From positions 2,465,550-2,529,549 of the forward strand of contig CAVWRG010000003.1 in the NCBI GenBank assembly GCA_963757355.1: 64,000 bases of DNA. The letters run 5' to 3'. This document shows positions 1 to 64,000 of the stretch, in pieces (within the stretch, counting starts at the first letter, position 1; each line of letters opens with the position of its first letter). A program made the translations under genes and the position numbers. The DNA is from an uncultured Acidobacteriota bacterium. Its GTDB lineage: Bacteria; Acidobacteriota; Vicinamibacteria; Vicinamibacterales; CAVVIG01. The notes under the pieces are model-generated. The model worked only from the letters and a program-made list of their open reading frames with translations, was not told the origin of the DNA and did no database searches.

Positions 1-113
1 CGCTGGTCGCCAACACCGAGCTCGATGCGCGGGCCATCGCCGAAAAATCGATGTTGATCGCCGGCGAGATCTGTATCTACACCAACGGTACAATCGTCGT
101 CGAAGAGTTGTAG
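1..113 (+). CDS. hslV: HslV protease subunit, C-terminal fragment (gene begins upstream of window)
   Basis: Open frame from window edge reads ...[36 protein letters not shown] with stop TAG 111-113. It lies 27 nt upstream of hslU, the canonical hslVU pair. Confidence 0.8.
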
Positions 114-140
114 CGCGGAAAAAAAAGAGAAAAAAGGGTC

Positions 141-1514
<1,374 letters not shown>

Positions 1515-1521
1515 ACAATCT

Positions 1522-1585
1522 GAAAAAGGGGCCGTACCCCTTTTTCGCGTCGGGCCGCCTGAAAAAGGGGTACGGCCCCTTTTTG
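1522..1585. repeat. Paired palindromic mini-element (arm GAAAAAGGGGCCGTACCCCTTTTTC 1522-1546; reverse-complement arm GAAAAAGGGGTACGGCCCCTTTTTG 1561-1585)
   Basis: Each arm is a hairpin (A5G4-CCGTA-C4T5). The arms are mutual reverse complements 14 nt apart. The element begins 8 nt after the hslU stop, so it also resembles a bidirectional intrinsic terminator. Related copies are at 41111, 44291, 51322 and 53296. Confidence 0.9.
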
Positions 1586-2824
1586 CGGGGCGCCCAGACG
1601 CCGCAGGGTACGTCGTGCGCCGCGATCGCGGCGTTGGTGCTGGTGGTGCTGTGTGCGGGCTGCGGCAAGAAAGGGCCACCGCTCCCGCCGCTGCTGCATT
1701 TGCCCGCAGCGCCCGCCGACGTGGCCGCGACGCGGCGCGGCAATCAGGTCGTCGTCGAGTTGACCGTGCCGAGCGCGAATACGGACAACACGCGGCCGGC
1801 CAACGTCGAGCAGGTGGAGGTCTACGGCATCACCACGTCCGGCGACGTCAGCGACGAACAGCTGATCAAACGCGGCACGAAATTGGGCCAGGTCGCGGTG
1901 AAGGCGCCGCGCGATCCGAACGACACGGCCGAACCGGACGAGAGCATGGCCGACGTGGAGCCGCCGGTCGGCAGCGGGCTCGATCAGGGAGCGCGCGCGA
2001 GCGTCGAGGAGGAGCTGGCGGCTGCCTCGTTGGTCCCGGTGGACGTCACCCTGGCCGGCAAGCGCCGCCCGAAAGCCGACGCCAACGCGGAAGGGCCGCT
2101 GCTTGGTCCCGCCCCCCGCGTGCTGACGCGCACGTACGGCGGCGTCGGCGTCAACACGAGGGGAAAACACGGCCCCGTATCGCACCGCGTCAATGTGCCG
2201 CTCGTGCCCGCGCCGTCGCCACCGTCGCCGCCGGCGATCAGCTATGACGAGACGACGATCACCCTGACGTGGAGCCCCGCGGCGGTCGTGGAGGGCGTGC
2301 TGCCGTCCTATCCACTCGGCGGCACGGCACCGACCCTGGCGTATCAGGTGTACGAAGTGCCGAAGGCGCCCGCACCGGAAGTGCGCCTCACCAAAGCGCC
2401 GATTGCGGAGACGCAGTTTCACGATGCCTCCGTGACCTTTGGAGCCGAGCGATGCTTTGCCGTGCGGACGGTTGCGACCATGGGGCCGTTGAGTGTGGAG
2501 AGCGACGAAGCGCCGCCCAAGTGCGTGACGCCGAAAGATACGTTTCCGCCAGCCGCGCCGAAAGGACTGGGCGGCGTCGCCAGCGAGGGCGCCATCAGCC
2601 TGATTTGGGAGGCGAACAGTGAAAAGGATCTCGCCGGCTATCTCGTGCTGCGGGGCGAGGCTCCAGGCGAGATTTTAGAGCCGATCACACCGGCGCCGAT
2701 TCAGGCGACGATTTTCAACGACATCGTGCCGGCCGGCGTGCGCTACGTGTACGCCATCGTCGCCGTGGACACGGCGGGGAACAAGAGCGCGCCGTCGAAT
2801 CGGTTCGAAGAAGCCGCGCGCTGA
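1583..2824 (+). CDS. Lipoprotein with fibronectin type III-like C-terminal domain
   Basis: A TTG start at 1583 gives MRGAQTPQGTSCAAIAALVLVVLCAG|C, a signal peptide plus lipobox. The C-terminal ...ISLIWEANSEKDLAGYLVLRG...YVYAIVAVDTAGNKSAPS is FN3-like. The track start at 1511 would translate the palindromic repeat, so the start is uncertain. Confidence 0.6.
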   Translation: MRGAQTPQGTSCAAIAALVLVVLCAGCGKKGPPLPPLLHLPAAPADVAATRRGNQVVVELTVPSANTDNTRPANVEQVEVYGITTSGDVSDEQLIKRGTKLGQVAVKAPRDPNDTAEPDESMADVEPPVGSGLDQGARASVEEELAAASLVPVDVTLAGKRRPKADANAEGPLLGPAPRVLTRTYGGVGVNTRGKHGPVSHRVNVPLVPAPSPPSPPAISYDETTITLTWSPAAVVEGVLPSYPLGGTAPTLAYQVYEVPKAPAPEVRLTKAPIAETQFHDASVTFGAERCFAVRTVATMGPLSVESDEAPPKCVTPKDTFPPAAPKGLGGVASEGAISLIWEANSEKDLAGYLVLRGEAPGEILEPITPAPIQATIFNDIVPAGVRYVYAIVAVDTAGNKSAPSNRFEEAAR

Positions 2825-2911
2825 GTCGAGGGACGACCACGAGCGAGCGGTTCGACGGCTCATCCCCGAGTGCTATAGGTAGTTGGCGCCCGGCGCACTA
2901 GAATATCCGCC

Positions 2912-3682
2912 ATGGAACGAGAGCGTATTTATCGAGTGCAACAGAACGGCGAGGTGTTTCACGCGATTGAGCGCGGCGGCGAGCTGCGCCGCGCAGCCGG
3001 AAATATTTTCGAGACCCGCGCCACCGGCGCGGTGATTCCCGGCGGTCTCGGCGGCGTGCGCGTGCTGGCGCCGGTGATGCCGTCGAAGATCGTCTGCGTG
3101 GGGCTCAACTACAAGGATCACGCGGCGGAGACGGGCAAGCCGCTGCCGGCCGAGCCGCTGATTTTCATCAAGCCGTCGACCGCGGTGATTGGACCGGGCG
3201 ATCCGATCCGTCTACCGCCCGGCGTCGGCCGCGTCGATCACGAAGCCGAGCTCGGCATCGTCATCGGCACGCGCGCCCACCGGGTGCCGCGCGCGAAGGC
3301 GTGGGATTATATTCTCGGGCTCATCTGTGTGAACGACGTGACCGCGCGCGATCTGCAGAACAAGGAATCGCAGTACACGCGCTGTAAAGGCTTCGACACG
3401 TTCGCGCCGATCGGGCCGTGCATCGCCACCGGGCTGAACGGCGAGCCGCGCGGCGTCGAGGGATGGGTCAACCGCGAGCGCCGCCAGGCGTCGAGCACGC
3501 AGCACTTGATCTTTCCCATCGAGCAGCTGGTCGAGTTCGTGACATTCGTGATGACGCTCGAACCGGGCGACATCATCTCCACCGGCACGCCGGAAGGCAT
3601 CGGGCCGCTGAAGCCAGGCGACTCTGTCAAGGTCGTCGTCGAGGGTGTCGGGGAGCTGATCAATCCTGTGCAAGACGAGTAA
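2912..3682 (+). CDS. Fumarylacetoacetate hydrolase (FAH) family protein
   Basis: 256-aa ORF with VCVGLNYKDHAAE...IFIKPSTAVIGPGDPI...VDHEAELGIVIG...GDIISTGTPEGIG, the FAH-family signature pattern. Confidence 0.85.
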   Translation: MERERIYRVQQNGEVFHAIERGGELRRAAGNIFETRATGAVIPGGLGGVRVLAPVMPSKIVCVGLNYKDHAAETGKPLPAEPLIFIKPSTAVIGPGDPIRLPPGVGRVDHEAELGIVIGTRAHRVPRAKAWDYILGLICVNDVTARDLQNKESQYTRCKGFDTFAPIGPCIATGLNGEPRGVEGWVNRERRQASSTQHLIFPIEQLVEFVTFVMTLEPGDIISTGTPEGIGPLKPGDSVKVVVEGVGELINPVQDE

Positions 3683-3686
3683 CTCT

Positions 3687-3760
3687 CCACCATGGAGGAC
3701 ACGGCGGACACAGCGGAAAAGATACGTTCGGAATTTTTGCCTCCGTGTCCTCTGTGGTCG
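3687..3760. repeat. Inverted short-unit hairpin element, GGACACGG family
   Basis: Left arm CCACCATGGAGGACACGGCGGACACAGCGG and right arm CCTCCGTGTCCTCTGTGGTCG are largely complementary. The element fills the spacer between the FAH gene and the transaldolase gene. Confidence 0.75.
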
Positions 3761-3804
3761 CGAGTTTTGGGCAGAGGGGTTCGACCGAAGTAAGGGGATG
3801 TGAC

Positions 3805-4458
3805 ATGAAACTCTTCATCGATTCTGGCAACATCAAAGACATCCAGACGCTCGCCGACATCGGGATCATCGATGGCGTCACGACGAACCCGTCGCTGCTC
3901 GCCAAAGAGCCGGGCGACTACCGCGCGAACTTGAAGAAGATCTGCCAGATCGTCAAAGGGCCCGTGAGCGGGGAAGTCACCGCGACCGATTTCGCCGGGA
4001 TGATGACCCAGGGCCACGACATCGCGACGATCGACGAGCACATGATCGTCAAAGTGCCGCTCACGCGCGATGGCATCAAGGCGTGCAAGGCGCTGTCGGG
4101 CGAGAAGATCCGCGTCAACGTGACGCTCTGTTTTTCGGCGGCGCAGGCGCTCCTCGCCGCGAAGGCCGGCGCGACGTTCATCAGCCCATTCGTCGGACGC
4201 CTCGACGATGTCGGTACGACCGGGATGGATCTGGTTCGTGAGATCGTGGAGATCTACGACAACTACGAGTTCCCGACGGAAGTGCTCGTCGCCAGCTGCC
4301 GCAATCCGATCCACGTGATCGACGCGGCGCGGATGGGCGCGGATGTCGCCACTTGTCCGCCCGCGGTGATCGATCAGCTGTTCAACCATCCGCTCACGAA
4401 TATCGGCCTCGAAAAATTCCTGAAGGACTGGGAGAAATCGCAGGCGGTGAAAGCATAG
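3805..4458 (+). CDS. tal: Transaldolase / fructose-6-phosphate aldolase (short ~217-aa class)
   Basis: ATG 3805 gives [13 protein letters not shown]...[13 protein letters not shown]...[16 protein letters not shown]...[32 protein letters not shown], the canonical short transaldolase family. Confidence 0.9.
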
Positions 4459-4487
4459 GGGCGAGGCTCGGGTCGACCAAATCTCCC

Positions 4488-6029
4488 ATGAATCCAGAAG
4501 AGACGCTTGCCGACCTCGAACACCGCGCGGAGCTGGGCGGTGGACAGGACCGCCTCGATCGCCATCGGGCCGCCGGCAAGCTGACGGCGCGCGAGCGGAT
4601 CGAGCTGCTGTTCGATCCGGGCACATTCGAAGAGGTCGACAAGCTCGTCACCCATCGCTGCCGTGATTTCGGCATGGCCGCGCAGGTCGTGCCCGGCGAC
4701 GGCGTGGTTGCGGGCCATGGGCTCGTCGAGGGACGGCAGGTCTTCGCGTTCGCGCAGGACTTCACCGTCTTCGGCGGATCGCTGTCGGAGACCAACGCCG
4801 CGAAGATCGTGAAGATCATGGATCTGGCGATGAAGCTCGGATCGCCGGTCGTGGGGCTGAACGACTCGGGCGGCGCGCGCATCCAGGAAGGGGTGATGTC
4901 GCTCGGCGGCTACGCCGACATTTTCCTCCGCAACACGCTGTCGTCCGGCGTCATCCCGCAGATCTCGGCGATCATGGGCCCGTGCGCCGGCGGGGCTGTC
5001 TATTCGCCGGCAATCACCGATTTCACGGTGATGGTGAAGAACACGAGCTACATGTTCGTGACCGGCCCGGACGTGATCAAAACGGTCACGCACGAGGAGG
5101 TCTCGAAGGAAGAGCTGGGCGGCGCGATGACGCACAACGTGAAGAGCGGCGTCGCCCACTTCGCCGTGGAGGACGATCGCGAATGCCTCGCGTTGATCCG
5201 CGATCTGCTGTCGTTCCTGCCCTCGAACAATCTGGACGATCCGCCGCGGGCGCAGCTCGAGGATCAGCCGGATCGCGAGGATGCGTCGCTCGATCACCTG
5301 GTGCCGGCGTCGCCGAATCAGCCGTACGACATGCTCGATCTGATTCACACGATTGCCGACGAGAACTACTTCCTCGAGATCCATCAGCACTACGCGAAGA
5401 ACATCATCGTCGGCTTTGCCCGCCTCGACGGGCGTCCGGTGGGCATCGTCGCGAACCAGCCGGCGGTGCTCGCCGGGACGCTCGACATCGACGCGTCGGT
5501 GAAGGGGGCGCGCTTCGTGCGCTTCTGCGACGCGTTCAACATCCCGCTGGTGACGTTCGAGGACGTGCCGGGGTTCATGCCGGGCACCGTCCAGGAGTTC
5601 GGCGGCATCATCCGGCATGGGGCGAAGCTGCTGTTCGCCTTCGCGGAGGCGACCGTGCCGAAGGTGACGGTCATCACGCGCAAAGCGTACGGCGGCGCGT
5701 ACTGCGTCATGTCGAGCAAGCACATTCGAACGGACTTCAACTATGCGTGGCCGACCGCCGAAATCGCGGTGATGGGACCCGAGGGCGCCGTCAACATCCT
5801 CTACAAACGCGAGCTCGAGGCGGCGGCCGATGCAATTGCCGCGCGCGCGGAGAAGGTGTCGGAGTTCCGCGAGAAGTTCGCGAACCCCTACATTGCCGCC
5901 TCGCGCGGTTTCGTGGACGAGGTGATTCATCCGCGCGAGACGCGGCGCAAGCTGATCACCGCGCTGAGGAATCTGGAAAATAAGCGCGACAAGAACCCGG
6001 CGAAGAAACACGGGAACATTCCACTGTGA
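4488..6029 (+). CDS. Acyl-CoA carboxylase carboxyltransferase (beta) subunit, propionyl-CoA carboxylase beta-like
   Basis: ATG 4488 gives [13 protein letters not shown]...[20 protein letters not shown]...[13 protein letters not shown]...[13 protein letters not shown]. This is the carboxyltransferase domain pattern. The antisense 557-aa ORF is rejected. Confidence 0.9.
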
Positions 6030-6086
6030 AATTGGTGAATTGGTCAATTGGTGAGTTGGTGAGTTCGTGAATTGGCGAGTTGCTGA
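6030..6086. repeat. One-armed tandem octamer array, TTGGTGAG family (7 units)
   Basis: AATTGGTG AATTGGTC AATTGGTG AGTTGGTG AGTTCGTG AATTGGCG AGTTGCTG. It runs from the stop of the carboxyltransferase gene to the GTG start of the amidase gene. Confidence 0.85.
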
Positions 6087-7661
6087 GTGATCCGTAGATT
6101 TCTCGAGCCGTCGATCGGCGCCGGATTACTGGCGCTCGCGTTTCTCGCGAGCGCGGCGGCGCAGGCGCCTTCGCCTGCTCGCTTCGTGCTCGAAGAGACA
6201 ACGATCGCGCAGATCGAGGCGGCCCTTCACGGCGGCTCGCTGACCTGTCGTGCGCTCGTCGAGCAGTATCTCCGCCGCATCGAGGCCTACGACAAGAATG
6301 GCGCGGCGCTGAACGCCATCGTGCTGCTGAATCCCGGCGCACTGAAGGTCGCCGACGATCTCGATCGGCGCTTCACGCAGTCGGGTCCCGTCGGACCGCT
6401 GCACTGCGTGCCGATCATCGCCAAGGATAACTACGAAACCGCCGAGATGCCGACGACGGCCGGGTCGCTGTCGTTGAAGGGCATGAGCACGGGCAAGGAC
6501 GCGTTCGTGGTGAAGCGGCTGCGCGCGGCAGGCGCGGTCTTCATCGCGAAGTCGAACATGGCCGAGTTCGCGTTCAGTCCGATCGAGACGGTCAATTCGA
6601 TCCTGCCCGGCTACACGCGCAACCCGTACGACACGTCACGCGTCACCGCGGGATCGAGCGGCGGATCCGCCGCGGCGGAAGCCGCAAATTTCACCGCTGT
6701 CGCCCTGGCGAGCGACACGGGCGATTCGATCCGCGGCCCCGCCGCGCACCAGGCGCTCGTCGGCCTGCGATCGACCATGGGCCTGGTCAGTCGCGCGGGC
6801 GTCGTGCCGCTGAATCTGGCCGCCGACGTCGCCGGCGCCCTGACGAGAACGGTCGCCGACACCGCTGCCATTCTTCAGGCGATTGCCGGCCCGGATCCCG
6901 ATGATCCCGCGACGACTGCAGGGCGTGGACACGTCGACGCCAATTACGCCGCGGCCCTGAAGCTCGACGGCCTGAAGGGCGCGCGCATCGGCGTGCTGCA
7001 CCAGGCGTACGACACCCCGACACTCGATCCCGACGTGGCGCAGGTGTTTCAGCAAGCGCTTGGCGAGCTGCAGCGCGAAGGCGCCATCGTCGTCGATCCG
7101 GTGGCAGTCGACGGCTTCGAGGCCATGCGTGGGGCGCAGTCGGGCGGCTGCAACCGCTTCAAGTACGACCTGAACGGGTATCTCACGTCGCTCGGCGACA
7201 AGGCGCCGATGCACTCGCTGGCGGAGATTATCAAGTCGCGCCGCTATCACCCCTCCATTCAAGCGCGGCTCGAGAGCGCGGAAGCGGCCAACGATGTGCC
7301 CGGCGTCACCCCGGGCTGCAAGGCGAACGACGAGTATCGCGAGAAGCTGCGGGCGGGCGTCCTGAAGCTGATGGACGATCGGCACCTGGACGCGCTCGCC
7401 TATCCCACGTGGAGCAATGTGCCGCGCCTGATTGGCGATCTGAATACGCCTGGCGGCGACAACAGCCAGGTCTTTTCGCCCGGCACCGGCTTCCCCGCGA
7501 TCACGGTGCCGATGGGCTTCACGCGAAGCGGCACGCTCCCCGCGGGTCTCCAGCTGCTGGGCCGCGCGTGGAGCGAGACGACGCTCCTCCGGCTGGCGTA
7601 CGCCTATGAGCAGGCGACGCAGCACCGTCACCCGCCCGCGTCGACGCCGCCGCTGCGCTAA
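6087..7661 (+). CDS. Amidase (amidase-signature family), secreted
   Basis: N-terminal signal peptide ...LALAFLASAAAQAP. It carries the AS motif ...VTAGSSGGSAAAEA... and KDNYETAEMPTTAGS. Confidence 0.85.
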   Translation: MIRRFLEPSIGAGLLALAFLASAAAQAPSPARFVLEETTIAQIEAALHGGSLTCRALVEQYLRRIEAYDKNGAALNAIVLLNPGALKVADDLDRRFTQSGPVGPLHCVPIIAKDNYETAEMPTTAGSLSLKGMSTGKDAFVVKRLRAAGAVFIAKSNMAEFAFSPIETVNSILPGYTRNPYDTSRVTAGSSGGSAAAEAANFTAVALASDTGDSIRGPAAHQALVGLRSTMGLVSRAGVVPLNLAADVAGALTRTVADTAAILQAIAGPDPDDPATTAGRGHVDANYAAALKLDGLKGARIGVLHQAYDTPTLDPDVAQVFQQALGELQREGAIVVDPVAVDGFEAMRGAQSGGCNRFKYDLNGYLTSLGDKAPMHSLAEIIKSRRYHPSIQARLESAEAANDVPGVTPGCKANDEYREKLRAGVLKLMDDRHLDALAYPTWSNVPRLIGDLNTPGGDNSQVFSPGTGFPAITVPMGFTRSGTLPAGLQLLGRAWSETTLLRLAYAYEQATQHRHPPASTPPLR

Positions 7662-7719
7662 ACTAGATTCAACATTTGCGTAGGCGGTGGACCTGTGTGT
7701 CCGCCGGGGCCGACACTAC

Positions 7720-7772
7720 TTACCACGGAGGACACGGTGGACGGAGGTCCTCTGTGTCCTCTGTGGTGGAGA
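7720..7772. repeat. Inverted short-unit hairpin element, GGACACGG family
   Basis: TACCACGGAGGACACGGTGGACGGAGG | TCCTCTGTGTCCTCTGTGGTGGA. It lies immediately upstream of, and overlapping, the probable accC start. Confidence 0.75.
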
Positions 7773-9307
7773 GTTTTCCTCTGAAAAAAATTCTGATCGC
7801 CAACCGCGGCGAAATCGCGGTGCGTATTGCCCGCGCGTGCCGCGAGATGGGTCTCTCGCCCATCGCCGTCTATTCCGAGTGCGATCGTTCGGCGCTCCAC
7901 GTGCGTTTCGCCGACGAGGCGTATCCGATCGGAGCGAGCGCGCCGCGTGAAAGCTATCTCCGCATCGATCGCCTGATTGACGCCGCCCGCCGGTCGGGCG
8001 CGGACGCGGTTCATCCGGGTTACGGCTTTCTCGCCGAGAACGAAGACTTCGCGGCGGCGGTGCGCGATGCGGGCTTGACCTTCATCGGCCCGACGCCGGA
8101 GGCGATCGCGCTGATGGGCAGCAAGACCGCGGCGCGTGCGGCGGCGAAACGCGCCGGCGTGCCGGTCGTTCCAGGGACTGAAGATCCGCTGCCGGCGGAG
8201 GTCACCGACGTGGAGATGGCGCGCGTGGCGGGTGCCGTCGGCTATCCGCTGCTGGTCAAAGCGGTCGCCGGCGGCGGCGGCAAGGGCATGCGCACGGTGC
8301 GCGAGGCGGCGGAGCTGGCCGGCGCCGTGCGCGCGGCGCGCTCCGAAGCGGGTGCGGCATTCGGCGACACCGCGGTCTATCTCGAGCGGCAGCTCATCCG
8401 GCCCCGCCATATCGAAGTGCAACTGCTCGGCGATCAGCACGGCACCGTGCTGCCGTTCGTCGAGCGCGAATGCTCGATTCAGCGTCGCCATCAGAAGGTC
8501 GTCGAGGAGACGCCGTCGCTCGCCGTCAGCCCCGCGCTGCGCGCTGAGATGACGGCCGCCGCGGCCGCCGTCGCGCGCACAGTCGGCTACACGAACGCCG
8601 GCACGATCGAATTCCTGCTCGACGAGGACGGCCGCTTCTACTTCCTCGAGATGAACACGCGGCTGCAGGTCGAGCACCCGATCACCGAGATGGTCAGCGG
8701 CGTCGATCTCGTGCGCTGGCAGATTCGGATCGCGCGCGGCGAGCGGCTCGACCTGTCTCCCGAACGCCTCCTGACGCCCTCCGGCCACGCGATCGAATGC
8801 CGCATCTACGCGGAAGATCCCGACAACAGCTTCCTGCCGTCGCCCGGCCGGATTCTGCAGCTGCGGGCGCCTGCGGGCCCCGGTATCCGCGACGATAGCG
8901 GTGCGACGGCCGGCCTCGACGTCCCGATTTTTTACGATCCGATGATCTCGAAGCTGATCGCCTGGGCGGAAGACCGGCCGCTGGCGGTCGCGCGCATGCG
9001 CCGTGCGCTCGGCGAATACATCGTCGCGGGGATCAGGACGACCGTGCCGTTCTTCATGTGGCTGTTGGCCCAGCCGGAATTCCTGGAGTCGCGATTTCAC
9101 ACGACGTATTTGGACGAGGTTCTGAAAGCGCGCGAAGGGCGACCCTTCGTCGAGCCCGGCCCGGCCGACGAGGAGATTGCGATGATCGCGGCGGCCATTC
9201 AAACGCTGTTGTCGCCGGCGGCGGTGGCCGCGGCATCGCAGGCGGGCGAGGGCCAACTTTCAACGCGACGGTGGAAGGCCCGGGCGCGCGCCGAAGGGCT
9301 CTCCTGA
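7766..9307 (+). CDS. accC: Biotin carboxylase subunit of acetyl/acyl-CoA carboxylase
   Basis: ...KKILIANRGEIAVRIARACREMG..., the ATP-grasp GGGGKGMR, and EMNTRLQVEHPITE. The start is uncertain. GTG 7766 is chosen because the track start at 7676 lies in the repeat region. Confidence 0.9.
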   Translation: MESFPLKKILIANRGEIAVRIARACREMGLSPIAVYSECDRSALHVRFADEAYPIGASAPRESYLRIDRLIDAARRSGADAVHPGYGFLAENEDFAAAVRDAGLTFIGPTPEAIALMGSKTAARAAAKRAGVPVVPGTEDPLPAEVTDVEMARVAGAVGYPLLVKAVAGGGGKGMRTVREAAELAGAVRAARSEAGAAFGDTAVYLERQLIRPRHIEVQLLGDQHGTVLPFVERECSIQRRHQKVVEETPSLAVSPALRAEMTAAAAAVARTVGYTNAGTIEFLLDEDGRFYFLEMNTRLQVEHPITEMVSGVDLVRWQIRIARGERLDLSPERLLTPSGHAIECRIYAEDPDNSFLPSPGRILQLRAPAGPGIRDDSGATAGLDVPIFYDPMISKLIAWAEDRPLAVARMRRALGEYIVAGIRTTVPFFMWLLAQPEFLESRFHTTYLDEVLKAREGRPFVEPGPADEEIAMIAAAIQTLLSPAAVAAASQAGEGQLSTRRWKARARAEGLS

Positions 9308-9880
9308 ATGCAGTACGAGATCGAGATCGGCGGGCGCATACGGCAGGTGGCGGTGACGCGCACAGGCGATCAGTTCACCGTCTCGGTGGACGGGCGCACC
9401 GCGCACGTGAATGCGACGCGCATCGACGCGCACACGATGTCGTTGTTGATCGATGATGCCTCGTCCGTAGTGTCCGGTTTCCCTGCGACTTCGCGCGGGG
9501 CAAGCAGCGGGAGTGCAGGCATCAGCGGCAGCCACGAGGTCACGATCGCGACCGACCCTGTGACGCGCCAGCTCACGATCCGCGTCGGTACCATGCCGAT
9601 ATCGGTCAGCCTCAACGGCCGCCGCCGCTGGGGCCGGAAGGACGATGGCGGCCACACGACCGCCGGTCCGCAGCGCGTCGTCGCGCCGATGCCGGGGAAG
9701 ATCGTACGAGTGCTCGTCAAGCCTGGCGACCCGGTTCGCGCCCGCCAAGGGCTGGTGGTCATCGAAGCAATGAAGATGGAGAATGAGCTGCGCGCTGCGC
9801 GCGACGGCACGGTGACCGAGGTGCAAGCCCGGGAAGCGATGTCGGTTGACGCCGGTACCGTGCTCGTCGTTATCGCATGA
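9308..9880 (+). CDS. Biotin/lipoyl-attachment (BCCP-like) protein
   Basis: C-terminal VVAPMPGKIVRVLVKPGDPV...GLVVIEAMKMENELRA contains the AMKM biotinylation motif. The ATG lies 1 nt after the accC stop. Confidence 0.8.
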   Translation: MQYEIEIGGRIRQVAVTRTGDQFTVSVDGRTAHVNATRIDAHTMSLLIDDASSVVSGFPATSRGASSGSAGISGSHEVTIATDPVTRQLTIRVGTMPISVSLNGRRRWGRKDDGGHTTAGPQRVVAPMPGKIVRVLVKPGDPVRARQGLVVIEAMKMENELRAARDGTVTEVQAREAMSVDAGTVLVVIA

Positions 9881-12800
9881 GGCTCGCCGCGCGCCTGCGC
9901 TCGGCGTTCCGCCATCGCGCGGTCCGCTATGTCGGTATCGCCGCGGCGACCACCGTCGTCGGACTGGCGGTCGTTGTCGTCGCGACGCTGACGATCGATC
10001 TCGGCCCGGCCGTCCGCGGACTGGCGGAGCGCGCCGGCTCGAAACGGCTCGAGCGCCCGCTGCACATCGGCCGCCTCGGCATTCACCTGCTCAGCGGCCG
10101 CGTCGTCGTCGACGATCTGTCGATCGAAGGAGTGCACGAGGGCGACCGGCCATTCTTCACGGCGAAGAAGATTGCGGTGTCGCTCGACTGGTCCACCGTC
10201 CTCAGGCGGAAGCCTGAATTCATCATCACATCGGTTGAGATGACCGACTGGCGCATGCTGGTCGAACGCTGGGGCGACGACAATCACAATTTTCCGAAGA
10301 TCAAAGGCGACGACACCAAGCCCGGCGGCCCGCCGAAATTCACCACCACCCTGAAATATCTCCGCGCATGGCGCGGCGAGTTCGCGTACGAAGATCACGA
10401 GGCGCCCTGGAGCGTCGATTGTCCGAATCTCGATCTCAGCATCGGAAACCTGCCGAACTACCACGGGCAGGCGTCGTTCAGCGGCGGCACCGTGAAGATC
10501 CAGGATCATCTGCCGATGTGGGCGAACATGAAGGCGAGCTTCGCCATCGATGGCGGCAAGATCCACCTCGATCGGATCGATCTGACGTCCGATGGCGCGG
10601 TGTCGTCGGCGTTTGGCGATGTGGACACCGGCCGCTGGCCGGAGATGCGCTACCAGGTGAAGTCGCAGGTGGATTTCGCTCGGATGCGGCAGATCTTCTT
10701 CACCGACGAATCGTGGAGGCTCGGAGGCACAGGCGATTTCACCGGCGTGTTCCATCTGTTCAAGGGCGGCCGCGATCTGAGCGGCACCTTCGCCAGCGAT
10801 CAGCTCGGCGTGAACGCGTACCAGTTCCCGGCACTCTACGGTTCGCTGCGGTGGACGCCCCATGCGTTCGATGTCTGGAACGCCGGCGCGCGGGCGTTCG
10901 GTGGCGACGCGAAGATCACATTCGCCATCAAGCCCCTGGGATCGAGCGTCCGTCCGGCGGCACGGTTCGAGGCGACCTACGCGCGTGCCGATCTGGCGGC
11001 CGTCAGCGATTTTTACGCGCTGCGCGGCACCCGATTCGCCGGCTCCGCCTCAGGCCACAACGTCTTGGAATGGACGATGGGGCGCTTCGCGGAGAAGCAC
11101 GACGAAGGCACGATCGTGGTGACGCCACCCGCAGGAATCGAGCCGATGACCGCGTCGCTCGCGGCGGCGCGGGCCGCCGATGCCCACCACACGCGCCACG
11201 TCTGGGGGCCCTTCGCGCCGCAACCGCTCGCCGCGCACCTGCCGATCGCCGGTGAGCTCACCTATCGCCTGAATCAGACGAGCGTGCAGCTCGACGGCGG
11301 GCGATTGGCCACCGAGCGCACGTACGTGGCCTTCGACGGTTCCACCGATTGGGGCGACCTTTCCAACATTGCGTTTCACGTAGTGAGCCGCGACTGGCAG
11401 GAAAGCGATCAGCTGCTGGCCGGCATCATCACCGACTTCGGATCGCCGACCGGCGTCGTCGCGTTCGGCGGACGCGGCGAGTTCGACGGCGTGATGACCG
11501 GCGCGTTCCGGCGGCCGCGGGTCGAGGGGGACTTCACCGGCGAGGACCTGCGCGCGTGGGACACGACCTGGGGAGACGGCGGCGGCCACATCATCGTCGA
11601 GCACAGCTACGTGACGGTGGCCGACAGCGTGATCCGGGCCAACGGCTCGGAGATTCGCGCCGATGGCCGGTTCTCGCTGGGCTATCCCCGCGAGGACGGG
11701 GGCGAAGAGATCAACGCGCGTTTCCGCGTGGTCCGGCGCGATCTCGACTCGCTGCGCCACGCCTTCCAGCTGGACGACTATCCGGTGTCTGGCCAGCTCA
11801 CGGGAGAGTTTCACCTGACGGGCGCGTATGAACGGCCGGTCGGCTTCGGCGGCATGACGATCGACAACGGCGTCGCATACGGCGAACCGTTTCAGAAGGC
11901 GACCGCGTCGCTGCGCTTCGATGGCACTGGCGTGCGGCTGGATGGCATGAACATCGCGAAAGAGGGCGGCAGCGTCACGGGCGCCGCGTTCGTCGGCTGG
12001 GACTCGACGTATTCGTTCAACGCCGACGGCAACCGCATGCCGGTCGAGAAGATCGCCGCGTTCAGCTACCCGCGCGCGCCGCTCTCGGGGCTCGCGGCGT
12101 TCACGGCGACGGGCAGCGGCACCTTCGACGCGCCGCGGTACGATGTGAAGTTCCGCGTCAACGATCTTTTCATCGCCGAGGAAGGTGTCGGCCAGGTGAC
12201 GGGATCGCTCGCGCTGCGCGGCAAGGAGCTGAGCGGCGATGTGGACGTCGCGTCTCCGCGCCTGGCGATCACCGGCACCGGCCGCATCGCGTTGACGCCG
12301 CACGGCGATTCGGAGCTGACGTTCCGATTTCATGACAGCTCGCTCGATCCATACGTCCGCCTGTTCGTGCCGAAGCTCTCGCCGTTCACGACAGCGGTCG
12401 CGAGCGGGTCGATCCGCATCGCCGGCGAGCTCGCCGACGTCGATCATCTGCTGGCCGATGCCACTGTCGATTCGCTCGACATGCGCCTGTTCGACTACGC
12501 GGTGAAGAACGCGACGCCGATCCGGTTCACGCTCGATCAGCGGCAGGTCAAGGTCGCGGATCTGCAGCTCGTCGGCGTCGATACGAAGCTCAGCGTGTCC
12601 GGCACCGTCGGCCTTCACGACCAGCGCATCGCGCTGAAGGCGGCGGGAGAGGCGAACCTCGGCATGCTGCAGGGCTTTTTCCGGGACGTCCGCGCTTCGG
12701 GCCACGCGGAACTGACCGCATCGGTCGACGGACCGCTCCACCAGCCGCTGTTCTCCGGCAGCGCGACGATCACGGACGGCCGCATCCGCCATTTCTCGCT

Positions 12801-13971
12801 GCCGAATTCGCTCGATGCCATCAACGGCGTCGTCCATTTCGACGCCAACGGCGCGCGCATGGACGATGTGACGGCGATGATGGGAGGCGGGAAGGTGGAG
12901 TTCGGCGGACGGATCGGCTTCAACGGCTACACGCCAGGGGCGCTCAACGTCACCGTGCGCGGCGAAAACGTGCGGCTGCGCTATCCGGAGGGTGTCCGAT
13001 CGCAAATCGACGCCGATCTGGCGGTGCGCGGCGATTTCCAGACGCCGACGCTCGGCGGCACCGTCAACGTCCGCAGTGCCACCTGGACCAAGCGTATCGA
13101 GCCGACGGTGGGCCTGTTCGACTTCGGCCGCCGGGGCGGCTCGACCGGCGGGCTCACGACTGAAGCGCCGTCGGTGCCGCTTCGCTTCGACATCCGCGTG
13201 CTCGTACCTGGCACCCTGCACGTCGACAACAATCTGCTCGAGAGCCTGGTCGCGAGCGCCGATTTGCAGCTGCGCGGCACCTACGAGAGGCCGCTGCTCC
13301 TCGGACGCGGCGAGGTCGATCGCGGCGTCGTGCGGTTCGAGGGGCGCCGCTACAAGATCACGCGCGGCACCATCGATTTCACGAACCCGACGCGCATCGA
13401 GCCGTTCTTCGACATCGAGGCCGAAACAGACGTCCGCGTACCCGGCCAGACTTACCGTGTGATCGTGAGCGCCGCGGGTACTGCCGAACGCCTCCAGCCG
13501 CAGCTCAGCTCGGATCCGCCGCTGCCGGCCGCCGACGTCGTCGCGCTGCTGTTCAGCGACGTCCGAGGGCACGATCAGGACGTCGAGCTGCGCACGCTAC
13601 AGAACCCGAACGAGCTCCAGAAGGACATCCTGACGACGCGCGCCACTCAGCTGCTCGCCACTCCCATCTCCAGCCAGGTGGGCAAAGTGGTCGAGCAGAC
13701 GTTCGGCGTCGATACGTTCCAGCTGTCGCCGTCCCTCGTCGATCCCTACAGCCAGTCCACCACCCTGCGCGTGAACCCGTCGGCCCGCGTCACGATTGGC
13801 AAACGGATCTCGGATCGCGTGTATCTGACGTTCTCGCGCAGTCTCAGCACGTCGACGGCCGACCAGATCATCCTGCTCGAGTACAACGAGAACGACCGCC
13901 TGTCGTGGATTCTCTCGCGCAACGAGGATCAAACATACGCGCTCGAATTCCGCGTGAGGCACTCGTTCTGA
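9877..13971 (+). CDS. tamB: Translocation and assembly module TamB-like protein (DUF490 C-terminus)
   Basis: 1364 aa with an N-terminal anchor IAAATTVVGLAVVVVATL and long beta-rich repeats. The C-terminus is ...RISDRVYLTFSRSL...LEYNENDRLSWILSRNEDQTYALEFRVRHSF. ATGA overlap with the upstream gene. Confidence 0.8.
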   Translation: MRLAARLRSAFRHRAVRYVGIAAATTVVGLAVVVVATLTIDLGPAVRGLAERAGSKRLERPLHIGRLGIHLLSGRVVVDDLSIEGVHEGDRPFFTAKKIAVSLDWSTVLRRKPEFIITSVEMTDWRMLVERWGDDNHNFPKIKGDDTKPGGPPKFTTTLKYLRAWRGEFAYEDHEAPWSVDCPNLDLSIGNLPNYHGQASFSGGTVKIQDHLPMWANMKASFAIDGGKIHLDRIDLTSDGAVSSAFGDVDTGRWPEMRYQVKSQVDFARMRQIFFTDESWRLGGTGDFTGVFHLFKGGRDLSGTFASDQLGVNAYQFPALYGSLRWTPHAFDVWNAGARAFGGDAKITFAIKPLGSSVRPAARFEATYARADLAAVSDFYALRGTRFAGSASGHNVLEWTMGRFAEKHDEGTIVVTPPAGIEPMTASLAAARAADAHHTRHVWGPFAPQPLAAHLPIAGELTYRLNQTSVQLDGGRLATERTYVAFDGSTDWGDLSNIAFHVVSRDWQESDQLLAGIITDFGSPTGVVAFGGRGEFDGVMTGAFRRPRVEGDFTGEDLRAWDTTWGDGGGHIIVEHSYVTVADSVIRANGSEIRADGRFSLGYPREDGGEEINARFRVVRRDLDSLRHAFQLDDYPVSGQLTGEFHLTGAYERPVGFGGMTIDNGVAYGEPFQKATASLRFDGTGVRLDGMNIAKEGGSVTGAAFVGWDSTYSFNADGNRMPVEKIAAFSYPRAPLSGLAAFTATGSGTFDAPRYDVKFRVNDLFIAEEGVGQVTGSLALRGKELSGDVDVASPRLAITGTGRIALTPHGDSELTFRFHDSSLDPYVRLFVPKLSPFTTAVASGSIRIAGELADVDHLLADATVDSLDMRLFDYAVKNATPIRFTLDQRQVKVADLQLVGVDTKLSVSGTVGLHDQRIALKAAGEANLGMLQGFFRDVRASGHAELTASVDGPLHQPLFSGSATITDGRIRHFSLPNSLDAINGVVHFDANGARMDDVTAMMGGGKVEFGGRIGFNGYTPGALNVTVRGENVRLRYPEGVRSQIDADLAVRGDFQTPTLGGTVNVRSATWTKRIEPTVGLFDFGRRGGSTGGLTTEAPSVPLRFDIRVLVPGTLHVDNNLLESLVASADLQLRGTYERPLLLGRGEVDRGVVRFEGRRYKITRGTIDFTNPTRIEPFFDIEAETDVRVPGQTYRVIVSAAGTAERLQPQLSSDPPLPAADVVALLFSDVRGHDQDVELRTLQNPNELQKDILTTRATQLLATPISSQVGKVVEQTFGVDTFQLSPSLVDPYSQSTTLRVNPSARVTIGKRISDRVYLTFSRSLSTSTADQIILLEYNENDRLSWILSRNEDQTYALEFRVRHSF

Positions 13972-16874
13972 TGCGAACGTGGCGGGCGCTGCTGGTGATC
14001 GCTCTGGTGCTGAGCGCCCGGGTGGCGGGGGCCGACGTCAGCGACTACATCGGCAAGTCGATCGCGTCGGTGCGGATCGAGATCGAGGGACGCGAGACCA
14101 CCGATCCGAAGCTGCTGACGGTGGTCGAAACGCACGCGGGCCGGCCGTTGTCGATGGACGAGGTGCGGGACAGCGTCACCCATCTGTTCAGCCTCGGCCG
14201 CTTCGAGAACGTCGAGGTTCACGCGGAGCGCGCGGGCGCCGGCGTCGCCTTGCGCTACACACTCGATCCCGTTCATCCGGTGTCGAAGATCGATTTCTCC
14301 GGGCCCGTCGACGCGGCCGGCATCGATGTCGGCCAACTGCGGCGCGCGGTGGTCGAGCGATTCGGCGTTTCGCCGCCTGTGGGGCGGGTGGACGAGATCG
14401 CGCGGCTGATCCGCGATGAGCTGCACCAGCGCGGCTACCTCCATGCCTCGGTGAGTCCACGCGCGGATCTCGAACACGCGCCCGATAGGGCCACGCTCGT
14501 CTTCGCGCTGGAGCCGGGCGAGCGCACACGCGTCGGCGCCATCACGATCGCCGGCACGCCGAGCGTGACGCAGCCGGAACTGCTCGAGGAAATGGGCCTC
14601 GCGACCGGCGTGCCGTGGCAGCGTGAGGTTCTGAGCCGCCGCATCGAGAGTTACGTCGCCAAACGGCGGACGAAAGGATTTTACGAAGCCTCGGTCGTGC
14701 CCAGCGTGGAGCTCGCTGACAACGATCGGATCGCGAACATCACCCTGACCGTCGCCCCTGGGCCGCACGTCCGCGTCGTCTTTGCCGGGGATCCGCTGCC
14801 GGCCGACACGCATGACGAGTTGGTGCCGGTCGAGCGCGAAGGGTCGGTCGACGAAGATCTGCTGGAAGACTCGAGCAACCGGATCGAGGAGTATCTTCGC
14901 GCTCAGGGCTATCGCGACGCGGCGGCTCCGCACATCCGCGCGGAGTCGAACGGCGAGTTACTGATCACCTTCACCGTGAAGAAAGGCGCGCAGTACCGCG
15001 TGTCGCGGGTCGAGATTTCCGGCAATGCGTCGGTGCCGCTGGCCGACTTCGGTCCGGGGCTGCGCGTACGCGACAGCCAACCGTTCTCCGCCACCAGTCT
15101 CGACGCCGACCTCTCCGGCATCGAGGCGCTGTATCACCGGCGCGGATTCGCGGCCGCGAAGGCCGAAGCGGCGCTGGAACCGCAGGGGCCACCCGCGGCC
15201 GGGCAGGTGCTGCTACTCGTGCGAATCACGATTCGCGAAGGCGTGCGGACGATCGTCTCGTCGGTGCGGATTCAGGGCAACCAGGCGGTGGCGGAAGCCA
15301 CGCTGCGCCCGCACGTGGGGCTGCGCGCCGGCGCGCCATTCTTTCAGCCGCAGATTGCAATCGATCGGGACGCGCTGCAGCTTCAGTATGCCAACCTCGG
15401 GTATCCGAGCGCCACCGTCGATGCCAGCCCGGGCCTGAGCGCCGACGGAAGCCAGGCCGCTGTCGTGTACACGATCCGGGAAGGCCAGCGGATCTTCGTC
15501 GGCCGCGTGCTGATCCTCGGCAATCTGCGCACGCGCACGGAGACGATCGAGCGCGAGCTGCGGTTCAAGGCGGGCGATCCGCTCGGGCTCGAGGCCGTCA
15601 GCGAGAGTCAGCGGCGGCTCGCGGCGCTCGGGCTGTTTCGGCGCACGCGCATCACCGAACTCCGCCAAAGCGACGAGACGACGCGCGATGTGCTGGTGAC
15701 CGTCGAAGAAGCGCCGGTCACCACGATCGGCTACGGCGGCGGGTTCGAAGCTGTGCAGGTGATCGGCCAGACGAGCCAGGGGACGGCGGCGCAGACCGAA
15801 ATTGACTTTGCCCCCAGCGCATTTGTCGAGGTTACACGGCGGAATCTGTTCGGGAAGAACCGATCGGTCAACCTGTTCGGCCGGGTGAGCCCGTATTTCA
15901 ATACGGCGGACGGCATCACGCCGGTGGGCGGCAGCGGCAGGTTCGGCTTCACGGAGTACCGCCTGCTCGGGTCGTTTCGAGAGCCGCGCGTGCTGAACAC
16001 CGGAGCGGACGCGTCGCTCACCGCCGTGATCGAACAGCAGCATCGCGCGAGCTTCAACTTCAGCCGCAAGAGCTTCATCGCGGAGGTCGGACGCCGTCTC
16101 GCTCACGGCATCAGCATCAACGGCAGCTATCAGATTCAGAAGACGAGGCTGTTCGACGAGCAGTTCGACAACGCCTCGGACAAGCTGCTGGCGGATCAGC
16201 TGTTCCCGCAGTTTCTCCTGTCGTCGTTCTCCACCTCCATCGCCCGCGACACCAGGGACGATGTCGCCGATCCAGGAGCCGGGGGCTACCTGAGCGCCAA
16301 CGGCCAGCTCGCGGCGCGGAGCATCGGCTCCGAGGTCGGCTTTGCCAAGACGTTCTTCACCGCGCAGGCATTCCGCACGCTGCCGCATACGAGGCACATC
16401 GTGTTCGCCGGAAACGCGCGCGTCGGGCTGGCCACCGCCTTTCCACGTCCCGCCGTCGGCATCGACGGCACGCCGACTCTCGTGGAAGTGCTGCCCGCGA
16501 GCGAACGGTTTTTCGCCGGCGGCGACACGATGCGCGGCTTCGCGCTCGATCAGCTCGGCGTGCCCAACAGCACGATCGACACGAACGGTTTCCCCATCGG
16601 CGGCAACGCTCTGGTCATCGCGAATGCGGAGCTGCGGGTGCCGGTGCACGGCGGCCTTGGCGTCGTCGGCTTCGTCGACACCGGGAACGTGTTCGCGAGC
16701 ACGAACGACATCAACGTCGACGAGTTCCGCACCGCGCTCGGGTTCGGGCTGCGCTACAAGTCGCCGATCGGCCCCATCCGCGTCGACCTGGGCTTCAAGC
16801 TGCATCGCGAGACGATTGCCGGCCGGCTCGAAGACCTGACGGCGCTTCACATCAGCCTGGGACAAGCGTTTTGA
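13971..16874 (+). CDS. bamA: Outer membrane protein assembly factor BamA (Omp85 family, POTRA repeats)
   Basis: ATG 13971 (TGATG overlap with tamB) gives MRTWRALLVIALVLSARVAGADV. Repeated POTRA-like modules are followed by a C-terminal beta-barrel ...FGLRYKSPIGPIRVDLGFKL. Confidence 0.85.
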   Translation: MRTWRALLVIALVLSARVAGADVSDYIGKSIASVRIEIEGRETTDPKLLTVVETHAGRPLSMDEVRDSVTHLFSLGRFENVEVHAERAGAGVALRYTLDPVHPVSKIDFSGPVDAAGIDVGQLRRAVVERFGVSPPVGRVDEIARLIRDELHQRGYLHASVSPRADLEHAPDRATLVFALEPGERTRVGAITIAGTPSVTQPELLEEMGLATGVPWQREVLSRRIESYVAKRRTKGFYEASVVPSVELADNDRIANITLTVAPGPHVRVVFAGDPLPADTHDELVPVEREGSVDEDLLEDSSNRIEEYLRAQGYRDAAAPHIRAESNGELLITFTVKKGAQYRVSRVEISGNASVPLADFGPGLRVRDSQPFSATSLDADLSGIEALYHRRGFAAAKAEAALEPQGPPAAGQVLLLVRITIREGVRTIVSSVRIQGNQAVAEATLRPHVGLRAGAPFFQPQIAIDRDALQLQYANLGYPSATVDASPGLSADGSQAAVVYTIREGQRIFVGRVLILGNLRTRTETIERELRFKAGDPLGLEAVSESQRRLAALGLFRRTRITELRQSDETTRDVLVTVEEAPVTTIGYGGGFEAVQVIGQTSQGTAAQTEIDFAPSAFVEVTRRNLFGKNRSVNLFGRVSPYFNTADGITPVGGSGRFGFTEYRLLGSFREPRVLNTGADASLTAVIEQQHRASFNFSRKSFIAEVGRRLAHGISINGSYQIQKTRLFDEQFDNASDKLLADQLFPQFLLSSFSTSIARDTRDDVADPGAGGYLSANGQLAARSIGSEVGFAKTFFTAQAFRTLPHTRHIVFAGNARVGLATAFPRPAVGIDGTPTLVEVLPASERFFAGGDTMRGFALDQLGVPNSTIDTNGFPIGGNALVIANAELRVPVHGGLGVVGFVDTGNVFASTNDINVDEFRTALGFGLRYKSPIGPIRVDLGFKLHRETIAGRLEDLTALHISLGQAF

Positions 16875-17530
16875 CGATGAGATTGCCGATGGCCAAGATC
16901 GGGCTGCAGATTGGCGCCTGTCTGGCGCTGCTCGTCGCGTGTGCCAGCGCCGTGCGCGCCGATGAGGTGATCGATCGCGTGCTGGCTGTTGTCGGCGGAG
17001 AGATGATTACGCTCACGGACGTGATGGCGGCGCGCGAGCTGGGACTCGTGCCGGCGCCATCGACCGGCGATCCCGTCCGCGCGATCCTGTCGCGGCTGAT
17101 TGATCGCGAGTTGATTCTCGCCGAGGTCGATCGATACGCGCCGCCGGAGCCGGCCGTCGACGCCGTCGATCAGGAGCTGCGAGCCGTGCGCGCGCGCTTC
17201 GACAACGACGAGGCGTTTCAGCGGGCGCTGCAGCGGTCGGGCATCGACGTGAAGCATCTGCGCGAGACGCTGCGCGAGGATCTGCGCATCCGGTCATACC
17301 TCGATCAGCGGTTCGCCGTTCCGGCGCCGCGCGTCGAGGAGCTTGGACAGTACTACCGCGAACACCCGCAGGCGTTCACGAGCGGATCGGATGTGCTGTC
17401 CTTCGAGGCCGCCCGCCCGCAGATCGTCCAGGCGCTCGTTGCCGCGCAGCGGAAAGCGCTCGTGGACGACTGGGTGGCCGGGCTGCGGCGCCGCGGCGAC
17501 ATCACTGATCTGTATCTCACGGCGCCTTGA
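16871..17530 (+). CDS. SurA N-terminal domain-like periplasmic chaperone
   Basis: Signal peptide ...CLALLVACASAVRADE followed by IDRVLAVVGGEMITLTDV, typical of SurA/PpiD N-domains. The TTG start overlaps the bamA stop, and ATG 16877 is an alternative. Confidence 0.6.
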   Translation: MTMRLPMAKIGLQIGACLALLVACASAVRADEVIDRVLAVVGGEMITLTDVMAARELGLVPAPSTGDPVRAILSRLIDRELILAEVDRYAPPEPAVDAVDQELRAVRARFDNDEAFQRALQRSGIDVKHLRETLREDLRIRSYLDQRFAVPAPRVEELGQYYREHPQAFTSGSDVLSFEAARPQIVQALVAAQRKALVDDWVAGLRRRGDITDLYLTAP

Positions 17531-17547
17531 GCAGCTCTCTCCCAGAG

Positions 17548-17642
17548 AGCACCACGAAGTCACGAAGAACAACGAAGAGCACGAAGGACGTTTAGGCTCA
17601 AAAAGACCTCGTGTTCTCCGGCGTCTTCGTGTCTCCGTGATG
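17548..17642. repeat. Inverted tandem-unit hairpin, CACGAAG family
   Basis: Left arm CACGAAGT CACGAAGA ACAACGAAGA GCACGAAGG and right arm CCTCGTGTTCTCCGGCGTCTTCGTGTCTCCGTG. It fills the spacer between convergent genes. Confidence 0.8.
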
Positions 17643-17659
17643 AAATTCATGCCATGACA

Positions 17660-18370
17660 TCAGCCGCTGACGCCGATGAACTGCGCGATCTGCAGCAGAT
17701 CGAACCCGGCGTGGCTCACCATCGGCGCCACCACGGAACGTCGCCGTAGATAGACGATCCCCCAAAATGCGCCGAGCACGCCGGTGGCCAGCGTTGCATC
17801 GACACCCTGCACGAGATGCCCGACGCCGAACGCGGCGCTGGTGATGAGCACGCCGACACCGCCGCCGCCGAGCCAGACTTCGAAGCGATGCACGAGAAAC
17901 GCACGCTGAACCTCCTCGCGCACGCCGCCGGCGACGACCACCACGAGCGCGAACAGCCAGGCATCGCGCGGCGTCCGAATCAGCGCCTGGAGGGGATTGT
18001 GCTCGACCGTGTGCAGTTGGGGCGCCAGATGCTGCGCCGACAGCAGCACGGCGGCGCCCAGTCCGATCGCGACCAGAATCAAAGGGAGGCCGTGCAGCGC
18101 TTCGCCGGCGATCGATCGACGTCCGAGAAAAATATCGCGGGGACGCTCGCCATGCGCGTGCAGGAAGAGCGCAATCAGCCCGAGCAGCATCGCCGTGTCC
18201 ACCAGCGACAGCGCGACGACGAACCCGATGTGGAGCGAACCGTCTGACCGCAGGCCGAACAGCGCGAGCACGAACTGCGTGGCGATCTGCGTCGGGTAAT
18301 CGCTGCAGATGAGGACTTCGAAGGCGGCGACGAGTCGATCCGCTTTCCGCGGAGGCGTGTCAGGGCTCAT
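17660..18370 (-). CDS. CPBP family intramembrane glutamic endopeptidase (CAAX protease-like)
   Basis: Multi-TM protein with the motifs GGVREEVQRAFLVHRF, AAFGVGHLVQG and SHAGFDLL. Confidence 0.8.
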   Translation of the reverse strand: MSPDTPPRKADRLVAAFEVLICSDYPTQIATQFVLALFGLRSDGSLHIGFVVALSLVDTAMLLGLIALFLHAHGERPRDIFLGRRSIAGEALHGLPLILVAIGLGAAVLLSAQHLAPQLHTVEHNPLQALIRTPRDAWLFALVVVVAGGVREEVQRAFLVHRFEVWLGGGGVGVLITSAAFGVGHLVQGVDATLATGVLGAFWGIVYLRRRSVVAPMVSHAGFDLLQIAQFIGVSG

Positions 18371-18433
18371 GGCTGAGGGCTCATGGCCGGAGTCGAAGGC
18401 GGCGCGTCAGCCCTAGCCCTTAGCCATCTGCCA
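18363..18433. repeat. Inverted heptamer hairpin (GGCTCAT/GGCTGAG units vs TCAGCCC/TAGCCCT)
   Basis: GGGCTCATGGCTGAGGGCTCATGGCC ... TCAGCCCTAGCCCTTAGCCAT. It lies between the stop of the lipoprotein gene and the start codon of the CPBP gene. Confidence 0.6.
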
Positions 18434-19198
18434 TTATGGCTCGCGAACCCGCACGGTGACCGGCTGCGTCAGCCGCAGCGTCAACGGCGCGCCGCTGGCC
18501 AGACGCACTTCCTTGCCACGCGTCGACAGGACGACTGCCGTGCCGGCGCCGCCGCCGACCGCCGTGCCGACCAGCGCGCCTTTCTTGCCACCGAACAGCG
18601 CACCAATCAGCGCACCGCCTGCGCCTGCGCCGCCAATCTCGAGCGCGTCTTTCTTCTTCGTCGCCGCCGCCGTCCGTCCGACCGCCGTTGTTTCGATTGA
18701 GTAACGCGCGTCGGCGGCGGCGTCCCCCTGCGGCACGAGTGTGTTGAACCGAATCGCGATGTGCGCGAGTCCTTTCACTTTCCCGGATCGCGTCGCATCC
18801 GTCACGACGCCGCTGACGCGGCTCCCCGCCGGCAGCACGGTTTCGCCGTGGACTCTGACTGCGCGCGCCAGCCGGGCGTGCACTGGCTGCTCGACCTGAC
18901 TGATATCGGATCCGACGGTGGTTTCGAGGACGATCGGCAGCGGCGTGCCCTCCGGCAGTGTGACCTCGCGCCACTCGGCTGCCTTGGCCGCAGGCGCGTC
19001 GCCGGGTTGTCCCGCTGGGGACGTCGGTGCGGCTGCATTCGGATCCGCCGGGGCAGGAGCGGGAGCAGGCGCTTGGGCGGAAGCGGGTGGCGCGGCCGTG
19101 GTTCCGGCCGGTTCCGATCGGTTACATCCAACGGCAAACATCGCCACCGCGATCGACAGGAACGTCAGCGGCTTGAGATGTGGAAATATTTTGAGCAT
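18434..19198 (-). CDS. Lipoprotein with C-terminal glycine-zipper domain
   Basis: ATG at 19198 gives MLKIFPHLKPLTFLSIAVAMFAVG|C (lipobox). An Ala/Pro-rich linker is followed by the C-terminal GGAGAGGALIGALFGGKKGALVGTAVGGGAGTAVV. The track ORF extends spuriously to 19645. Confidence 0.6.
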   Translation of the reverse strand: MLKIFPHLKPLTFLSIAVAMFAVGCNRSEPAGTTAAPPASAQAPAPAPAPADPNAAAPTSPAGQPGDAPAAKAAEWREVTLPEGTPLPIVLETTVGSDISQVEQPVHARLARAVRVHGETVLPAGSRVSGVVTDATRSGKVKGLAHIAIRFNTLVPQGDAAADARYSIETTAVGRTAAATKKKDALEIGGAGAGGALIGALFGGKKGALVGTAVGGGAGTAVVLSTRGKEVRLASGAPLTLRLTQPVTVRVREP

Positions 19199-19210
19199 AC
19201 CTGAACCGTT

Positions 19211-19227
19211 TGCAAGGATACGGCCAG
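19211..19227 (-). promoter_or_regulatory. Sigma-54-type promoter candidate (CTGGCCGTATCCTTGCA)
   Basis: The minus strand reads CTGGCC-GTATCC-TTGCA with correct GG-N10-GC spacing. The predicted start is about 19200, 2 nt before the lipoprotein ATG at 19198, and it is divergent from the NtrC-type regulator gene. Confidence 0.4.
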
Positions 19228-19328
19228 CCCGACTGGTTGCCGGCCGCTGAGAAATCTCACAAGTTGAGCTTGCGGCCGGGGCACATGGAGGGCCACACTG
19301 TAAAAATGACATGGTGCCGAGGTGATGC

Positions 19329-20762
<1,434 letters not shown>

Positions 20763-20767
20763 GAGCT

Positions 20768-20844
20768 GGGATTCGTGATTCGGGCTTCGGGATTCGCGGC
20801 GCCCCGAATCCCGATCGAATCCCCAATCCCGAATCCCGAATCCC
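20768..20844. repeat. Inverted heptamer hairpin, GGGATTC family
   Basis: GGGATTCGTGATTCGGGCTTCGGGATTCGCGG | CCCCGAATCCCGATCGAATCCCCAATCCCGAATCCCGAATCCC. It fills the spacer between the regulator and kinase genes. Confidence 0.85.
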
Positions 20845-20852
20845 TTCTCCAC

Positions 20853-22736
20853 ATGCGACTAGGCATAAAAGGCAAGCAGGTCATCGGCGTCACGTCGATC
20901 GTCGGCGTGGTTGTCGTCGTGTTGAGCCTGGTGCACCTGGCCAACCTGGCGCGCGTGAGCCTCGAAGAGAGCCGCGCGCGCGCGGAGCTGCTTGCGTATT
21001 CGATTTACCACCGCGCCGCCGCGGTCGTGGGCGACAACGGCGATCCGTACAAGGCGCTGCGCGAAGATCCGGGCCTGCGCTCGATCCTCGAATCCAGCCT
21101 GTACTCGAAGAACGTGACCTTCGCCGCGATCGTGGACGCCAACGGCGTCGCCGTCGTGCACGCCGATCCCGCCTACGAGGGGCACGTACTGCTGACCGAA
21201 GATCTGCTCAGCACGCTGCTGGCCAAACGTGCGTTCGAGGAGCTGGTGGCCATCTATTCAGGGCAGGGGCGCAACCTCGAGTTCCGGCAGCCGCTGCTCC
21301 TCGGCAACACGGAATTCGGCTCGATCCGCATCGGCGTCTCGACGCTCCTCATCCGCCAGGATCTCGATCTCTCGCTGCGCCCCGCCGTCGCGACCGCGTT
21401 TGCCGCCCTCGCGGTCGCCGTCATTGTCGCGATGCTGCTCGCACAGCTGCTCCTGCGGCCGATTCACGTGATCCGCAGCGGGTTGACGCGCTTGGGACGC
21501 GGCGAGCTCGACGTGCGCGTCGATCTCGATCAGTCGGACGAATTCGGCGAGCTCGGCACCTTCTTCAACGCCGTCACGGCGCAGCTGTCGGCCGACCGAT
21601 CGCAGATGGCCGGGCAGGTTGCGAACCTCGAGTCGGCGGTCGAGCACCTCGAGGACGCCCTGGCCATCGTCAGCCCCCGAGGCGAGCTGCTGTTTGCGAA
21701 TCCCGCCATGCGGGTGCTGCTGCCGAAGGCGGCGCCAGGCATCGTGCTGAGCCAGCTTGTGCCCGTTGATCACCCGGTGGTGCGGCTGTCCGAGCAGACT
21801 TTGATGACCTGCCAGTCGCGTGGTCCGCTGTCGGCCACGTTCGCCGACGTGAGGGGCGGCGGCGAATCGGGCGAGCGGCTCATCATGACGCACGCGGTCA
21901 ACGATGCGAAAGGTCAGCTCGTCGCGGTCATGATCATTGCGCGCAATCTGGAGTACCTGAGCCAGGTACAGTCGACGATTCGCTACTCGCGCAAGCTCGC
22001 TGCGCTTGGGCGCCTGTCGGCCGGCGTCGCGCACGAGGTGAAGAACCCGCTGAACGCGATGATGATTCACCTGGAGCTGCTCCGGCAGCAGTTCGCCCCG
22101 AGCCCGGCTCGCGCGGGCGCAGGCCGGGCAGGAGCCGGCCGCGCGGCGGGAGCCGTCGCGGTGAGCGGCGCGCCCGTGGCGCCAGGCGTCGACCCGGCCG
22201 ATGCCATTCAGCACGTGGACGTCATCGCCGGCGAGATCCGCCGGCTCGACGAAGTCGTGCAGGGCTTCCTGAGGTTTTCCCGTCCGGAAGATCTCCGGCT
22301 GCAGCCGGTTCGCTTAGAATCGCTGCTCGACGAGATCGTGCCGATCGTGCGCCCAGAGGCGGAACGGCTGGGCGTCGATTTGCGCGTCGAATGCAACGCG
22401 CCCGACGTCAACGGCGATCCCGCGATGCTGCGGCAGGCCTTCCTCAACCTCGCGCTGAACGGGTGTCAGGCGATGCCCAACGGCGGCACGCTGAGCGTGC
22501 ACTGCGAAGCGGCGAGCGGGCACCGCGTATCGGTGTCGTTCGTGGACACGGGCGTCGGCATCAAGCCGGAGCACCTGCAGCGGATCTTCGATCTGTACTA
22601 CACGACGAAGGACAAAGGCAGCGGCATCGGACTGTCGATGGTCTACCGGACGGTGCAGATGCACGACGGCGAGATTGAAGTACAGTCGACTCCAGGCGTG
22701 GGGACGACGTTTCGCGTGCTGCTCCCTCAGGCGTGA
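20853..22736 (+). CDS. Sensor histidine kinase (TM-sensor, HAMP, PAS, HisKA, HATPase_c)
   Basis: ATG 20853 gives MRLGIKGKQVIGVTSIVGVVVVVLSL. H-box LSAGVAHEVKNPLN, N/G boxes ...NLALNGCQAM...DTGVGI...GSGIGLS. Confidence 0.9.
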   Translation: MRLGIKGKQVIGVTSIVGVVVVVLSLVHLANLARVSLEESRARAELLAYSIYHRAAAVVGDNGDPYKALREDPGLRSILESSLYSKNVTFAAIVDANGVAVVHADPAYEGHVLLTEDLLSTLLAKRAFEELVAIYSGQGRNLEFRQPLLLGNTEFGSIRIGVSTLLIRQDLDLSLRPAVATAFAALAVAVIVAMLLAQLLLRPIHVIRSGLTRLGRGELDVRVDLDQSDEFGELGTFFNAVTAQLSADRSQMAGQVANLESAVEHLEDALAIVSPRGELLFANPAMRVLLPKAAPGIVLSQLVPVDHPVVRLSEQTLMTCQSRGPLSATFADVRGGGESGERLIMTHAVNDAKGQLVAVMIIARNLEYLSQVQSTIRYSRKLAALGRLSAGVAHEVKNPLNAMMIHLELLRQQFAPSPARAGAGRAGAGRAAGAVAVSGAPVAPGVDPADAIQHVDVIAGEIRRLDEVVQGFLRFSRPEDLRLQPVRLESLLDEIVPIVRPEAERLGVDLRVECNAPDVNGDPAMLRQAFLNLALNGCQAMPNGGTLSVHCEAASGHRVSVSFVDTGVGIKPEHLQRIFDLYYTTKDKGSGIGLSMVYRTVQMHDGEIEVQSTPGVGTTFRVLLPQA

Positions 22737-22799
22737 GCGACCGTCGAAAGGCGCCGAGATGAAAAAGTTGGCAGTGAGACCTACAAAGTAAGAAGTTCC

Positions 22800-23414
22800 A
22801 TGAAAGCCCTGCTGACGTTCGTTCCTGCTCCGTCGCGCCGTGCCGTCTGGCCGCTGGTGGCGGTCTGCAGCCTTTTGCCGCTCTCCGGCTGCACGCGCGC
22901 GCATGCGAAGGTCGCGCCCGATCAGCCGGCGCTGGAAATGCCCGAGCCGCCGCCGCGGGACGTCGAGCCGATGGACGCGGAAATGCCGGCGCCGATGCCT
23001 TTGCCCGGGGAGCCTGCGCACACGACGCCGTCGCGCACGCGGCCGACGCAGCGCGCCGAACCGGCCAAGCCTGAACCAAAGCCGGATACGCCCAAGATCG
23101 ACGTGCCCGCCGAGGCGCCCAAACCGCCTGAGGAGCCGTCACGGCCGGTCACGCCGCCGACGACTCTCCAGACGACACCGGCAGCCGCCGAGGGTGAGGT
23201 CGAGCGCTCGATTCGCGCGACCGTGTCGCGGGCGCTCGGCGATCTGAACCGGATTGATTACCAGCGGTTGAACACCGACGCGCGCAATCAATACGACACG
23301 GCGAAGGGCTGGGCGCAGAAGGCGCAAGATGCCATGCGCGCGAAGAACCTGCTCTTTGCGAAGACGCTGGCAGACAAAGCGGCCGACCTCGCGGCTCAGC
23401 TGGCCGGCAGGTAG
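22800..23414 (+). CDS. Proline-rich lipoprotein, unknown function
   Basis: Signal/lipobox ...VAVCSLLPLSG|C. A Pro-rich middle is followed by a helical C-terminal ...NQYDTAKGWAQKAQDAMRAKNLLFAKTLADKAADLAAQLAGR. Confidence 0.55.
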   Translation: MKALLTFVPAPSRRAVWPLVAVCSLLPLSGCTRAHAKVAPDQPALEMPEPPPRDVEPMDAEMPAPMPLPGEPAHTTPSRTRPTQRAEPAKPEPKPDTPKIDVPAEAPKPPEEPSRPVTPPTTLQTTPAAAEGEVERSIRATVSRALGDLNRIDYQRLNTDARNQYDTAKGWAQKAQDAMRAKNLLFAKTLADKAADLAAQLAGR

Positions 23415-23510
23415 TAGTTTTCTACCCACACCAGAGCGATTCCTTTCACATCCCCGCTGTAAAAGCCCAGAGATCCGGGCCAATCGGGCCCGAGTTCATT
23501 CGGCAGCCAG

Positions 23511-23526
23511 TGGCACCGCGCTTGCT
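23511..23526 (+). promoter_or_regulatory. Sigma-54 promoter (TGGCAC-CGCGC-TTGCT)
   Basis: Exact match to the TGGCAC-N5-TTGCW core with correct -24/-12 spacing. It is the only such perfect core I could find by eye in the window, and it lies 97 nt downstream of the lipoprotein gene of the NtrC operon. Confidence 0.5.
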
Positions 23527-23536
23527 CCTTTATCTG

Positions 23537-23635
23537 TTGACTTCGTTCTTTTCGCACCCTGCGGAAAGACAAACAACCTACCCCCTACACTGCCTGTGCA
23601 CCAGGGGAGGCCGCCGAAAGGCGGGCCTCCCACCT
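23537..23635 (+). ncRNA. Candidate sigma-54-dependent small RNA (~100 nt)
   Basis: The predicted start is ~12 nt after the -12 GC. The C-rich stretch AACAACCTACCCCCTACAC is followed by a strong stem-loop GGGAGGCCGCC-GAAA-GGCGGGCCTCCC (23605-23631). There is no convincing ORF and no U-tail, so the 3' end is uncertain. Confidence 0.3.
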
Positions 23636-23653
23636 GCCCCTCTAGCGATCGGG

Positions 23654-23803
23654 CAATTGGTAAATTGGTGAGTTGATAAATTGCTAAAAGCTAAAAGATG
23701 GGGCGATTTTGCGTCCGTAGCCAAATTGCGATCGAATCAGTTTCGACAGCTCGTCAGCATTCCCGGCATTCACCAACTTACCAACTCACCAACTCACCAA
23801 CTC
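23654..23803. repeat. Inverted octamer arrays, TTGGTGAG family, with ~70-nt central loop
   Basis: Left arm CAATTGGTAAATTGGTGAGTTGATAAATTGCTAAAAGCTAAAAG (23654-23697). Right arm ATTCACCAACTTACCAACTCACCAACTCACCAACTC (23768-23803). Confidence 0.8.
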
Positions 23804-23852
23804 TCTTTGTTTTGCACAGATGTCAACATCTTGCGACTGCCCTAAAAGAAAG

Positions 23853-23868
23853 GCACAATATGTGGTGT
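23853..23868. promoter_or_regulatory. Possible NrdR box (GCACAATATGTGGTGT)
   Basis: About 13/16 match to my recollection of the NrdR-box consensus acaCwAtATaTwGtgt, 8 nt upstream of a -35 hexamer in front of nrdJ. No convincing second box at the usual spacing. Confidence 0.3.
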
Positions 23869-23876
23869 TTACACGC

Positions 23877-23905
23877 TTGACAAACCGGCTGGCTGGCCTC
23901 ATATT
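23877..23905 (+). promoter_or_regulatory. Sigma-70-type promoter candidate for nrdJ (TTGACA-17-CATATT)
   Basis: TTGACA at 23877-23882 and CATATT at 23900-23905 with a 17-nt spacer. It would give a ~155-nt leader to ATG 24065. Confidence 0.35.
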
Positions 23906-24064
23906 GGTCCGCCGAAACAGAACGGGGTGAGCGAGCCGGGATCTCCCAGCTTCGGGCTCGATCGCCAGGATTTTTCACGCGCTGATCGGTCACGGGCTTA
24001 TCCAATACAGCTTCGACGGTCGTTTCCGGGGGCCGGAACGCGATCGCCCATCGGTGGAGGGAAC

Positions 24065-26950
24065 ATGAAAGAAGGCGCTGCCTACCAAGCCGCGAGTGCC
24101 GGCCAGCAGACGGTAGAAAGCAGTGGAGCACCGGCTGTGTCGCATGCCGACGCGCTGCTGGAAAAAGACAAACCGCGCGCGACGAGCTCGGAGCGCTCGG
24201 AGCCTGCCGACGGGCGCGCGAAGAAAGCCGCCGCGGCTCCCGGTTTGGCGTTCCCTCGCTTCTTCACCGAGGCCGGCGTGGATCCGTTCGACGAAGTCGA
24301 ATGGGACCTGCGCGCCGCCGTGATTGGCAACGACCGTGGCGAACTGGTGTTCGAGCAGCGCGATGTCGAGATTCCGAGAACCTGGTCCCAGCAGGCGACC
24401 AACATCGTCGTCTCGAAATATTTTCGCGGACAGATCGGTACGCCCGAGCGGGAGCGCAGTGTCAAGCAGCTGATCGGCCGCGTGGTGACGACGATCACCG
24501 AGTGGGCCCGGTCGAACAAATATTTTGCCGCCGAGGAGGATCTGCAGGCGTTCAGCGACGACCTGAAGCACATCCTCGTCTACCAGAAGGCGGCGTTCAA
24601 CAGCCCCGTCTGGTTCAATTGCGGTTTCGAGAAGGCGCCGCAGTGTTCCGCGTGCTTCATCAATTCGGTGCAGGACACGATGGACTCGATCCTGACGCTG
24701 GCGCGCACGGAGGGGATGCTCTTCAAATTCGGCTCGGGCACGGGCACGAATCTGTCGCCGATTCGGTCGTCGAAGGAGCTGCTGGCCGGCGGCGGCACGG
24801 CGTCGGGTCCCGTGTCGTTCATGAAGGGCTACGACGCGTTCGCCGGTGTGATCAAGTCGGGCGGCAAGACGCGGCGCGCCGCGAAGATGGTCATCCTGAA
24901 CGCCGACCATCCCGATATCGTCGAGTTCGTCAACTGCAAGGTCGAGGAAGAGAAGAAGGCGTGGGCGCTGATCGACGCCGGCTACGACGGCTCGTTCACC
25001 GGGCCGGCGTACGCCTCGGTGTTCTTCCAGAATTCGAACAACAGCGTGCGCGTGCCCGACGACTTCATGCGGGCGGTGCTCGACGACAGCACGTGGGACA
25101 CCCATGCGGTGCGCGACGGCGCGGTGCTCGATACGTATCAGGCGCGCGACCTGATGCGGCTCATCGCCGAGGGGACGCACGTCTGCGGCGATCCCGGCAT
25201 GCAGTTCGATACGACGATCAACGAGTGGCACACGTGTCCGGAGACCGACCGCATCCACGCGAGCAATCCGTGCTCCGAGTACATGTTCCTGAACGACTCG
25301 GCATGCAATCTCGCGTCGATCAACCTGATGAAGTTCGTGAAAGAGGACGGCGAGTTCGACACGGTGGCCTATAAGGCCGCGATCCGCACGCTCATCACGG
25401 CGCAGGAGATCATCGTCGACAAGGCGAGCTATCCGAGTGACGCGATCGGGAAGAACAGCCACGCGTACCGGCCGCTCGGGCTCGGCTATGCGAACCTCGG
25501 CGCGCTGCTGATGTCGCGCGGTCTGCCGTACGACAGCGACGCCGGACGCGACTACGCGGCGGCGCTGACGGCGCTGATGACCGGCGAAGCCTACGCCCAG
25601 TCGGCGCGGATCGCGCGCGATCACGGCGGGCCGTTCTCCGGCTACGACAAGAACCGCGAGCCGTTCCTGCGCGTGATGCGCAAGCACCGCGACGCGATGC
25701 GCGACGTCAACGGCCGCAACGTACCGTCGGATCTCTATCACACGGCGAAGGCGTCGTGGGACGATGCGGTGGAGCTGGGCGAAGCGTTCGGCTACCGCAA
25801 CGCGCAGGCGACCGTGCTGGCGCCGACCGGCACGATCGGCTTCATGATGGACTGCGATACGACGGGCGTCGAGCCCGACATCGCGCTGGTGAAGTACAAG
25901 AAGCTGGTCGGCGGCGGCCTGATGAAGATCGTCAACCAGACGGTGCCGATGGCGCTGCAGAAGCTGGGCTACACGCAACCGCAGATCGAGGCGATCATCG
26001 ACTACATCGACAAGCACGAGACGATCGAAGGCGCGCCGGCCCTGAAGGAATCGCACCTGCCGGTGTTCGACTGCGCATTCAAGGCGGCCAAAGGACACCG
26101 GTCGATCCACTACATGGGGCACATCAAGATGATGGGCGCCACGCAGCCGTTCATCTCGGGCGCGATCAGCAAGACGGTCAACGTCCCGAAGGACGCGACG
26201 GTCGAGGACATCACGCAGGCCTACATCCAGTCGTGGAAGATGGGTGCGAAGGCGATCTCGATCTACCGCGACGGCAGCAAGCGCACGCAACCGCTGAACA
26301 CCTCGAAGGACAAGACCGCCGCGGAACTGGCGCAGGCGGCCGCCGCCGCGCTCATCACGCAGCCGACGCGGCACAAGCTGCCCGACGAGCGTCATGCGCT
26401 GACGCACAAGTTCGACATCCAGGGACACGAGGGCTACATCACCGTCGGCCTCTTCGAGAACGGCCAGCCGGGCGAGATCTTCCTGGTGATGGCGAAGGAA
26501 GGCTCGACGATCTCGGGCTTCGCCGACGCGTTCGCCCAGGCGATCTCCTACGCGCTGCAGTACGGCGTGCCGCTCCAGGCGCTGGTGGACAAGTTCAGCC
26601 ACGTCCGCTTCGAGCCGTCGGGCATGACGCGCAATCCGGAGATCCGGTTCGCGAAGTCGATCGTCGACTACATCTTCCGGTGGATGGCGTCGAAGTTCCT
26701 GTCGCCCGAGGCGCAGTTCCACGCGGGCGTCAACGGTCGCGAGCTGGACGACAACGGCCACGCACCGGCTGCCGCCGAACGGGCGCCGGCGGCGCCAGCG
26801 GTTGCACCGGCCGGAGCGGCGGCGGGGCAGTACTCGACGATTCAGAATCAAGAAGACGCGCCGCCGTGCTCCACGTGCGGCTCGATCATGATCCGCAGCG
26901 GTGCCTGCTACAAGTGCAGCAACTGCGGCAATACGTCGGGCTGCGCTTAG
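24065..26950 (+). CDS. nrdJ: Vitamin B12-dependent ribonucleotide reductase (class II)
   Basis: GGAGGG RBS plus ATG 24065. Motifs are ...VSKYFRG..., NSPVWFNCG, SNPCSEY, the TGTIGFMMDCDTTGVEPD region, ISKTVN, and a C-terminal Cys cluster CSTCGS...CYKCSNCGNTSGC. Confidence 0.95.
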   Translation: MKEGAAYQAASAGQQTVESSGAPAVSHADALLEKDKPRATSSERSEPADGRAKKAAAAPGLAFPRFFTEAGVDPFDEVEWDLRAAVIGNDRGELVFEQRDVEIPRTWSQQATNIVVSKYFRGQIGTPERERSVKQLIGRVVTTITEWARSNKYFAAEEDLQAFSDDLKHILVYQKAAFNSPVWFNCGFEKAPQCSACFINSVQDTMDSILTLARTEGMLFKFGSGTGTNLSPIRSSKELLAGGGTASGPVSFMKGYDAFAGVIKSGGKTRRAAKMVILNADHPDIVEFVNCKVEEEKKAWALIDAGYDGSFTGPAYASVFFQNSNNSVRVPDDFMRAVLDDSTWDTHAVRDGAVLDTYQARDLMRLIAEGTHVCGDPGMQFDTTINEWHTCPETDRIHASNPCSEYMFLNDSACNLASINLMKFVKEDGEFDTVAYKAAIRTLITAQEIIVDKASYPSDAIGKNSHAYRPLGLGYANLGALLMSRGLPYDSDAGRDYAAALTALMTGEAYAQSARIARDHGGPFSGYDKNREPFLRVMRKHRDAMRDVNGRNVPSDLYHTAKASWDDAVELGEAFGYRNAQATVLAPTGTIGFMMDCDTTGVEPDIALVKYKKLVGGGLMKIVNQTVPMALQKLGYTQPQIEAIIDYIDKHETIEGAPALKESHLPVFDCAFKAAKGHRSIHYMGHIKMMGATQPFISGAISKTVNVPKDATVEDITQAYIQSWKMGAKAISIYRDGSKRTQPLNTSKDKTAAELAQAAAAALITQPTRHKLPDERHALTHKFDIQGHEGYITVGLFENGQPGEIFLVMAKEGSTISGFADAFAQAISYALQYGVPLQALVDKFSHVRFEPSGMTRNPEIRFAKSIVDYIFRWMASKFLSPEAQFHAGVNGRELDDNGHAPAAAERAPAAPAVAPAGAAAGQYSTIQNQEDAPPCSTCGSIMIRSGACYKCSNCGNTSGCA

Positions 26951-27100
26951 GGAACTCGGGACGGGATTTGGGATTTGGGATTAGGGATTCGATTGGGATT
27001 CGGGGTTCGCGATTCGGCGGAACCCCAAATTCCAAACCCAGATCGCAATTCCCAAATCGCGAATCACAACGCGAGTCCCAAATCCCGAATCCCGAATCCC
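26951..27100. repeat. Large inverted heptamer/octamer hairpin, GGGATTC/GGGATTT family (~150 bp)
   Basis: Left arm GGGATTTGGGATTTGGGATTAGGGATTCGATTGGGATTCGGGGTTCGCGATTCGG. Right arm CCCCAAATTCCAAACCC...GTCCCAAATCCCGAATCCCGAATCCC. It starts 1 nt after the nrdJ stop. Confidence 0.85.
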
Positions 27101-27117
27101 ATCAGGTGTTCCAGAAA

Positions 27118-27261
27118 GTGGTCGTCTCGCCTCCGAAAGTGTGCCCGCGCTGCGACGTCGCCGACCTTGAAGCGTTCGGGCCCCTCCGATCGTCGCTGAT
27201 GTGGTTCCGCTGCAGGAATTGCAATCATGTGTGGGCGGTAAAACCCAGCTCGGACCAGTAA
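27118..27261 (+). CDS. Possible small zinc-ribbon protein (~47 aa)
   Basis: VVVSPPKVCPRCDVADLEAFGPLRSSLMWFRCRNCNHVWAVKPSSDQ has CxxC...CxxC. The GTG start is uncertain (27106 or 27118). It is the in-frame tail of a spurious long track ORF. Confidence 0.35.
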   Translation: MVVSPPKVCPRCDVADLEAFGPLRSSLMWFRCRNCNHVWAVKPSSDQ

Positions 27262-27262
27262 C

Positions 27263-27385
27263 GTGCTCGCCACGCTGTTCATCGTGCTGCTCGTTGCCGG
27301 TATCTTCGCCTTCGATATCGGACGCCGCTGGTGGCGGCAGAACGAATGGAAGCGTCGCTGGCGCAACCCGCCGCCCGAGGACTGA
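27263..27385 (+). CDS. Possible 40-aa single-pass membrane peptide
   Basis: A GTG 1 nt after the preceding stop gives VLATLFIVLLVAGIFAFDIGRRWWRQNEWKRRWRNPPPED. It has one TM helix plus an Arg/Trp-rich tail and GC3-rich codons. It falls below the track length cutoff. Confidence 0.35.
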   Translation: MLATLFIVLLVAGIFAFDIGRRWWRQNEWKRRWRNPPPED

Positions 27386-27470
27386 GGCCACCGCACGGGC
27401 ACGTTGCATCATCATCACGCTCTCCTGCACTGAGGACACGGAGGAACAAACCTGCTTCGCGGGATTAACC

Positions 27471-27515
27471 TGGCGTCCTTGGCGTCCTTGGCGTCCTTTG
27501 TATCCTTTGTGTTTT
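27471..27515. repeat. Tandem 9-mer array (TGGCGTCCT x3, then TTGTATCCT, TTGTGTTTT)
   Basis: Direct reading of the sequence. A short partially complementary GAGGACACGGAGGA lies at 27431-27447. Confidence 0.8.
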
Positions 27516-27584
27516 ACCTAGTTGTCAGTCGGCGCAGACGTGTCGTACAGTCACCGGCCGCGGGTCTTTCACCAAGGAGTGTCC

Positions 27585-28163
27585 ATGAAGCGTGTCATCT
27601 GTCTCGTCTCAGGTCTGGTCCTCGCGGTCGCCGTCGCGTCGGCCCAGCAGCCGCCGGCGGCCGGCCAGAAAATCGGCCCCGCTGCGAGCCTGCAACGCAG
27701 CTACGCCGGCATCAAGATGAATCTCACGCAGAACGCGGAGAAAATGCCGGAGGCCGACTACGGCTTCAAGCCGGGATCGATGCCGGAAGTGCGCACGTTC
27801 GGCGCGCTGTTCATGCACGTCGCCAACGCCCAGTACGGCCAGTGCGCCGCCGTCAAGGGCGTGCCGAATCCGAACCAGGGCATCGATCTCGAGAAAACGA
27901 AAACCACCAAAGCCGACGTCGTCAAGGCGCTCGCCGATTCGTTTGCGTTCTGCGACGATGCGCTGTCGTCGACAACCGACGAGAATGCGAATCAGTACAT
28001 CACGCAGGGCCGCAACGAAGTGACGCGCGGCGCCGCGCTGTTCGGTCTCATCGCGCACGACAACGAGATGTTCGGCACGTCGAACGTCTATCTCCGCTCG
28101 AAGGGGATTGTTCCGGCGTCCACCGAACGCCAGATGCAGGGCCGCGGCCGCGGCAACCAGTAA
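27585..28163 (+). CDS. DinB-family (DinB_2-like) protein, secreted
   Basis: ATG 27585 gives MKRVICLVSGLVLAVAVASAQQ (signal). Then ...FGALFMHVANAQYGQCA... and ...LFGLIAHDNEMFG..., histidine-containing four-helix-bundle motifs of the DinB superfamily. Confidence 0.75.
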   Translation: MKRVICLVSGLVLAVAVASAQQPPAAGQKIGPAASLQRSYAGIKMNLTQNAEKMPEADYGFKPGSMPEVRTFGALFMHVANAQYGQCAAVKGVPNPNQGIDLEKTKTTKADVVKALADSFAFCDDALSSTTDENANQYITQGRNEVTRGAALFGLIAHDNEMFGTSNVYLRSKGIVPASTERQMQGRGRGNQ

Positions 28164-28222
28164 GCCGCCCGCCAGTCAGCGATCCGGCGCCCCCTTCTGT
28201 CCAAGGCTCGCCCACGAAACGG

Positions 28223-28269
28223 AGGGGGGCGTCGATCCCTGATCCCCGATCCCTGATCCACGCCCCCCT
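28223..28269 (+). terminator. Stem-loop after the DinB-family gene (AGGGGGGCG ... CGCCCCCCT)
   Basis: A perfect 9-bp GC stem encloses a 29-nt loop made of GATCCCT/GATCCCC heptamers and is followed by TT. Confidence 0.4.
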
Positions 28270-28272
28270 TCA

Positions 28273-28302
28273 TTGACATCTACGAAGGCCATCGTAGATA
28301 AT
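28273..28302 (+). promoter_or_regulatory. Promoter with embedded BlaI-type operator (TTGACA ... ATCTACGA-N6-TCGTAGAT ... GATAAT)
   Basis: -35 TTGACA at 28273-28278 and -10 TAGATA/GATAAT at 28295-28302. A perfect 8-bp dyad ATCTACGA/TCGTAGAT (28278-28299) fills the spacer. The blaI ATG is at 28311. Confidence 0.5.
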
Positions 28303-28310
28303 GACCGGCG

Positions 28311-28691
28311 ATGAAACCCGCCCGCCGAAAACCGACCGACGCGGAGCTCGGAATCCTGAATGTGTTGTGGATGCGCGGGCCAAGCACTGTGCGGCAGGTG
28401 GCCGAAGCGCTGGGGCGCGAAGCCGGCTACACGACGGTGCTGAAGCTCCTCCAGATCATGACGGAGAAGCAGCTCGTCGTTCGCGACGAGACCGCGCGAA
28501 CGCACATTTATCAAGCTGCGTTCACCGAGGATCAGACGCAGCGCCAGCTCGTCTCGGATCTGCTCGACCGCGCATTCGGCGGGTCGGCAGCCAAGCTCGT
28601 GCTGCAGGCGCTCGCATCAAACAAGGCGTCGCCCGAAGAGCTCGCGGAAATCCGGAAGCTGCTGGACAAACAACGCGGAGGCGCACGATGA
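28311..28691 (+). CDS. BlaI/MecI/CopY family transcriptional repressor
   Basis: MKPARRKPTDAELGILNVLWMRGPSTVRQVAEAL...YTTVLKLLQIMTEKQLV is the winged-helix pattern of the family. ATGA overlap with the downstream M56 gene. Confidence 0.9.
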   Translation: MKPARRKPTDAELGILNVLWMRGPSTVRQVAEALGREAGYTTVLKLLQIMTEKQLVVRDETARTHIYQAAFTEDQTQRQLVSDLLDRAFGGSAAKLVLQALASNKASPEELAEIRKLLDKQRGGAR

Positions 28692-31342
28692 ACCCCTTCG
28701 TACAGGTCGCCGGCTGGACGCTGATCCACTTCCTCTGGCAGGGCGCCATTGCGGCGCTCCTGACGCGCACCGCGCTGGGGCTGGCGCGTCACCGATCAGG
28801 ACACGTTCGTTACTTGATCGCGTGCGCAGGTCTGGCGGTAGCGCTCGCCATGCCGGCTGCGACCGCCGCTCTGCTCCTGCCGGCGGAGTCCGCGGGCGCC
28901 GGCGTCTCCCTCGACGCAGCGGCTACACCGAGCGAGTCGCCATCGCACCGGTATACAAGCGACGCGGCCGCCGCGATTGGCGCGCAGCTCGAGACGCTGA
29001 ATGCGTCAGCGGTCGCGGTCGTCCGCGGCAGCGCGAGTCGCGCTGCCGATGTGATGCGCGGCATCGTGATCTTCTGGGTCATCGGCGTGGCGCTTCTCCT
29101 GGGCCGCATGGCCGCCGGCTGGTGGCAGGTTCGCGAGCTGCATCAGCTCGCGCTCGAGACGCCGGCCTCGGAATGGCAGCAGGCGTGCGCGCGCATCGGA
29201 TCGCGTCTTGGCCTCGCGCGCCTGGCGCACGTCGTCGAGTCGGCCGTCGTGGAAGTGCCGACCGTCGTCGGCTGGCTCCGGCCGGTGATCATCCTGCCGG
29301 TCGCCGCGATCGCCAACCTGACGCCGTCGCAGGTGGAAGCGATTCTCGCGCACGAGCTCGCGCACATTCGCCGGTACGATTATCTGGTCAACCTCTGTCA
29401 GACGCTGGCCGAGACGCTGCTGTTCTACCACCCGGGCGTGTGGTGGATGTCGTCGCGCATCCGCATCGAGCGCGAGCACTGCTGCGACGAGATCGCGGTC
29501 GCGATCTGCGGCGATGCGATCGGCTACGCCGAAGCGCTCACCGAGCTGGAATCGTGGCGCACCGTGTCGACGACGATGGTGCTCGCCGCGACCGGTGGAT
29601 CGCTGCTCGATCGTGTGCGGCGGATTCTGCGCGTGCCGGCCGCCGACGAGGCGCGATCGTCGAGCTGGCTCGCGACGTTGATGCTGACCCTGCTGTTCAC
29701 CGCCGGCGCAGGTGGCGTCCAGCGGCTGCCCGTGATGATGTCAGGCGTCAGCGCGCGCGCCGCGGCGATCGTCTCGGGGTCCATCGGTGCGTCGGCGCCT
29801 GACGCGACCCGGCACGAAGCAGCGGCGTCATCGCCGCGCTCGCCCCGAGCCGATGTGCCCGTCAGTGCATCGCGCACCGGTATCGTGACTACTGTGTCGG
29901 GCGCGCAGGACGCGCCCGTTGCGGACGCGCAGAATGTGCCGACGCCGGGCGCGCCGCAGACACCTGAGTCGCCTGATCCGTCGGATGCACAGGACTACTG
30001 GCCGCAGCCGCCAGCGCCGCCGTTACCGCCTTCGCCGAGTGTGCCGCCGGCGCCTCCGGCTCCGCCCGCGCCTCCGGCTCCGCCCGCAGCCGAAGCGCGC
30101 GGTTTAGCTGCACCGCCCGCGCCACCCGCGCCACCCGCTCCGCCTGCGCCGCCTGCGCCTCCCGCGGCGCCAAGTGGCAGCCACTTCTCGCTGTCGGGCG
30201 ACAACGGCGACTGGCACATGCGGTGGTCGGGCGACGGCCAACGCATGGACGTGCAGGCGCACGGCGACGTGACGTTCAACGACGACCTCACCGACGTGCA
30301 GACGATGGCGGATGGCAGCTATCTGAAAATTCGTGATTGGACGTCGATCATCCCGCACACCGTGGAGATCACGTCGGCCGGCGGAAAACTCTCGCGCGCG
30401 TACTTTGTCGGCGGCGCCTCGCGTCCATGGGACGAAGACGCGCGCCGGCTGCTCGCGACCGACATCTCGCTGCTGGTGCGCCGCTCCGGGATGTTTGCCG
30501 ACGCGCGCACTCGAACAATCCTTGAAAAGAAGGGCGTCGCGGGTGTCCTCGAGGAAATCGATCGGCTCGAGGGCGATTTTGTCCGACGCGTCTATTTTCA
30601 GGCGCTGGTGAAGCAGGCGCCGCTCGACGCAACCACCGTGCTCCCCGTGCTGGCGAAGATGAACCAGCGCATGACGTCCGACTTCGATCGACGCGAGATC
30701 CTCACGGCGATTGCACGTGCAGTGACGCTGGACGCACGGGCGGCCGCTGCCTACATGCAGGCGACCGGACCGATGAAATCCGATTTCGACCGGCGCCAGG
30801 CGCTGTCGGCGGTGCTGGCCGTCAAGCCGTTGCCGGCGGGCGTGGCCGATCTCGCGCTGCGCGCAACGACCGATATGCACTCGGACTTCGATCGCCGCCA
30901 GGTGTTTCACGCGGCGCTCGCCGGCGGCGCGTCGGTCGAGCGCGCAGACGCATGGCTTCCCGCGCTCGCGTCGATGCACTCGGCCTTCGACAAGCGCGAA
31001 GTGCTCCTGGAGCTGATCCGCACCGGTTCGCTCGGCGTGGACGCGAAGCGCGGCGTGCTGCAAGCGGCCGGCGAGATCACGTCCGACTTCGACAAGCGCA
31101 TGGTCCTCACCACGTTCGCGCAGACCTACGGCGTCGATCAGACGACGCGGGACGCGTATTTCGCAGCGGTGAAAACGATGCGGTCGGACTTCGATCGCGC
31201 CGAAGCGCTCCTCGTGCTGGCGAAATCGACGGCAATGGACGCGTCGATGCGGCCCGCTTTCGTCGAGGCGGCCCAGGGGCTGAGATCGACGTTCGATCAG
31301 AATCGCGTGCTGGCAGAGCTCGTCCGATCGGAAAAGCGTTAG
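28688..31342 (+). CDS. BlaR1-like M56 family metallopeptidase/sensor with repeat-containing C-terminal domain
   Basis: ATG 28688 gives MNPFVQVAGWTLIHFLWQGAIAALL with several TM segments. HEXXH is present (ILAHELAHIRRYD). A Pro-rich tract (PPAPPAPPAP) precedes ~8 repeats with an SDFDRR core. Confidence 0.85.
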   Translation: MNPFVQVAGWTLIHFLWQGAIAALLTRTALGLARHRSGHVRYLIACAGLAVALAMPAATAALLLPAESAGAGVSLDAAATPSESPSHRYTSDAAAAIGAQLETLNASAVAVVRGSASRAADVMRGIVIFWVIGVALLLGRMAAGWWQVRELHQLALETPASEWQQACARIGSRLGLARLAHVVESAVVEVPTVVGWLRPVIILPVAAIANLTPSQVEAILAHELAHIRRYDYLVNLCQTLAETLLFYHPGVWWMSSRIRIEREHCCDEIAVAICGDAIGYAEALTELESWRTVSTTMVLAATGGSLLDRVRRILRVPAADEARSSSWLATLMLTLLFTAGAGGVQRLPVMMSGVSARAAAIVSGSIGASAPDATRHEAAASSPRSPRADVPVSASRTGIVTTVSGAQDAPVADAQNVPTPGAPQTPESPDPSDAQDYWPQPPAPPLPPSPSVPPAPPAPPAPPAPPAAEARGLAAPPAPPAPPAPPAPPAPPAAPSGSHFSLSGDNGDWHMRWSGDGQRMDVQAHGDVTFNDDLTDVQTMADGSYLKIRDWTSIIPHTVEITSAGGKLSRAYFVGGASRPWDEDARRLLATDISLLVRRSGMFADARTRTILEKKGVAGVLEEIDRLEGDFVRRVYFQALVKQAPLDATTVLPVLAKMNQRMTSDFDRREILTAIARAVTLDARAAAAYMQATGPMKSDFDRRQALSAVLAVKPLPAGVADLALRATTDMHSDFDRRQVFHAALAGGASVERADAWLPALASMHSAFDKREVLLELIRTGSLGVDAKRGVLQAAGEITSDFDKRMVLTTFAQTYGVDQTTRDAYFAAVKTMRSDFDRAEALLVLAKSTAMDASMRPAFVEAAQGLRSTFDQNRVLAELVRSEKR

Positions 31343-31392
31343 AGCACCTTTCGAACCACCTATCGCCGCACGTTCTCCTTTACAATTGCCGC

Positions 31393-32193
31393 GTGCCCAC
31401 CGCCGGCCGCTTCCGTTATCTTGATGCACCGCCCACCGGAGCGTCACGCGCGCGCGGCGCGCTGGTGCTCCTTCATGCATTTCCCCTGACCGCGCGGATG
31501 TGGGAACCGCAGCTCGCGCTTGCCGGGCAGGGCTGGCGGGTGATCGCTCCGCAGCTGCGCGGCTTCGATGATGCCGATCACGATTCGCCGGCTTCGTCGG
31601 TGGACGATTTCGCGGGCGACATCATCGATCTGCTCGATCGGCTTCACATTCATGAGGCGGTGATTGGCGGCCTGTCGATGGGCGGCTATGTGGCGCTCGC
31701 GATGTTTCGTCATGCGCCGCGATACTTTCAGGGGCTCGTGCTCGCGGACACGCGCGCCGATGCCGACTCGCCGGCGGCCGTCGAAGGGCGCCAGCGCATG
31801 CTGACGCTGGTGCGGACCCAAGGGTCCTCGGCCGTGGCGGACGAGATGATTCCGAAGCTGCTCGGCGACACCACGCGCGCGCAGCGTCCCGAGATCGTCG
31901 AGCGCGTGCGGTCGCTGGTGCTGGCGAACTCGAGCGCGGCAATCGCGGGCGCGGTGACGGCGCTGATGACGCGTCCTGATTCGACGCCGCTGCTGGAGAG
32001 GATTCACTGTCCGACGCTGGTCCTCGTGGGAGACGAAGACGTCGTGACGCCGAGGCCGCTCAGCGAGGCGCTGCACGCGGGCATCGCCGGATCCACGCTC
32101 GCGTCGGTACCGGTTGCAGGCCATCTGTCGAGTCTGGAGCAGCCGGGTGCGTTCAATGAGGCGCTCGGGCGATTTTTGGAGCACAGGATATAG
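31393..32193 (+). CDS. Alpha/beta hydrolase
   Basis: GTG 31393. Motifs are ...LVLLHAFPLTARMWEPQ... and the nucleophile elbow GGLSMGGYVAL, with a C-terminal ...VAGHLSSLEQP. Confidence 0.8.
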   Translation: MPTAGRFRYLDAPPTGASRARGALVLLHAFPLTARMWEPQLALAGQGWRVIAPQLRGFDDADHDSPASSVDDFAGDIIDLLDRLHIHEAVIGGLSMGGYVALAMFRHAPRYFQGLVLADTRADADSPAAVEGRQRMLTLVRTQGSSAVADEMIPKLLGDTTRAQRPEIVERVRSLVLANSSAAIAGAVTALMTRPDSTPLLERIHCPTLVLVGDEDVVTPRPLSEALHAGIAGSTLASVPVAGHLSSLEQPGAFNEALGRFLEHRI

Positions 32194-32227
32194 TCGTCAG
32201 TCGTCAGTCGCAAATCTCAGTCGTCAG
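32192..32227. repeat. Short heptamer array (AGTCGTC units)
   Basis: AGTCGTC AGTCGTC AGTCGCA AATCTC AGTCGTC between the hydrolase stop and the next start. Confidence 0.6.
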
Positions 32228-32229
32228 AG

Positions 32230-33066
32230 GTGCTCATGCGTCGGGTTGTGGTGATTGTCCTGCTGGGTTTGTTCGCGATCGCGGCGCCGCGCGCGCAGGA
32301 GCCGGCGGCTGAGTCCGCGCGCCGCACGGTCTACGATCAGATCCTCGATCTGAATGTTCGCGACGGCTTCGTGTACTACCGGGCGTTGAAGGGCGAACGG
32401 GCGAAGCTCGATGGCTACGTCACGCAGCTCGGCAGCGTGGCCATCGACAAGGAATCGCGCGACGCACAGATCGCGTTCTGGCTCAACGCATACAACGCGC
32501 TGGTGCTCAAGACGGTCGTCGATCACTATCCCATTCAGGGGCATTCCACCGAATATCCGGGCCGCAGCATCCGCCAGATTCCCGGCGCCTTCGATCGGCT
32601 GCAGCATCGCGTTGCCGGACGCATGCTGACCCTCGACCAGATCGAGCAGACCGTGCTCCAGACCTTCCAGGATCCGCGTCTGTATCTCGCGATCGGCCGC
32701 GGCGCGGTGGGCGGCGGCCGGCTCCGCAGCGAAGCCTTCCAACCGGCTCGTCTCGAGGCGCAGCTCACTGAAGTGGCCAACGAATGCGCCAGCCGGTCGC
32801 AGTGCATCCAGATCGACCGCGGGCAGAACAAGGTGTCGGCGAGCGCGATCTTCTCGTGGCGCGAGAAAGATTTCGTCGCCGCATACGCCGATGCGGCGCC
32901 GGCGCCATTCGCGGATCGCAGCCCAATCGAGCGCGCGATTCTCGCGTTCGTCCAGCCGCGGCTGCTGACGACCGAGAAAGAGTTCCTCGCCAAAAATCAG
33001 TTCCAGGTCACCTACAGCTCGTTCGACTGGACGTTGAACGATCTCACCGGCCGCGGCGGCCGGTGA
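32230..33066 (+). CDS. DUF547 domain protein, secreted
   Basis: Signal peptide VVVIVLLGLFAIAAPRAQE followed by ...IAFWLNAYNALVLKTVVDHYP..., the DUF547 hallmark. Confidence 0.75.
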   Translation: MLMRRVVVIVLLGLFAIAAPRAQEPAAESARRTVYDQILDLNVRDGFVYYRALKGERAKLDGYVTQLGSVAIDKESRDAQIAFWLNAYNALVLKTVVDHYPIQGHSTEYPGRSIRQIPGAFDRLQHRVAGRMLTLDQIEQTVLQTFQDPRLYLAIGRGAVGGGRLRSEAFQPARLEAQLTEVANECASRSQCIQIDRGQNKVSASAIFSWREKDFVAAYADAAPAPFADRSPIERAILAFVQPRLLTTEKEFLAKNQFQVTYSSFDWTLNDLTGRGGR

Positions 33067-33096
33067 CGAACGTTCAGCTAACTTCACCGTGCGTTC

Positions 33097-33186
33097 ATCA
33101 CGAAGAGACGAAGAACACGAAGAACACGGAGTCGTCTTTTGAAAAAGCGCTCTTCGTGGACTTCGTGCCCTCCGTGACTCCGTGAT
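33097..33186. repeat. Inverted tandem-unit hairpin, CACGAAG family
   Basis: ATCACGAAGAGACGAAGAACACGAAGAACACGGAGTCGTC - loop - CTCTTCGTGGACTTCGTGCCCTCCGTGACTCCGTGAT. Confidence 0.8.
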
Positions 33187-33206
33187 AAGCGGCCGATCAA
33201 ATCACT

Positions 33207-33986
33207 ATGGATCTCGAGATCTCCGGAAAGGTCGCGATCGTCACCGGCTCGAGCCGCGGCTTGGGGCTTGCCACCGCGGCGGCGCTCCTTCGCGAAGGGT
33301 GCCGCGTCACGATTTGTGCCCGCCACGAGCAGCGGCTCGCTGACGCCGCTGCCGACCTGCGGGCGCTCGCGCCGACGAGCGGCCACCTGTTGGCCGTCGC
33401 GGCCGATCTGGCCACGGCCGGCGGCGTCGAAGCCGTGGTGACGCGCACGGTCGACACCTTCGGCGGCCTCGACATCCTCGTCAACAACGTCGGGCTCGGC
33501 AAGGGCGCGGGGATCGCCGACACCAGCGACGCCGAGTGGCAGGAAGCGTTCGACCAGACGCTGTATCCGGCGGTTCGCGCCTCGAGGCTCGCCGTGCCGC
33601 ACATGCGGCGCCGCGGCGGCGGCTCCATCGTGATGATTGCCTCGATTTACGGCCGCGAGTCTGGCGGGCGGATGACCTATAACGCCGTGAAAGCCGCGCA
33701 GATCAGCCTCGCCAAGGCGATGGCCCAGCAACTGGCGCGCGACAACATCCGCGTCAACAGTGTGGCGCCAGGGTCGATTCTCTTTGCGGGAGGGTCGTGG
33801 GATCGGCGCGTTCAGGACGATCCAGAGGGGATGGCCGATTTCGTGCGGCGGGAGCTGCCGTTCGGGCGGTTCGGCCGCCCCGAAGAGGTCGGGGCGGTCG
33901 TCGCGTTTCTGGTCTCGCCGCGTGCGAGTTGGATCAGCGGAGCTAGTGTGCCCGTTGACGGCTGCCAGTCACGCTCCCAGATCTGA
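33207..33986 (+). CDS. SDR family oxidoreductase (FabG-like)
   Basis: GKVAIVTGSSRGLGLATA (TGxxxGxG), NNVG, and the ...YNAVKAAQISLAK (YxxxK) catalytic motif. Confidence 0.9.
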   Translation: MDLEISGKVAIVTGSSRGLGLATAAALLREGCRVTICARHEQRLADAAADLRALAPTSGHLLAVAADLATAGGVEAVVTRTVDTFGGLDILVNNVGLGKGAGIADTSDAEWQEAFDQTLYPAVRASRLAVPHMRRRGGGSIVMIASIYGRESGGRMTYNAVKAAQISLAKAMAQQLARDNIRVNSVAPGSILFAGGSWDRRVQDDPEGMADFVRRELPFGRFGRPEEVGAVVAFLVSPRASWISGASVPVDGCQSRSQI

Positions 33987-34326
33987 TCTGCGGGTGCGTG
34001 TCTTCGCGATCGGTGTCGGTGCGGGAGCGGCCGCCTGAATGCCGCGTGCTCAAAATCGAGCGCCGCGCCACGCTGGCGATCCGGCGGGGAACGGAAGGCC
34101 GGGCAGTTCGAAACCGGACCACGAACCCTTCGGGGTTCTCGAGTTCGGCCGTTTCGGGCTCACCGGTTGTCTCGGAGTGCAGAAAGAATCCTCGGCGCCG
34201 CACGCGCGGCTCGCATACAACCATCTTCAAGCCTCCTTCGCAAAGATCATTTGCCGGGTTGAAAAGAATAACAGCCGCTCCACGACGCGTCAACGACTTT
34301 GGCACCGATCGCGCGTAAAAAGATCG

Positions 34327-35679
34327 TCAGTCGCGACGCGCGCGGTCGCGAAAGACGATCGAGTACACCGGCACGCCGGAGAAGATGAGCGCAAACGTGA
34401 TGCTGGTCGACAGCGGTTGATTGATCAGCGCGTTGACGACGAAACCCACGACGGCCAGCACGAAGATCGCCGGCACGATCGGGTAGCCGATGGCGCGATA
34501 CGGCCGCGGCAGATCGGGGCGGAGACGGCGCAGCCGAAAAATCGCCGCGACGCCGAGCGCATAGAACGGCCAGATCGCCAGGACGAAGGTGTCGGTCAGC
34601 GCTTCGAAGCTTCGACTCAGCACGAGCACCATGCCGAGGAGGGCCGCGAGCAGAATCGCGACGTACGGCGTCCCGAATTGCGGGTGTACCCGCGCAATCC
34701 TCTCGAAAAACAGCCCATCGTCAGCCATCGCGAAGAAGACGCGGGGCGAGGCGAGCATGCTGCCGTTCAGGGAGCTGAACGAGGAGATCATCACGAACAT
34801 CGACACCAGGACGACGCCTGCGCGGCCGAACAGCGCGAACATGGTGTCGGCGGCGACGAGCCGCGACTGAGCCACTGTGCGAATGGGGTTCACGTAGAGG
34901 TACGCCGCATTGGTGGTCAGATAGATGGCGATGATCGCCAGCGTCCCGAGAATGATCGCGCGTGGGAGGTTGACCTGCGGGTTCTTGACCTCACCGGAGG
35001 CGAACGACAGATCGGCCCAGCCGTCGTACGCCCAGAGGATACTCACGAGCGCGAGCCCCATGCTGCCGACCGCGAGCGGCTCACCCGTACCGGTCGTCAG
35101 GTTCGCGAGGGTCGCCCCGTGGCTGCTGCCGATCGCCCACGCCGCGCCCGCGAGGAGCATCAGCGCGCCGAACTTCGCCCAGGTCGCGATGCCGACGATG
35201 AACGCGCCCAGACTGGTGCCGCGGATGTTGACGGCGGCGGCAAACGCAATCGCTGCGGCGGAGAGGCTCCGTGCGATTACGTAGTGCTCGATCGGATCGA
35301 CGCCGATGCTCCGCAGTAAATACTCGCCAAAGACGACAGCGATCCCGCCGAGCGCATTTGCGCGAATCAGCACGAGCTCGGACCACCCGAACAGAAATCC
35401 GGCCAGCCGGCCCCACCCTTCGCGCAGGTACGCGTAGAGGCCGCCCGTCTCCGGCAGCGCCGCCGCGAGCTCGCCGAGCGACAACGCGCCGCATAGCGTG
35501 ATCGCACCGCCGAGCACCCAGAGCAGCAGCATCGCGGCCGGGCTCGGCACCCGCTGCGCGATGCTGGCAGGCGTTCGGAAAATGCCCGAGCCGATTGTGA
35601 TGCCGACGACAAGGGCGACCGAGCTCCAGAGGCCCAGCGTGCGCGTGAGCTTCGGCGTGGGCGTGTCGGTAGTGGCCAT
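34327..35679 (-). CDS. Amino acid permease (APC superfamily)
   Basis: 450 aa with ~12 TM segments. N-terminal ...LGLWSSVALVVGITIGSGIF is typical of APC transporters. Confidence 0.9.
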   Translation of the reverse strand: MATTDTPTPKLTRTLGLWSSVALVVGITIGSGIFRTPASIAQRVPSPAAMLLLWVLGGAITLCGALSLGELAAALPETGGLYAYLREGWGRLAGFLFGWSELVLIRANALGGIAVVFGEYLLRSIGVDPIEHYVIARSLSAAAIAFAAAVNIRGTSLGAFIVGIATWAKFGALMLLAGAAWAIGSSHGATLANLTTGTGEPLAVGSMGLALVSILWAYDGWADLSFASGEVKNPQVNLPRAIILGTLAIIAIYLTTNAAYLYVNPIRTVAQSRLVAADTMFALFGRAGVVLVSMFVMISSFSSLNGSMLASPRVFFAMADDGLFFERIARVHPQFGTPYVAILLAALLGMVLVLSRSFEALTDTFVLAIWPFYALGVAAIFRLRRLRPDLPRPYRAIGYPIVPAIFVLAVVGFVVNALINQPLSTSITFALIFSGVPVYSIVFRDRARRD

Positions 35680-35729
35680 GTGGCCGGAAGGCTACCACGG
35701 GCCGGCCCCAGCCATTCGCGCCAATCAAA

Positions 35730-35870
35730 CCACGATGCCACGAAGGCGACGAAGCTCTCGAGTACACATTCTCGTGCGTATTGCGCGTCAGGCCACCGTC
35801 CGGTCTGAAGCCGACGGCGACGGACTTCTCATGTGCAAACCCGACTTCGTGAGCTTCGTGTTCTTCGTGG
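35730..35870. repeat. Inverted short-unit arms, CACGAAG family, with ~85-nt loop
   Basis: Left arm CCACGATGCCACGAAGGCGACGAAGCT (35730-35756). Right arm GACTTCGTGAGCTTCGTGTTCTTCGTGG (35843-35870). It lies in the divergent spacer. Confidence 0.65.
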
Positions 35871-35926
35871 TTGAGGATGGAGAACGGCACAAATCCTGAA
35901 CACGTTCGGGCGAAAAGGAGCCACTG

Positions 35927-36625
35927 ATGACTGCAGATGTGAACGTGGCCGGGGTGGAACGTTGGGCGTCGGCGCTCGGTGGTGCGGCGCTTGCGGCATA
36001 CGGCGTCAAACAGATGAAAGAAGAGCACTCGGTCGCGGGCGCAATGCTTGCCGCGGCGGGCGGCGCGCTGATTGCTCGCGGCGGTACGGGGCACTGTCCC
36101 GTGTACGCCGCGGCCGGATTCAATACAGCGGACAGCGACACCCGTGGCCGCCACGGTGTCGATGTGGAAGAGGTCGTCACGATCAACGCGCCGGCCGAGC
36201 GGCTCTTCGGCTTCTGGCGGGATTTCTCACAGCTGCCGGCCATCATGGCGCACCTCGTGTCCGTCCAGCAGATCGACTATCGCCGATCGCACTGGGTCGC
36301 CAAGGCGCCAGCCGGCCGTACGGTTCAGTGGGATGCCGAGATCATCAACGAGATCCCGGGTGAGCTGCTTGGCTGGCGCACGCTCGAAGGTGCGGACGTG
36401 GTCAGCGCCGGGTCCGTGCAGTTCAGGCGTGCGACAGGCGGACGCGGCACCGAGGTGCGCGTGCGTCTGCAGTACGACCCGCCGGCCGGCAAGGTCGGCG
36501 CAACCGTCGCGTGGATGCTGGGCCACGAACCGTCGCAGACGATCCGCGAGGATCTGCGGCGCTTCAAGCAGCTCATGGAAACCGGCGAGGTGCCAACCGT
36601 CGCTGGTCAATCCCGCGGCAATTAG
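35927..36625 (+). CDS. DUF2892 (YgaP-like) + SRPBCC cyclase/dehydrase family protein
   Basis: AAGGAG RBS. N-terminal ...[17 protein letters not shown]...[10 protein letters not shown], then ...[22 protein letters not shown]...[17 protein letters not shown]. Confidence 0.7.
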
Positions 36626-36656
36626 CCATCATCAACCGCGACTGACGGAGTGTGTT

Positions 36657-37841
36657 ATGAAAGCATTAGTCTGGCACGCGACCAATGACGTGCGCGTGGA
36701 GCGCGTCCCCGATCCGGCCATCCTGAATCCGCGGGACGCGATCGTCAAGATTACGACCACGGCCATCTGCGGATCCGATCTGCATCTGCTCGACGGTTAC
36801 ATTCCCACGATGCAAGCGGGCGACATTCTCGGCCATGAATTCATGGGTGAGGTCGTCGAAGTGGGCAAGGACAACACCAAGCTCTCGGTCGGCGATCGCG
36901 TCGTCGTTCCCTTCACGATCGCGTGCGGCCGGTGTTTCTTTTGCGAGAAGCAGCTCTGGTCGCTTTGCGACAACTCGAATCCGAACGCGTGGATGGCGGA
37001 GCAGCTCTATGGGTACAGCGCCTCGGGATTGTTCGGCTACTCGCACCTGACGGGCGGGTACGCCGGCGGACAAGCTCAGTACGCGCGCGTGCCGTTCGCC
37101 GACGTCGGCCCGTTGAAGATTCCAAACAGTTTGACGGACGAGCAGGTGCTGTTTCTCTCGGACATTTTTCCGACGGGATACATGGCGGCCGAAAACTGCG
37201 ACATCCAGCGCGGCGACACGATCGCGATCTGGGGCTGCGGACCCGTGGGGCAGATGGCGATCCGCAGTGCGTTCCTGCTCGGCGCCGAGCGCGTGATCGC
37301 CATCGACGATGTGCGGGAGCGAATGAAGCTGGCGGAGAGGGGCGGCGCCGAGGTCCTGAGCATGGCCGATGACAATGTGTTCGAGCGGCTGAAGGCGATG
37401 ACCGGCGGCCGCGGCCCCGACGCGTGCATCGACGCGGTCGGCATGGAAGCGCACGGCGCGACCCTCGATGCGTACCTCGACAAGCTGAAGGCCGCGGCGT
37501 TCCTCGCCACCGACCGGCCGAGCGCCCTGCGTCAGGCGATTCAGGCCTGTCGCAAGGGTGGCATCGTGTCGGTTCCCGGTGTGTACGGCGGCTTCCTCGA
37601 CAAGATTCCCTTCGGCGCCGCCTTCCAGAAAGGGCTCACACTCCGGATGGGCCAGACGCACGTGATGAAGTACATGCAGCCGCTGCTCGCGCGGATCGAG
37701 CGCGGCGAGATCGATCCGTCCTTCGTGATCACGCATCGCCTGCGCCTGGAGGATGCACCGAAGGCGTACCAGATGTTTCGCGACAAACAGGACGCGTGCA
37801 TCAAGGTCGTGCTGAAGCCGCACGGGGAGACAATTCATTAA
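36657..37841 (+). CDS. Zinc-dependent alcohol/formaldehyde dehydrogenase family
   Basis: ATG 36657 gives [20 protein letters not shown]...[12 protein letters not shown]...[12 protein letters not shown]...CGRCFFCE...[11 protein letters not shown]. Confidence 0.9.
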
Positions 37842-38008
37842 TTGGGAAGTTGGTGAGTTAGTGAGTTGGTGAGTTGGTGAGTTGGCGAGTTGGTAAGTTG
37901 GTAAGTTGGTAAGTTGCTAAGTTGGTGAGTTGACGGCTTGGCGAGTTGGCGATTTGGTGCATTGAATTCGCCAAATCACCAATTCACCAATTTACCAATT
38001 CACCAACT
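37842..38008. repeat. Largest inverted octamer array, TTGGTGAG family (~15 units forward, ~5 units reverse complement)
   Basis: GGAAGTTGGTGAGTTAGTGAGTTGGTGAGTTGGTGAGTTGGCGAGTTGGTAAGTTGGTAAGTTGGTAAGTTGCTAAGTTGGTGAGTTGACGGCTTGGCGAGTTGGCGATTTGGTG - CATTGAATT - CGCCAAATCACCAATTCACCAATTTACCAATTCACCAACTT. It occupies the entire spacer between convergent stops. Confidence 0.9.
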
Positions 38009-39037
38009 TCAGTATGGCAGCTCGTTATTTTCGGCCGCGGCGCGTTCGGTGCTGCGTGTCAGGCGTGACGGCGCCCAGGCGGAGCCGCTCTGCCAGCCGG
38101 TGCGCGGGCGGTCGCCCGATGCGTCCGTCGCCGACGGCAAGAGGCGGTTGGCCCACTCCATCACCAGCGCGACACCCTCAGGCATGAGGGCATTGGCGAC
38201 GACCGCGAGCTTCGCCGGCCAGCTGATCACGAGCTCGGCATCGCCGTGGCGGCAGGCGTCGACCACCTGCCCAGCCGCACGCGCGGCGTCGATCGAGGCG
38301 ATGGGCATCGAATCGGAAATCGCAAACCAGGTGAACTCGTCGCGATAACGCCCCTTGAACCACGCGTTGAACGGCGAGCCGGTGCGCATCATGCCCGGGC
38401 AGACGGTCGTCACGTGAATGCCGTCCTTTGCGAGCTCGCTGCGGACTGAGTCGGACAATCCGGTGAGCGCAAACTTGCTCGCGCAGTACGGCGTCAGGTG
38501 CGGCACGCCGATTTTGCCTCCGATCGAAGAGATGTTGACGATCCGTCCGCCGCCGCGCCGGCGCATCTCCGGGATCGCCGTCAGCATCGTGTGCAGCGGC
38601 CCCCAGAAGTGCACCGCCATCGCTTCTTCGAAGTCGCCTCGCTGCATGTGATCGAGCGGGCCGACCTTGATCACGCCCGCGTTGTTGATCAGCACGTCGA
38701 TGCGTCCTGTGCGCGCCACGACGCCGCGGACCAGCTGTGTGGCCTCCTCGCGATCGCCGACGTTGCAGACGACGATCGCCGCCTCGATGCCGCGGCCGGC
38801 GAGATCATCGCGCGCCCGTTGCAGCTCGGCTTCATCACGGGCGGCGAGCGTGACGCGCGCCCCTTCGCGGCCGAACTCGCGAGCGAGCAGCAGCCCGAGC
38901 CCGCGCGAGCCGCCGGTGATCACAACTGAGCAGCCGTCGAACGTCATCGATCGCACGGCGCGAATCTGGCGTGCAATCAGCGCCGCGCCGATCGTCGCGA
39001 CGCCAGCTGCCAGCGCCGTTTGCTGTGTCTTGTTCAT
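38009..39037 (-). CDS. SDR family oxidoreductase with N-terminal membrane anchor
   Basis: ATG at 39037 gives MNKTQQTALAAGVATIGAALIA... followed by VVITGGSRGLGLLLA, NNAG and YCASKFAL. The track ORF extends spuriously to 39829. Confidence 0.85.
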   Translation of the reverse strand: MNKTQQTALAAGVATIGAALIARQIRAVRSMTFDGCSVVITGGSRGLGLLLAREFGREGARVTLAARDEAELQRARDDLAGRGIEAAIVVCNVGDREEATQLVRGVVARTGRIDVLINNAGVIKVGPLDHMQRGDFEEAMAVHFWGPLHTMLTAIPEMRRRGGGRIVNISSIGGKIGVPHLTPYCASKFALTGLSDSVRSELAKDGIHVTTVCPGMMRTGSPFNAWFKGRYRDEFTWFAISDSMPIASIDAARAAGQVVDACRHGDAELVISWPAKLAVVANALMPEGVALVMEWANRLLPSATDASGDRPRTGWQSGSAWAPSRLTRSTERAAAENNELPY

Positions 39038-39160
39038 GCGGCCATCGCCAGCAATCGACGTACCCCAATCTGCCCTCTGAAATCTGTCATCTGAAATTTC
39101 GCGACACGAGCCCTTTCGCCTCTTGTTCTCCCCGCCGCCGGCTGTTAGGATCGAACCCTC

Positions 39161-41797
39161 ATGCCGGACGCTTCGGCACCCACACTGACTGGTCTGGCAG
39201 CCCGCTCCACGCGCGACGGCGCTCTCGACGCCGCCCTCGAGCGGCTGGCGGGTGATCGGCTGCACAGAGACGGGTCTCCGCCCGACGTTCGGAGACCCGT
39301 CCCCCCGGAGACCCGTTCCTCTCTCGACCGACCCGACACGCCCGACCTGCACGTCACCGCAGTCCGCCGCCTCCCGGCCGTTCCCGCGCAGTTCGCACCG
39401 TTTCCAGAGGCGCTCGATCCGCGGCTGCGGCGTGCGCTCGCATCGCGCGGCATCGCGCAGGCCTACACGCATCAGGCCGAAGCGATCGAGCACGCGCTTG
39501 CCGGCCGCCATACCGTCGTCGTCACGCCGACGGCATCCGGCAAGACGCTCTGCTACAACGCGCCGGTCTTGCACGCGATCCTGCAAGATCCAGCGGCGCG
39601 CGCGCTCTATCTGTTTCCGACGAAAGCGCTCGCGCAGGATCAGCTCGCCGAGCTGCAGGCGATGTGCGAAACGCTGTCGGGGCTGCCGTCGGGGACAGGT
39701 CTCGGCGAGGATGAACGAGACCTGTCCCCGATCAGCGTCTTCACCTACGACGGCGACACGCCGCAGGACGCGCGGCGCACGATTCGGGGACGCGCGCATC
39801 TCGTCCTCAGCAATCCGGACATGGTGCACTCAGGCATCCTGCCGCACCACCCGCGATGGGCAAAGCTCTTCGAGAATCTCCGTTACGTGATCATCGACGA
39901 GCTGCACGCCTACCGAGGCGTCTTCGGCAGTCACCTGTGCAACGTGCTGCGGCGGCTGCGCCGCATCTGCCGGCATTACGGATCGAATCCGGTGTTCCTC
40001 TGTTCGTCGGCGACCATCGCGAACCCGCAGGAGCTGGCGGAACGGCTCACCGAGCAGCCATTCGAGTTGGTCGATCAAAGCGGCGCACCGCGCGGCGAGA
40101 AGTTCTTCGTGTTCGTCAACCCGCCGGTGGTGAATCAGCCGCTGGGCATCCGCCGGTCGTATCTGAGTGAGACGCGCCGCATTGCCGCCGAATTCCTGAA
40201 GCGGAATCTGCAGCTGATCGTCTTCGCGCAGAGCCGTCTCGCCACCGAGATTCTGACGACGTACCTGAAGGACGACTTCGAAGGGATGCCTGGCGCACCC
40301 GAGCGGATCCGTGGGTATCGCGGCGGATATCTGCCGAATCGGCGCCGCGAGATCGAAAAGGGCTTGCGGGAAGGTGCGGTGCGCGCGGTGGTCTCGACCA
40401 ACGCGCTCGAGCTCGGCATCGACATCGGTGCGCTCGACGTCAGCGTCATGGCCGGCTACCCGGGGACGATCGCGGGGACGTGGCAGCGCGCCGGGCGCGC
40501 CGGACGCCGCGCCAGCCGATCGGCGGCAGTGATGGTCGCCAGCAGCGCACCGCTCGATCAGTTCGTCGTCCGCAACCCGTCGTACTTCTTCGACGCGTCG
40601 CCCGAGCGCGCGCTGATCGATCCTGACAACCTCCATATCCTGGTCGATCACATCAAGTGCGCCGCCTTCGAGCTGCCGTTCACGACGAGCGAGGCGTTCG
40701 GCCGGCACGACCTCCAGGAGATTCTGTCGCTGCTGGCGGAGCAGGGGCTGGTGCATCGCGCCGGCGGCAGCGCCGACCTCGACGCGCCGGAGGTCGAAAC
40801 GCAGTGGACGTGGACGAACGAATCGTACCCGGCCGACGCGGTCAGCCTGCGGTCGGTGTCCTCAGACAATTTCGTGATTGTCGATACGACAGAGGAGACG
40901 TGCGTCATCGGAGAGACCGATTTCACGAGCGGCCCCGCCACGCTCCATCCCAAAGCGATCTACATCGTCGAAGGGAAGCTGTATCAGGTGGAGAGGCTCG
41001 ATTTCGAAGGACGCAAGGCGTTCGTGCGCGCGATCGAGTGTGACTACTACACGACCGCGATCACGTACACGCGGGTGACGATCCTCGATACGTTTGCGCA
41101 AGGCGCGGAGGAACAGGGGTACGGCCCCTTTTCGGGTGAGTCCGGCGACGAAAAGGGGCCGTACCCCTTTTCCTCGCACGGCGAGGTCCACGTCGTGTCG
41201 CGCGTCGTCGGGTTCAAGAAGATCAAGTTCTATACGAACGAAAATGTCGGATCCGGCGAGCTCGACCTGCCCGAGCAGCAGATGCACACGACCGCGTACT
41301 GGCTGACCATTCCAGCGTCGGTGATGAGGCTGCTGCCGTGCGCCTCGGACGATCGGCGCGACGGCGTCGTTGGCTTGGCGTTCGCGATGCGCCAGGTCGC
41401 GCAGCTGCTGTTGATGTGCGATGGGCACGACATCGGCATCTCAATTTCCGGATTCGGGATTGGGGATGCGGGATTGGGGCCGAAAGCGGGCCAGTCGAAT
41501 CCCGCATCCCCAATCCCCAATCCCGACGGCGTTCAGATCTTTGTGTACGACAATTACCCGGGTGGGATTGGTTTCAGCGAGCCGTTGTTCCGGATGCACG
41601 ATGAGTTGCTCGCCGCGACGCGCCGTCTCATCGCCGAGTGCGAGTGCGAGAGCGGTTGCCCGGGATGCGTCGGCCCCGTCGGCAATACCGGACCGCTCGC
41701 GAAAGTGGTGGCGCTGCGGATTCTCGATCTGTTGACGGGCGCGACGGCGCTCTCCACGCCGGCGCACACGGTCGATCCAGAGGTTCAACCTTTTTGA
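39161..41797 (+). CDS. DEAD/DEAH-box helicase with C-terminal DUF1998 zinc domain (MrfA/YprA-like)
   Basis: Motif I VVVTPTASGKTLCY, motif II IIDELHAY, SAT-like SSATIAN, and QRAGRAGRR. The C-terminus carries CECESGCPGCV. Two repeat insertions lie in frame. Confidence 0.9.
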   Translation: MPDASAPTLTGLAARSTRDGALDAALERLAGDRLHRDGSPPDVRRPVPPETRSSLDRPDTPDLHVTAVRRLPAVPAQFAPFPEALDPRLRRALASRGIAQAYTHQAEAIEHALAGRHTVVVTPTASGKTLCYNAPVLHAILQDPAARALYLFPTKALAQDQLAELQAMCETLSGLPSGTGLGEDERDLSPISVFTYDGDTPQDARRTIRGRAHLVLSNPDMVHSGILPHHPRWAKLFENLRYVIIDELHAYRGVFGSHLCNVLRRLRRICRHYGSNPVFLCSSATIANPQELAERLTEQPFELVDQSGAPRGEKFFVFVNPPVVNQPLGIRRSYLSETRRIAAEFLKRNLQLIVFAQSRLATEILTTYLKDDFEGMPGAPERIRGYRGGYLPNRRREIEKGLREGAVRAVVSTNALELGIDIGALDVSVMAGYPGTIAGTWQRAGRAGRRASRSAAVMVASSAPLDQFVVRNPSYFFDASPERALIDPDNLHILVDHIKCAAFELPFTTSEAFGRHDLQEILSLLAEQGLVHRAGGSADLDAPEVETQWTWTNESYPADAVSLRSVSSDNFVIVDTTEETCVIGETDFTSGPATLHPKAIYIVEGKLYQVERLDFEGRKAFVRAIECDYYTTAITYTRVTILDTFAQGAEEQGYGPFSGESGDEKGPYPFSSHGEVHVVSRVVGFKKIKFYTNENVGSGELDLPEQQMHTTAYWLTIPASVMRLLPCASDDRRDGVVGLAFAMRQVAQLLLMCDGHDIGISISGFGIGDAGLGPKAGQSNPASPIPNPDGVQIFVYDNYPGGIGFSEPLFRMHDELLAATRRLIAECECESGCPGCVGPVGNTGPLAKVVALRILDLLTGATALSTPAHTVDPEVQPF
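41111..41173. repeat. Paired palindromic mini-element inside the helicase CDS (arms GGGGTACGGCCCC then GGGGCCGTACCCC)
   Basis: GAACAGGGGTACGGCCCCTTTTC - 16 nt - GAAAAGGGGCCGTACCCCTTTTCC, 63 nt in all. It is translated as EQGYGPFSGESGDEKGPYPFS. Confidence 0.85.
41448..41525. repeat. Inverted heptamer hairpin (GGGATTS family) inside the helicase CDS
   Basis: A perfect 20-bp inverted repeat, GGGATTGGGGATGCGGGATT (41456-41475) and AATCCCGCATCCCCAATCCC (41498-41517). The 78-nt block stays in frame. Confidence 0.9.
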
Positions 41798-43083
41798 GCG
41801 CGCTCTCCGACCGCCTGCGTGGCATCATCGGCGCGCCGCCGCCTGGCGCCGCGGGGACCGGATCCCAAGTCCCGTGGAGCGGATCCCAAATCCCGGCCGA
41901 ATCCCAAATCCCGATCGAATCCCGAATCCCAAATCCCGAATCCCGAGATCTCTCCTGCCTGGCCGGCGAATGGCGCGGTGGCTGTTTCGTCGTGGAGCGG
42001 CGATACGACCGTGGCGTCTGCTATGGCCACGAGCCCGTCGGGGCGCTCTGGAGCCGCCTGGCAGCAGCCGCAGACGAGGCGCCGCTTGTCGCCGGCGGTG
42101 CGCCGGCGCGGCTGCCGTTCGTGTTCTTCGATTTGGAAACCACCGGTCTGAGCGGCGGCGCCGGCACTCACGCGTTTCTGGTGGGCTGCGCCTCGTTCGA
42201 CGAAGAAGGCGCGTTCGTCACGCGGCAATTCCTGCTCACGCGCTTCACCGACGAGAAGCCGCTGCTCGCCGCGGTGGCCGCCGAGCTCGCCCGGGCGGGC
42301 GCGTTGGTCAGCTTCAACGGCAAGTCGTTCGACGCGCCGGTGCTGGAGACGCGCTACTTGTATCACCGGCTGCCATGGGCCGCAGGGCAGCTGCCGCACA
42401 TGGACGTTCTGCACCCGGCACGGCGCTTCTGGCGCGACGAGCAGGAGATGGCGAGCTGTTCGCTGGTGTCGCTCGAGCGTCAGATCCTCGGGGCGCGCCG
42501 CATCGGCGACGTCCCGGGATTCGAGATTCCTGCGCGTTACTTTCAGTTCATTCGGAGTGGCGAGGCGCGCCCGCTGGCGGCCGTGCTCGAGCACAACCGG
42601 CTCGATTTGTTGTCGCTCGCCGGGCTGACCGCGCGCCTGCTGCATCTCATCCGCCGGGGTCCTGGCGCCGCGAAGGACGCGCGCGAGGCGTTGGCGCTCG
42701 GACGGGTGTACCTGCGTGCCGGGCTCGAGGTGCGCGCGTGCGACGCGTTCCAACAGGCGGCCGACCGATCGAGCGCGCACAGCGCGGTCAGAATCGAGTC
42801 GCTGCGCGCGCTGGCGCTGGCCTGGCGCCGCGCGCGGCAGCACGACCGCGCGGCAGCCTGCTGGAGCGCGCTGCTCGACGCGCCCGCGTGTCCGCGCCAC
42901 GTCGCACGTGAGGCGACCGACGCGCTCGCGATTCATCACGAGCATCGCGTCCGCGATCTCGCCGCGGCGAAAGGCTTTGCATTACGAAGTCTGGAATCCG
43001 GCGTGCATCCCGCCAGTCACGCGGCGGTGAGGCATCGTCTGGCACGGATCGAGCGGAAGATGAGCTCGCGTTTGCTGCTGTAG
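41794..43083 (+). CDS. DEDDh-type 3'-5' exonuclease with TPR-like C-terminus (MrfB/YprB-like)
   Basis: The TTG start overlaps the helicase stop (TTGA) and gives (M)SALSDRLRGII. Exo motifs are FFDLETTGL, FNGKSFDAPVLETRY and LEHNRLDLLSLAGL, with a helical repeat tail. The start is uncertain. Confidence 0.75.
   Translation: MSALSDRLRGIIGAPPPGAAGTGSQVPWSGSQIPAESQIPIESRIPNPESRDLSCLAGEWRGGCFVVERRYDRGVCYGHEPVGALWSRLAAAADEAPLVAGGAPARLPFVFFDLETTGLSGGAGTHAFLVGCASFDEEGAFVTRQFLLTRFTDEKPLLAAVAAELARAGALVSFNGKSFDAPVLETRYLYHRLPWAAGQLPHMDVLHPARRFWRDEQEMASCSLVSLERQILGARRIGDVPGFEIPARYFQFIRSGEARPLAAVLEHNRLDLLSLAGLTARLLHLIRRGPGAAKDAREALALGRVYLRAGLEVRACDAFQQAADRSSAHSAVRIESLRALALAWRRARQHDRAAACWSALLDAPACPRHVAREATDALAIHHEHRVRDLAAAKGFALRSLESGVHPASHAAVRHRLARIERKMSSRLLL
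41860..41946. repeat. One-armed heptamer array (GAATCCC/AAATCCC units) inside the exonuclease CDS
   Basis: GGATCCCAAGTCCC...GGATCCCAAATCCCGGCCGAATCCCAAATCCCGATCGAATCCCGAATCCCAAATCCCGAATCCCGAG, translated as GSQVPWSGSQIPAESQIPIESRIPNPESR. Confidence 0.85.
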
Positions 43084-43198
43084 CCGGGTCCAGAAGGACC
43101 CGGCCTACAATCGGAGGCCGTAGTCGCGTCCAAAGGACCCGCCCTGCAATCGGAGGCCGTAGCCGGATCCCACAGGACCCGGTTTTCAACCGGGCGGC
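43080..43198. repeat. Three tandem ~40-bp REP-like units (GTAG-hairpin-CCTAC)
   Basis: GTAGCCGGGTCCAGAAGGACCCGGCCTACAATCGGAGGCC / GTAGTCGCGTCCAAAGGACCCGCCCTGCAATCGGAGGCC / GTAGCCGGATCCCACAGGACCCGGTTTTCAACCGGGCGGC. The first GTAG contains the exonuclease TAG stop. Confidence 0.85.
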
Positions 43199-43204
43199 TT
43201 GGAT

Positions 43205-43471
43205 CTATCGCGCGGCGGCCGGCTCTTTCTTGACCTTGGTCGCGGCGGCAGCTTTTTTTCGGCTCTCCGACGTCTGCGCGCCGTACTTCTTCGTGAAGCG
43301 CTCGACGCGCCCCTCGGTGTCGAGCAGCTTCTGCTTGCCCGTGAAGAACGGGTGGCAGCTCGAGCAGATTTCGAGGTGAAGCTCCGGCTTCGTCGAGTGG
43401 GTCTTCCACGTGGCGCCGCACGCGCAGCGCGCTTCGACCTCGTGGTATTTCGGGTGGATGCCTTCCTTCAC
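43205..43471 (-). CDS. rpmE: 50S ribosomal protein L31
   Basis: [59 protein letters not shown] is the canonical zinc-binding type, with a Lys/Ala-rich tail. Confidence 0.95.
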
Positions 43472-43519
43472 GGCGTACTCCTTGGGCGTTACGAGAATCC
43501 TCGATTATACCATGGTGGT

Positions 43520-43554
43520 GTAGGAGCCGGCCTATGTGCCGGCCCGTACTCTAC
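43520..43554. repeat. REP-like hairpin (GTAGGAGCCGGCC-TATGT-GCCGGCCCGTACTCTAC)
   Basis: GTAG...CTAC termini with a GCCGGC stem. The terminal CTAC supplies the TAG stop of the minus-strand aldo/keto reductase gene. Confidence 0.6.
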
Positions 43555-44555
43555 GGCGTCGCGTTCGGCGCGCGGTCCCACCGATGGCTCCGCAGCGCTT
43601 CCTTCAACCGGGGTGGGAGAGGCGCCGCATCGCTGACGGCCATGTTGCGTTCGACGTGCCCGGTCCGGCGCATACCGGGAATCGTGGTGCTGACGGCCGG
43701 GTTCGCCAGGATGAATCGCAGCGCGATCTCGGCCAGATTCATCCCCTCCGGCACGAGCGGCTCGAGCCGCTCGACACGCGCGAGCGTGGCCGCCAGGTGG
43801 CCGGGGTTGAAATAGACGTTGCGCCAATCGCCTTCCGGCCAGCGTGATTCCGCGGTCAACGTGCCTGTGAGGCTGCCTTCATCGAAGGGCACCCGCGCGA
43901 TGACGGCGATGCCGTGCTGCTGACAATAGGGGAGCAGCGTATCCTCCGCCGACTGATCGAAGATGTTGTAGACCACCTGCACGCTGTCGATCAGGCCGGT
44001 GTCGAGCGCCCGCAGGACGTTTTCCGGCTCCCACCGGTTGACGCTGATCCCGAAACCGCGGATCAGCTTTTCGCGTTTCAGTGTCTCGACCGCCCGCTGC
44101 CAGCCGCGATCCGCGGCCCAGGCGTCGCTCCAGACGTGAAACTGTTGCAGGTCGATCGCCTCCACGCCGAGGTTCGCGAGGCTCTTCTCCGTGTACTCGC
44201 GGATGTGATCGGCGGGATAGGTGTCGCGGACGTCGTATTCCGCCCGCCCCGGCCATTTCATGTTCTTCGGCGGGATCTTGGTGGCGACGACAACGGGCCG
44301 TATCCCTTTTTCGCCGGCATCGCTCGGAAAAGGGGTACGGCCCCTTTTTCGGAGCGCCTGCCCGAGCAGCGTCTCGCTCTTGCCTGCGCCGTAGGCCCAC
44401 GCCGTGTCGAAGAAGGTGCAGCCGAGGGTCAGCGCGCGATCCAGCGCCTGCAGCGACTCCTCATCGTTGGAGCCGGTCCAGCCGCCCATGCCCCACAGGC
44501 CATAGCCGACTTCAGAAACCTGCCAGCCCGCTCGGCCGAATGTCCGGTAGCGCAT
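43551..44555 (-). CDS. Aldo/keto reductase
   Basis: MRYRTFGRAGWQVSEVGYGLWGMGGW...FFDTAWAYGAGKSE...VVATKIPP...IGISV...AIARVPFDEGSLTG. It contains an in-frame repeat insertion. Confidence 0.9.
   Translation of the reverse strand: MRYRTFGRAGWQVSEVGYGLWGMGGWTGSNDEESLQALDRALTLGCTFFDTAWAYGAGKSETLLGQALRKRGRTPFPSDAGEKGIRPVVVATKIPPKNMKWPGRAEYDVRDTYPADHIREYTEKSLANLGVEAIDLQQFHVWSDAWAADRGWQRAVETLKREKLIRGFGISVNRWEPENVLRALDTGLIDSVQVVYNIFDQSAEDTLLPYCQQHGIAVIARVPFDEGSLTGTLTAESRWPEGDWRNVYFNPGHLAATLARVERLEPLVPEGMNLAEIALRFILANPAVSTTIPGMRRTGHVERNMAVSDAAPLPPRLKEALRSHRWDRAPNATP
44291..44350. repeat. Paired palindromic mini-element inside the aldo/keto reductase CDS (one arm degenerate)
   Basis: CAACGGGCCGTATCCCTTTTTC - 14 nt - GAAAAGGGGTACGGCCCCTTTTTC, 60 nt in all. 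It reads on the minus strand as RKRGRTPFPSDAGEKGIRPV. Confidence 0.85.
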
Positions 44556-44561
44556 AGGACT

Positions 44562-44655
44562 CGAGGCTCAACTCGCACGCTGGCGATCAGCGTCGGTCGA
44601 GTGCGTCGCTTCGTTGAGCGTTATTTCGTTGAGCGTTGAGAGTTGCTTGTTGGAA
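44562..44655. repeat. Short heptamer array (CGTTGAG units) with weak inverted partner (CTCAAC)
   Basis: ...TTCGTTGAGCGTTATTTCGTTGAGCGTTGAGAGTTGCTTGTTGG with upstream GGCTCAACTCGC, in the spacer between the rho stop and the reductase start. Confidence 0.45.
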
Positions 44656-44659
44656 AGTG

Positions 44660-46009
<1,350 letters not shown>

Positions 46010-46554
46010 AGTTCGTCCAGTCCTTCGCCCGTGGCGGCCGAGACCGGCACCACGGAAGTCTCAAATACGGATTCGAGTTGCCTCATCGCGCGGATCCGTT
46101 CGCCGCGCGCGAGCTTGTCGATCTTGGTGGCCACCAGCGTGCAGTGATCGACGGTCTGCTGCAGCCAGCGCCAGGCGTCGAGGTCGCTCGGCAGGCCTGG
46201 GTGTCTCGCGTCCACGAGCAGCAGGGCGGCGATCTGCCGGGGCCGCCCAAAGTACGCCCGCGTCAGCTCGTCGAACGCACCTGCTGATTCGGTGCCGCCC
46301 CGCGCGTAGCCGTATCCCGGCAGATCCACGAGGTGGAACGGCCGCGCTGCGCCGCGCTGCACCCGAAAGACGTTGGCCAGCCGCGTCTTGCCCGGCGCCG
46401 CGCTCGTGCGTGCGAGACGCTGGCGAACGAGCGCATTGATCAGGCTCGACTTGCCGACATTCGAGCGGCCGACGAAGGCGATCTCCGGGACGTCGCCGTG
46501 CGGCAGTCCGGGCGCGCCCGCGGCGCTGGTGACGAACGTGGCGTCAATTCTCAC

Positions 46555-46641
46555 GGGATTTGTGATTCGTGATTGGGATTCGGCGGGATTCGTCTCGAAT
46601 CCGACCGGCTGCGAATCCCAAATCCCGAATCCCGAATCCCC
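46555..46641. repeat. Inverted heptamer hairpin, GGGATTC family
   Basis: GGGATTTGTGATTCGTGATTGGGATTCGGCGGGATTCGT | CGAATCCGACCGGCTGCGAATCCCAAATCCCGAATCCCGAATCCC. It fills the spacer between the engB start and the lon stop. Confidence 0.85.
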
Positions 46642-46647
46642 CGAACG

Positions 46648-49047
<2,400 letters not shown>

Positions 49048-49121
49048 ATTTGGTGAGTTGGCAATTTGGTAAATGGGTAAATTGAACTTACCAATTTACC
49101 AACTTATCCATTTACCAATTT
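49048..49121. repeat. Inverted octamer hairpin, TTGGTGAG/TTGGTAAA family
   Basis: ATTTGGTGAGTTGGCAATTTGGTAAATGGGTAAATTG | ACTTACCAATTTACCAACTTATCCATTTACCAATTTC. It spans the whole lon-clpX spacer. Confidence 0.85.
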
Positions 49122-49123
49122 CT

Positions 49124-50371
<1,248 letters not shown>

Positions 50372-50383
50372 GCTGTCTCTCTT

Positions 50384-50429
50384 GTAGCGCGGGACCTGCG
50401 GTCCCGCCCGGCCTAAAGACCTGCGCTAC
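50384..50429. repeat. REP-like hairpin (GTAGCGC-GGGACC-TGC-GGTCCC-...-GCGCTAC)
   Basis: GTAG/CTAC termini enclose a GGGACC/GGTCCC stem, in the clpX-clpP spacer. Confidence 0.6.
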
Positions 50430-50439
50430 AACTGGTTAC

Positions 50440-51051
50440 CTACGCCCTTTTGCGGATGACATCGTCAATAATACCGTATTCCTTGCCCTGATCCGCCGAC
50501 ATGATGTAGTCGCGCTCGGTGTCGTCCTGGATGCGCTTGACCGGTTGTCCGGTGTGATGGACCAGGATCTCGTTGAGCCGCTCCCGCATGCGGAGAATCT
50601 CGCGCGCCGCAATATCAATATCGGTCGCTTGGCCGCCTAAACCAGACATCAACGGCTGATGAATGACAATCCGTGAATTCGGCAGCGAAAATCGCTTTCC
50701 CTTCGCACCAGCCGAGAGCAACACGGCGGCCATCGACGCCGCCTGCCCGATGCAATAGGTCTGCACATCGGGCTTGATGAACTGCATGGTGTCGTAAATG
50801 GCCATCCCGGCGGTAATCGAGCCGCCCGGGCTGTTGATGTAGAGCAGGATGTCCTTGTCGGGGTCTTCCGCCTCCAGGAACAGCATCTGGGCGATGACCA
50901 GGTTGGCAATTCCGTCATCAATCGGCGTGCCGATGAAGATGATGCTGTCCTTCAGCAGACGCGAAAAAATATCGTAGGCCCGTTCACCACGGTTGGTCTG
51001 TTCAACCACCATGGGCACCAGTTGATTCCGGGCGTCAGGCGGATAGTGCAT
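50440..51051 (-). CDS. clpP: ATP-dependent Clp protease proteolytic subunit ClpP
   Basis: ...[27 protein letters not shown]..., catalytic [11 protein letters not shown], and IHQP. ATG 51051 is preferred because GAGGA lies 9 nt upstream. The track start at 51093 is possible. Confidence 0.9.
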
Positions 51052-51321
51052 AGACGATTGTCCTCGGGGCGCCGGCTCGGATGCGGGCCGCACGTCAGAT
51101 CAGTTAGGCCGTCGCGCGAGCGTCCGGCATGTCACACGATGTTGGCTAGGATGGATTTGCCCCGGCAGGGCGAGCACTGCCAGCTATTGTAACACGTGAA
51201 ACGCGCGGAACGCCTCTGGTGCAGATCCGAGCACTTTTACCGGGGACATTCCGCCCGATGATCACGTATCCGTCGGCCTCCGACAAATTTTGTCCGGTGT
51301 CGTCCAGCTGAACCGGATGCC

Positions 51322-51345
51322 GAAAAGGGGCCGTACCCCTTTTCC
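51322..51345. terminator. Single arm of the palindromic mini-element (GAAAAGGGGCCGTACCCCTTTTCC) downstream of tig
   Basis: A4G4-CCGTA-C4T4 hairpin 27 nt after the tig stop on the minus strand. It has a U-run on either strand, giving a bidirectional intrinsic-terminator shape. Confidence 0.45.
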
Positions 51346-51371
51346 CTCCACGCCGCGACCGTCCGCCGCGC

Positions 51372-52673
51372 TCAATCGGTGAAGGTGGCCTTGCTCATTA
51401 CGAAGTCGACCGCTTTTTCGCGGCGCAAGCCCGATCGCACCCGGGACAGCCCGCCCTCTTTCTCGAGCCCGGCGCGCACGGCCGCCGGCGCCCGGCCCGT
51501 CCGTGCGGCGAAGCGCTCGATCTCCTGCTCGACCTCTTCGTCAGTGGCGTCGAGGTGCTCGTGCCGCGAGAGCTCGTCGAGCACCAGCGCACTCGCGACC
51601 GCTTCGCGCGCGACCTCGCGCTGGCTCTCCCGGAACGCGTTCCAGTCGATGCCGGCCTGCCGCGGATCGATGTTCTGATCGATCAGGCGCCGCGCAAAAT
51701 CCTCGATCCGCCGATCGATCTCGCGTTCGATGAGCGACGCAGGCACCTCGAAGGGCACGCGGGTCGCCAGCTGCTTCATCAGCTCCGCGCGGACGTCGCG
51801 CTCGGCCGCATGCCGCGCTTCGTGCTCGAGATCCTCACGCACCCGCGCGCGCAGGGCCTCGAGTGTTTCGAACTCGCCGAGATCTTTGGCGAGCTCATCG
51901 TCGAGCGCCGGCAGCACGCGACGCTTCAGGCTCTTGACGTGGACCGTGTACGTCACGTCCGTGCCGGCCAGCTCGGTGATCGTGTAGTCGGAGGGATAGT
52001 GCAGCGTGAACGTCTTGGTGGCATCCGGCTCCAGGCCGAGCAGCTGCTCGTCGAATCCGGGCGGATTCGCTTTCGCGCCCAGCTCCACCGACACGTCGGC
52101 GTGTGTGTCGGCGCCTGCGTCCTCGGCTGCCGTGCCGTCGGGCGGCGGTGTCGCGGCGTGGCGCTCCAGGTCGAGCACGACGGTGTCGCCGTGATCGACG
52201 CCGCGTCCCTCGACAGGCTCGAAGCGGGCCGCGCGCTCGCGCAGCCGCTCCATCGCGAGATCGACCGCCTCGTCGTCCACGCGCGTCGATGCGCGCTTCA
52301 ACGACACCGTCGCGTAATCGCCCGGTTCGAACGGCGGCAGGGTGTCGAATGTCGCGGTGAAGGTGAGCGGCTGACCTTCCTCGACGTTTACGTCCCGAAT
52401 ATCCGGCGTGTCGACCGGTTCGACGCCGCGCTCCCGCAGCGCATCGTCCATCGCGCGCGGAATCAGGTCGTGGACGACGTCGTGCAGGATCTGGTCCTTG
52501 AAGCGCTGCTTGATCACGCGCGCGGGCGCTTTCCCCGGGCGAAATCCCGGCACGCGCGCCTTGCGCGAATAGTCGCGGGCGATGCGGTCGATCTCGGCGC
52601 TGACCACATCTGTGGGAATTTCGACGCGCACGTTCTTGCGCGTCTCGTTGACGTCGACGAACTCGGTTTTCAT
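51372..52673 (-). CDS. tig: Trigger factor
   Basis: 433 aa. N-terminal ...RKARVPGFRPGKAPARVIKQRF is the ribosome-binding GFRPGK signature, in tig-clpP-clpX-lon synteny. Confidence 0.95.
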   Translation of the reverse strand: MKTEFVDVNETRKNVRVEIPTDVVSAEIDRIARDYSRKARVPGFRPGKAPARVIKQRFKDQILHDVVHDLIPRAMDDALRERGVEPVDTPDIRDVNVEEGQPLTFTATFDTLPPFEPGDYATVSLKRASTRVDDEAVDLAMERLRERAARFEPVEGRGVDHGDTVVLDLERHAATPPPDGTAAEDAGADTHADVSVELGAKANPPGFDEQLLGLEPDATKTFTLHYPSDYTITELAGTDVTYTVHVKSLKRRVLPALDDELAKDLGEFETLEALRARVREDLEHEARHAAERDVRAELMKQLATRVPFEVPASLIEREIDRRIEDFARRLIDQNIDPRQAGIDWNAFRESQREVAREAVASALVLDELSRHEHLDATDEEVEQEIERFAARTGRAPAAVRAGLEKEGGLSRVRSGLRREKAVDFVMSKATFTD

Positions 52674-52698
52674 GCGATTTTCATGGAGTGAAAACGAG

Positions 52699-52816
52699 AT
52701 TTGGTGATCTGGTGATTTGGTGACTTGGCGATTGATGACCTGGCGAATGGGATGTCAGTGCAGTCACTAACACCCTCAATTCACCAACTCTCCAACTCAC
52801 CAACTCGCCAATTTTA
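52699..52816. repeat. Inverted octamer hairpin, TTGGTGAY family
   Basis: ATTTGGTGATCTGGTGATTTGGTGACTTGGCGATTGATGACCTGGCGAATGG - 25-nt loop - TCAATTCACCAACTCTCCAACTCACCAACTCGCCAATTTT. It lies between tRNA-Leu and the tig start. Confidence 0.85.
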
Positions 52817-52871
52817 CCGATCTGATGCTTGGGCTCCGAAGCTCACGCGCGATGGCGCGTGAGCGAAGGAG

Positions 52872-52954
52872 TGCGAAAGGCGGGAGTCGAACCCGCATGG
52901 CTGTTAACCACCGGATCCTAAGTCCGGCGCGTCTGCCAGTTCCGCCACTTTCGC
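52872..52954 (-). tRNA. tRNA-Leu (anticodon UAG)
   Basis: The minus strand reads GCGAAAG-TG-GCGGAACTGGCAGACGCG-CCGGA-CTTAGGA-TCCGG-TGGTTAACAGCCAT-GCGGG-TTCGACT-CCCGC-CTTTCGC-A. All four stems pair and the long variable arm marks class II. CCA is not encoded. Confidence 0.9.
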
Positions 52955-53114
52955 CCGCGGAGACGATGGTGCCGGCTCCAGCCGGAAGCTCCAGAGTAAC
53001 ACTGTGCTACCATCCCGCGCGAGTATGAGCCCTGACCCCTATCATGGACTATTTCACTGGCACGCAGGCCAGAACGGCCAGCCAAGCGTGTCTCGCGCCA
53101 AGGCGGCCCCTGCG

Positions 53115-53297
53115 ATGATTCCGTGCCCGACGACCGGACGGCCGCTGCGCGTCGCCACGATCGAAGCGGAGGCTGCGGCCATCTGCCCCTCGTGTGTCAG
53201 CCGGGCGCGCGGCGGGTTCGTCTCCTTCGACGGAGACTTGCGCATGGCGTATGCCTGCCCGCACTGTCGTCAGCTGGTCTGGCTGGCGGGAGTATAG
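53115..53297 (+). CDS. Possible small zinc-ribbon protein (60 aa; longer forms from 53004/53025 possible)
   Basis: MIPCPTTGRPLRVATIEAEAAAICPSCVSRARGGFVSFDGDLRMAYACPHCRQLVWLAGV. It has CP..., CPSC and CPHC motifs and GC3-rich codons. Weakly similar in layout to the small ORF at 27118. Confidence 0.35.
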   Translation: MIPCPTTGRPLRVATIEAEAAAICPSCVSRARGGFVSFDGDLRMAYACPHCRQLVWLAGV

Positions 53298-53357
53298 AAA
53301 AGGGGCCGTACCCCTTTTTCAGGTGCGCCCAAGAAAAAGGGGTACAGCCCCTTTTAC
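53296..53357. repeat. Paired palindromic mini-element between convergent genes
   Basis: AGAAAAGGGGCCGTACCCCTTTTTC - 12 nt - GAAAAAGGGGTACAGCCCCTTTTAC. It overlaps the stop codons of the small ORF (+) and the methylase (-). Confidence 0.85.
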
Positions 53358-54337
53358 GAGCTCAGCGTTCTCGGCGTCAGATTCGAGATCAGGAATTCGT
53401 CGACCGGGCCGCGGCCGGCCGCGTCGCTGTTCATCGCGCGACGCGCGGGGACGCGCACCGCGCGAAGACCGGCGGCGCGCGCGTCGACGCTCGTGTCGTA
53501 GAGCGCCGCGATTTCGCGCGCGGTGGAATTGCTGACCAGCACGTAGCATCCGCGCCCCGCCAACTCGATCACCATCCGCTGCACGCGCGTCTGATCCTCG
53601 AGCGTGAAGCGCGGCGCCGTGTACGACGTGAAGTTCGCCGTCGCGCTCAGCGGTGCGTACGGTGGATCGACGTACAGAAAATCGCCCGCCTCCGCGATGC
53701 CGAGCGCCGCCTCGAACGATCCGCAGATCAATTGCACCCGCGCGCTCGCCAGCGCCGCCGCGACGCGAAACAATTTCGCGCGATCGCAGATCGATGGCCG
53801 CGCATAGCGTCCGGCCGGCACGTTGTACGCGCCGCTCGCATTGACCCGAAAGAGCCCGTTGAACCCGGTGCGATTGAGATAGATGAGCATCGCGGCGAGC
53901 TGCGGGGTGTACGCAATGCGGCCGTCCGCGCGCCGGCGCTGCTCGCGCTGCGGGTTGAATTGCGCATCCCGCACGGCGTAGTAGTGCGCGGAGCCGTCCG
54001 CGGCATGCGCCGCTGCGAGCTCGCCCAGCGCCCGCGACACTTGCTCCGGCTGGTCGCGCACGGTCTCGTAGCAGCCGATCAGATCCGGATTCGAGTCGAT
54101 GAGAATCGCGTCGTGATCCCGCAGCCGGCCCGCGCCCCACAAGTCGAAGAACACGGCGCCGCTGCCGAAGAACGGCTCGACGTACCGGCCGAACGCCTCG
54201 GGATAGAAGCGGCGCAGCTGCGGCAGGAGCTGTCGCTTGCCGCCCGCCCACTTGAGCAACGGACCTGCTTGATTGCCGGGCGACGATTGGTGACTTGGTG
54301 CCCCGGTGACTTGGCGAATGACGCCGCTCTTCATCAT
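53354..54337 (-). CDS. dam: DNA adenine methyltransferase (Dam-like, D12 class N6-MTase)
   Basis: LLKWAGGKRQLLPQL...EPFFGSGAVFF (FxGxG SAM motif)...FLYVDPPY (DPPY catalytic motif). The ~25-aa N-terminal extension is encoded by repeat units, so the start is uncertain. Confidence 0.9.
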   Translation of the reverse strand: MMKSGVIRQVTGAPSHQSSPGNQAGPLLKWAGGKRQLLPQLRRFYPEAFGRYVEPFFGSGAVFFDLWGAGRLRDHDAILIDSNPDLIGCYETVRDQPEQVSRALGELAAAHAADGSAHYYAVRDAQFNPQREQRRRADGRIAYTPQLAAMLIYLNRTGFNGLFRVNASGAYNVPAGRYARPSICDRAKLFRVAAALASARVQLICGSFEAALGIAEAGDFLYVDPPYAPLSATANFTSYTAPRFTLEDQTRVQRMVIELAGRGCYVLVSNSTAREIAALYDTSVDARAAGLRAVRVPARRAMNSDAAGRGPVDEFLISNLTPRTLSS

Positions 54338-54382
54338 GTCGTCGAATTTACCAACTCACCAACTCACCAACTCACCAATTTC
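54284..54382. repeat. Inverted octamer hairpin, TTGGTGAC/TTGGTGAG family, straddling the methylase start codon
   Basis: Left arm CGATTGGTGACTTGGTGCCCCGGTGACTTGGCGAATG (in the CDS). The loop carries the CATCAT start codons (54332-54337). Right arm GAATTTACCAACTCACCAACTCACCAACTCACCAATTTC. Confidence 0.85.
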
Positions 54383-54861
54383 TACAGTGTCGCATCCCGC
54401 TCCGCCCACCACCAGACCCCCAGCGCGCTGGCGAGCAGCGCCAGGGCCCCTGCGTACAACGGGAGCGACGGCGCCGCGCGCCGGGCGAGCGCAACAACCT
54501 CGCTCGTGAACAGATCCACGGCGTCGTTGCTCACCGACGTCAGGCCGCTGCGGTGCATCAGCATCCAGACGCCCGCCACGATCGCCGCGACGACGAGGCC
54601 GATCGCCAGATTGAAGCCGACGTCGAGGAACTGCTCGCTGCGCCAGCGCGCGCGGCGGATCCGCGCCATCGTGCGGGACGTGAACTGCGGCGGCGTGCGC
54701 GGCGTCGGGCGCGCCTGCAGCATCCGCTCGAGCGCGCGTGCATCTTCGAGCGCCGCCGCGCAGTTCGGGCAGGACGTCAGATGCCCGGCGACGCGGCCGT
54801 CCGGCCTCAACTCGCCAGCGGCGATCGCCTCGATGGCATCGAGCGCTTCGTCACAGAACAT
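54382..54861 (-). CDS. Anti-sigma factor (zf-HC2 type, membrane-anchored)
   Basis: MFCDEALDAIEAIAAGEL...HLTSCPNCAAALEDA carries the C-H-C-C zinc motif. TM segments follow (IGLVVAAIVAGVWMLM, LYAGALALLASALGVWWW). Confidence 0.8.
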   Translation of the reverse strand: MFCDEALDAIEAIAAGELRPDGRVAGHLTSCPNCAAALEDARALERMLQARPTPRTPPQFTSRTMARIRRARWRSEQFLDVGFNLAIGLVVAAIVAGVWMLMHRSGLTSVSNDAVDLFTSEVVALARRAAPSLPLYAGALALLASALGVWWWAERDATL

Positions 54862-54864
54862 AAG

Positions 54865-54959
54865 CTCGCCAATTGGCGAGTTGGCGAGTTGGAGAGTTGG
54901 CGAGTTGGCGAGTTGAAATCACCAATTCACCAATTCACCAATTCACCAATTCACCGAAT
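54865..54959. repeat. Inverted octamer hairpin, TTGGCGAG / CACCAATT family
   Basis: GCTCGCCAATTGGCGAGTTGGCGAGTTGGAGAGTTGGCGAGTTGGCGAGTTG | AAATCACCAATTCACCAATTCACCAATTCACCAATTCACCGAAT. It includes the perfect 16-bp palindrome CTCGCCAATTGGCGAG. Confidence 0.9.
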
Positions 54960-54966
54960 ACCGATC

Positions 54967-55521
54967 TCATCGCAGCTCCGTCTCCAAGAGCCGCCGCAGC
55001 TGCTGCTTCGCGCGGAACAGATGCGTCTTCACCGTGCCGAGCGGAAGCTGGAGCGCCTCGGCCAGATCTTCATACCGCACGCCCTGGAGATAATGAGCCG
55101 CGACCAGCAGACGCTGGTGCGCCGGCAGACGCGCAATCGCCTTCTCCAGTCGATCGTGCAGCTCCAGATCGCCGAACCGGCGGTCCGTCGCCGACGCTGT
55201 GACGCGCCCCCGGCCCGCCTCGTCGTCGAGCGACACGGTGTCGCGCCCGCTCCTCGGACGCGCCTGCTCCTGCAGACACGCGTTCGCGACGATGCGGTAG
55301 ATCCAGGTGGAGAGGCGCGCCTCTCCGCGGAAATACGGCAGCCCGCGGTGGACGCGAAGGAACACGTCCTGCGCGAGATCCTCCGCACGCGATCGATCCT
55401 GCACCGTGCGCGCAATCAACGCGAACACCAGGTCCTTGTACCGATCGACGAGCTCTTGAAACGCTCCCTCATCGCCGCGACGGCATCGCTCGACGAGCTC
55501 GCGCTCGTTCACGGGCTCCAT
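54967..55521 (-). CDS. ECF-type RNA polymerase sigma factor (sigma-70 family, regions 2 and 4)
   Basis: ERELVERCRRGDEGAFQELVDRYKDLVFALIARTV...AEDLAQDVFLRVHRGL... and the region 4 sequence YEDLAEALQLPLGTVKTHLFRAKQQL. Confidence 0.9.
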   Translation of the reverse strand: MEPVNERELVERCRRGDEGAFQELVDRYKDLVFALIARTVQDRSRAEDLAQDVFLRVHRGLPYFRGEARLSTWIYRIVANACLQEQARPRSGRDTVSLDDEAGRGRVTASATDRRFGDLELHDRLEKAIARLPAHQRLLVAAHYLQGVRYEDLAEALQLPLGTVKTHLFRAKQQLRRLLETELR

Positions 55522-55531
55522 CCGCCATGGT

Positions 55532-55594
55532 ATTAGAGCACGCGGATCCCGGAATTGTTTCAGTGAAACAATTCAGGATCCGTTCCAGTCTAAT
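55532..55594. promoter_or_regulatory. Symmetric divergent ECF-type promoter pair within an extended palindrome
   Basis: Core palindrome GGATCCCGGAATTGTTTCA-G-TGAAACAATTCAGGATCC (55544-55581). On each strand TGAAAC is followed after 19 nt by TCTAAT (plus strand 55589-55594; the minus-strand copy is ATTAGA 55532-55537). Confidence 0.45.
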
Positions 55595-55627
55595 CTGGGC
55601 AAGTCAGTTCTGTTTGGAGGATGCAGG

Positions 55628-56116
55628 ATGAGCGAGTGGGGAAGTGGTTCGGTGGCGCTCCTGGTTCCGATTGTGGCCATTATCGGCGGCATTACTTGCG
55701 CCATCGTCGCCACGGTCATGCGCGCCCGGGTGCGCGAGCTGGAGATCAAGGAGCGCATCGCCATGATCGAGAAAGGCCTCGTGCCGCCCCCTGAGGTCGA
55801 CCCCCATGGCTTCGATCGCGCCATGAACCGCTACGACCGAATGACCGCGCTGCAGGGGCGGATCCACCGCGGCGGCGCCCGCCATCGGCGCGCGGGCATT
55901 ACGCTGCTCGGCATCGGGTTCGGCCTGATGTTTCTCATCGGGATCGCAGGTCAGGAGCCGCAATCGGGCATCGGCGTCGGCGGTTTCCTGGTGATTCTCG
56001 GCCTCGCCTTCTTCCTCAACAGCTTCTTCGAAGCACGCCAGGAGCCGCCGCCGAGCCCCAACGGCGGGAGCACGACGACCGGGCCGCGGCCCTCAGACTT
56101 GACACCTCCCAGCTAA
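55628..56116 (+). CDS. Small membrane protein (3 predicted TM), partner of the ECF unit
   Basis: GGAGG RBS. MSEWGSGSVALLVPIVAIIGGITCAIVATVM...ERIAMIEKGLVPPP...ITLLGIGFGLMFLIGIAG...VGGFLVILGLAFFLNSFF. It resembles the small membrane proteins often found next to ECF sigma genes, which is my recollection and was not checked. Confidence 0.7.
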   Translation: MSEWGSGSVALLVPIVAIIGGITCAIVATVMRARVRELEIKERIAMIEKGLVPPPEVDPHGFDRAMNRYDRMTALQGRIHRGGARHRRAGITLLGIGFGLMFLIGIAGQEPQSGIGVGGFLVILGLAFFLNSFFEARQEPPPSPNGGSTTTGPRPSDLTPPS

Positions 56117-56451
56117 CGCCATGCAGGGCGGGTCTTTCCGCCCCCACGCAAGGCTTCGGTGGACCGTCGTAGCTTCAGTGAAGGCGGTCGGGTCGCCGTA
56201 TCAGCACCGATACGGCCAGGCCATCCATACTGATACAAATCCTCCTGCCGATAAATACGCTGACGGCGAGCGAGCAATCCGTCGAACTCAAGATTTCCGC
56301 AACGGTTGGGCTGTCCGGTGGACCCTTTCGCCTCGGCTGTGGATCTGTGTCCGCGCCGGGTCGCTCCCCAAGGGTCGACAGGGTACCGCTGAGCGCCTTT
56401 TGTGACTGAAAGGGCGGAGCTACATCGCGGCCCTTTGCCTGCCCCTTATCC

Positions 56452-57456
56452 ATGAAAAACTCTCTGGTGCGAGCTGACACGACCCGGGCAGACGAGACGC
56501 GCCCCTGTGCGGTCGAGTTGGCAGGCCGCTCGGCGGCGATCCGGCGGGTCCACGAGCTCCTGGACCGGGCGGCTGCCACCGAAAGCGCGGTTCTCCTTGT
56601 CGGCGAACAGGGGACCGACCTCCTCGCCGTCGCCCGCGATCTGCACCTGCGCGGCACAGGCGCCAGCGCTCCATTCGTGCAAGTCGCCTGCGCAGGGTCC
56701 GGAACGCCGACCCTCGATCGCGATCTTTTTGGCGCACCTGCGGGCACACCCGCCTCGGACCTCGATGCGATCACCCCGGACAGCTGCCTCGCCGCCGCGC
56801 GCGGCGGGACGCTGTTCCTGCAGGAAATCACCGAACTGCCGTCCGGCGTCCAGGCCCGGCTCGCGCGGATCTTGCGCGATCGCGAAGTCCGCCTGCACGG
56901 GGAACCGGTCGCGACGGGGTTCCGGGTGATTGCCGGCGCGGCACCCGCGATCGATGAAGAGATGCACGCACAGCGCTTCCGCAGCGACTTGTACCGCCGC
57001 GTATCGGCGACCAGGATCGACCTGCCTCCGCTGCGCGATCGTCCCGGCGATGTCCCTGCCCTGGCGGCGCGGATTCTCGACGATCTCGCGGCGGCCGGCG
57101 AGCGCCCGCCGCGCACGTTTACGCAGGCCGCGCTGGCGCTGCTCGGCGCCATGACGTGGCCGGGCAACCTCGCCGAGCTTCGCGACGCCATCACGCGCAT
57201 CGCCGGTGCCACGAGTGACGGCGTGATGCAGATCGAGCACGTGTTGCCGGCGCTGCAGCTCGATCGCACGCCCGCGGCGTTTGTGCCGGCCGGTAATTTG
57301 CGCGACGCGCGCCTGCGCTTCGAGCGCGACTACATCGCCGCCGTGCTGCAGCATCACGGCTGGCGCATGGCCGACGCCGCTCACACGCTGGGCATTCAGC
57401 GTCCGAATCTATACCGGAAAGCGCGTCAGCTCGGCATCCCGATCGGGAGCGAGTAA
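56452..57456 (+). CDS. Enhancer-binding-protein-like regulator with degenerate AAA+ core and Fis-type HTH (no receiver domain)
   Basis: Layout of sigma-54 activators (GRSAAIRRVHELLDRAA...WPGNLAELRDAI...AAHTLGIQRPNLYRKARQLGI). Walker A is GEQGTD, Walker B is LFLQEI, and the GAFTGA loop is replaced by LFGAPAGTPASD. Confidence 0.8.
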   Translation: MKNSLVRADTTRADETRPCAVELAGRSAAIRRVHELLDRAAATESAVLLVGEQGTDLLAVARDLHLRGTGASAPFVQVACAGSGTPTLDRDLFGAPAGTPASDLDAITPDSCLAAARGGTLFLQEITELPSGVQARLARILRDREVRLHGEPVATGFRVIAGAAPAIDEEMHAQRFRSDLYRRVSATRIDLPPLRDRPGDVPALAARILDDLAAAGERPPRTFTQAALALLGAMTWPGNLAELRDAITRIAGATSDGVMQIEHVLPALQLDRTPAAFVPAGNLRDARLRFERDYIAAVLQHHGWRMADAAHTLGIQRPNLYRKARQLGIPIGSE

Positions 57457-57465
57457 CGAGGAATA

Positions 57466-58317
57466 TTGGGATCGGTTATGAATCTCTCTTTTGCATTGCT
57501 TGTCGCCTTGATGATGTCGCCGCAGGCGGCGCAGACGACTCCGGCCGCCGCGACCAAACCGGACCCGACGGTGAGCCAGTACGTGATCGGACCGCAGGAC
57601 CTGTTGAAGATCACGGTGTTCGACGAGCCTGATCTCACGAACACCTATCGCGTCGATCCCGACGGATCCATCACGTTCCCGCTCATCAATCGCATCACAG
57701 CGGGGAACCTCACCATCGGCGAATTTCAGGATCGGCTGCGATCGACGCTCGCGAACGGATACATCAGAAACCCGCAGGTCCGCGTCGAGGTCGATCAATT
57801 CAAGAGCCAGCAGGTCTACGTGATCGGCGAGGTGCGCAACCCGGGCAAAATCCCGATGACCGGCAACCTGAACCTGCTCGAAGCGCTCGCCCTCGCCGGC
57901 TCACCGACCGCCGCCGCCAGCAACGACATCGTCGTCGCGCATCCGAGGCGGCCCAACGCGTCAGGTGCGATGCCGGATGAAAAGGACGCCGACATCGTGC
58001 GGGTGAGCTTCAAGGATCTGCAGCTCGGCAAAGCAGGGCAGGACATCACGCTTCGGGATGGAGACATCATCAACGTGCCGAAGGCCCTGTCTTTTTACAT
58101 CACGGGGCAGGTGCGCAATCCGGGCTCGCTCATCTGGGAATCCGGTATGACGCTGCAGCAGGCACTCGCGCTGGCGGGAGGCCTCACCGATCGCGGCTCG
58201 ACGCGCGGCGTCACCGCGAGCCGCTTCGTGAACGGCAAGCTGGTGGACGTGCCGTTGAAGCTCTCGGACAAGGTCCTCGCGAACGACACGATCACCGTGC
58301 GGCAGCGATTCTTCTAA
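57466..58317 (+). CDS. Polysaccharide export protein (Wza/Poly_export + SLBB domains)
   Basis: Signal peptide NLSFALLVALMMSPQAAQ. Then YVIGPQDLLKITVFDEPDLTNTYRVDPDGSITFPLI... and two SLBB-like segments. The start is TTG 57466 (GAGGA 6 nt upstream) or ATG 57478. Confidence 0.85.
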   Translation: MGSVMNLSFALLVALMMSPQAAQTTPAAATKPDPTVSQYVIGPQDLLKITVFDEPDLTNTYRVDPDGSITFPLINRITAGNLTIGEFQDRLRSTLANGYIRNPQVRVEVDQFKSQQVYVIGEVRNPGKIPMTGNLNLLEALALAGSPTAAASNDIVVAHPRRPNASGAMPDEKDADIVRVSFKDLQLGKAGQDITLRDGDIINVPKALSFYITGQVRNPGSLIWESGMTLQQALALAGGLTDRGSTRGVTASRFVNGKLVDVPLKLSDKVLANDTITVRQRFF

Positions 58318-58431
58318 GTCGACTGCCAGTTGCCTAGGCCATCAAGTTTTTCTTCGTGTCCTTCGTGGCTAATCTGAATTTCGAATGGGTGAGATACACA
58401 CTAGCGACAGTTGTAGATGGCCGGCCGCGCG

Positions 58432-59641
58432 ATGAATGTGATGTTTCTGAGCGCGACCGGTCAGATTGGCGGCGCCGAAACGAGTCTGCTCGAGGTGCTC
58501 GCGTCGCTCAGGCAGGCAGAGCCCTCGTGGGGGCTGCATCTCGTCATCCCGTCCGCCGGACCGCTCGAACCTCGCGCCGCATCACTCGGGGTTCAGACGA
58601 TGATGCTGCCGTTTCCGGAGTCGGTCGCGCGTCTCGGCGAAGCGGGCGCCACCGGATCGAGCGGTTACGGCCGGCTCGCTGCGCAGATGGGCATCGCTGC
58701 GGTGCCTGCGGCGCTGTATGTCGCGCAGCTTCGTCGCGTGATCCGCACGTTCGCGCCGGACGTCGTCCACACCAACGGTTTGAAAGCGCATCTTCTGGCC
58801 GGTTGGGCCTCGTCGCGTCCTGCACTTCTCTGGCATCTGCATGACTACCTCGGATCGCGTCCGATGACCGCGCGGCTGTTGCGGCGAAATCTGCGCCGGT
58901 GCGCCGCAGTGGTGGCGAACTCGGAGAGCGTGGCGACCGATGCGCGCGCGGCGCTGGGCGACGCCGCGCCGGTCAGCGTTGTCTACAATGCCGTCGATCT
59001 CGACCGGTTCTCACCCTGCGGCGAGCGACTGGATCTCGATGCGGTTGCCGGTCTGCCGCCAGCGCCGGAGGGAACGATCCGCGTGGGACTGCTCGGCACG
59101 TTCGCGCGCTGGAAGGGTCACGGCGTGCTGCTGAACGCGCTCGCGCGTCTGCCGCGCGCGATGCCGTTCCGCGCGTATGTGATCGGCGCGGCGGTGTACC
59201 AGACGGCTGCCAGTCAGGTACTCGCAGCAGGAGCTGACGTCCCAGGTCGAGCGACTCGGGCTCGCCGGCCGCGTCGGGTTCTGTGGATTCGTGGATCGGC
59301 CGGAGCGCGCCTTGCGATCGCTCGACGTGGTCGTGCACGCCAGCACCGCGCCGGAGCCGTTTGGGCTCGCGATCGTGGAAGCGATGGCGTGCGGCCGCGC
59401 CGTGATTGCCAGCGCGGCGGGCGGCGCTATCGAGATCATCGTGCCCGAAGAGAACGCGCTCGCACATGCGCCGGGAGACGTCGAGGGTCTGGCCGCGCAG
59501 CTGTTGCGATTGATGCGCGATGCTCCCCTGCGTGCACGGCTCGGCGTCGCCGGCCGCGCAACCGCCGAGCGCCGATTCGGCACAGCGCGGCTCGCGCACG
59601 ATCTCGTCCCCATGTATCGCCGCCTGGCGCCGAACGTCTAA
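58432..59641 (+). pseudogene. Glycosyltransferase family 4, interrupted by a +1 frameshift near 59218
   Basis: The N-terminal part (MNVMFLSATGQIGGAETSLL...GTFARWKGH...AVYQTAASQ) is in the frame of track ORF 58417. The C-terminal part (YSQQELTSQVERLGLAGRVGF...VVVHASTAPEPFGLAIVEAMACGRAVIAS...) is in the frame of track ORF 59291-59641. Confidence 0.7.
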
Positions 59642-60765
59642 TGCGCATCCTGCACGTCTACACCGGCAACCTGTATGGCGGCATCGAGGCCATTCTCGTG
59701 GCGATCGCCAGGCACCGCACTGGCCGGCTCGAATCGGAAGTGGCGTTGTGCTTCGACGGCCGTCTCCTCTCCGAGTTGACGCGCACGGGTATTCGCACAC
59801 ATCAACTTCCGGAGGCGCGCGCCAGCCGCCCGGCGACCGTTCGCCGGAGCCGCGAGGCGCTCTTGGCATTGCTCTGCGCCGCGCGTTTCGATGCCGTCGT
59901 CTGCCACGCCGCTTGGTCGCACGCGATGTTCGGAGCAGCCGTGCGGCGCGCGGGAGTGCCGCTGGTCTTCTGGGCGCACGATCTGATGACCGGACGTCCG
60001 TGGACCGAGCGGTGGGCGCGGCGCACACCGCCCGATCTGGCGATCTGCAACAGCGATTTCACCGCGGCCGCCGTTGGCGCGGTATTCACCGGTGTGCCGA
60101 CAGTCACCATTTACGCGCCGGTCGAACCGGGGGCTCCGTTGTCCGCCGCTGATCGACACATCCTGCGCTGCGATCTCGACACCTCGGACGAGGCGACGGT
60201 GATTGTGCAGGCGAGCCGAAGCGAATCGACGAAAGGGCACGCGACGCTCGCCGAAGCGCTCGGCCGGCTGCGAGATGTGCCCGGTTGGATCTGGTGGCAG
60301 ATCGGCGGCGCGCAGCGTCCGAGCGAAGTGGCGTGCTTGCGTGCGGTACAGCAGATCGCCGATCGCGTGGGCATCAGCGACCGCGTGCGCTTCCTAGGTG
60401 AGCGGCGCGACGTTCCGCGCCTGCTGGGGGCGGCCGACATCCACTGCCAGGCCAACTCGCGGCCGGAAGCATTTGGCGTGGCCTTCGTGGAAGCGCTCGC
60501 CGCGGGGCTGCCCGTGGTGACGACCGCGATCGGCGGCGCGATCGAAATCGTCGACGACTCGTGCGGCGTTCTCGTCGACGCGCACGATCCCGTCGCGCTC
60601 GCCGACGCGCTGCGGCGCCTCATCGTCGATCGGACCTTCCGCGCGGCGCTGGCGGCGGCTGCGCCCGCGCGGGCCCATGCGTTGTGCGATCCGCACACGC
60701 AGATGGAACGGCTGGCGGATGCGCTCGCCGCCATGCCGGCTGCACGGGTGGAGATCCACGCATGA
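59641..60765 (+). CDS. Glycosyltransferase (GT4-like)
   Basis: ATG 59641 overlaps the previous stop (TAATG) and gives MRILHVYTGNLYGGIEA. The C-terminal part reads ...ANSRPEAFGVAFVEALAAGLPVVTTAIGGAIEIV. Confidence 0.8.
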   Translation: MRILHVYTGNLYGGIEAILVAIARHRTGRLESEVALCFDGRLLSELTRTGIRTHQLPEARASRPATVRRSREALLALLCAARFDAVVCHAAWSHAMFGAAVRRAGVPLVFWAHDLMTGRPWTERWARRTPPDLAICNSDFTAAAVGAVFTGVPTVTIYAPVEPGAPLSAADRHILRCDLDTSDEATVIVQASRSESTKGHATLAEALGRLRDVPGWIWWQIGGAQRPSEVACLRAVQQIADRVGISDRVRFLGERRDVPRLLGAADIHCQANSRPEAFGVAFVEALAAGLPVVTTAIGGAIEIVDDSCGVLVDAHDPVALADALRRLIVDRTFRAALAAAAPARAHALCDPHTQMERLADALAAMPAARVEIHA

Positions 60766-62138
60766 GCGTCCCGATGGCACAGGCTGAGACGATGGCGCCG
60801 CCGCGGCCGAAGGGTGGCGGCTGGCTGCCGTCGGGGCTGGCGGAGTGGTTTGCCGTCAGCCAGACGCTGCTGCCCGCGCTGATGTTCGTGCCCGGCAGTC
60901 AACCGATTCGACTGCCGCTGCGCGTCGGTGCGTACGCGGTCAGCCTGCTCGCGTTCGCGCTGTGGTGGTTCGATCGGGCCGGCCGCCGGCCGACGCGTCA
61001 CCCGGCGGAGCGATGGCTGCTGCTGGTGGGCGTGTATCTCGTCATGATGATCGCGCACCCGAACACGAACAGCCTGCTGTCCGGTGTCGCCCAGACGCTC
61101 TTGTACTTCGCGATCTTCTGCCCCGTCTTCTGGGCGCCCGCGTACGTGCAGACGCCACGGCAGCTCGCCCGGATTCTCGTGATCCTGCTCGTGTGCAACG
61201 GTCTCAATTCGATGGTCGGCGTGCTGCAGGTGTACGACCCGACGCGGTGGATGCCGCCGCAGCTGTCGTCCGCCTTTGTCGGCGACGCGCTCGCAGCGGT
61301 GACCTATCTCGGTCCGAATGGGCGGCTCATTGTCCGTCCGCCCGGTCTGTTCGACACCCCGGGCGCGGTCTGCGCGGCCGGCACCGTTGCCGTGCTGCTC
61401 GGCCTGATTCTCGCGATCGAGCCGATCGATTGGTGGAAGCGGCTCGTGGCGCTGGGGTTTGCGACGGCCGGCATGTCTGCGATCTATCTGAGCCACGTGC
61501 GCGCGGCGTTCATGGTGACGGTCGGCACGCTCGTCGTGTACGTGGGGCTACTGAGTTTTCAAGGAGAGAAGCGGCGGGTCACCGGCTTTTTGAGCGCGGC
61601 GGCCGGTCTCATCGCCGGCTCCCTGGCGATCTCGATCATGCTCGGCGGACAGAGCGTCGGCGATCGCTTCCTCACGCTGCTCGACAACGATCCCGCGCAC
61701 GTCTACTACGAAAGTCGCGGTGTGCAGCTGGAGTCGGCGTTCGGCAGCCTCGCGGTTACCTATCCGTTTGGCGCAGGCCTGGCGCGCTGGGGCATGATGC
61801 GGAACTACTTCGGCGAGCCCGAGAGCCCCGATTCGCACGAGGTGTTCGCCGAAGTCCAGCCGAACGCCTGGATCCTCGACGGAGGCATTCCGCTCCTCAT
61901 CTTGTACACACTCGCCATCGGGCTGACCGCTGCGTACGAGCTCAAGCTGTTCCGCGATCTGGCGAGCGGCAACAATCGATTGCTGGTGGCGGTCGTGACC
62001 GCGGCCAATTTCGGCACGTTGGCGCTCGTCTTCAGCTTCATCCCATTCGGCACGGCGGTCGGCATTCAGTTCTGGTTTTTCGAAGGCGCGTTGTACGGCG
62101 CGATGGTCAACCAGGTGCGGCGCAGGCCCGCGGCGTGA
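60762..62138 (+). CDS. O-antigen ligase/polymerase-like integral membrane protein
   Basis: ATG 60762 (ATGA overlap). The protein has ~10-12 TM segments and a large loop region ...YYESRGVQLESAFGSLAVTYPFGAGLARWG..., a Wzy/WaaL-like layout. Confidence 0.7.
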   Translation: MSVPMAQAETMAPPRPKGGGWLPSGLAEWFAVSQTLLPALMFVPGSQPIRLPLRVGAYAVSLLAFALWWFDRAGRRPTRHPAERWLLLVGVYLVMMIAHPNTNSLLSGVAQTLLYFAIFCPVFWAPAYVQTPRQLARILVILLVCNGLNSMVGVLQVYDPTRWMPPQLSSAFVGDALAAVTYLGPNGRLIVRPPGLFDTPGAVCAAGTVAVLLGLILAIEPIDWWKRLVALGFATAGMSAIYLSHVRAAFMVTVGTLVVYVGLLSFQGEKRRVTGFLSAAAGLIAGSLAISIMLGGQSVGDRFLTLLDNDPAHVYYESRGVQLESAFGSLAVTYPFGAGLARWGMMRNYFGEPESPDSHEVFAEVQPNAWILDGGIPLLILYTLAIGLTAAYELKLFRDLASGNNRLLVAVVTAANFGTLALVFSFIPFGTAVGIQFWFFEGALYGAMVNQVRRRPAA

Positions 62139-63274
62139 TGACGCCATGGCTCCTCGTGGCGGGCGACTTCACGCCGCTTGGTGGCATGGACGCGGCCAAC
62201 TACGCGCTTGCGCGATATCTCGCCACGCGCGGCGAGGTGCATCTCGTCACCCACCGTGCGTGGCCCGACCTCGAGACGTCCGCGGCGGTCACGGTGCACC
62301 GCGTCTGGCGGCCAGGCAACCGCCACGCCCTCGGCGCCGCGCTGCTCGGTCCCACTGGCCGGCGCATCGCGCGGTCGCTCCAGGCGCGGCACGTGCACAC
62401 GGTGGTCAACGGCGGCAACTGTCGTGTGGCGGACGTCAACTGGGTGCACTACCTGCACGCCGCGTTCGATCCCGATCTGACCGGACCGTGGCCACAGCGC
62501 ACGAAGCGCGCGCTGCTGCACCGGCACGACCTCGCCGCCGAGCGCACGGCGCTCAGCGAGGCGCGTCTGGTGCTCTGCAACAGCCGCCGCACGCAGCGCG
62601 ATGTGGTCGACCGGCTCGGTATCCCACAGTCGCGGACGCGCATCGTCTACTACGGCTGCGATGCGTCGCGACTGATGCCGGTCACTGCGGACGAGCGGGC
62701 CGCGGCAAAACGCGTGCTGGGCTGCGCGGCGGACCGTCCACTCGTGGGATTCGTGGGAGCGCTCGGCGATCGCCGGAAGGCGTTCGACACCTTGTTCGAG
62801 GCGTGGGTCGCGCTCTGCGCGTCGTCTGAATGGGATGCCGACCTGATGGTCGTCGGCGCGGGCGCCGAGCTTCCGGCATGGAAGCGGCGTGCGCGCGCGG
62901 CGGGCGTGTCTGATCGCATGCGCTTCGCGGGCTTTCGCCGCGACGTTCCCGAGATGATGGCGGCCTTCGACGCGCTCGTCCATCCGTCGCGCTATGAAGC
63001 GTATGGGCTGTCGGTGAACGAAGCGCTCTGCCGCGGCATCCCGGCGCTCGTCAGCGCGTCAGCTGGCGTGGCGGAGCACTACGGCCCCGATCTGCGCGAC
63101 CTCCTCATCGCGAACTCGGACGACGCGGGCGAGCTCCTTGCGAGATTAACGGAATGGCGGCGGCGAGCCGATCATTACCGCGAGCTCGTGGCGCCGATTT
63201 CGTCGGCTTTGCGGGCGCGCACCTGGGATGTGATGGCGCGAGAGGTCGTCGATCTCGTGGAGCGCGCGGCGTGA
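62138..63274 (+). CDS. Glycosyltransferase family 4
   Basis: ATG 62138 (GTGATG overlap) gives MTPWLLVAGDFTPLGGMDAANYALARYLA. The C-terminal part reads ...HPSRYEAYGLSVNEALCRGIPALVSASAGVAE. Confidence 0.85.
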   Translation: MTPWLLVAGDFTPLGGMDAANYALARYLATRGEVHLVTHRAWPDLETSAAVTVHRVWRPGNRHALGAALLGPTGRRIARSLQARHVHTVVNGGNCRVADVNWVHYLHAAFDPDLTGPWPQRTKRALLHRHDLAAERTALSEARLVLCNSRRTQRDVVDRLGIPQSRTRIVYYGCDASRLMPVTADERAAAKRVLGCAADRPLVGFVGALGDRRKAFDTLFEAWVALCASSEWDADLMVVGAGAELPAWKRRARAAGVSDRMRFAGFRRDVPEMMAAFDALVHPSRYEAYGLSVNEALCRGIPALVSASAGVAEHYGPDLRDLLIANSDDAGELLARLTEWRRRADHYRELVAPISSALRARTWDVMAREVVDLVERAA

Positions 63275-64000
63275 GCTTTGCGCCGATCGACGCGTGCTGG
63301 ATCTGTGCTGGCCGGACACTCACGCGATATCACGAGTTCGGCCTCGATTTCAGCCAGTACGCGCGGCAGGATCCGGAGCTCGCGGCCTACACGGCCTCGC
63401 GCGTCTGGTTGACGCGCTGCCAGGCATGCGGATTCGGACAGCCGGAAGCCTTGCCGACGCTGCAGGATTTCTTCGGCCGCATGTACGACCAGCAATGGTC
63501 GGACGACTGGGTCGAGCAGGAGTTCGACGCCGACTACAAAGACCTCATCTTCCGCACGATTCTGCGCGAGCTCGCGCGGCGGCGTCCGGCGAAGGGCACC
63601 CTGCTCGACATCGGTGCCCACGCGGGGCGCTTCATGTCGCTGGCGCAGGCGCAGCAATGGCGGGTGGAGGGCGTGGAGCTCAATCCGCGCACCGCCGCAT
63701 ACGCCGCACGCCGGACCGGCGCGCCGGTGCACCGGCTCGACGCGCGCGATCTCGTGGCTGAGGGCCGTCGATATGCGGCCGTGTGTCTCACCGACGTGCT
63801 CGAGCACATTCCGGAGCCGCTCAGCGTCCTGTCTACTGTCGCCGCGCTGCTCGAAGACCAGGGCTGCATTGCGATCAAAGTGCCGTGCGGCGTCAGCCAG
63901 TGGCACAAAGAGCGTGTGCTCGCGGCGCTGCGTCCGGGGCACACGGTCTCGCTCGCCGACAATCTCGTGCACGTGAATCATTTTTCTGCGGCGTCGCTGC
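63271..64000 (+). CDS. Class I SAM-dependent methyltransferase with N-terminal Cys4 motif (3' end outside window)
   Basis: GTG 63271 (GTGA overlap) gives SFAPIDACWICAG...CQACGFGQ... followed by LLDIGAHAGRFM (motif I) ...AAVCLTDVLEHIPEP. It is open to the window edge and absent from the track because it has no stop. Confidence 0.75.
   Translation, partial: MSFAPIDACWICAGRTLTRYHEFGLDFSQYARQDPELAAYTASRVWLTRCQACGFGQPEALPTLQDFFGRMYDQQWSDDWVEQEFDADYKDLIFRTILRELARRRPAKGTLLDIGAHAGRFMSLAQAQQWRVEGVELNPRTAAYAARRTGAPVHRLDARDLVAEGRRYAAVCLTDVLEHIPEPLSVLSTVAALLEDQGCIAIKVPCGVSQWHKERVLAALRPGHTVSLADNLVHVNHFSAASL

Follow-up and report, generated by a model that had tools for sequence, protein, structure and literature searches.

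A palindromic repeat of Vicinamibacteria lies in frame within an aldo/keto reductase gene

In the 64,000-nucleotide stretch of DNA analysed here in full (the window), a gene encoding an aldo/keto reductase (AKR) contains, in frame, a copy of a palindromic repeat. Units of the same repeat are present in many genomes of Vicinamibacteria (subdivision 6, or gp6, Acidobacteriota). We consider it likely, with a probability of about 0.8, that this copy entered a loop of an ancestral AKR, was tolerated there, was inherited or exchanged among lineages, and has since been decaying. Palindromic repeats lying in frame or within genes are known already, as an earlier paper describes for the palindromic elements of Rickettsia (RPEs) and for intragenic REPs in other phyla (PMC3733652). 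The AKR copy is a fresh instance of this phenomenon, and a good new example of it.

The repeat is built from a 23-nt hairpin unit, GAAAAGGGGCCGTACCCCTTTTC, with the layout GAAAA-GGGG-CCGTA-CCCC-TTTTC, a stem of 9 bp and a loop of 5 nt, and two inverted copies of this unit make up the element in the AKR gene (44289-44350, minus strand). A position matrix of 92 arms shows that the unit has sharp edges and unconserved flanks, with no conserved base outside G-AAAA...TTTT-C. The unit is free of stop codons in every one of its six frames, each of which encodes K/R-G-x-x-P-F/L. When both 17-nt arm patterns are searched, the window yields nine arm matches, where 0.06-0.08 are expected, and none of 100 shuffled versions of the window reached this number. 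Of 56 elements, 26 (about half) are doublets, in which two inverted units lie 12-19 nt from each other and can pair into a single hairpin whose stem measures about 24 bp. Unit pairs are inverted in 34 of 38 cases, and the four pairs in the same orientation stem from loose matches with three mismatches. The doublets have fold energies of -34 to -58 kcal/mol, and the spacers of unrelated doublets bear no sequence relation to one another.

Several searches concerning the repeat were negative. An Rfam scan of the whole window at the gathering threshold returned one tRNA and left the repeat unmatched, and flanking direct repeats, as target-site duplications would produce, are no commoner than at random positions. 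An exact 19-mer scan of viral contigs gave no matches, so the repeat does not appear to be phage-borne. The RAYT motifs WQxRFWDH and YxxxNPV are absent from all six translated frames of the window and of 140 loci, 0.77 Mb in total, which is a weak test. The literature that we searched on palindromic repeats, REPINs or RAYTs in Acidobacteria or Vicinamibacter yielded no description of the 23-nt family.

The other copies in the window lie both between and within genes. An intergenic doublet (1522-1585, plus strand; -50.7 kcal/mol) is found 8 nt past the stop codon of the ORF at 141-1514. The orthologous copy in a close relative (L025) has lost part of its second arm, and a comparison of the two loci for traces of the insertion event revealed only the 39-nt deletion that truncates this arm. 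A single 23-nt unit (51322-51344, plus strand) is situated 27 nt downstream of the stop codon of the ORF at 51372-52673 (minus strand), and the end of a further intergenic doublet (53297-53356, plus strand) overlaps the stop codon of the ORF at 53354-54337 (minus strand). An in-frame doublet with the opposite arm order to that in the AKR gene, B then A (41111-41172, plus strand), which reads EEQGYGPFSGESGDEKGPYPFS, lies within the DEAD/MZB helicase ORF at 39161-41797 and encodes EEQGYGPFS...EKGPYPFS. This helicase copy is near-perfect in the window and decayed or replaced in L050, L059 and L133, and across lineages the same helicase loop holds at least four unrelated repeat types. The density of arms in the window is about one per 7 kb.

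In the AKR gene, the original prediction had placed an insert of 20 codons at 44291-44350. The insert itself was borne out, but these coordinates are one base out of register and read EKGAVPLFRAMPAKKGYGPL; the correct segment, 44292-44351 (minus strand), translates to the insert peptide RKRGRTPFPSDAGEKGIRPV. Two further claims, that this segment is the same repeat as the copy in the helicase gene and that it is read in another frame of the unit, agree with arm matches well above chance and with a comparison of the two translations, respectively. The element of 62 bases, a length that counts both 24-nt arms, consists of arm A, a 14-nt spacer and arm B, all on the minus strand. Arm A (44327-44350, GAAAAAGGGGCCGTACCCCTTTTC) is intact, with no mismatch to the unit and 24 of 24 positions shared with intergenic units, and reads (R)KRGRTPF. 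The spacer (44313-44326, CGAGCGATGCCGGC) reads PSDAG. Arm B (44289-44312, GAAAAAGGGATACGGCCCGTTGTC) reads EKGIRPV and is decayed relative to the consensus GAAAAAGGGGTACGGCCCCTTTTC, as had been noticed from the sequence: in the form GGGATACGGCCCG it shows two or three mismatches, depending on the search pattern, while orthologues retain EKGVRPL with consensus DNA at this position. As RNA, the element would form one long imperfect hairpin (-34.4 kcal/mol). A or T is the last base of some of its codons; the GC3 of the gene is about 85%.

The AKR gene (43551-44555, minus strand) encodes 334 amino acids and belongs to a conserved neighbourhood, rho - AKR - rpmE - RNase_H_2-like - helicase. Its product matches the Pfam family Aldo_ket_red (PF00248, E=1.1e-50) over residues 15-315. 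Residues D50, Y55, K93 and H140, which we take to be the catalytic Asp-Tyr-Lys-His tetrad from the alignment to IolS/AKR11 and from family knowledge, are invariant in 49 orthologues. The AlphaFold model (pLDDT 83.9) is an (alpha/beta)8 barrel whose best fold matches in the PDB, according to Foldseek, are AKR11A/B (TM 0.75-0.80). The insert lies between GQALR and VVATK and fills the loop from helix alpha2 to strand beta3; the model places a helix at residues 59-70, coil at 71-88 and a strand at 89-94, with a pLDDT below 50 at residues 77-84. The insert is thus predicted to be a low-confidence coil to which no structure is given, and the AKR11 fold is kept around what would be a lengthened surface loop. 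The expectation that this loop is short in characterised AKRs held up on alignment, as the solved structures of AKR11 enzymes, 1PYF, 1PZ1 and 3N2T, have 5-6 residues in the matching loop. Among orthologues, its length ranges from 5 to 24 residues, with 8 residues in 35 of the 57 loci that could be anchored and in all distant orthologues. The segment does encode 20 residues, as first proposed, but compared with the ancestral loop of 8 residues, 12 rather than 20 are gained on balance, since the insert took the place of part of that loop.

The source genome is not alone in having this insertion. In syntenic orthologues that are 75-88% identical, the element occupies the same site and is read in the same frame, and an assembly artefact is out, as the element is present in at least nine independent assemblies. 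The 3′ junction and the reading frame of the element are identical in all element-bearing orthologues, and the 5′ junction varies (after LR, LRAEL/LRADV, AHRGA or ARRG). The spacer measures 15 nt in eight of the nine full-element copies compared, and the ninth keeps 3 nt of it. The eight 15-nt spacers are 53% mutually identical, versus 32% for unrelated copies, and none of 5000 resamples reaches 53%. The AKR insertion is therefore old, as already suggested for it: in addition to the decayed arm, this is shown by its spacer, which is homologous yet diverged among syntenic orthologues. The same comparison suggests one ancestral origin for the full elements.

Within this group of orthologues, the element is found in many states. 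Both arms are still perfect in several orthologues, while P0001, which is 96% identical outside the loop, has arm B only, P0003/L050 has two decayed arms, and P0008 has a decayed copy at the AKR site. P0014 has lost most of the spacer, and its arms carry matching changes (GGTCGT / ACGACC) by which complementarity is kept. In the half-element forms P0106 and P0020, arm B is fused to an otherwise ancestral loop, and some AKR orthologues are element-free. On the AKR tree, the element-bearing orthologues fall into five or more clades, and the nearest neighbours of some of them lack the element and have loops of the ancestral type (P0003 vs P0018, 93%; P0010 vs P0046, 94%). This patchy distribution means that simple vertical inheritance plus loss is insufficient to explain the pattern. 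In P0042/L140, the same AKR loop contains a different palindrome family (AAGGGGACGGGTCTCGG...CCGAGACCCGTCCCC).

These observations could be brought together as follows. A doublet would have entered the AKR gene of an ancestor at the alpha2-beta3 loop, where about six codons of the former loop of 8 residues gave way to it. The doublet may have been kept because its length preserves the reading frame, because the six frames of the unit are stop-free and each gives a coil-type peptide of the form Lys/Arg-Gly...Pro-Phe/Leu, and because the active site is on the other face of the (alpha/beta)8 barrel from this loop. For these reasons, we infer from the sequence that the AKR with its 18-residue floppy loop most likely still works as an enzyme. 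The copy would then have been inherited among related lineages, and probably also exchanged among them by homologous recombination, with later decay or partial deletion in several lineages; in the window, arm B already shows the onset of decay. As to how the repeat family spread, we would favour either a single-strand mechanism like that of REP/RAYT systems or gene conversion over short patches.

Across genomes, the repeat family mainly occupies sites just downstream of genes. An exact 19-mer scan covering one genome per species found at least 49 loci; among the matches listed, almost all are in gp6/Vicinamibacteria/Vicinamibacterales MAGs, and one of these, MFD05513.bin.2.57, is 93-97% identical to the window. 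About 84% of copies are intergenic. According to a crude GC3-based gene caller, the intergenic copies lie between tandem genes (21), convergent genes (8) or divergent genes (1), and the majority are 0-30 nt from the 3′ end of a gene, i.e. behind stop codons. This caller over-calls ‘intragenic’ copies at 5′ ends (18), and we adopted a stricter count, based on coding-type GC3 on both flanks, by which nine of 56 elements (about 16%, or one in six) are in frame. A screen for the longest open frame is uninformative here because the unit is open in all six frames. The in-frame hosts, which are housekeeping genes confirmed with Pfam, are those for methylmalonyl-CoA mutase, ThiS-ThiF-rhodanese, PurL, AcrB, SelA, Dxr, UvrA, the helicase and the AKR.

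Other explanations of the AKR copy differ in how much of this evidence they accommodate. In nine orthologues that are 75-88% identical in protein, the arms have a DNA identity of 95.8% and the spacer one of 54%, and identity at third positions of identical codons is 93% within the arms and 67% outside them in the gene, although these orthologues were picked by a recognisable loop peptide, which favours intact arms and explains part of the contrast. Such conservation, far exceeding that of synonymous sites outside the arms, is not what a purely neutral passenger would show, and we tentatively entertain the possibility that the arms are a functional nucleic-acid signal held by selection or sequence-specific drive even in coding DNA, so that the AKR copy would be no passive passenger. 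Such a signal might be bound by a protein of its own, for which a nucleoid protein or a domesticated RAYT-like enzyme would be candidates, or might act in the mRNA as a hairpin through which stability, cleavage by RNase III or translation is adjusted. It would be in keeping with the retention of A/T-ending codons (GAA AAA GGG GTA CTT TTT) despite the high GC3, with an asymmetric 5-nt loop, CCGTA, that does not vary among about 90 arms taken from several MAG species, with the compensating changes in P0014, and with doublet fold energies of -40 to -58 kcal/mol (z = -5 to -7). However, decayed copies exist at the same site (arm B in the window, L050 and P0008), the helicase copy is decayed or replaced in the three lineages named above, many orthologues do well without the element, Rfam offers no matching family, and a simple terminator scan leaves the hairpins uncalled. 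Active maintenance of the 23-nt arms at the DNA or RNA level by a lineage-wide sequence-specific system, such as a domesticated RAYT-like enzyme, a hairpin-binding protein, or an uptake or gene-conversion drive, is a possibility that we would not presently bet on. It is rather unlikely, in our view, that the copies in AKR orthologues represent several independent insertions into a hot-spot loop instead of one event. The patchy AKR tree with its element-free neighbours, the variable 5′ junction, the other palindrome family in the loop of P0042/L140 and the four or more unrelated repeat types in the helicase loop all fit such insertions, and the last two indicate that independent colonisation of the same loops does occur. 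Yet the 3′ junction and the frame are constant throughout, and the near-uniform length of the spacers and their relatedness (0.53 vs 0.32) contrast with the spacers of unrelated copies, which range in length from 12 to 22 nt and show no sequence relation. A single origin followed by recombination and deletion thus seems to fit the full elements better, and the half-element forms are ambiguous in this respect.

Two further explanations have much less in their favour. We regard it as very unlikely that the units are DNA-uptake-type signals, like the DUS of Neisseria and the USS of Pasteurellaceae, which would accumulate by biased uptake and homologous recombination and so spread motif-bearing alleles. 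The likeness lies in a short motif that is invariant across species, in inverted pairs just after genes (as with Neisseria DUS pairs), in intragenic copies in several, indeed all, frames, in the absence of target-site duplications, and in an allele distribution that departs from the tree, as recombinational spread between lineages would produce. But DUS/USS occur roughly once per kb, and a hairpin form is not known to be a feature of their units, whereas here the arms are much sparser (about one per 7 kb), strongly intergenic (with an intragenic share of only about 16%) and themselves palindromic, each unit being a hairpin. Moreover, we know of no competence system in the Vicinamibacteria group and, to our knowledge, neither natural competence nor a cognate receptor has been reported for it, and whole-allele transfer would not be recent, because the arms are conserved and the spacer between them has diverged. 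It is hardly credible that selection on the protein gave this AKR subfamily the 20 residues as an ordinary loop and that their likeness to the repeat arose by chance. The range of loop lengths at this site, from 5 to 24 residues, would be in line with such a loop, but arm A matches intergenic units perfectly, arm B departs from the consensus at three positions only, the modal loop has 8 residues, also in distant orthologues, the codons follow the repeat and not the GC-rich third positions of the gene, and the segment is unstructured in the model. The alternative raised together with the original prediction, a native family-wide loop unrelated to the repeat, is refuted by the repeat match, the 8-residue modal loop and the codon usage: the loop is not shared across the family, and the DNA that encodes it belongs to a genome-wide repeat.

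Insertion of a palindromic repeat into an ancestral AKR loop, which is the reading we prefer, adds Vicinamibacteria, a soil lineage that is abundant and has received little study, to the bacteria in which selfish or structural palindromic repeats are incorporated into proteins, a phenomenon best known in Rickettsia and a few proteobacteria. For annotation, it means that K[KR]G..P[FL] peptides in Acidobacteriota proteins are repeat-derived and not domain features, and for protein engineering, the copies flag insertion-tolerant loops. The AKR locus is also a natural experiment on hairpin retention by selection, gene conversion or a dedicated enzyme, and a clean test case because it combines conserved arms and a drifting spacer with full, half, decayed and absent states in close relatives. 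If the arms are actively maintained, Vicinamibacteria genes like that of the AKR would hold a second, non-protein code in a surface loop, and permissive loops of the helicase, UvrA, PurL, SelA, Dxr and AcrB would have been repeatedly colonised by several palindrome families.

Among known systems, bidirectional intrinsic terminators resemble the unit in having an A-tract, a G/C stem-loop and a T-tract 0-30 nt past stop codons, symmetrically on both strands. However, intrinsic terminators have a G+C-rich stem of five or more pairs and an unpaired T-rich tail, whereas here the stem has only four G-C pairs, the T-run of 4-5 nt pairs with the A-run, and ordinary terminators share no invariant sequence or loop genome-wide; a consensus terminator scan over 40000-55000 called none of the four copies there. 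Target-site duplications are typical of MITEs (such as Correia/NEMIS, ERIC, RUP and Nezha), which are likewise small non-coding hairpin repeats with inverted ends found beside genes. Passages of one source give MITEs a length of 70-300 bp and terminal inverted repeats of 15-30 bp (PMC3733652); at 23-62 nt, and with duplications not above the level of random positions, the element is not a MITE. The same source describes tyrosine transposases flanked by TIRs in Acidobacteria of the class Terriglobia (PMC3733652), and by direct comparison their TIR motif, GGGGWSAS, does not fit the 23-nt unit.

The closest known kinds are RPEs and intragenic REP/REPIN elements. Ogata et al. are said to have described RPEs from R. 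conorii in 2000. RPEs are A+T-rich, about 100-150 bp long, encode 30-50 residues, and are found in the reduced genomes of obligate intracellular alphaproteobacteria; their peptides land in surface loops, and insertions are common to related orthologues. The repeat described here is also palindromic and in frame within functional-looking protein genes (nine of 56, Pfam-confirmed), and the AKR peptide likewise would sit in a surface loop and is common to related orthologues. In contrast to RPEs, it has a 23-nt unit and a doublet of about 60 nt, element and genome are G+C-rich, the phylum is soil-dwelling, and about 84% of copies are intergenic, just past stop codons. The element is therefore best described, by analogy, as a probable counterpart of RPEs and not a member, set apart by the length and host range of the RPE families.

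REPINs, according to the current model, are copied as whole units, and a cognate RAYT (Y1/HUH transposase) gene is usually flanked by REPs; here, the spacers of different doublets are unrelated. Two sources describe, in the passages concerned, REP/BIME/REPIN units as hairpins of 20-40 nt in high copy, often in inverted pairs that form a larger hairpin, with a preference for sites downstream of ORFs and for unidirectional or convergent gaps, sometimes overlapping a stop codon (PMC3116915, PMC3733652). The unit found here falls within this size range, is palindromic and multicopy (nine arms in 64 kb and at least 49 gp6 loci), and occurs in inverted pairs with a short spacer that could form a single long hairpin. 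It differs in that the GTAG/CGTC tag of classical REPs is absent from both unit ends in the 92 arms and in that the stem is clamped by A4/T4 runs. As with REPs, copies are mainly extragenic and 3′ of ORFs, and rare between divergent genes. The few intragenic REPs mentioned in the same passages are notably in uvrA and helicase genes (PMC3116915, PMC3733652), and uvrA and a helicase gene are among the intragenic hosts here as well.

The aldo/keto reductase (AKR) ORF (43551-44555, minus strand, 334 aa) encodes GQALR, then KRGRTPFPSDAGEKGIRPV, then VVATK. The original prediction of an in-frame insert of 20 codons holds, although its coordinates of 44291-44350 are out of register by one base, and the 20 codons occupy 44292-44351. 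At the DNA level, the insert (CGAAAAAGGGGCCGTACCCCTTTTCCGAGCGATGCCGGCGAAAAAGGGATACGGCCCGTTGTC) consists of an arm, a 14-nt spacer and the reverse-complement arm, with a predicted RNA fold of -34.4 kcal/mol. As had been proposed, one arm is decayed: the first is intact (GAAAAAGGGGCCGTACCCCTTTTC), and the second differs from the consensus at three positions (GGGATACGGCCCG).

The two 17-nt arm patterns together have nine matches in the window, versus 0.06-0.08 expected, and no shuffled sequence reached nine. Both the AKR insert and the copy at 41111-41172, within a DEAD/MZB helicase ORF (39161-41797; domains by Pfam), are among them, in agreement with the suggestion that the two are the same repeat. 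Other matching copies are located at 1522-1585, at 51322-51344 (a single unit only) and at 53297-53356 (overlapping a stop codon). A position matrix of 92 arms defines a 23-nt unit with sharp boundaries and no conserved flanks, G-AAAA-GGGG-CCGTA-CCCC-TTTT-C, in which a 9-bp stem encloses an asymmetric, invariant loop of 5 nt. About half of the elements (26/56) are doublets, and 34 of 38 doublet pairs are inverted, the four same-orientation pairs stemming from loose matches with three mismatches. Doublet spacers range from 12 to 22 nt and show no sequence relationship to one another. Predicted RNA folds are -13.6 kcal/mol for a single unit and -39 to -58 kcal/mol for intact doublets. According to a simple GC3-based gene caller, copies between genes lie between tandem (21), convergent (8) or divergent (1) genes, and most are 0-30 nt from a gene's 3′ end. 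In a close relative (locus L025, 93-97% identical), a doublet is orthologous to the one after the window's first ORF; there, a 39-nt deletion (L025 6858-6897 versus window 1547-1652) cuts short the second arm, an indel polymorphism at the element.

In a scan of one genome per species, an exact 19-mer of the repeat occurs at at least 49 loci, and nearly all of the matches listed are Acidobacteriota gp6, Vicinamibacteria or Vicinamibacterales MAGs. The window belongs to this group, since its positions 471-8598 are 93-97% identical to one of these MAGs, MFD05513.bin.2.57. The unit motif has no match in 2.9 million viral contigs, and no Rfam family matches the unit. Exact unit matches were also observed in an Actinomycetota MAG (CAWATS010000027.1; L004), as a single unit that could be a chance match, and in a Burkholderiales MAG (L013), as a complete doublet on a contig of just 2991 nt that could be mis-binned.

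The unit is open in all six frames: one strand gives EKGPYPF, KRGRTPF and KGAVPLF, the other EKGYGPF, KRGTAPF and KGVRPLF. A stop-free frame through an element is therefore no evidence of coding. Requiring GC3 of the coding type in each of the two flanking regions, we count 9 of 56 elements as intragenic. The hosts are confirmed by Pfam, with domain matches to either side of the insert: methylmalonyl-CoA mutase, a ThiS-ThiF-rhodanese protein, PurL, an AcrB-type transporter, SelA, Dxr and UvrA, as well as the window's helicase and AKR. Within the family, such in-frame copies form a regular minority. PMC3733652 describes the same pattern for Rickettsia palindromic elements and for intragenic REPs, some of them in uvrA and in helicase genes.

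The expectation that the AKR loop is normally short was borne out. The nearest solved structures (AKR11A/IolS 1PYF, AKR11B 1PZ1 and 3N2T) have 5-6 residues at the site of these 20, and 35 of 57 anchorable orthologue loci have an AHRGAPAY-type loop of eight residues. Since distant orthologues (60-70% identity) also have this loop, eight residues is the ancestral state. An AlphaFold model of the AKR (pLDDT 83.9, pTM 0.87), whose top fold matches are AKR11 enzymes (TM 0.75-0.80), has a helix at 59-70, an unstructured segment at 71-88 (pLDDT below 50 for residues 77-84) and a strand at 89-94. In an (alpha/beta)8 barrel, a loop leading from a helix into a strand sits at the strand's N-terminal end, on the side away from the catalytic face. 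The catalytic residues D50, Y55, K93 and H140 are invariant in 49/49 orthologues. The loop's position, the invariant catalytic residues and the low-confidence coil together suggest that the insert is most likely tolerated by the enzyme.

The AKR loci share the neighbourhood rho - AKR - rpmE - RNase_H_2-like - helicase. Among the orthologues, the full element (KRGRTPF-5 aa-EKGVRPL) is found in P0002, P0006, P0012, P0041, P0044, P0093, P0102 and locus L059, and with a one-residue spacer in P0010 and P0014. Arm B alone is found in P0001, P0004, P0005, P0020, P0025, P0027, P0034, P0052 and P0106, and a decayed element in P0003 (L050) and P0008. In the DNA of these elements, the 3′ junction and frame are identical throughout, and the 5′ junction varies. 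Spacers of the AKR copies, 15 nt in 8/9 full elements, have diverged, yet are more alike than those of unrelated copies (identity 0.53 versus 0.32; 0/5000 resamples as high). These data indicate a single insertion as the source of the full elements, and an old one, as anticipated.

What we find most interesting is the conservation of the arms within the AKR reading frame. Across nine full-element copies, pairwise DNA identity is 95.8% in the arms, 54% in the 15-nt spacer and 78% in the rest of the gene, and third positions of identical codons are 93% identical in the arms and 67% in the rest of the gene; as the orthologues were chosen by recognisable peptides, these figures are biased toward intact arms. 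Decayed copies do occur at this site, and the helicase copy, near-perfect in the window, has decayed or given way to other sequence in L050, L059 and L133. The arms are thus kept in many lineages, though not in every one. Any of three processes could account for this: selection acting on the hairpin, biased gene conversion with other copies as donors, or the action of a dedicated enzyme. In the AKR loop of L138 (P0014), whose spacer is down to 3 nt, both arms have changed in step (GGGGTCGTAC / GTACGACCCC) with complementarity kept, one instance of what may be arm-to-arm correction.

In a neighbour-joining tree, element-bearing AKRs are spread over at least five clades, and nearest neighbours can differ: P0003 (93% identity to P0018) and P0010 (94% to P0046) carry the element, but their partners have an ancestral-type loop. 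The best fit to this patchiness is one origin together with recurrent partial deletion and homologous recombination among lineages, though the single units in P0106 and P0020 were possibly gained independently.

In its behaviour, the AKR copy is analogous to Rickettsia palindromic elements or intragenic REPs. The family matches REP/REPIN elements in part: it shares their unit size, inverted doublets and location after genes, but lacks the GTAG/CGTC tag, which is absent from the matrix of 92 arms. A weak search with motifs of the RAYT transposase gave no match in six-frame translations of the window and 140 loci (0.77 Mb). Target-site duplications at the elements do not exceed chance, which would be compatible with REP/REPIN and rules out a MITE. 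A terminator consensus scan of window 40000-55000 does not call the hairpins as canonical terminators. That the units are DNA uptake sequences is possible but poorly supported. A literature search aimed at this Vicinamibacteria repeat family found no published description.

The same AKR loop has also been colonised independently by another palindrome. That of L140 (GCA_020073005.1) contains AAGGGGACGGGTCTCGG-12 nt-CCGAGACCCGTCCCC (-41 kcal/mol), a motif that recurs elsewhere in the locus. The window's helicase also has in-frame copies of a second palindrome family, GGGGAC[A/G]GGTCTCGG...CCGAGACC[T/C]GTCCCC (39690-39730 and 39267-39319; peptide SGTGLGEDERDLSP), and all five window matches to its motif (1.2 expected) are in this ORF. 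Counting both families, the helicase thus has at least three in-frame palindromes. In L140 (JAIQFX010000002.1), the helicase (8531-11173) has five in-frame second-family copies (peptides such as GTGLG...RDPSP), and the AKR (P0042) has one at 6211-6256, in the same alpha2-beta3 loop.

The repeats that fill the helicase loop after YTRVTxLDTF (window equivalent 41090-41180; seven residues at baseline, L083) differ from lineage to lineage: a long hairpin of a third type (GAAAAGGGGTCGGGAGTCGTTTCC...) in L133, whose arm is also present in L008, L020, L037, L049 and L059; AGCTSCC + CCCGAxx heptamer arrays in L086, L087 and L092; and tandem octamers in inverted arrays in L095 and L107. In the window, tandem 8-nt repeats in inverted arrays, (TTGGTGAG)n then (CTCACCAA)n, form a separate, abundant palindromic class (~6000-6096, 23640-23811, 37811-38017, 49034-49132, 52684-52822, 54278-54391 and 54850-54971). 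GGGATTY / RAATCCC-type 7-nt repeats form arrays on both strands (20802-20847, 26960-27100, 41483-41524, 41885-41945 and 46599-46640), some of them inside long ORFs, such as 41885-41945 in ORF 41638-43083.
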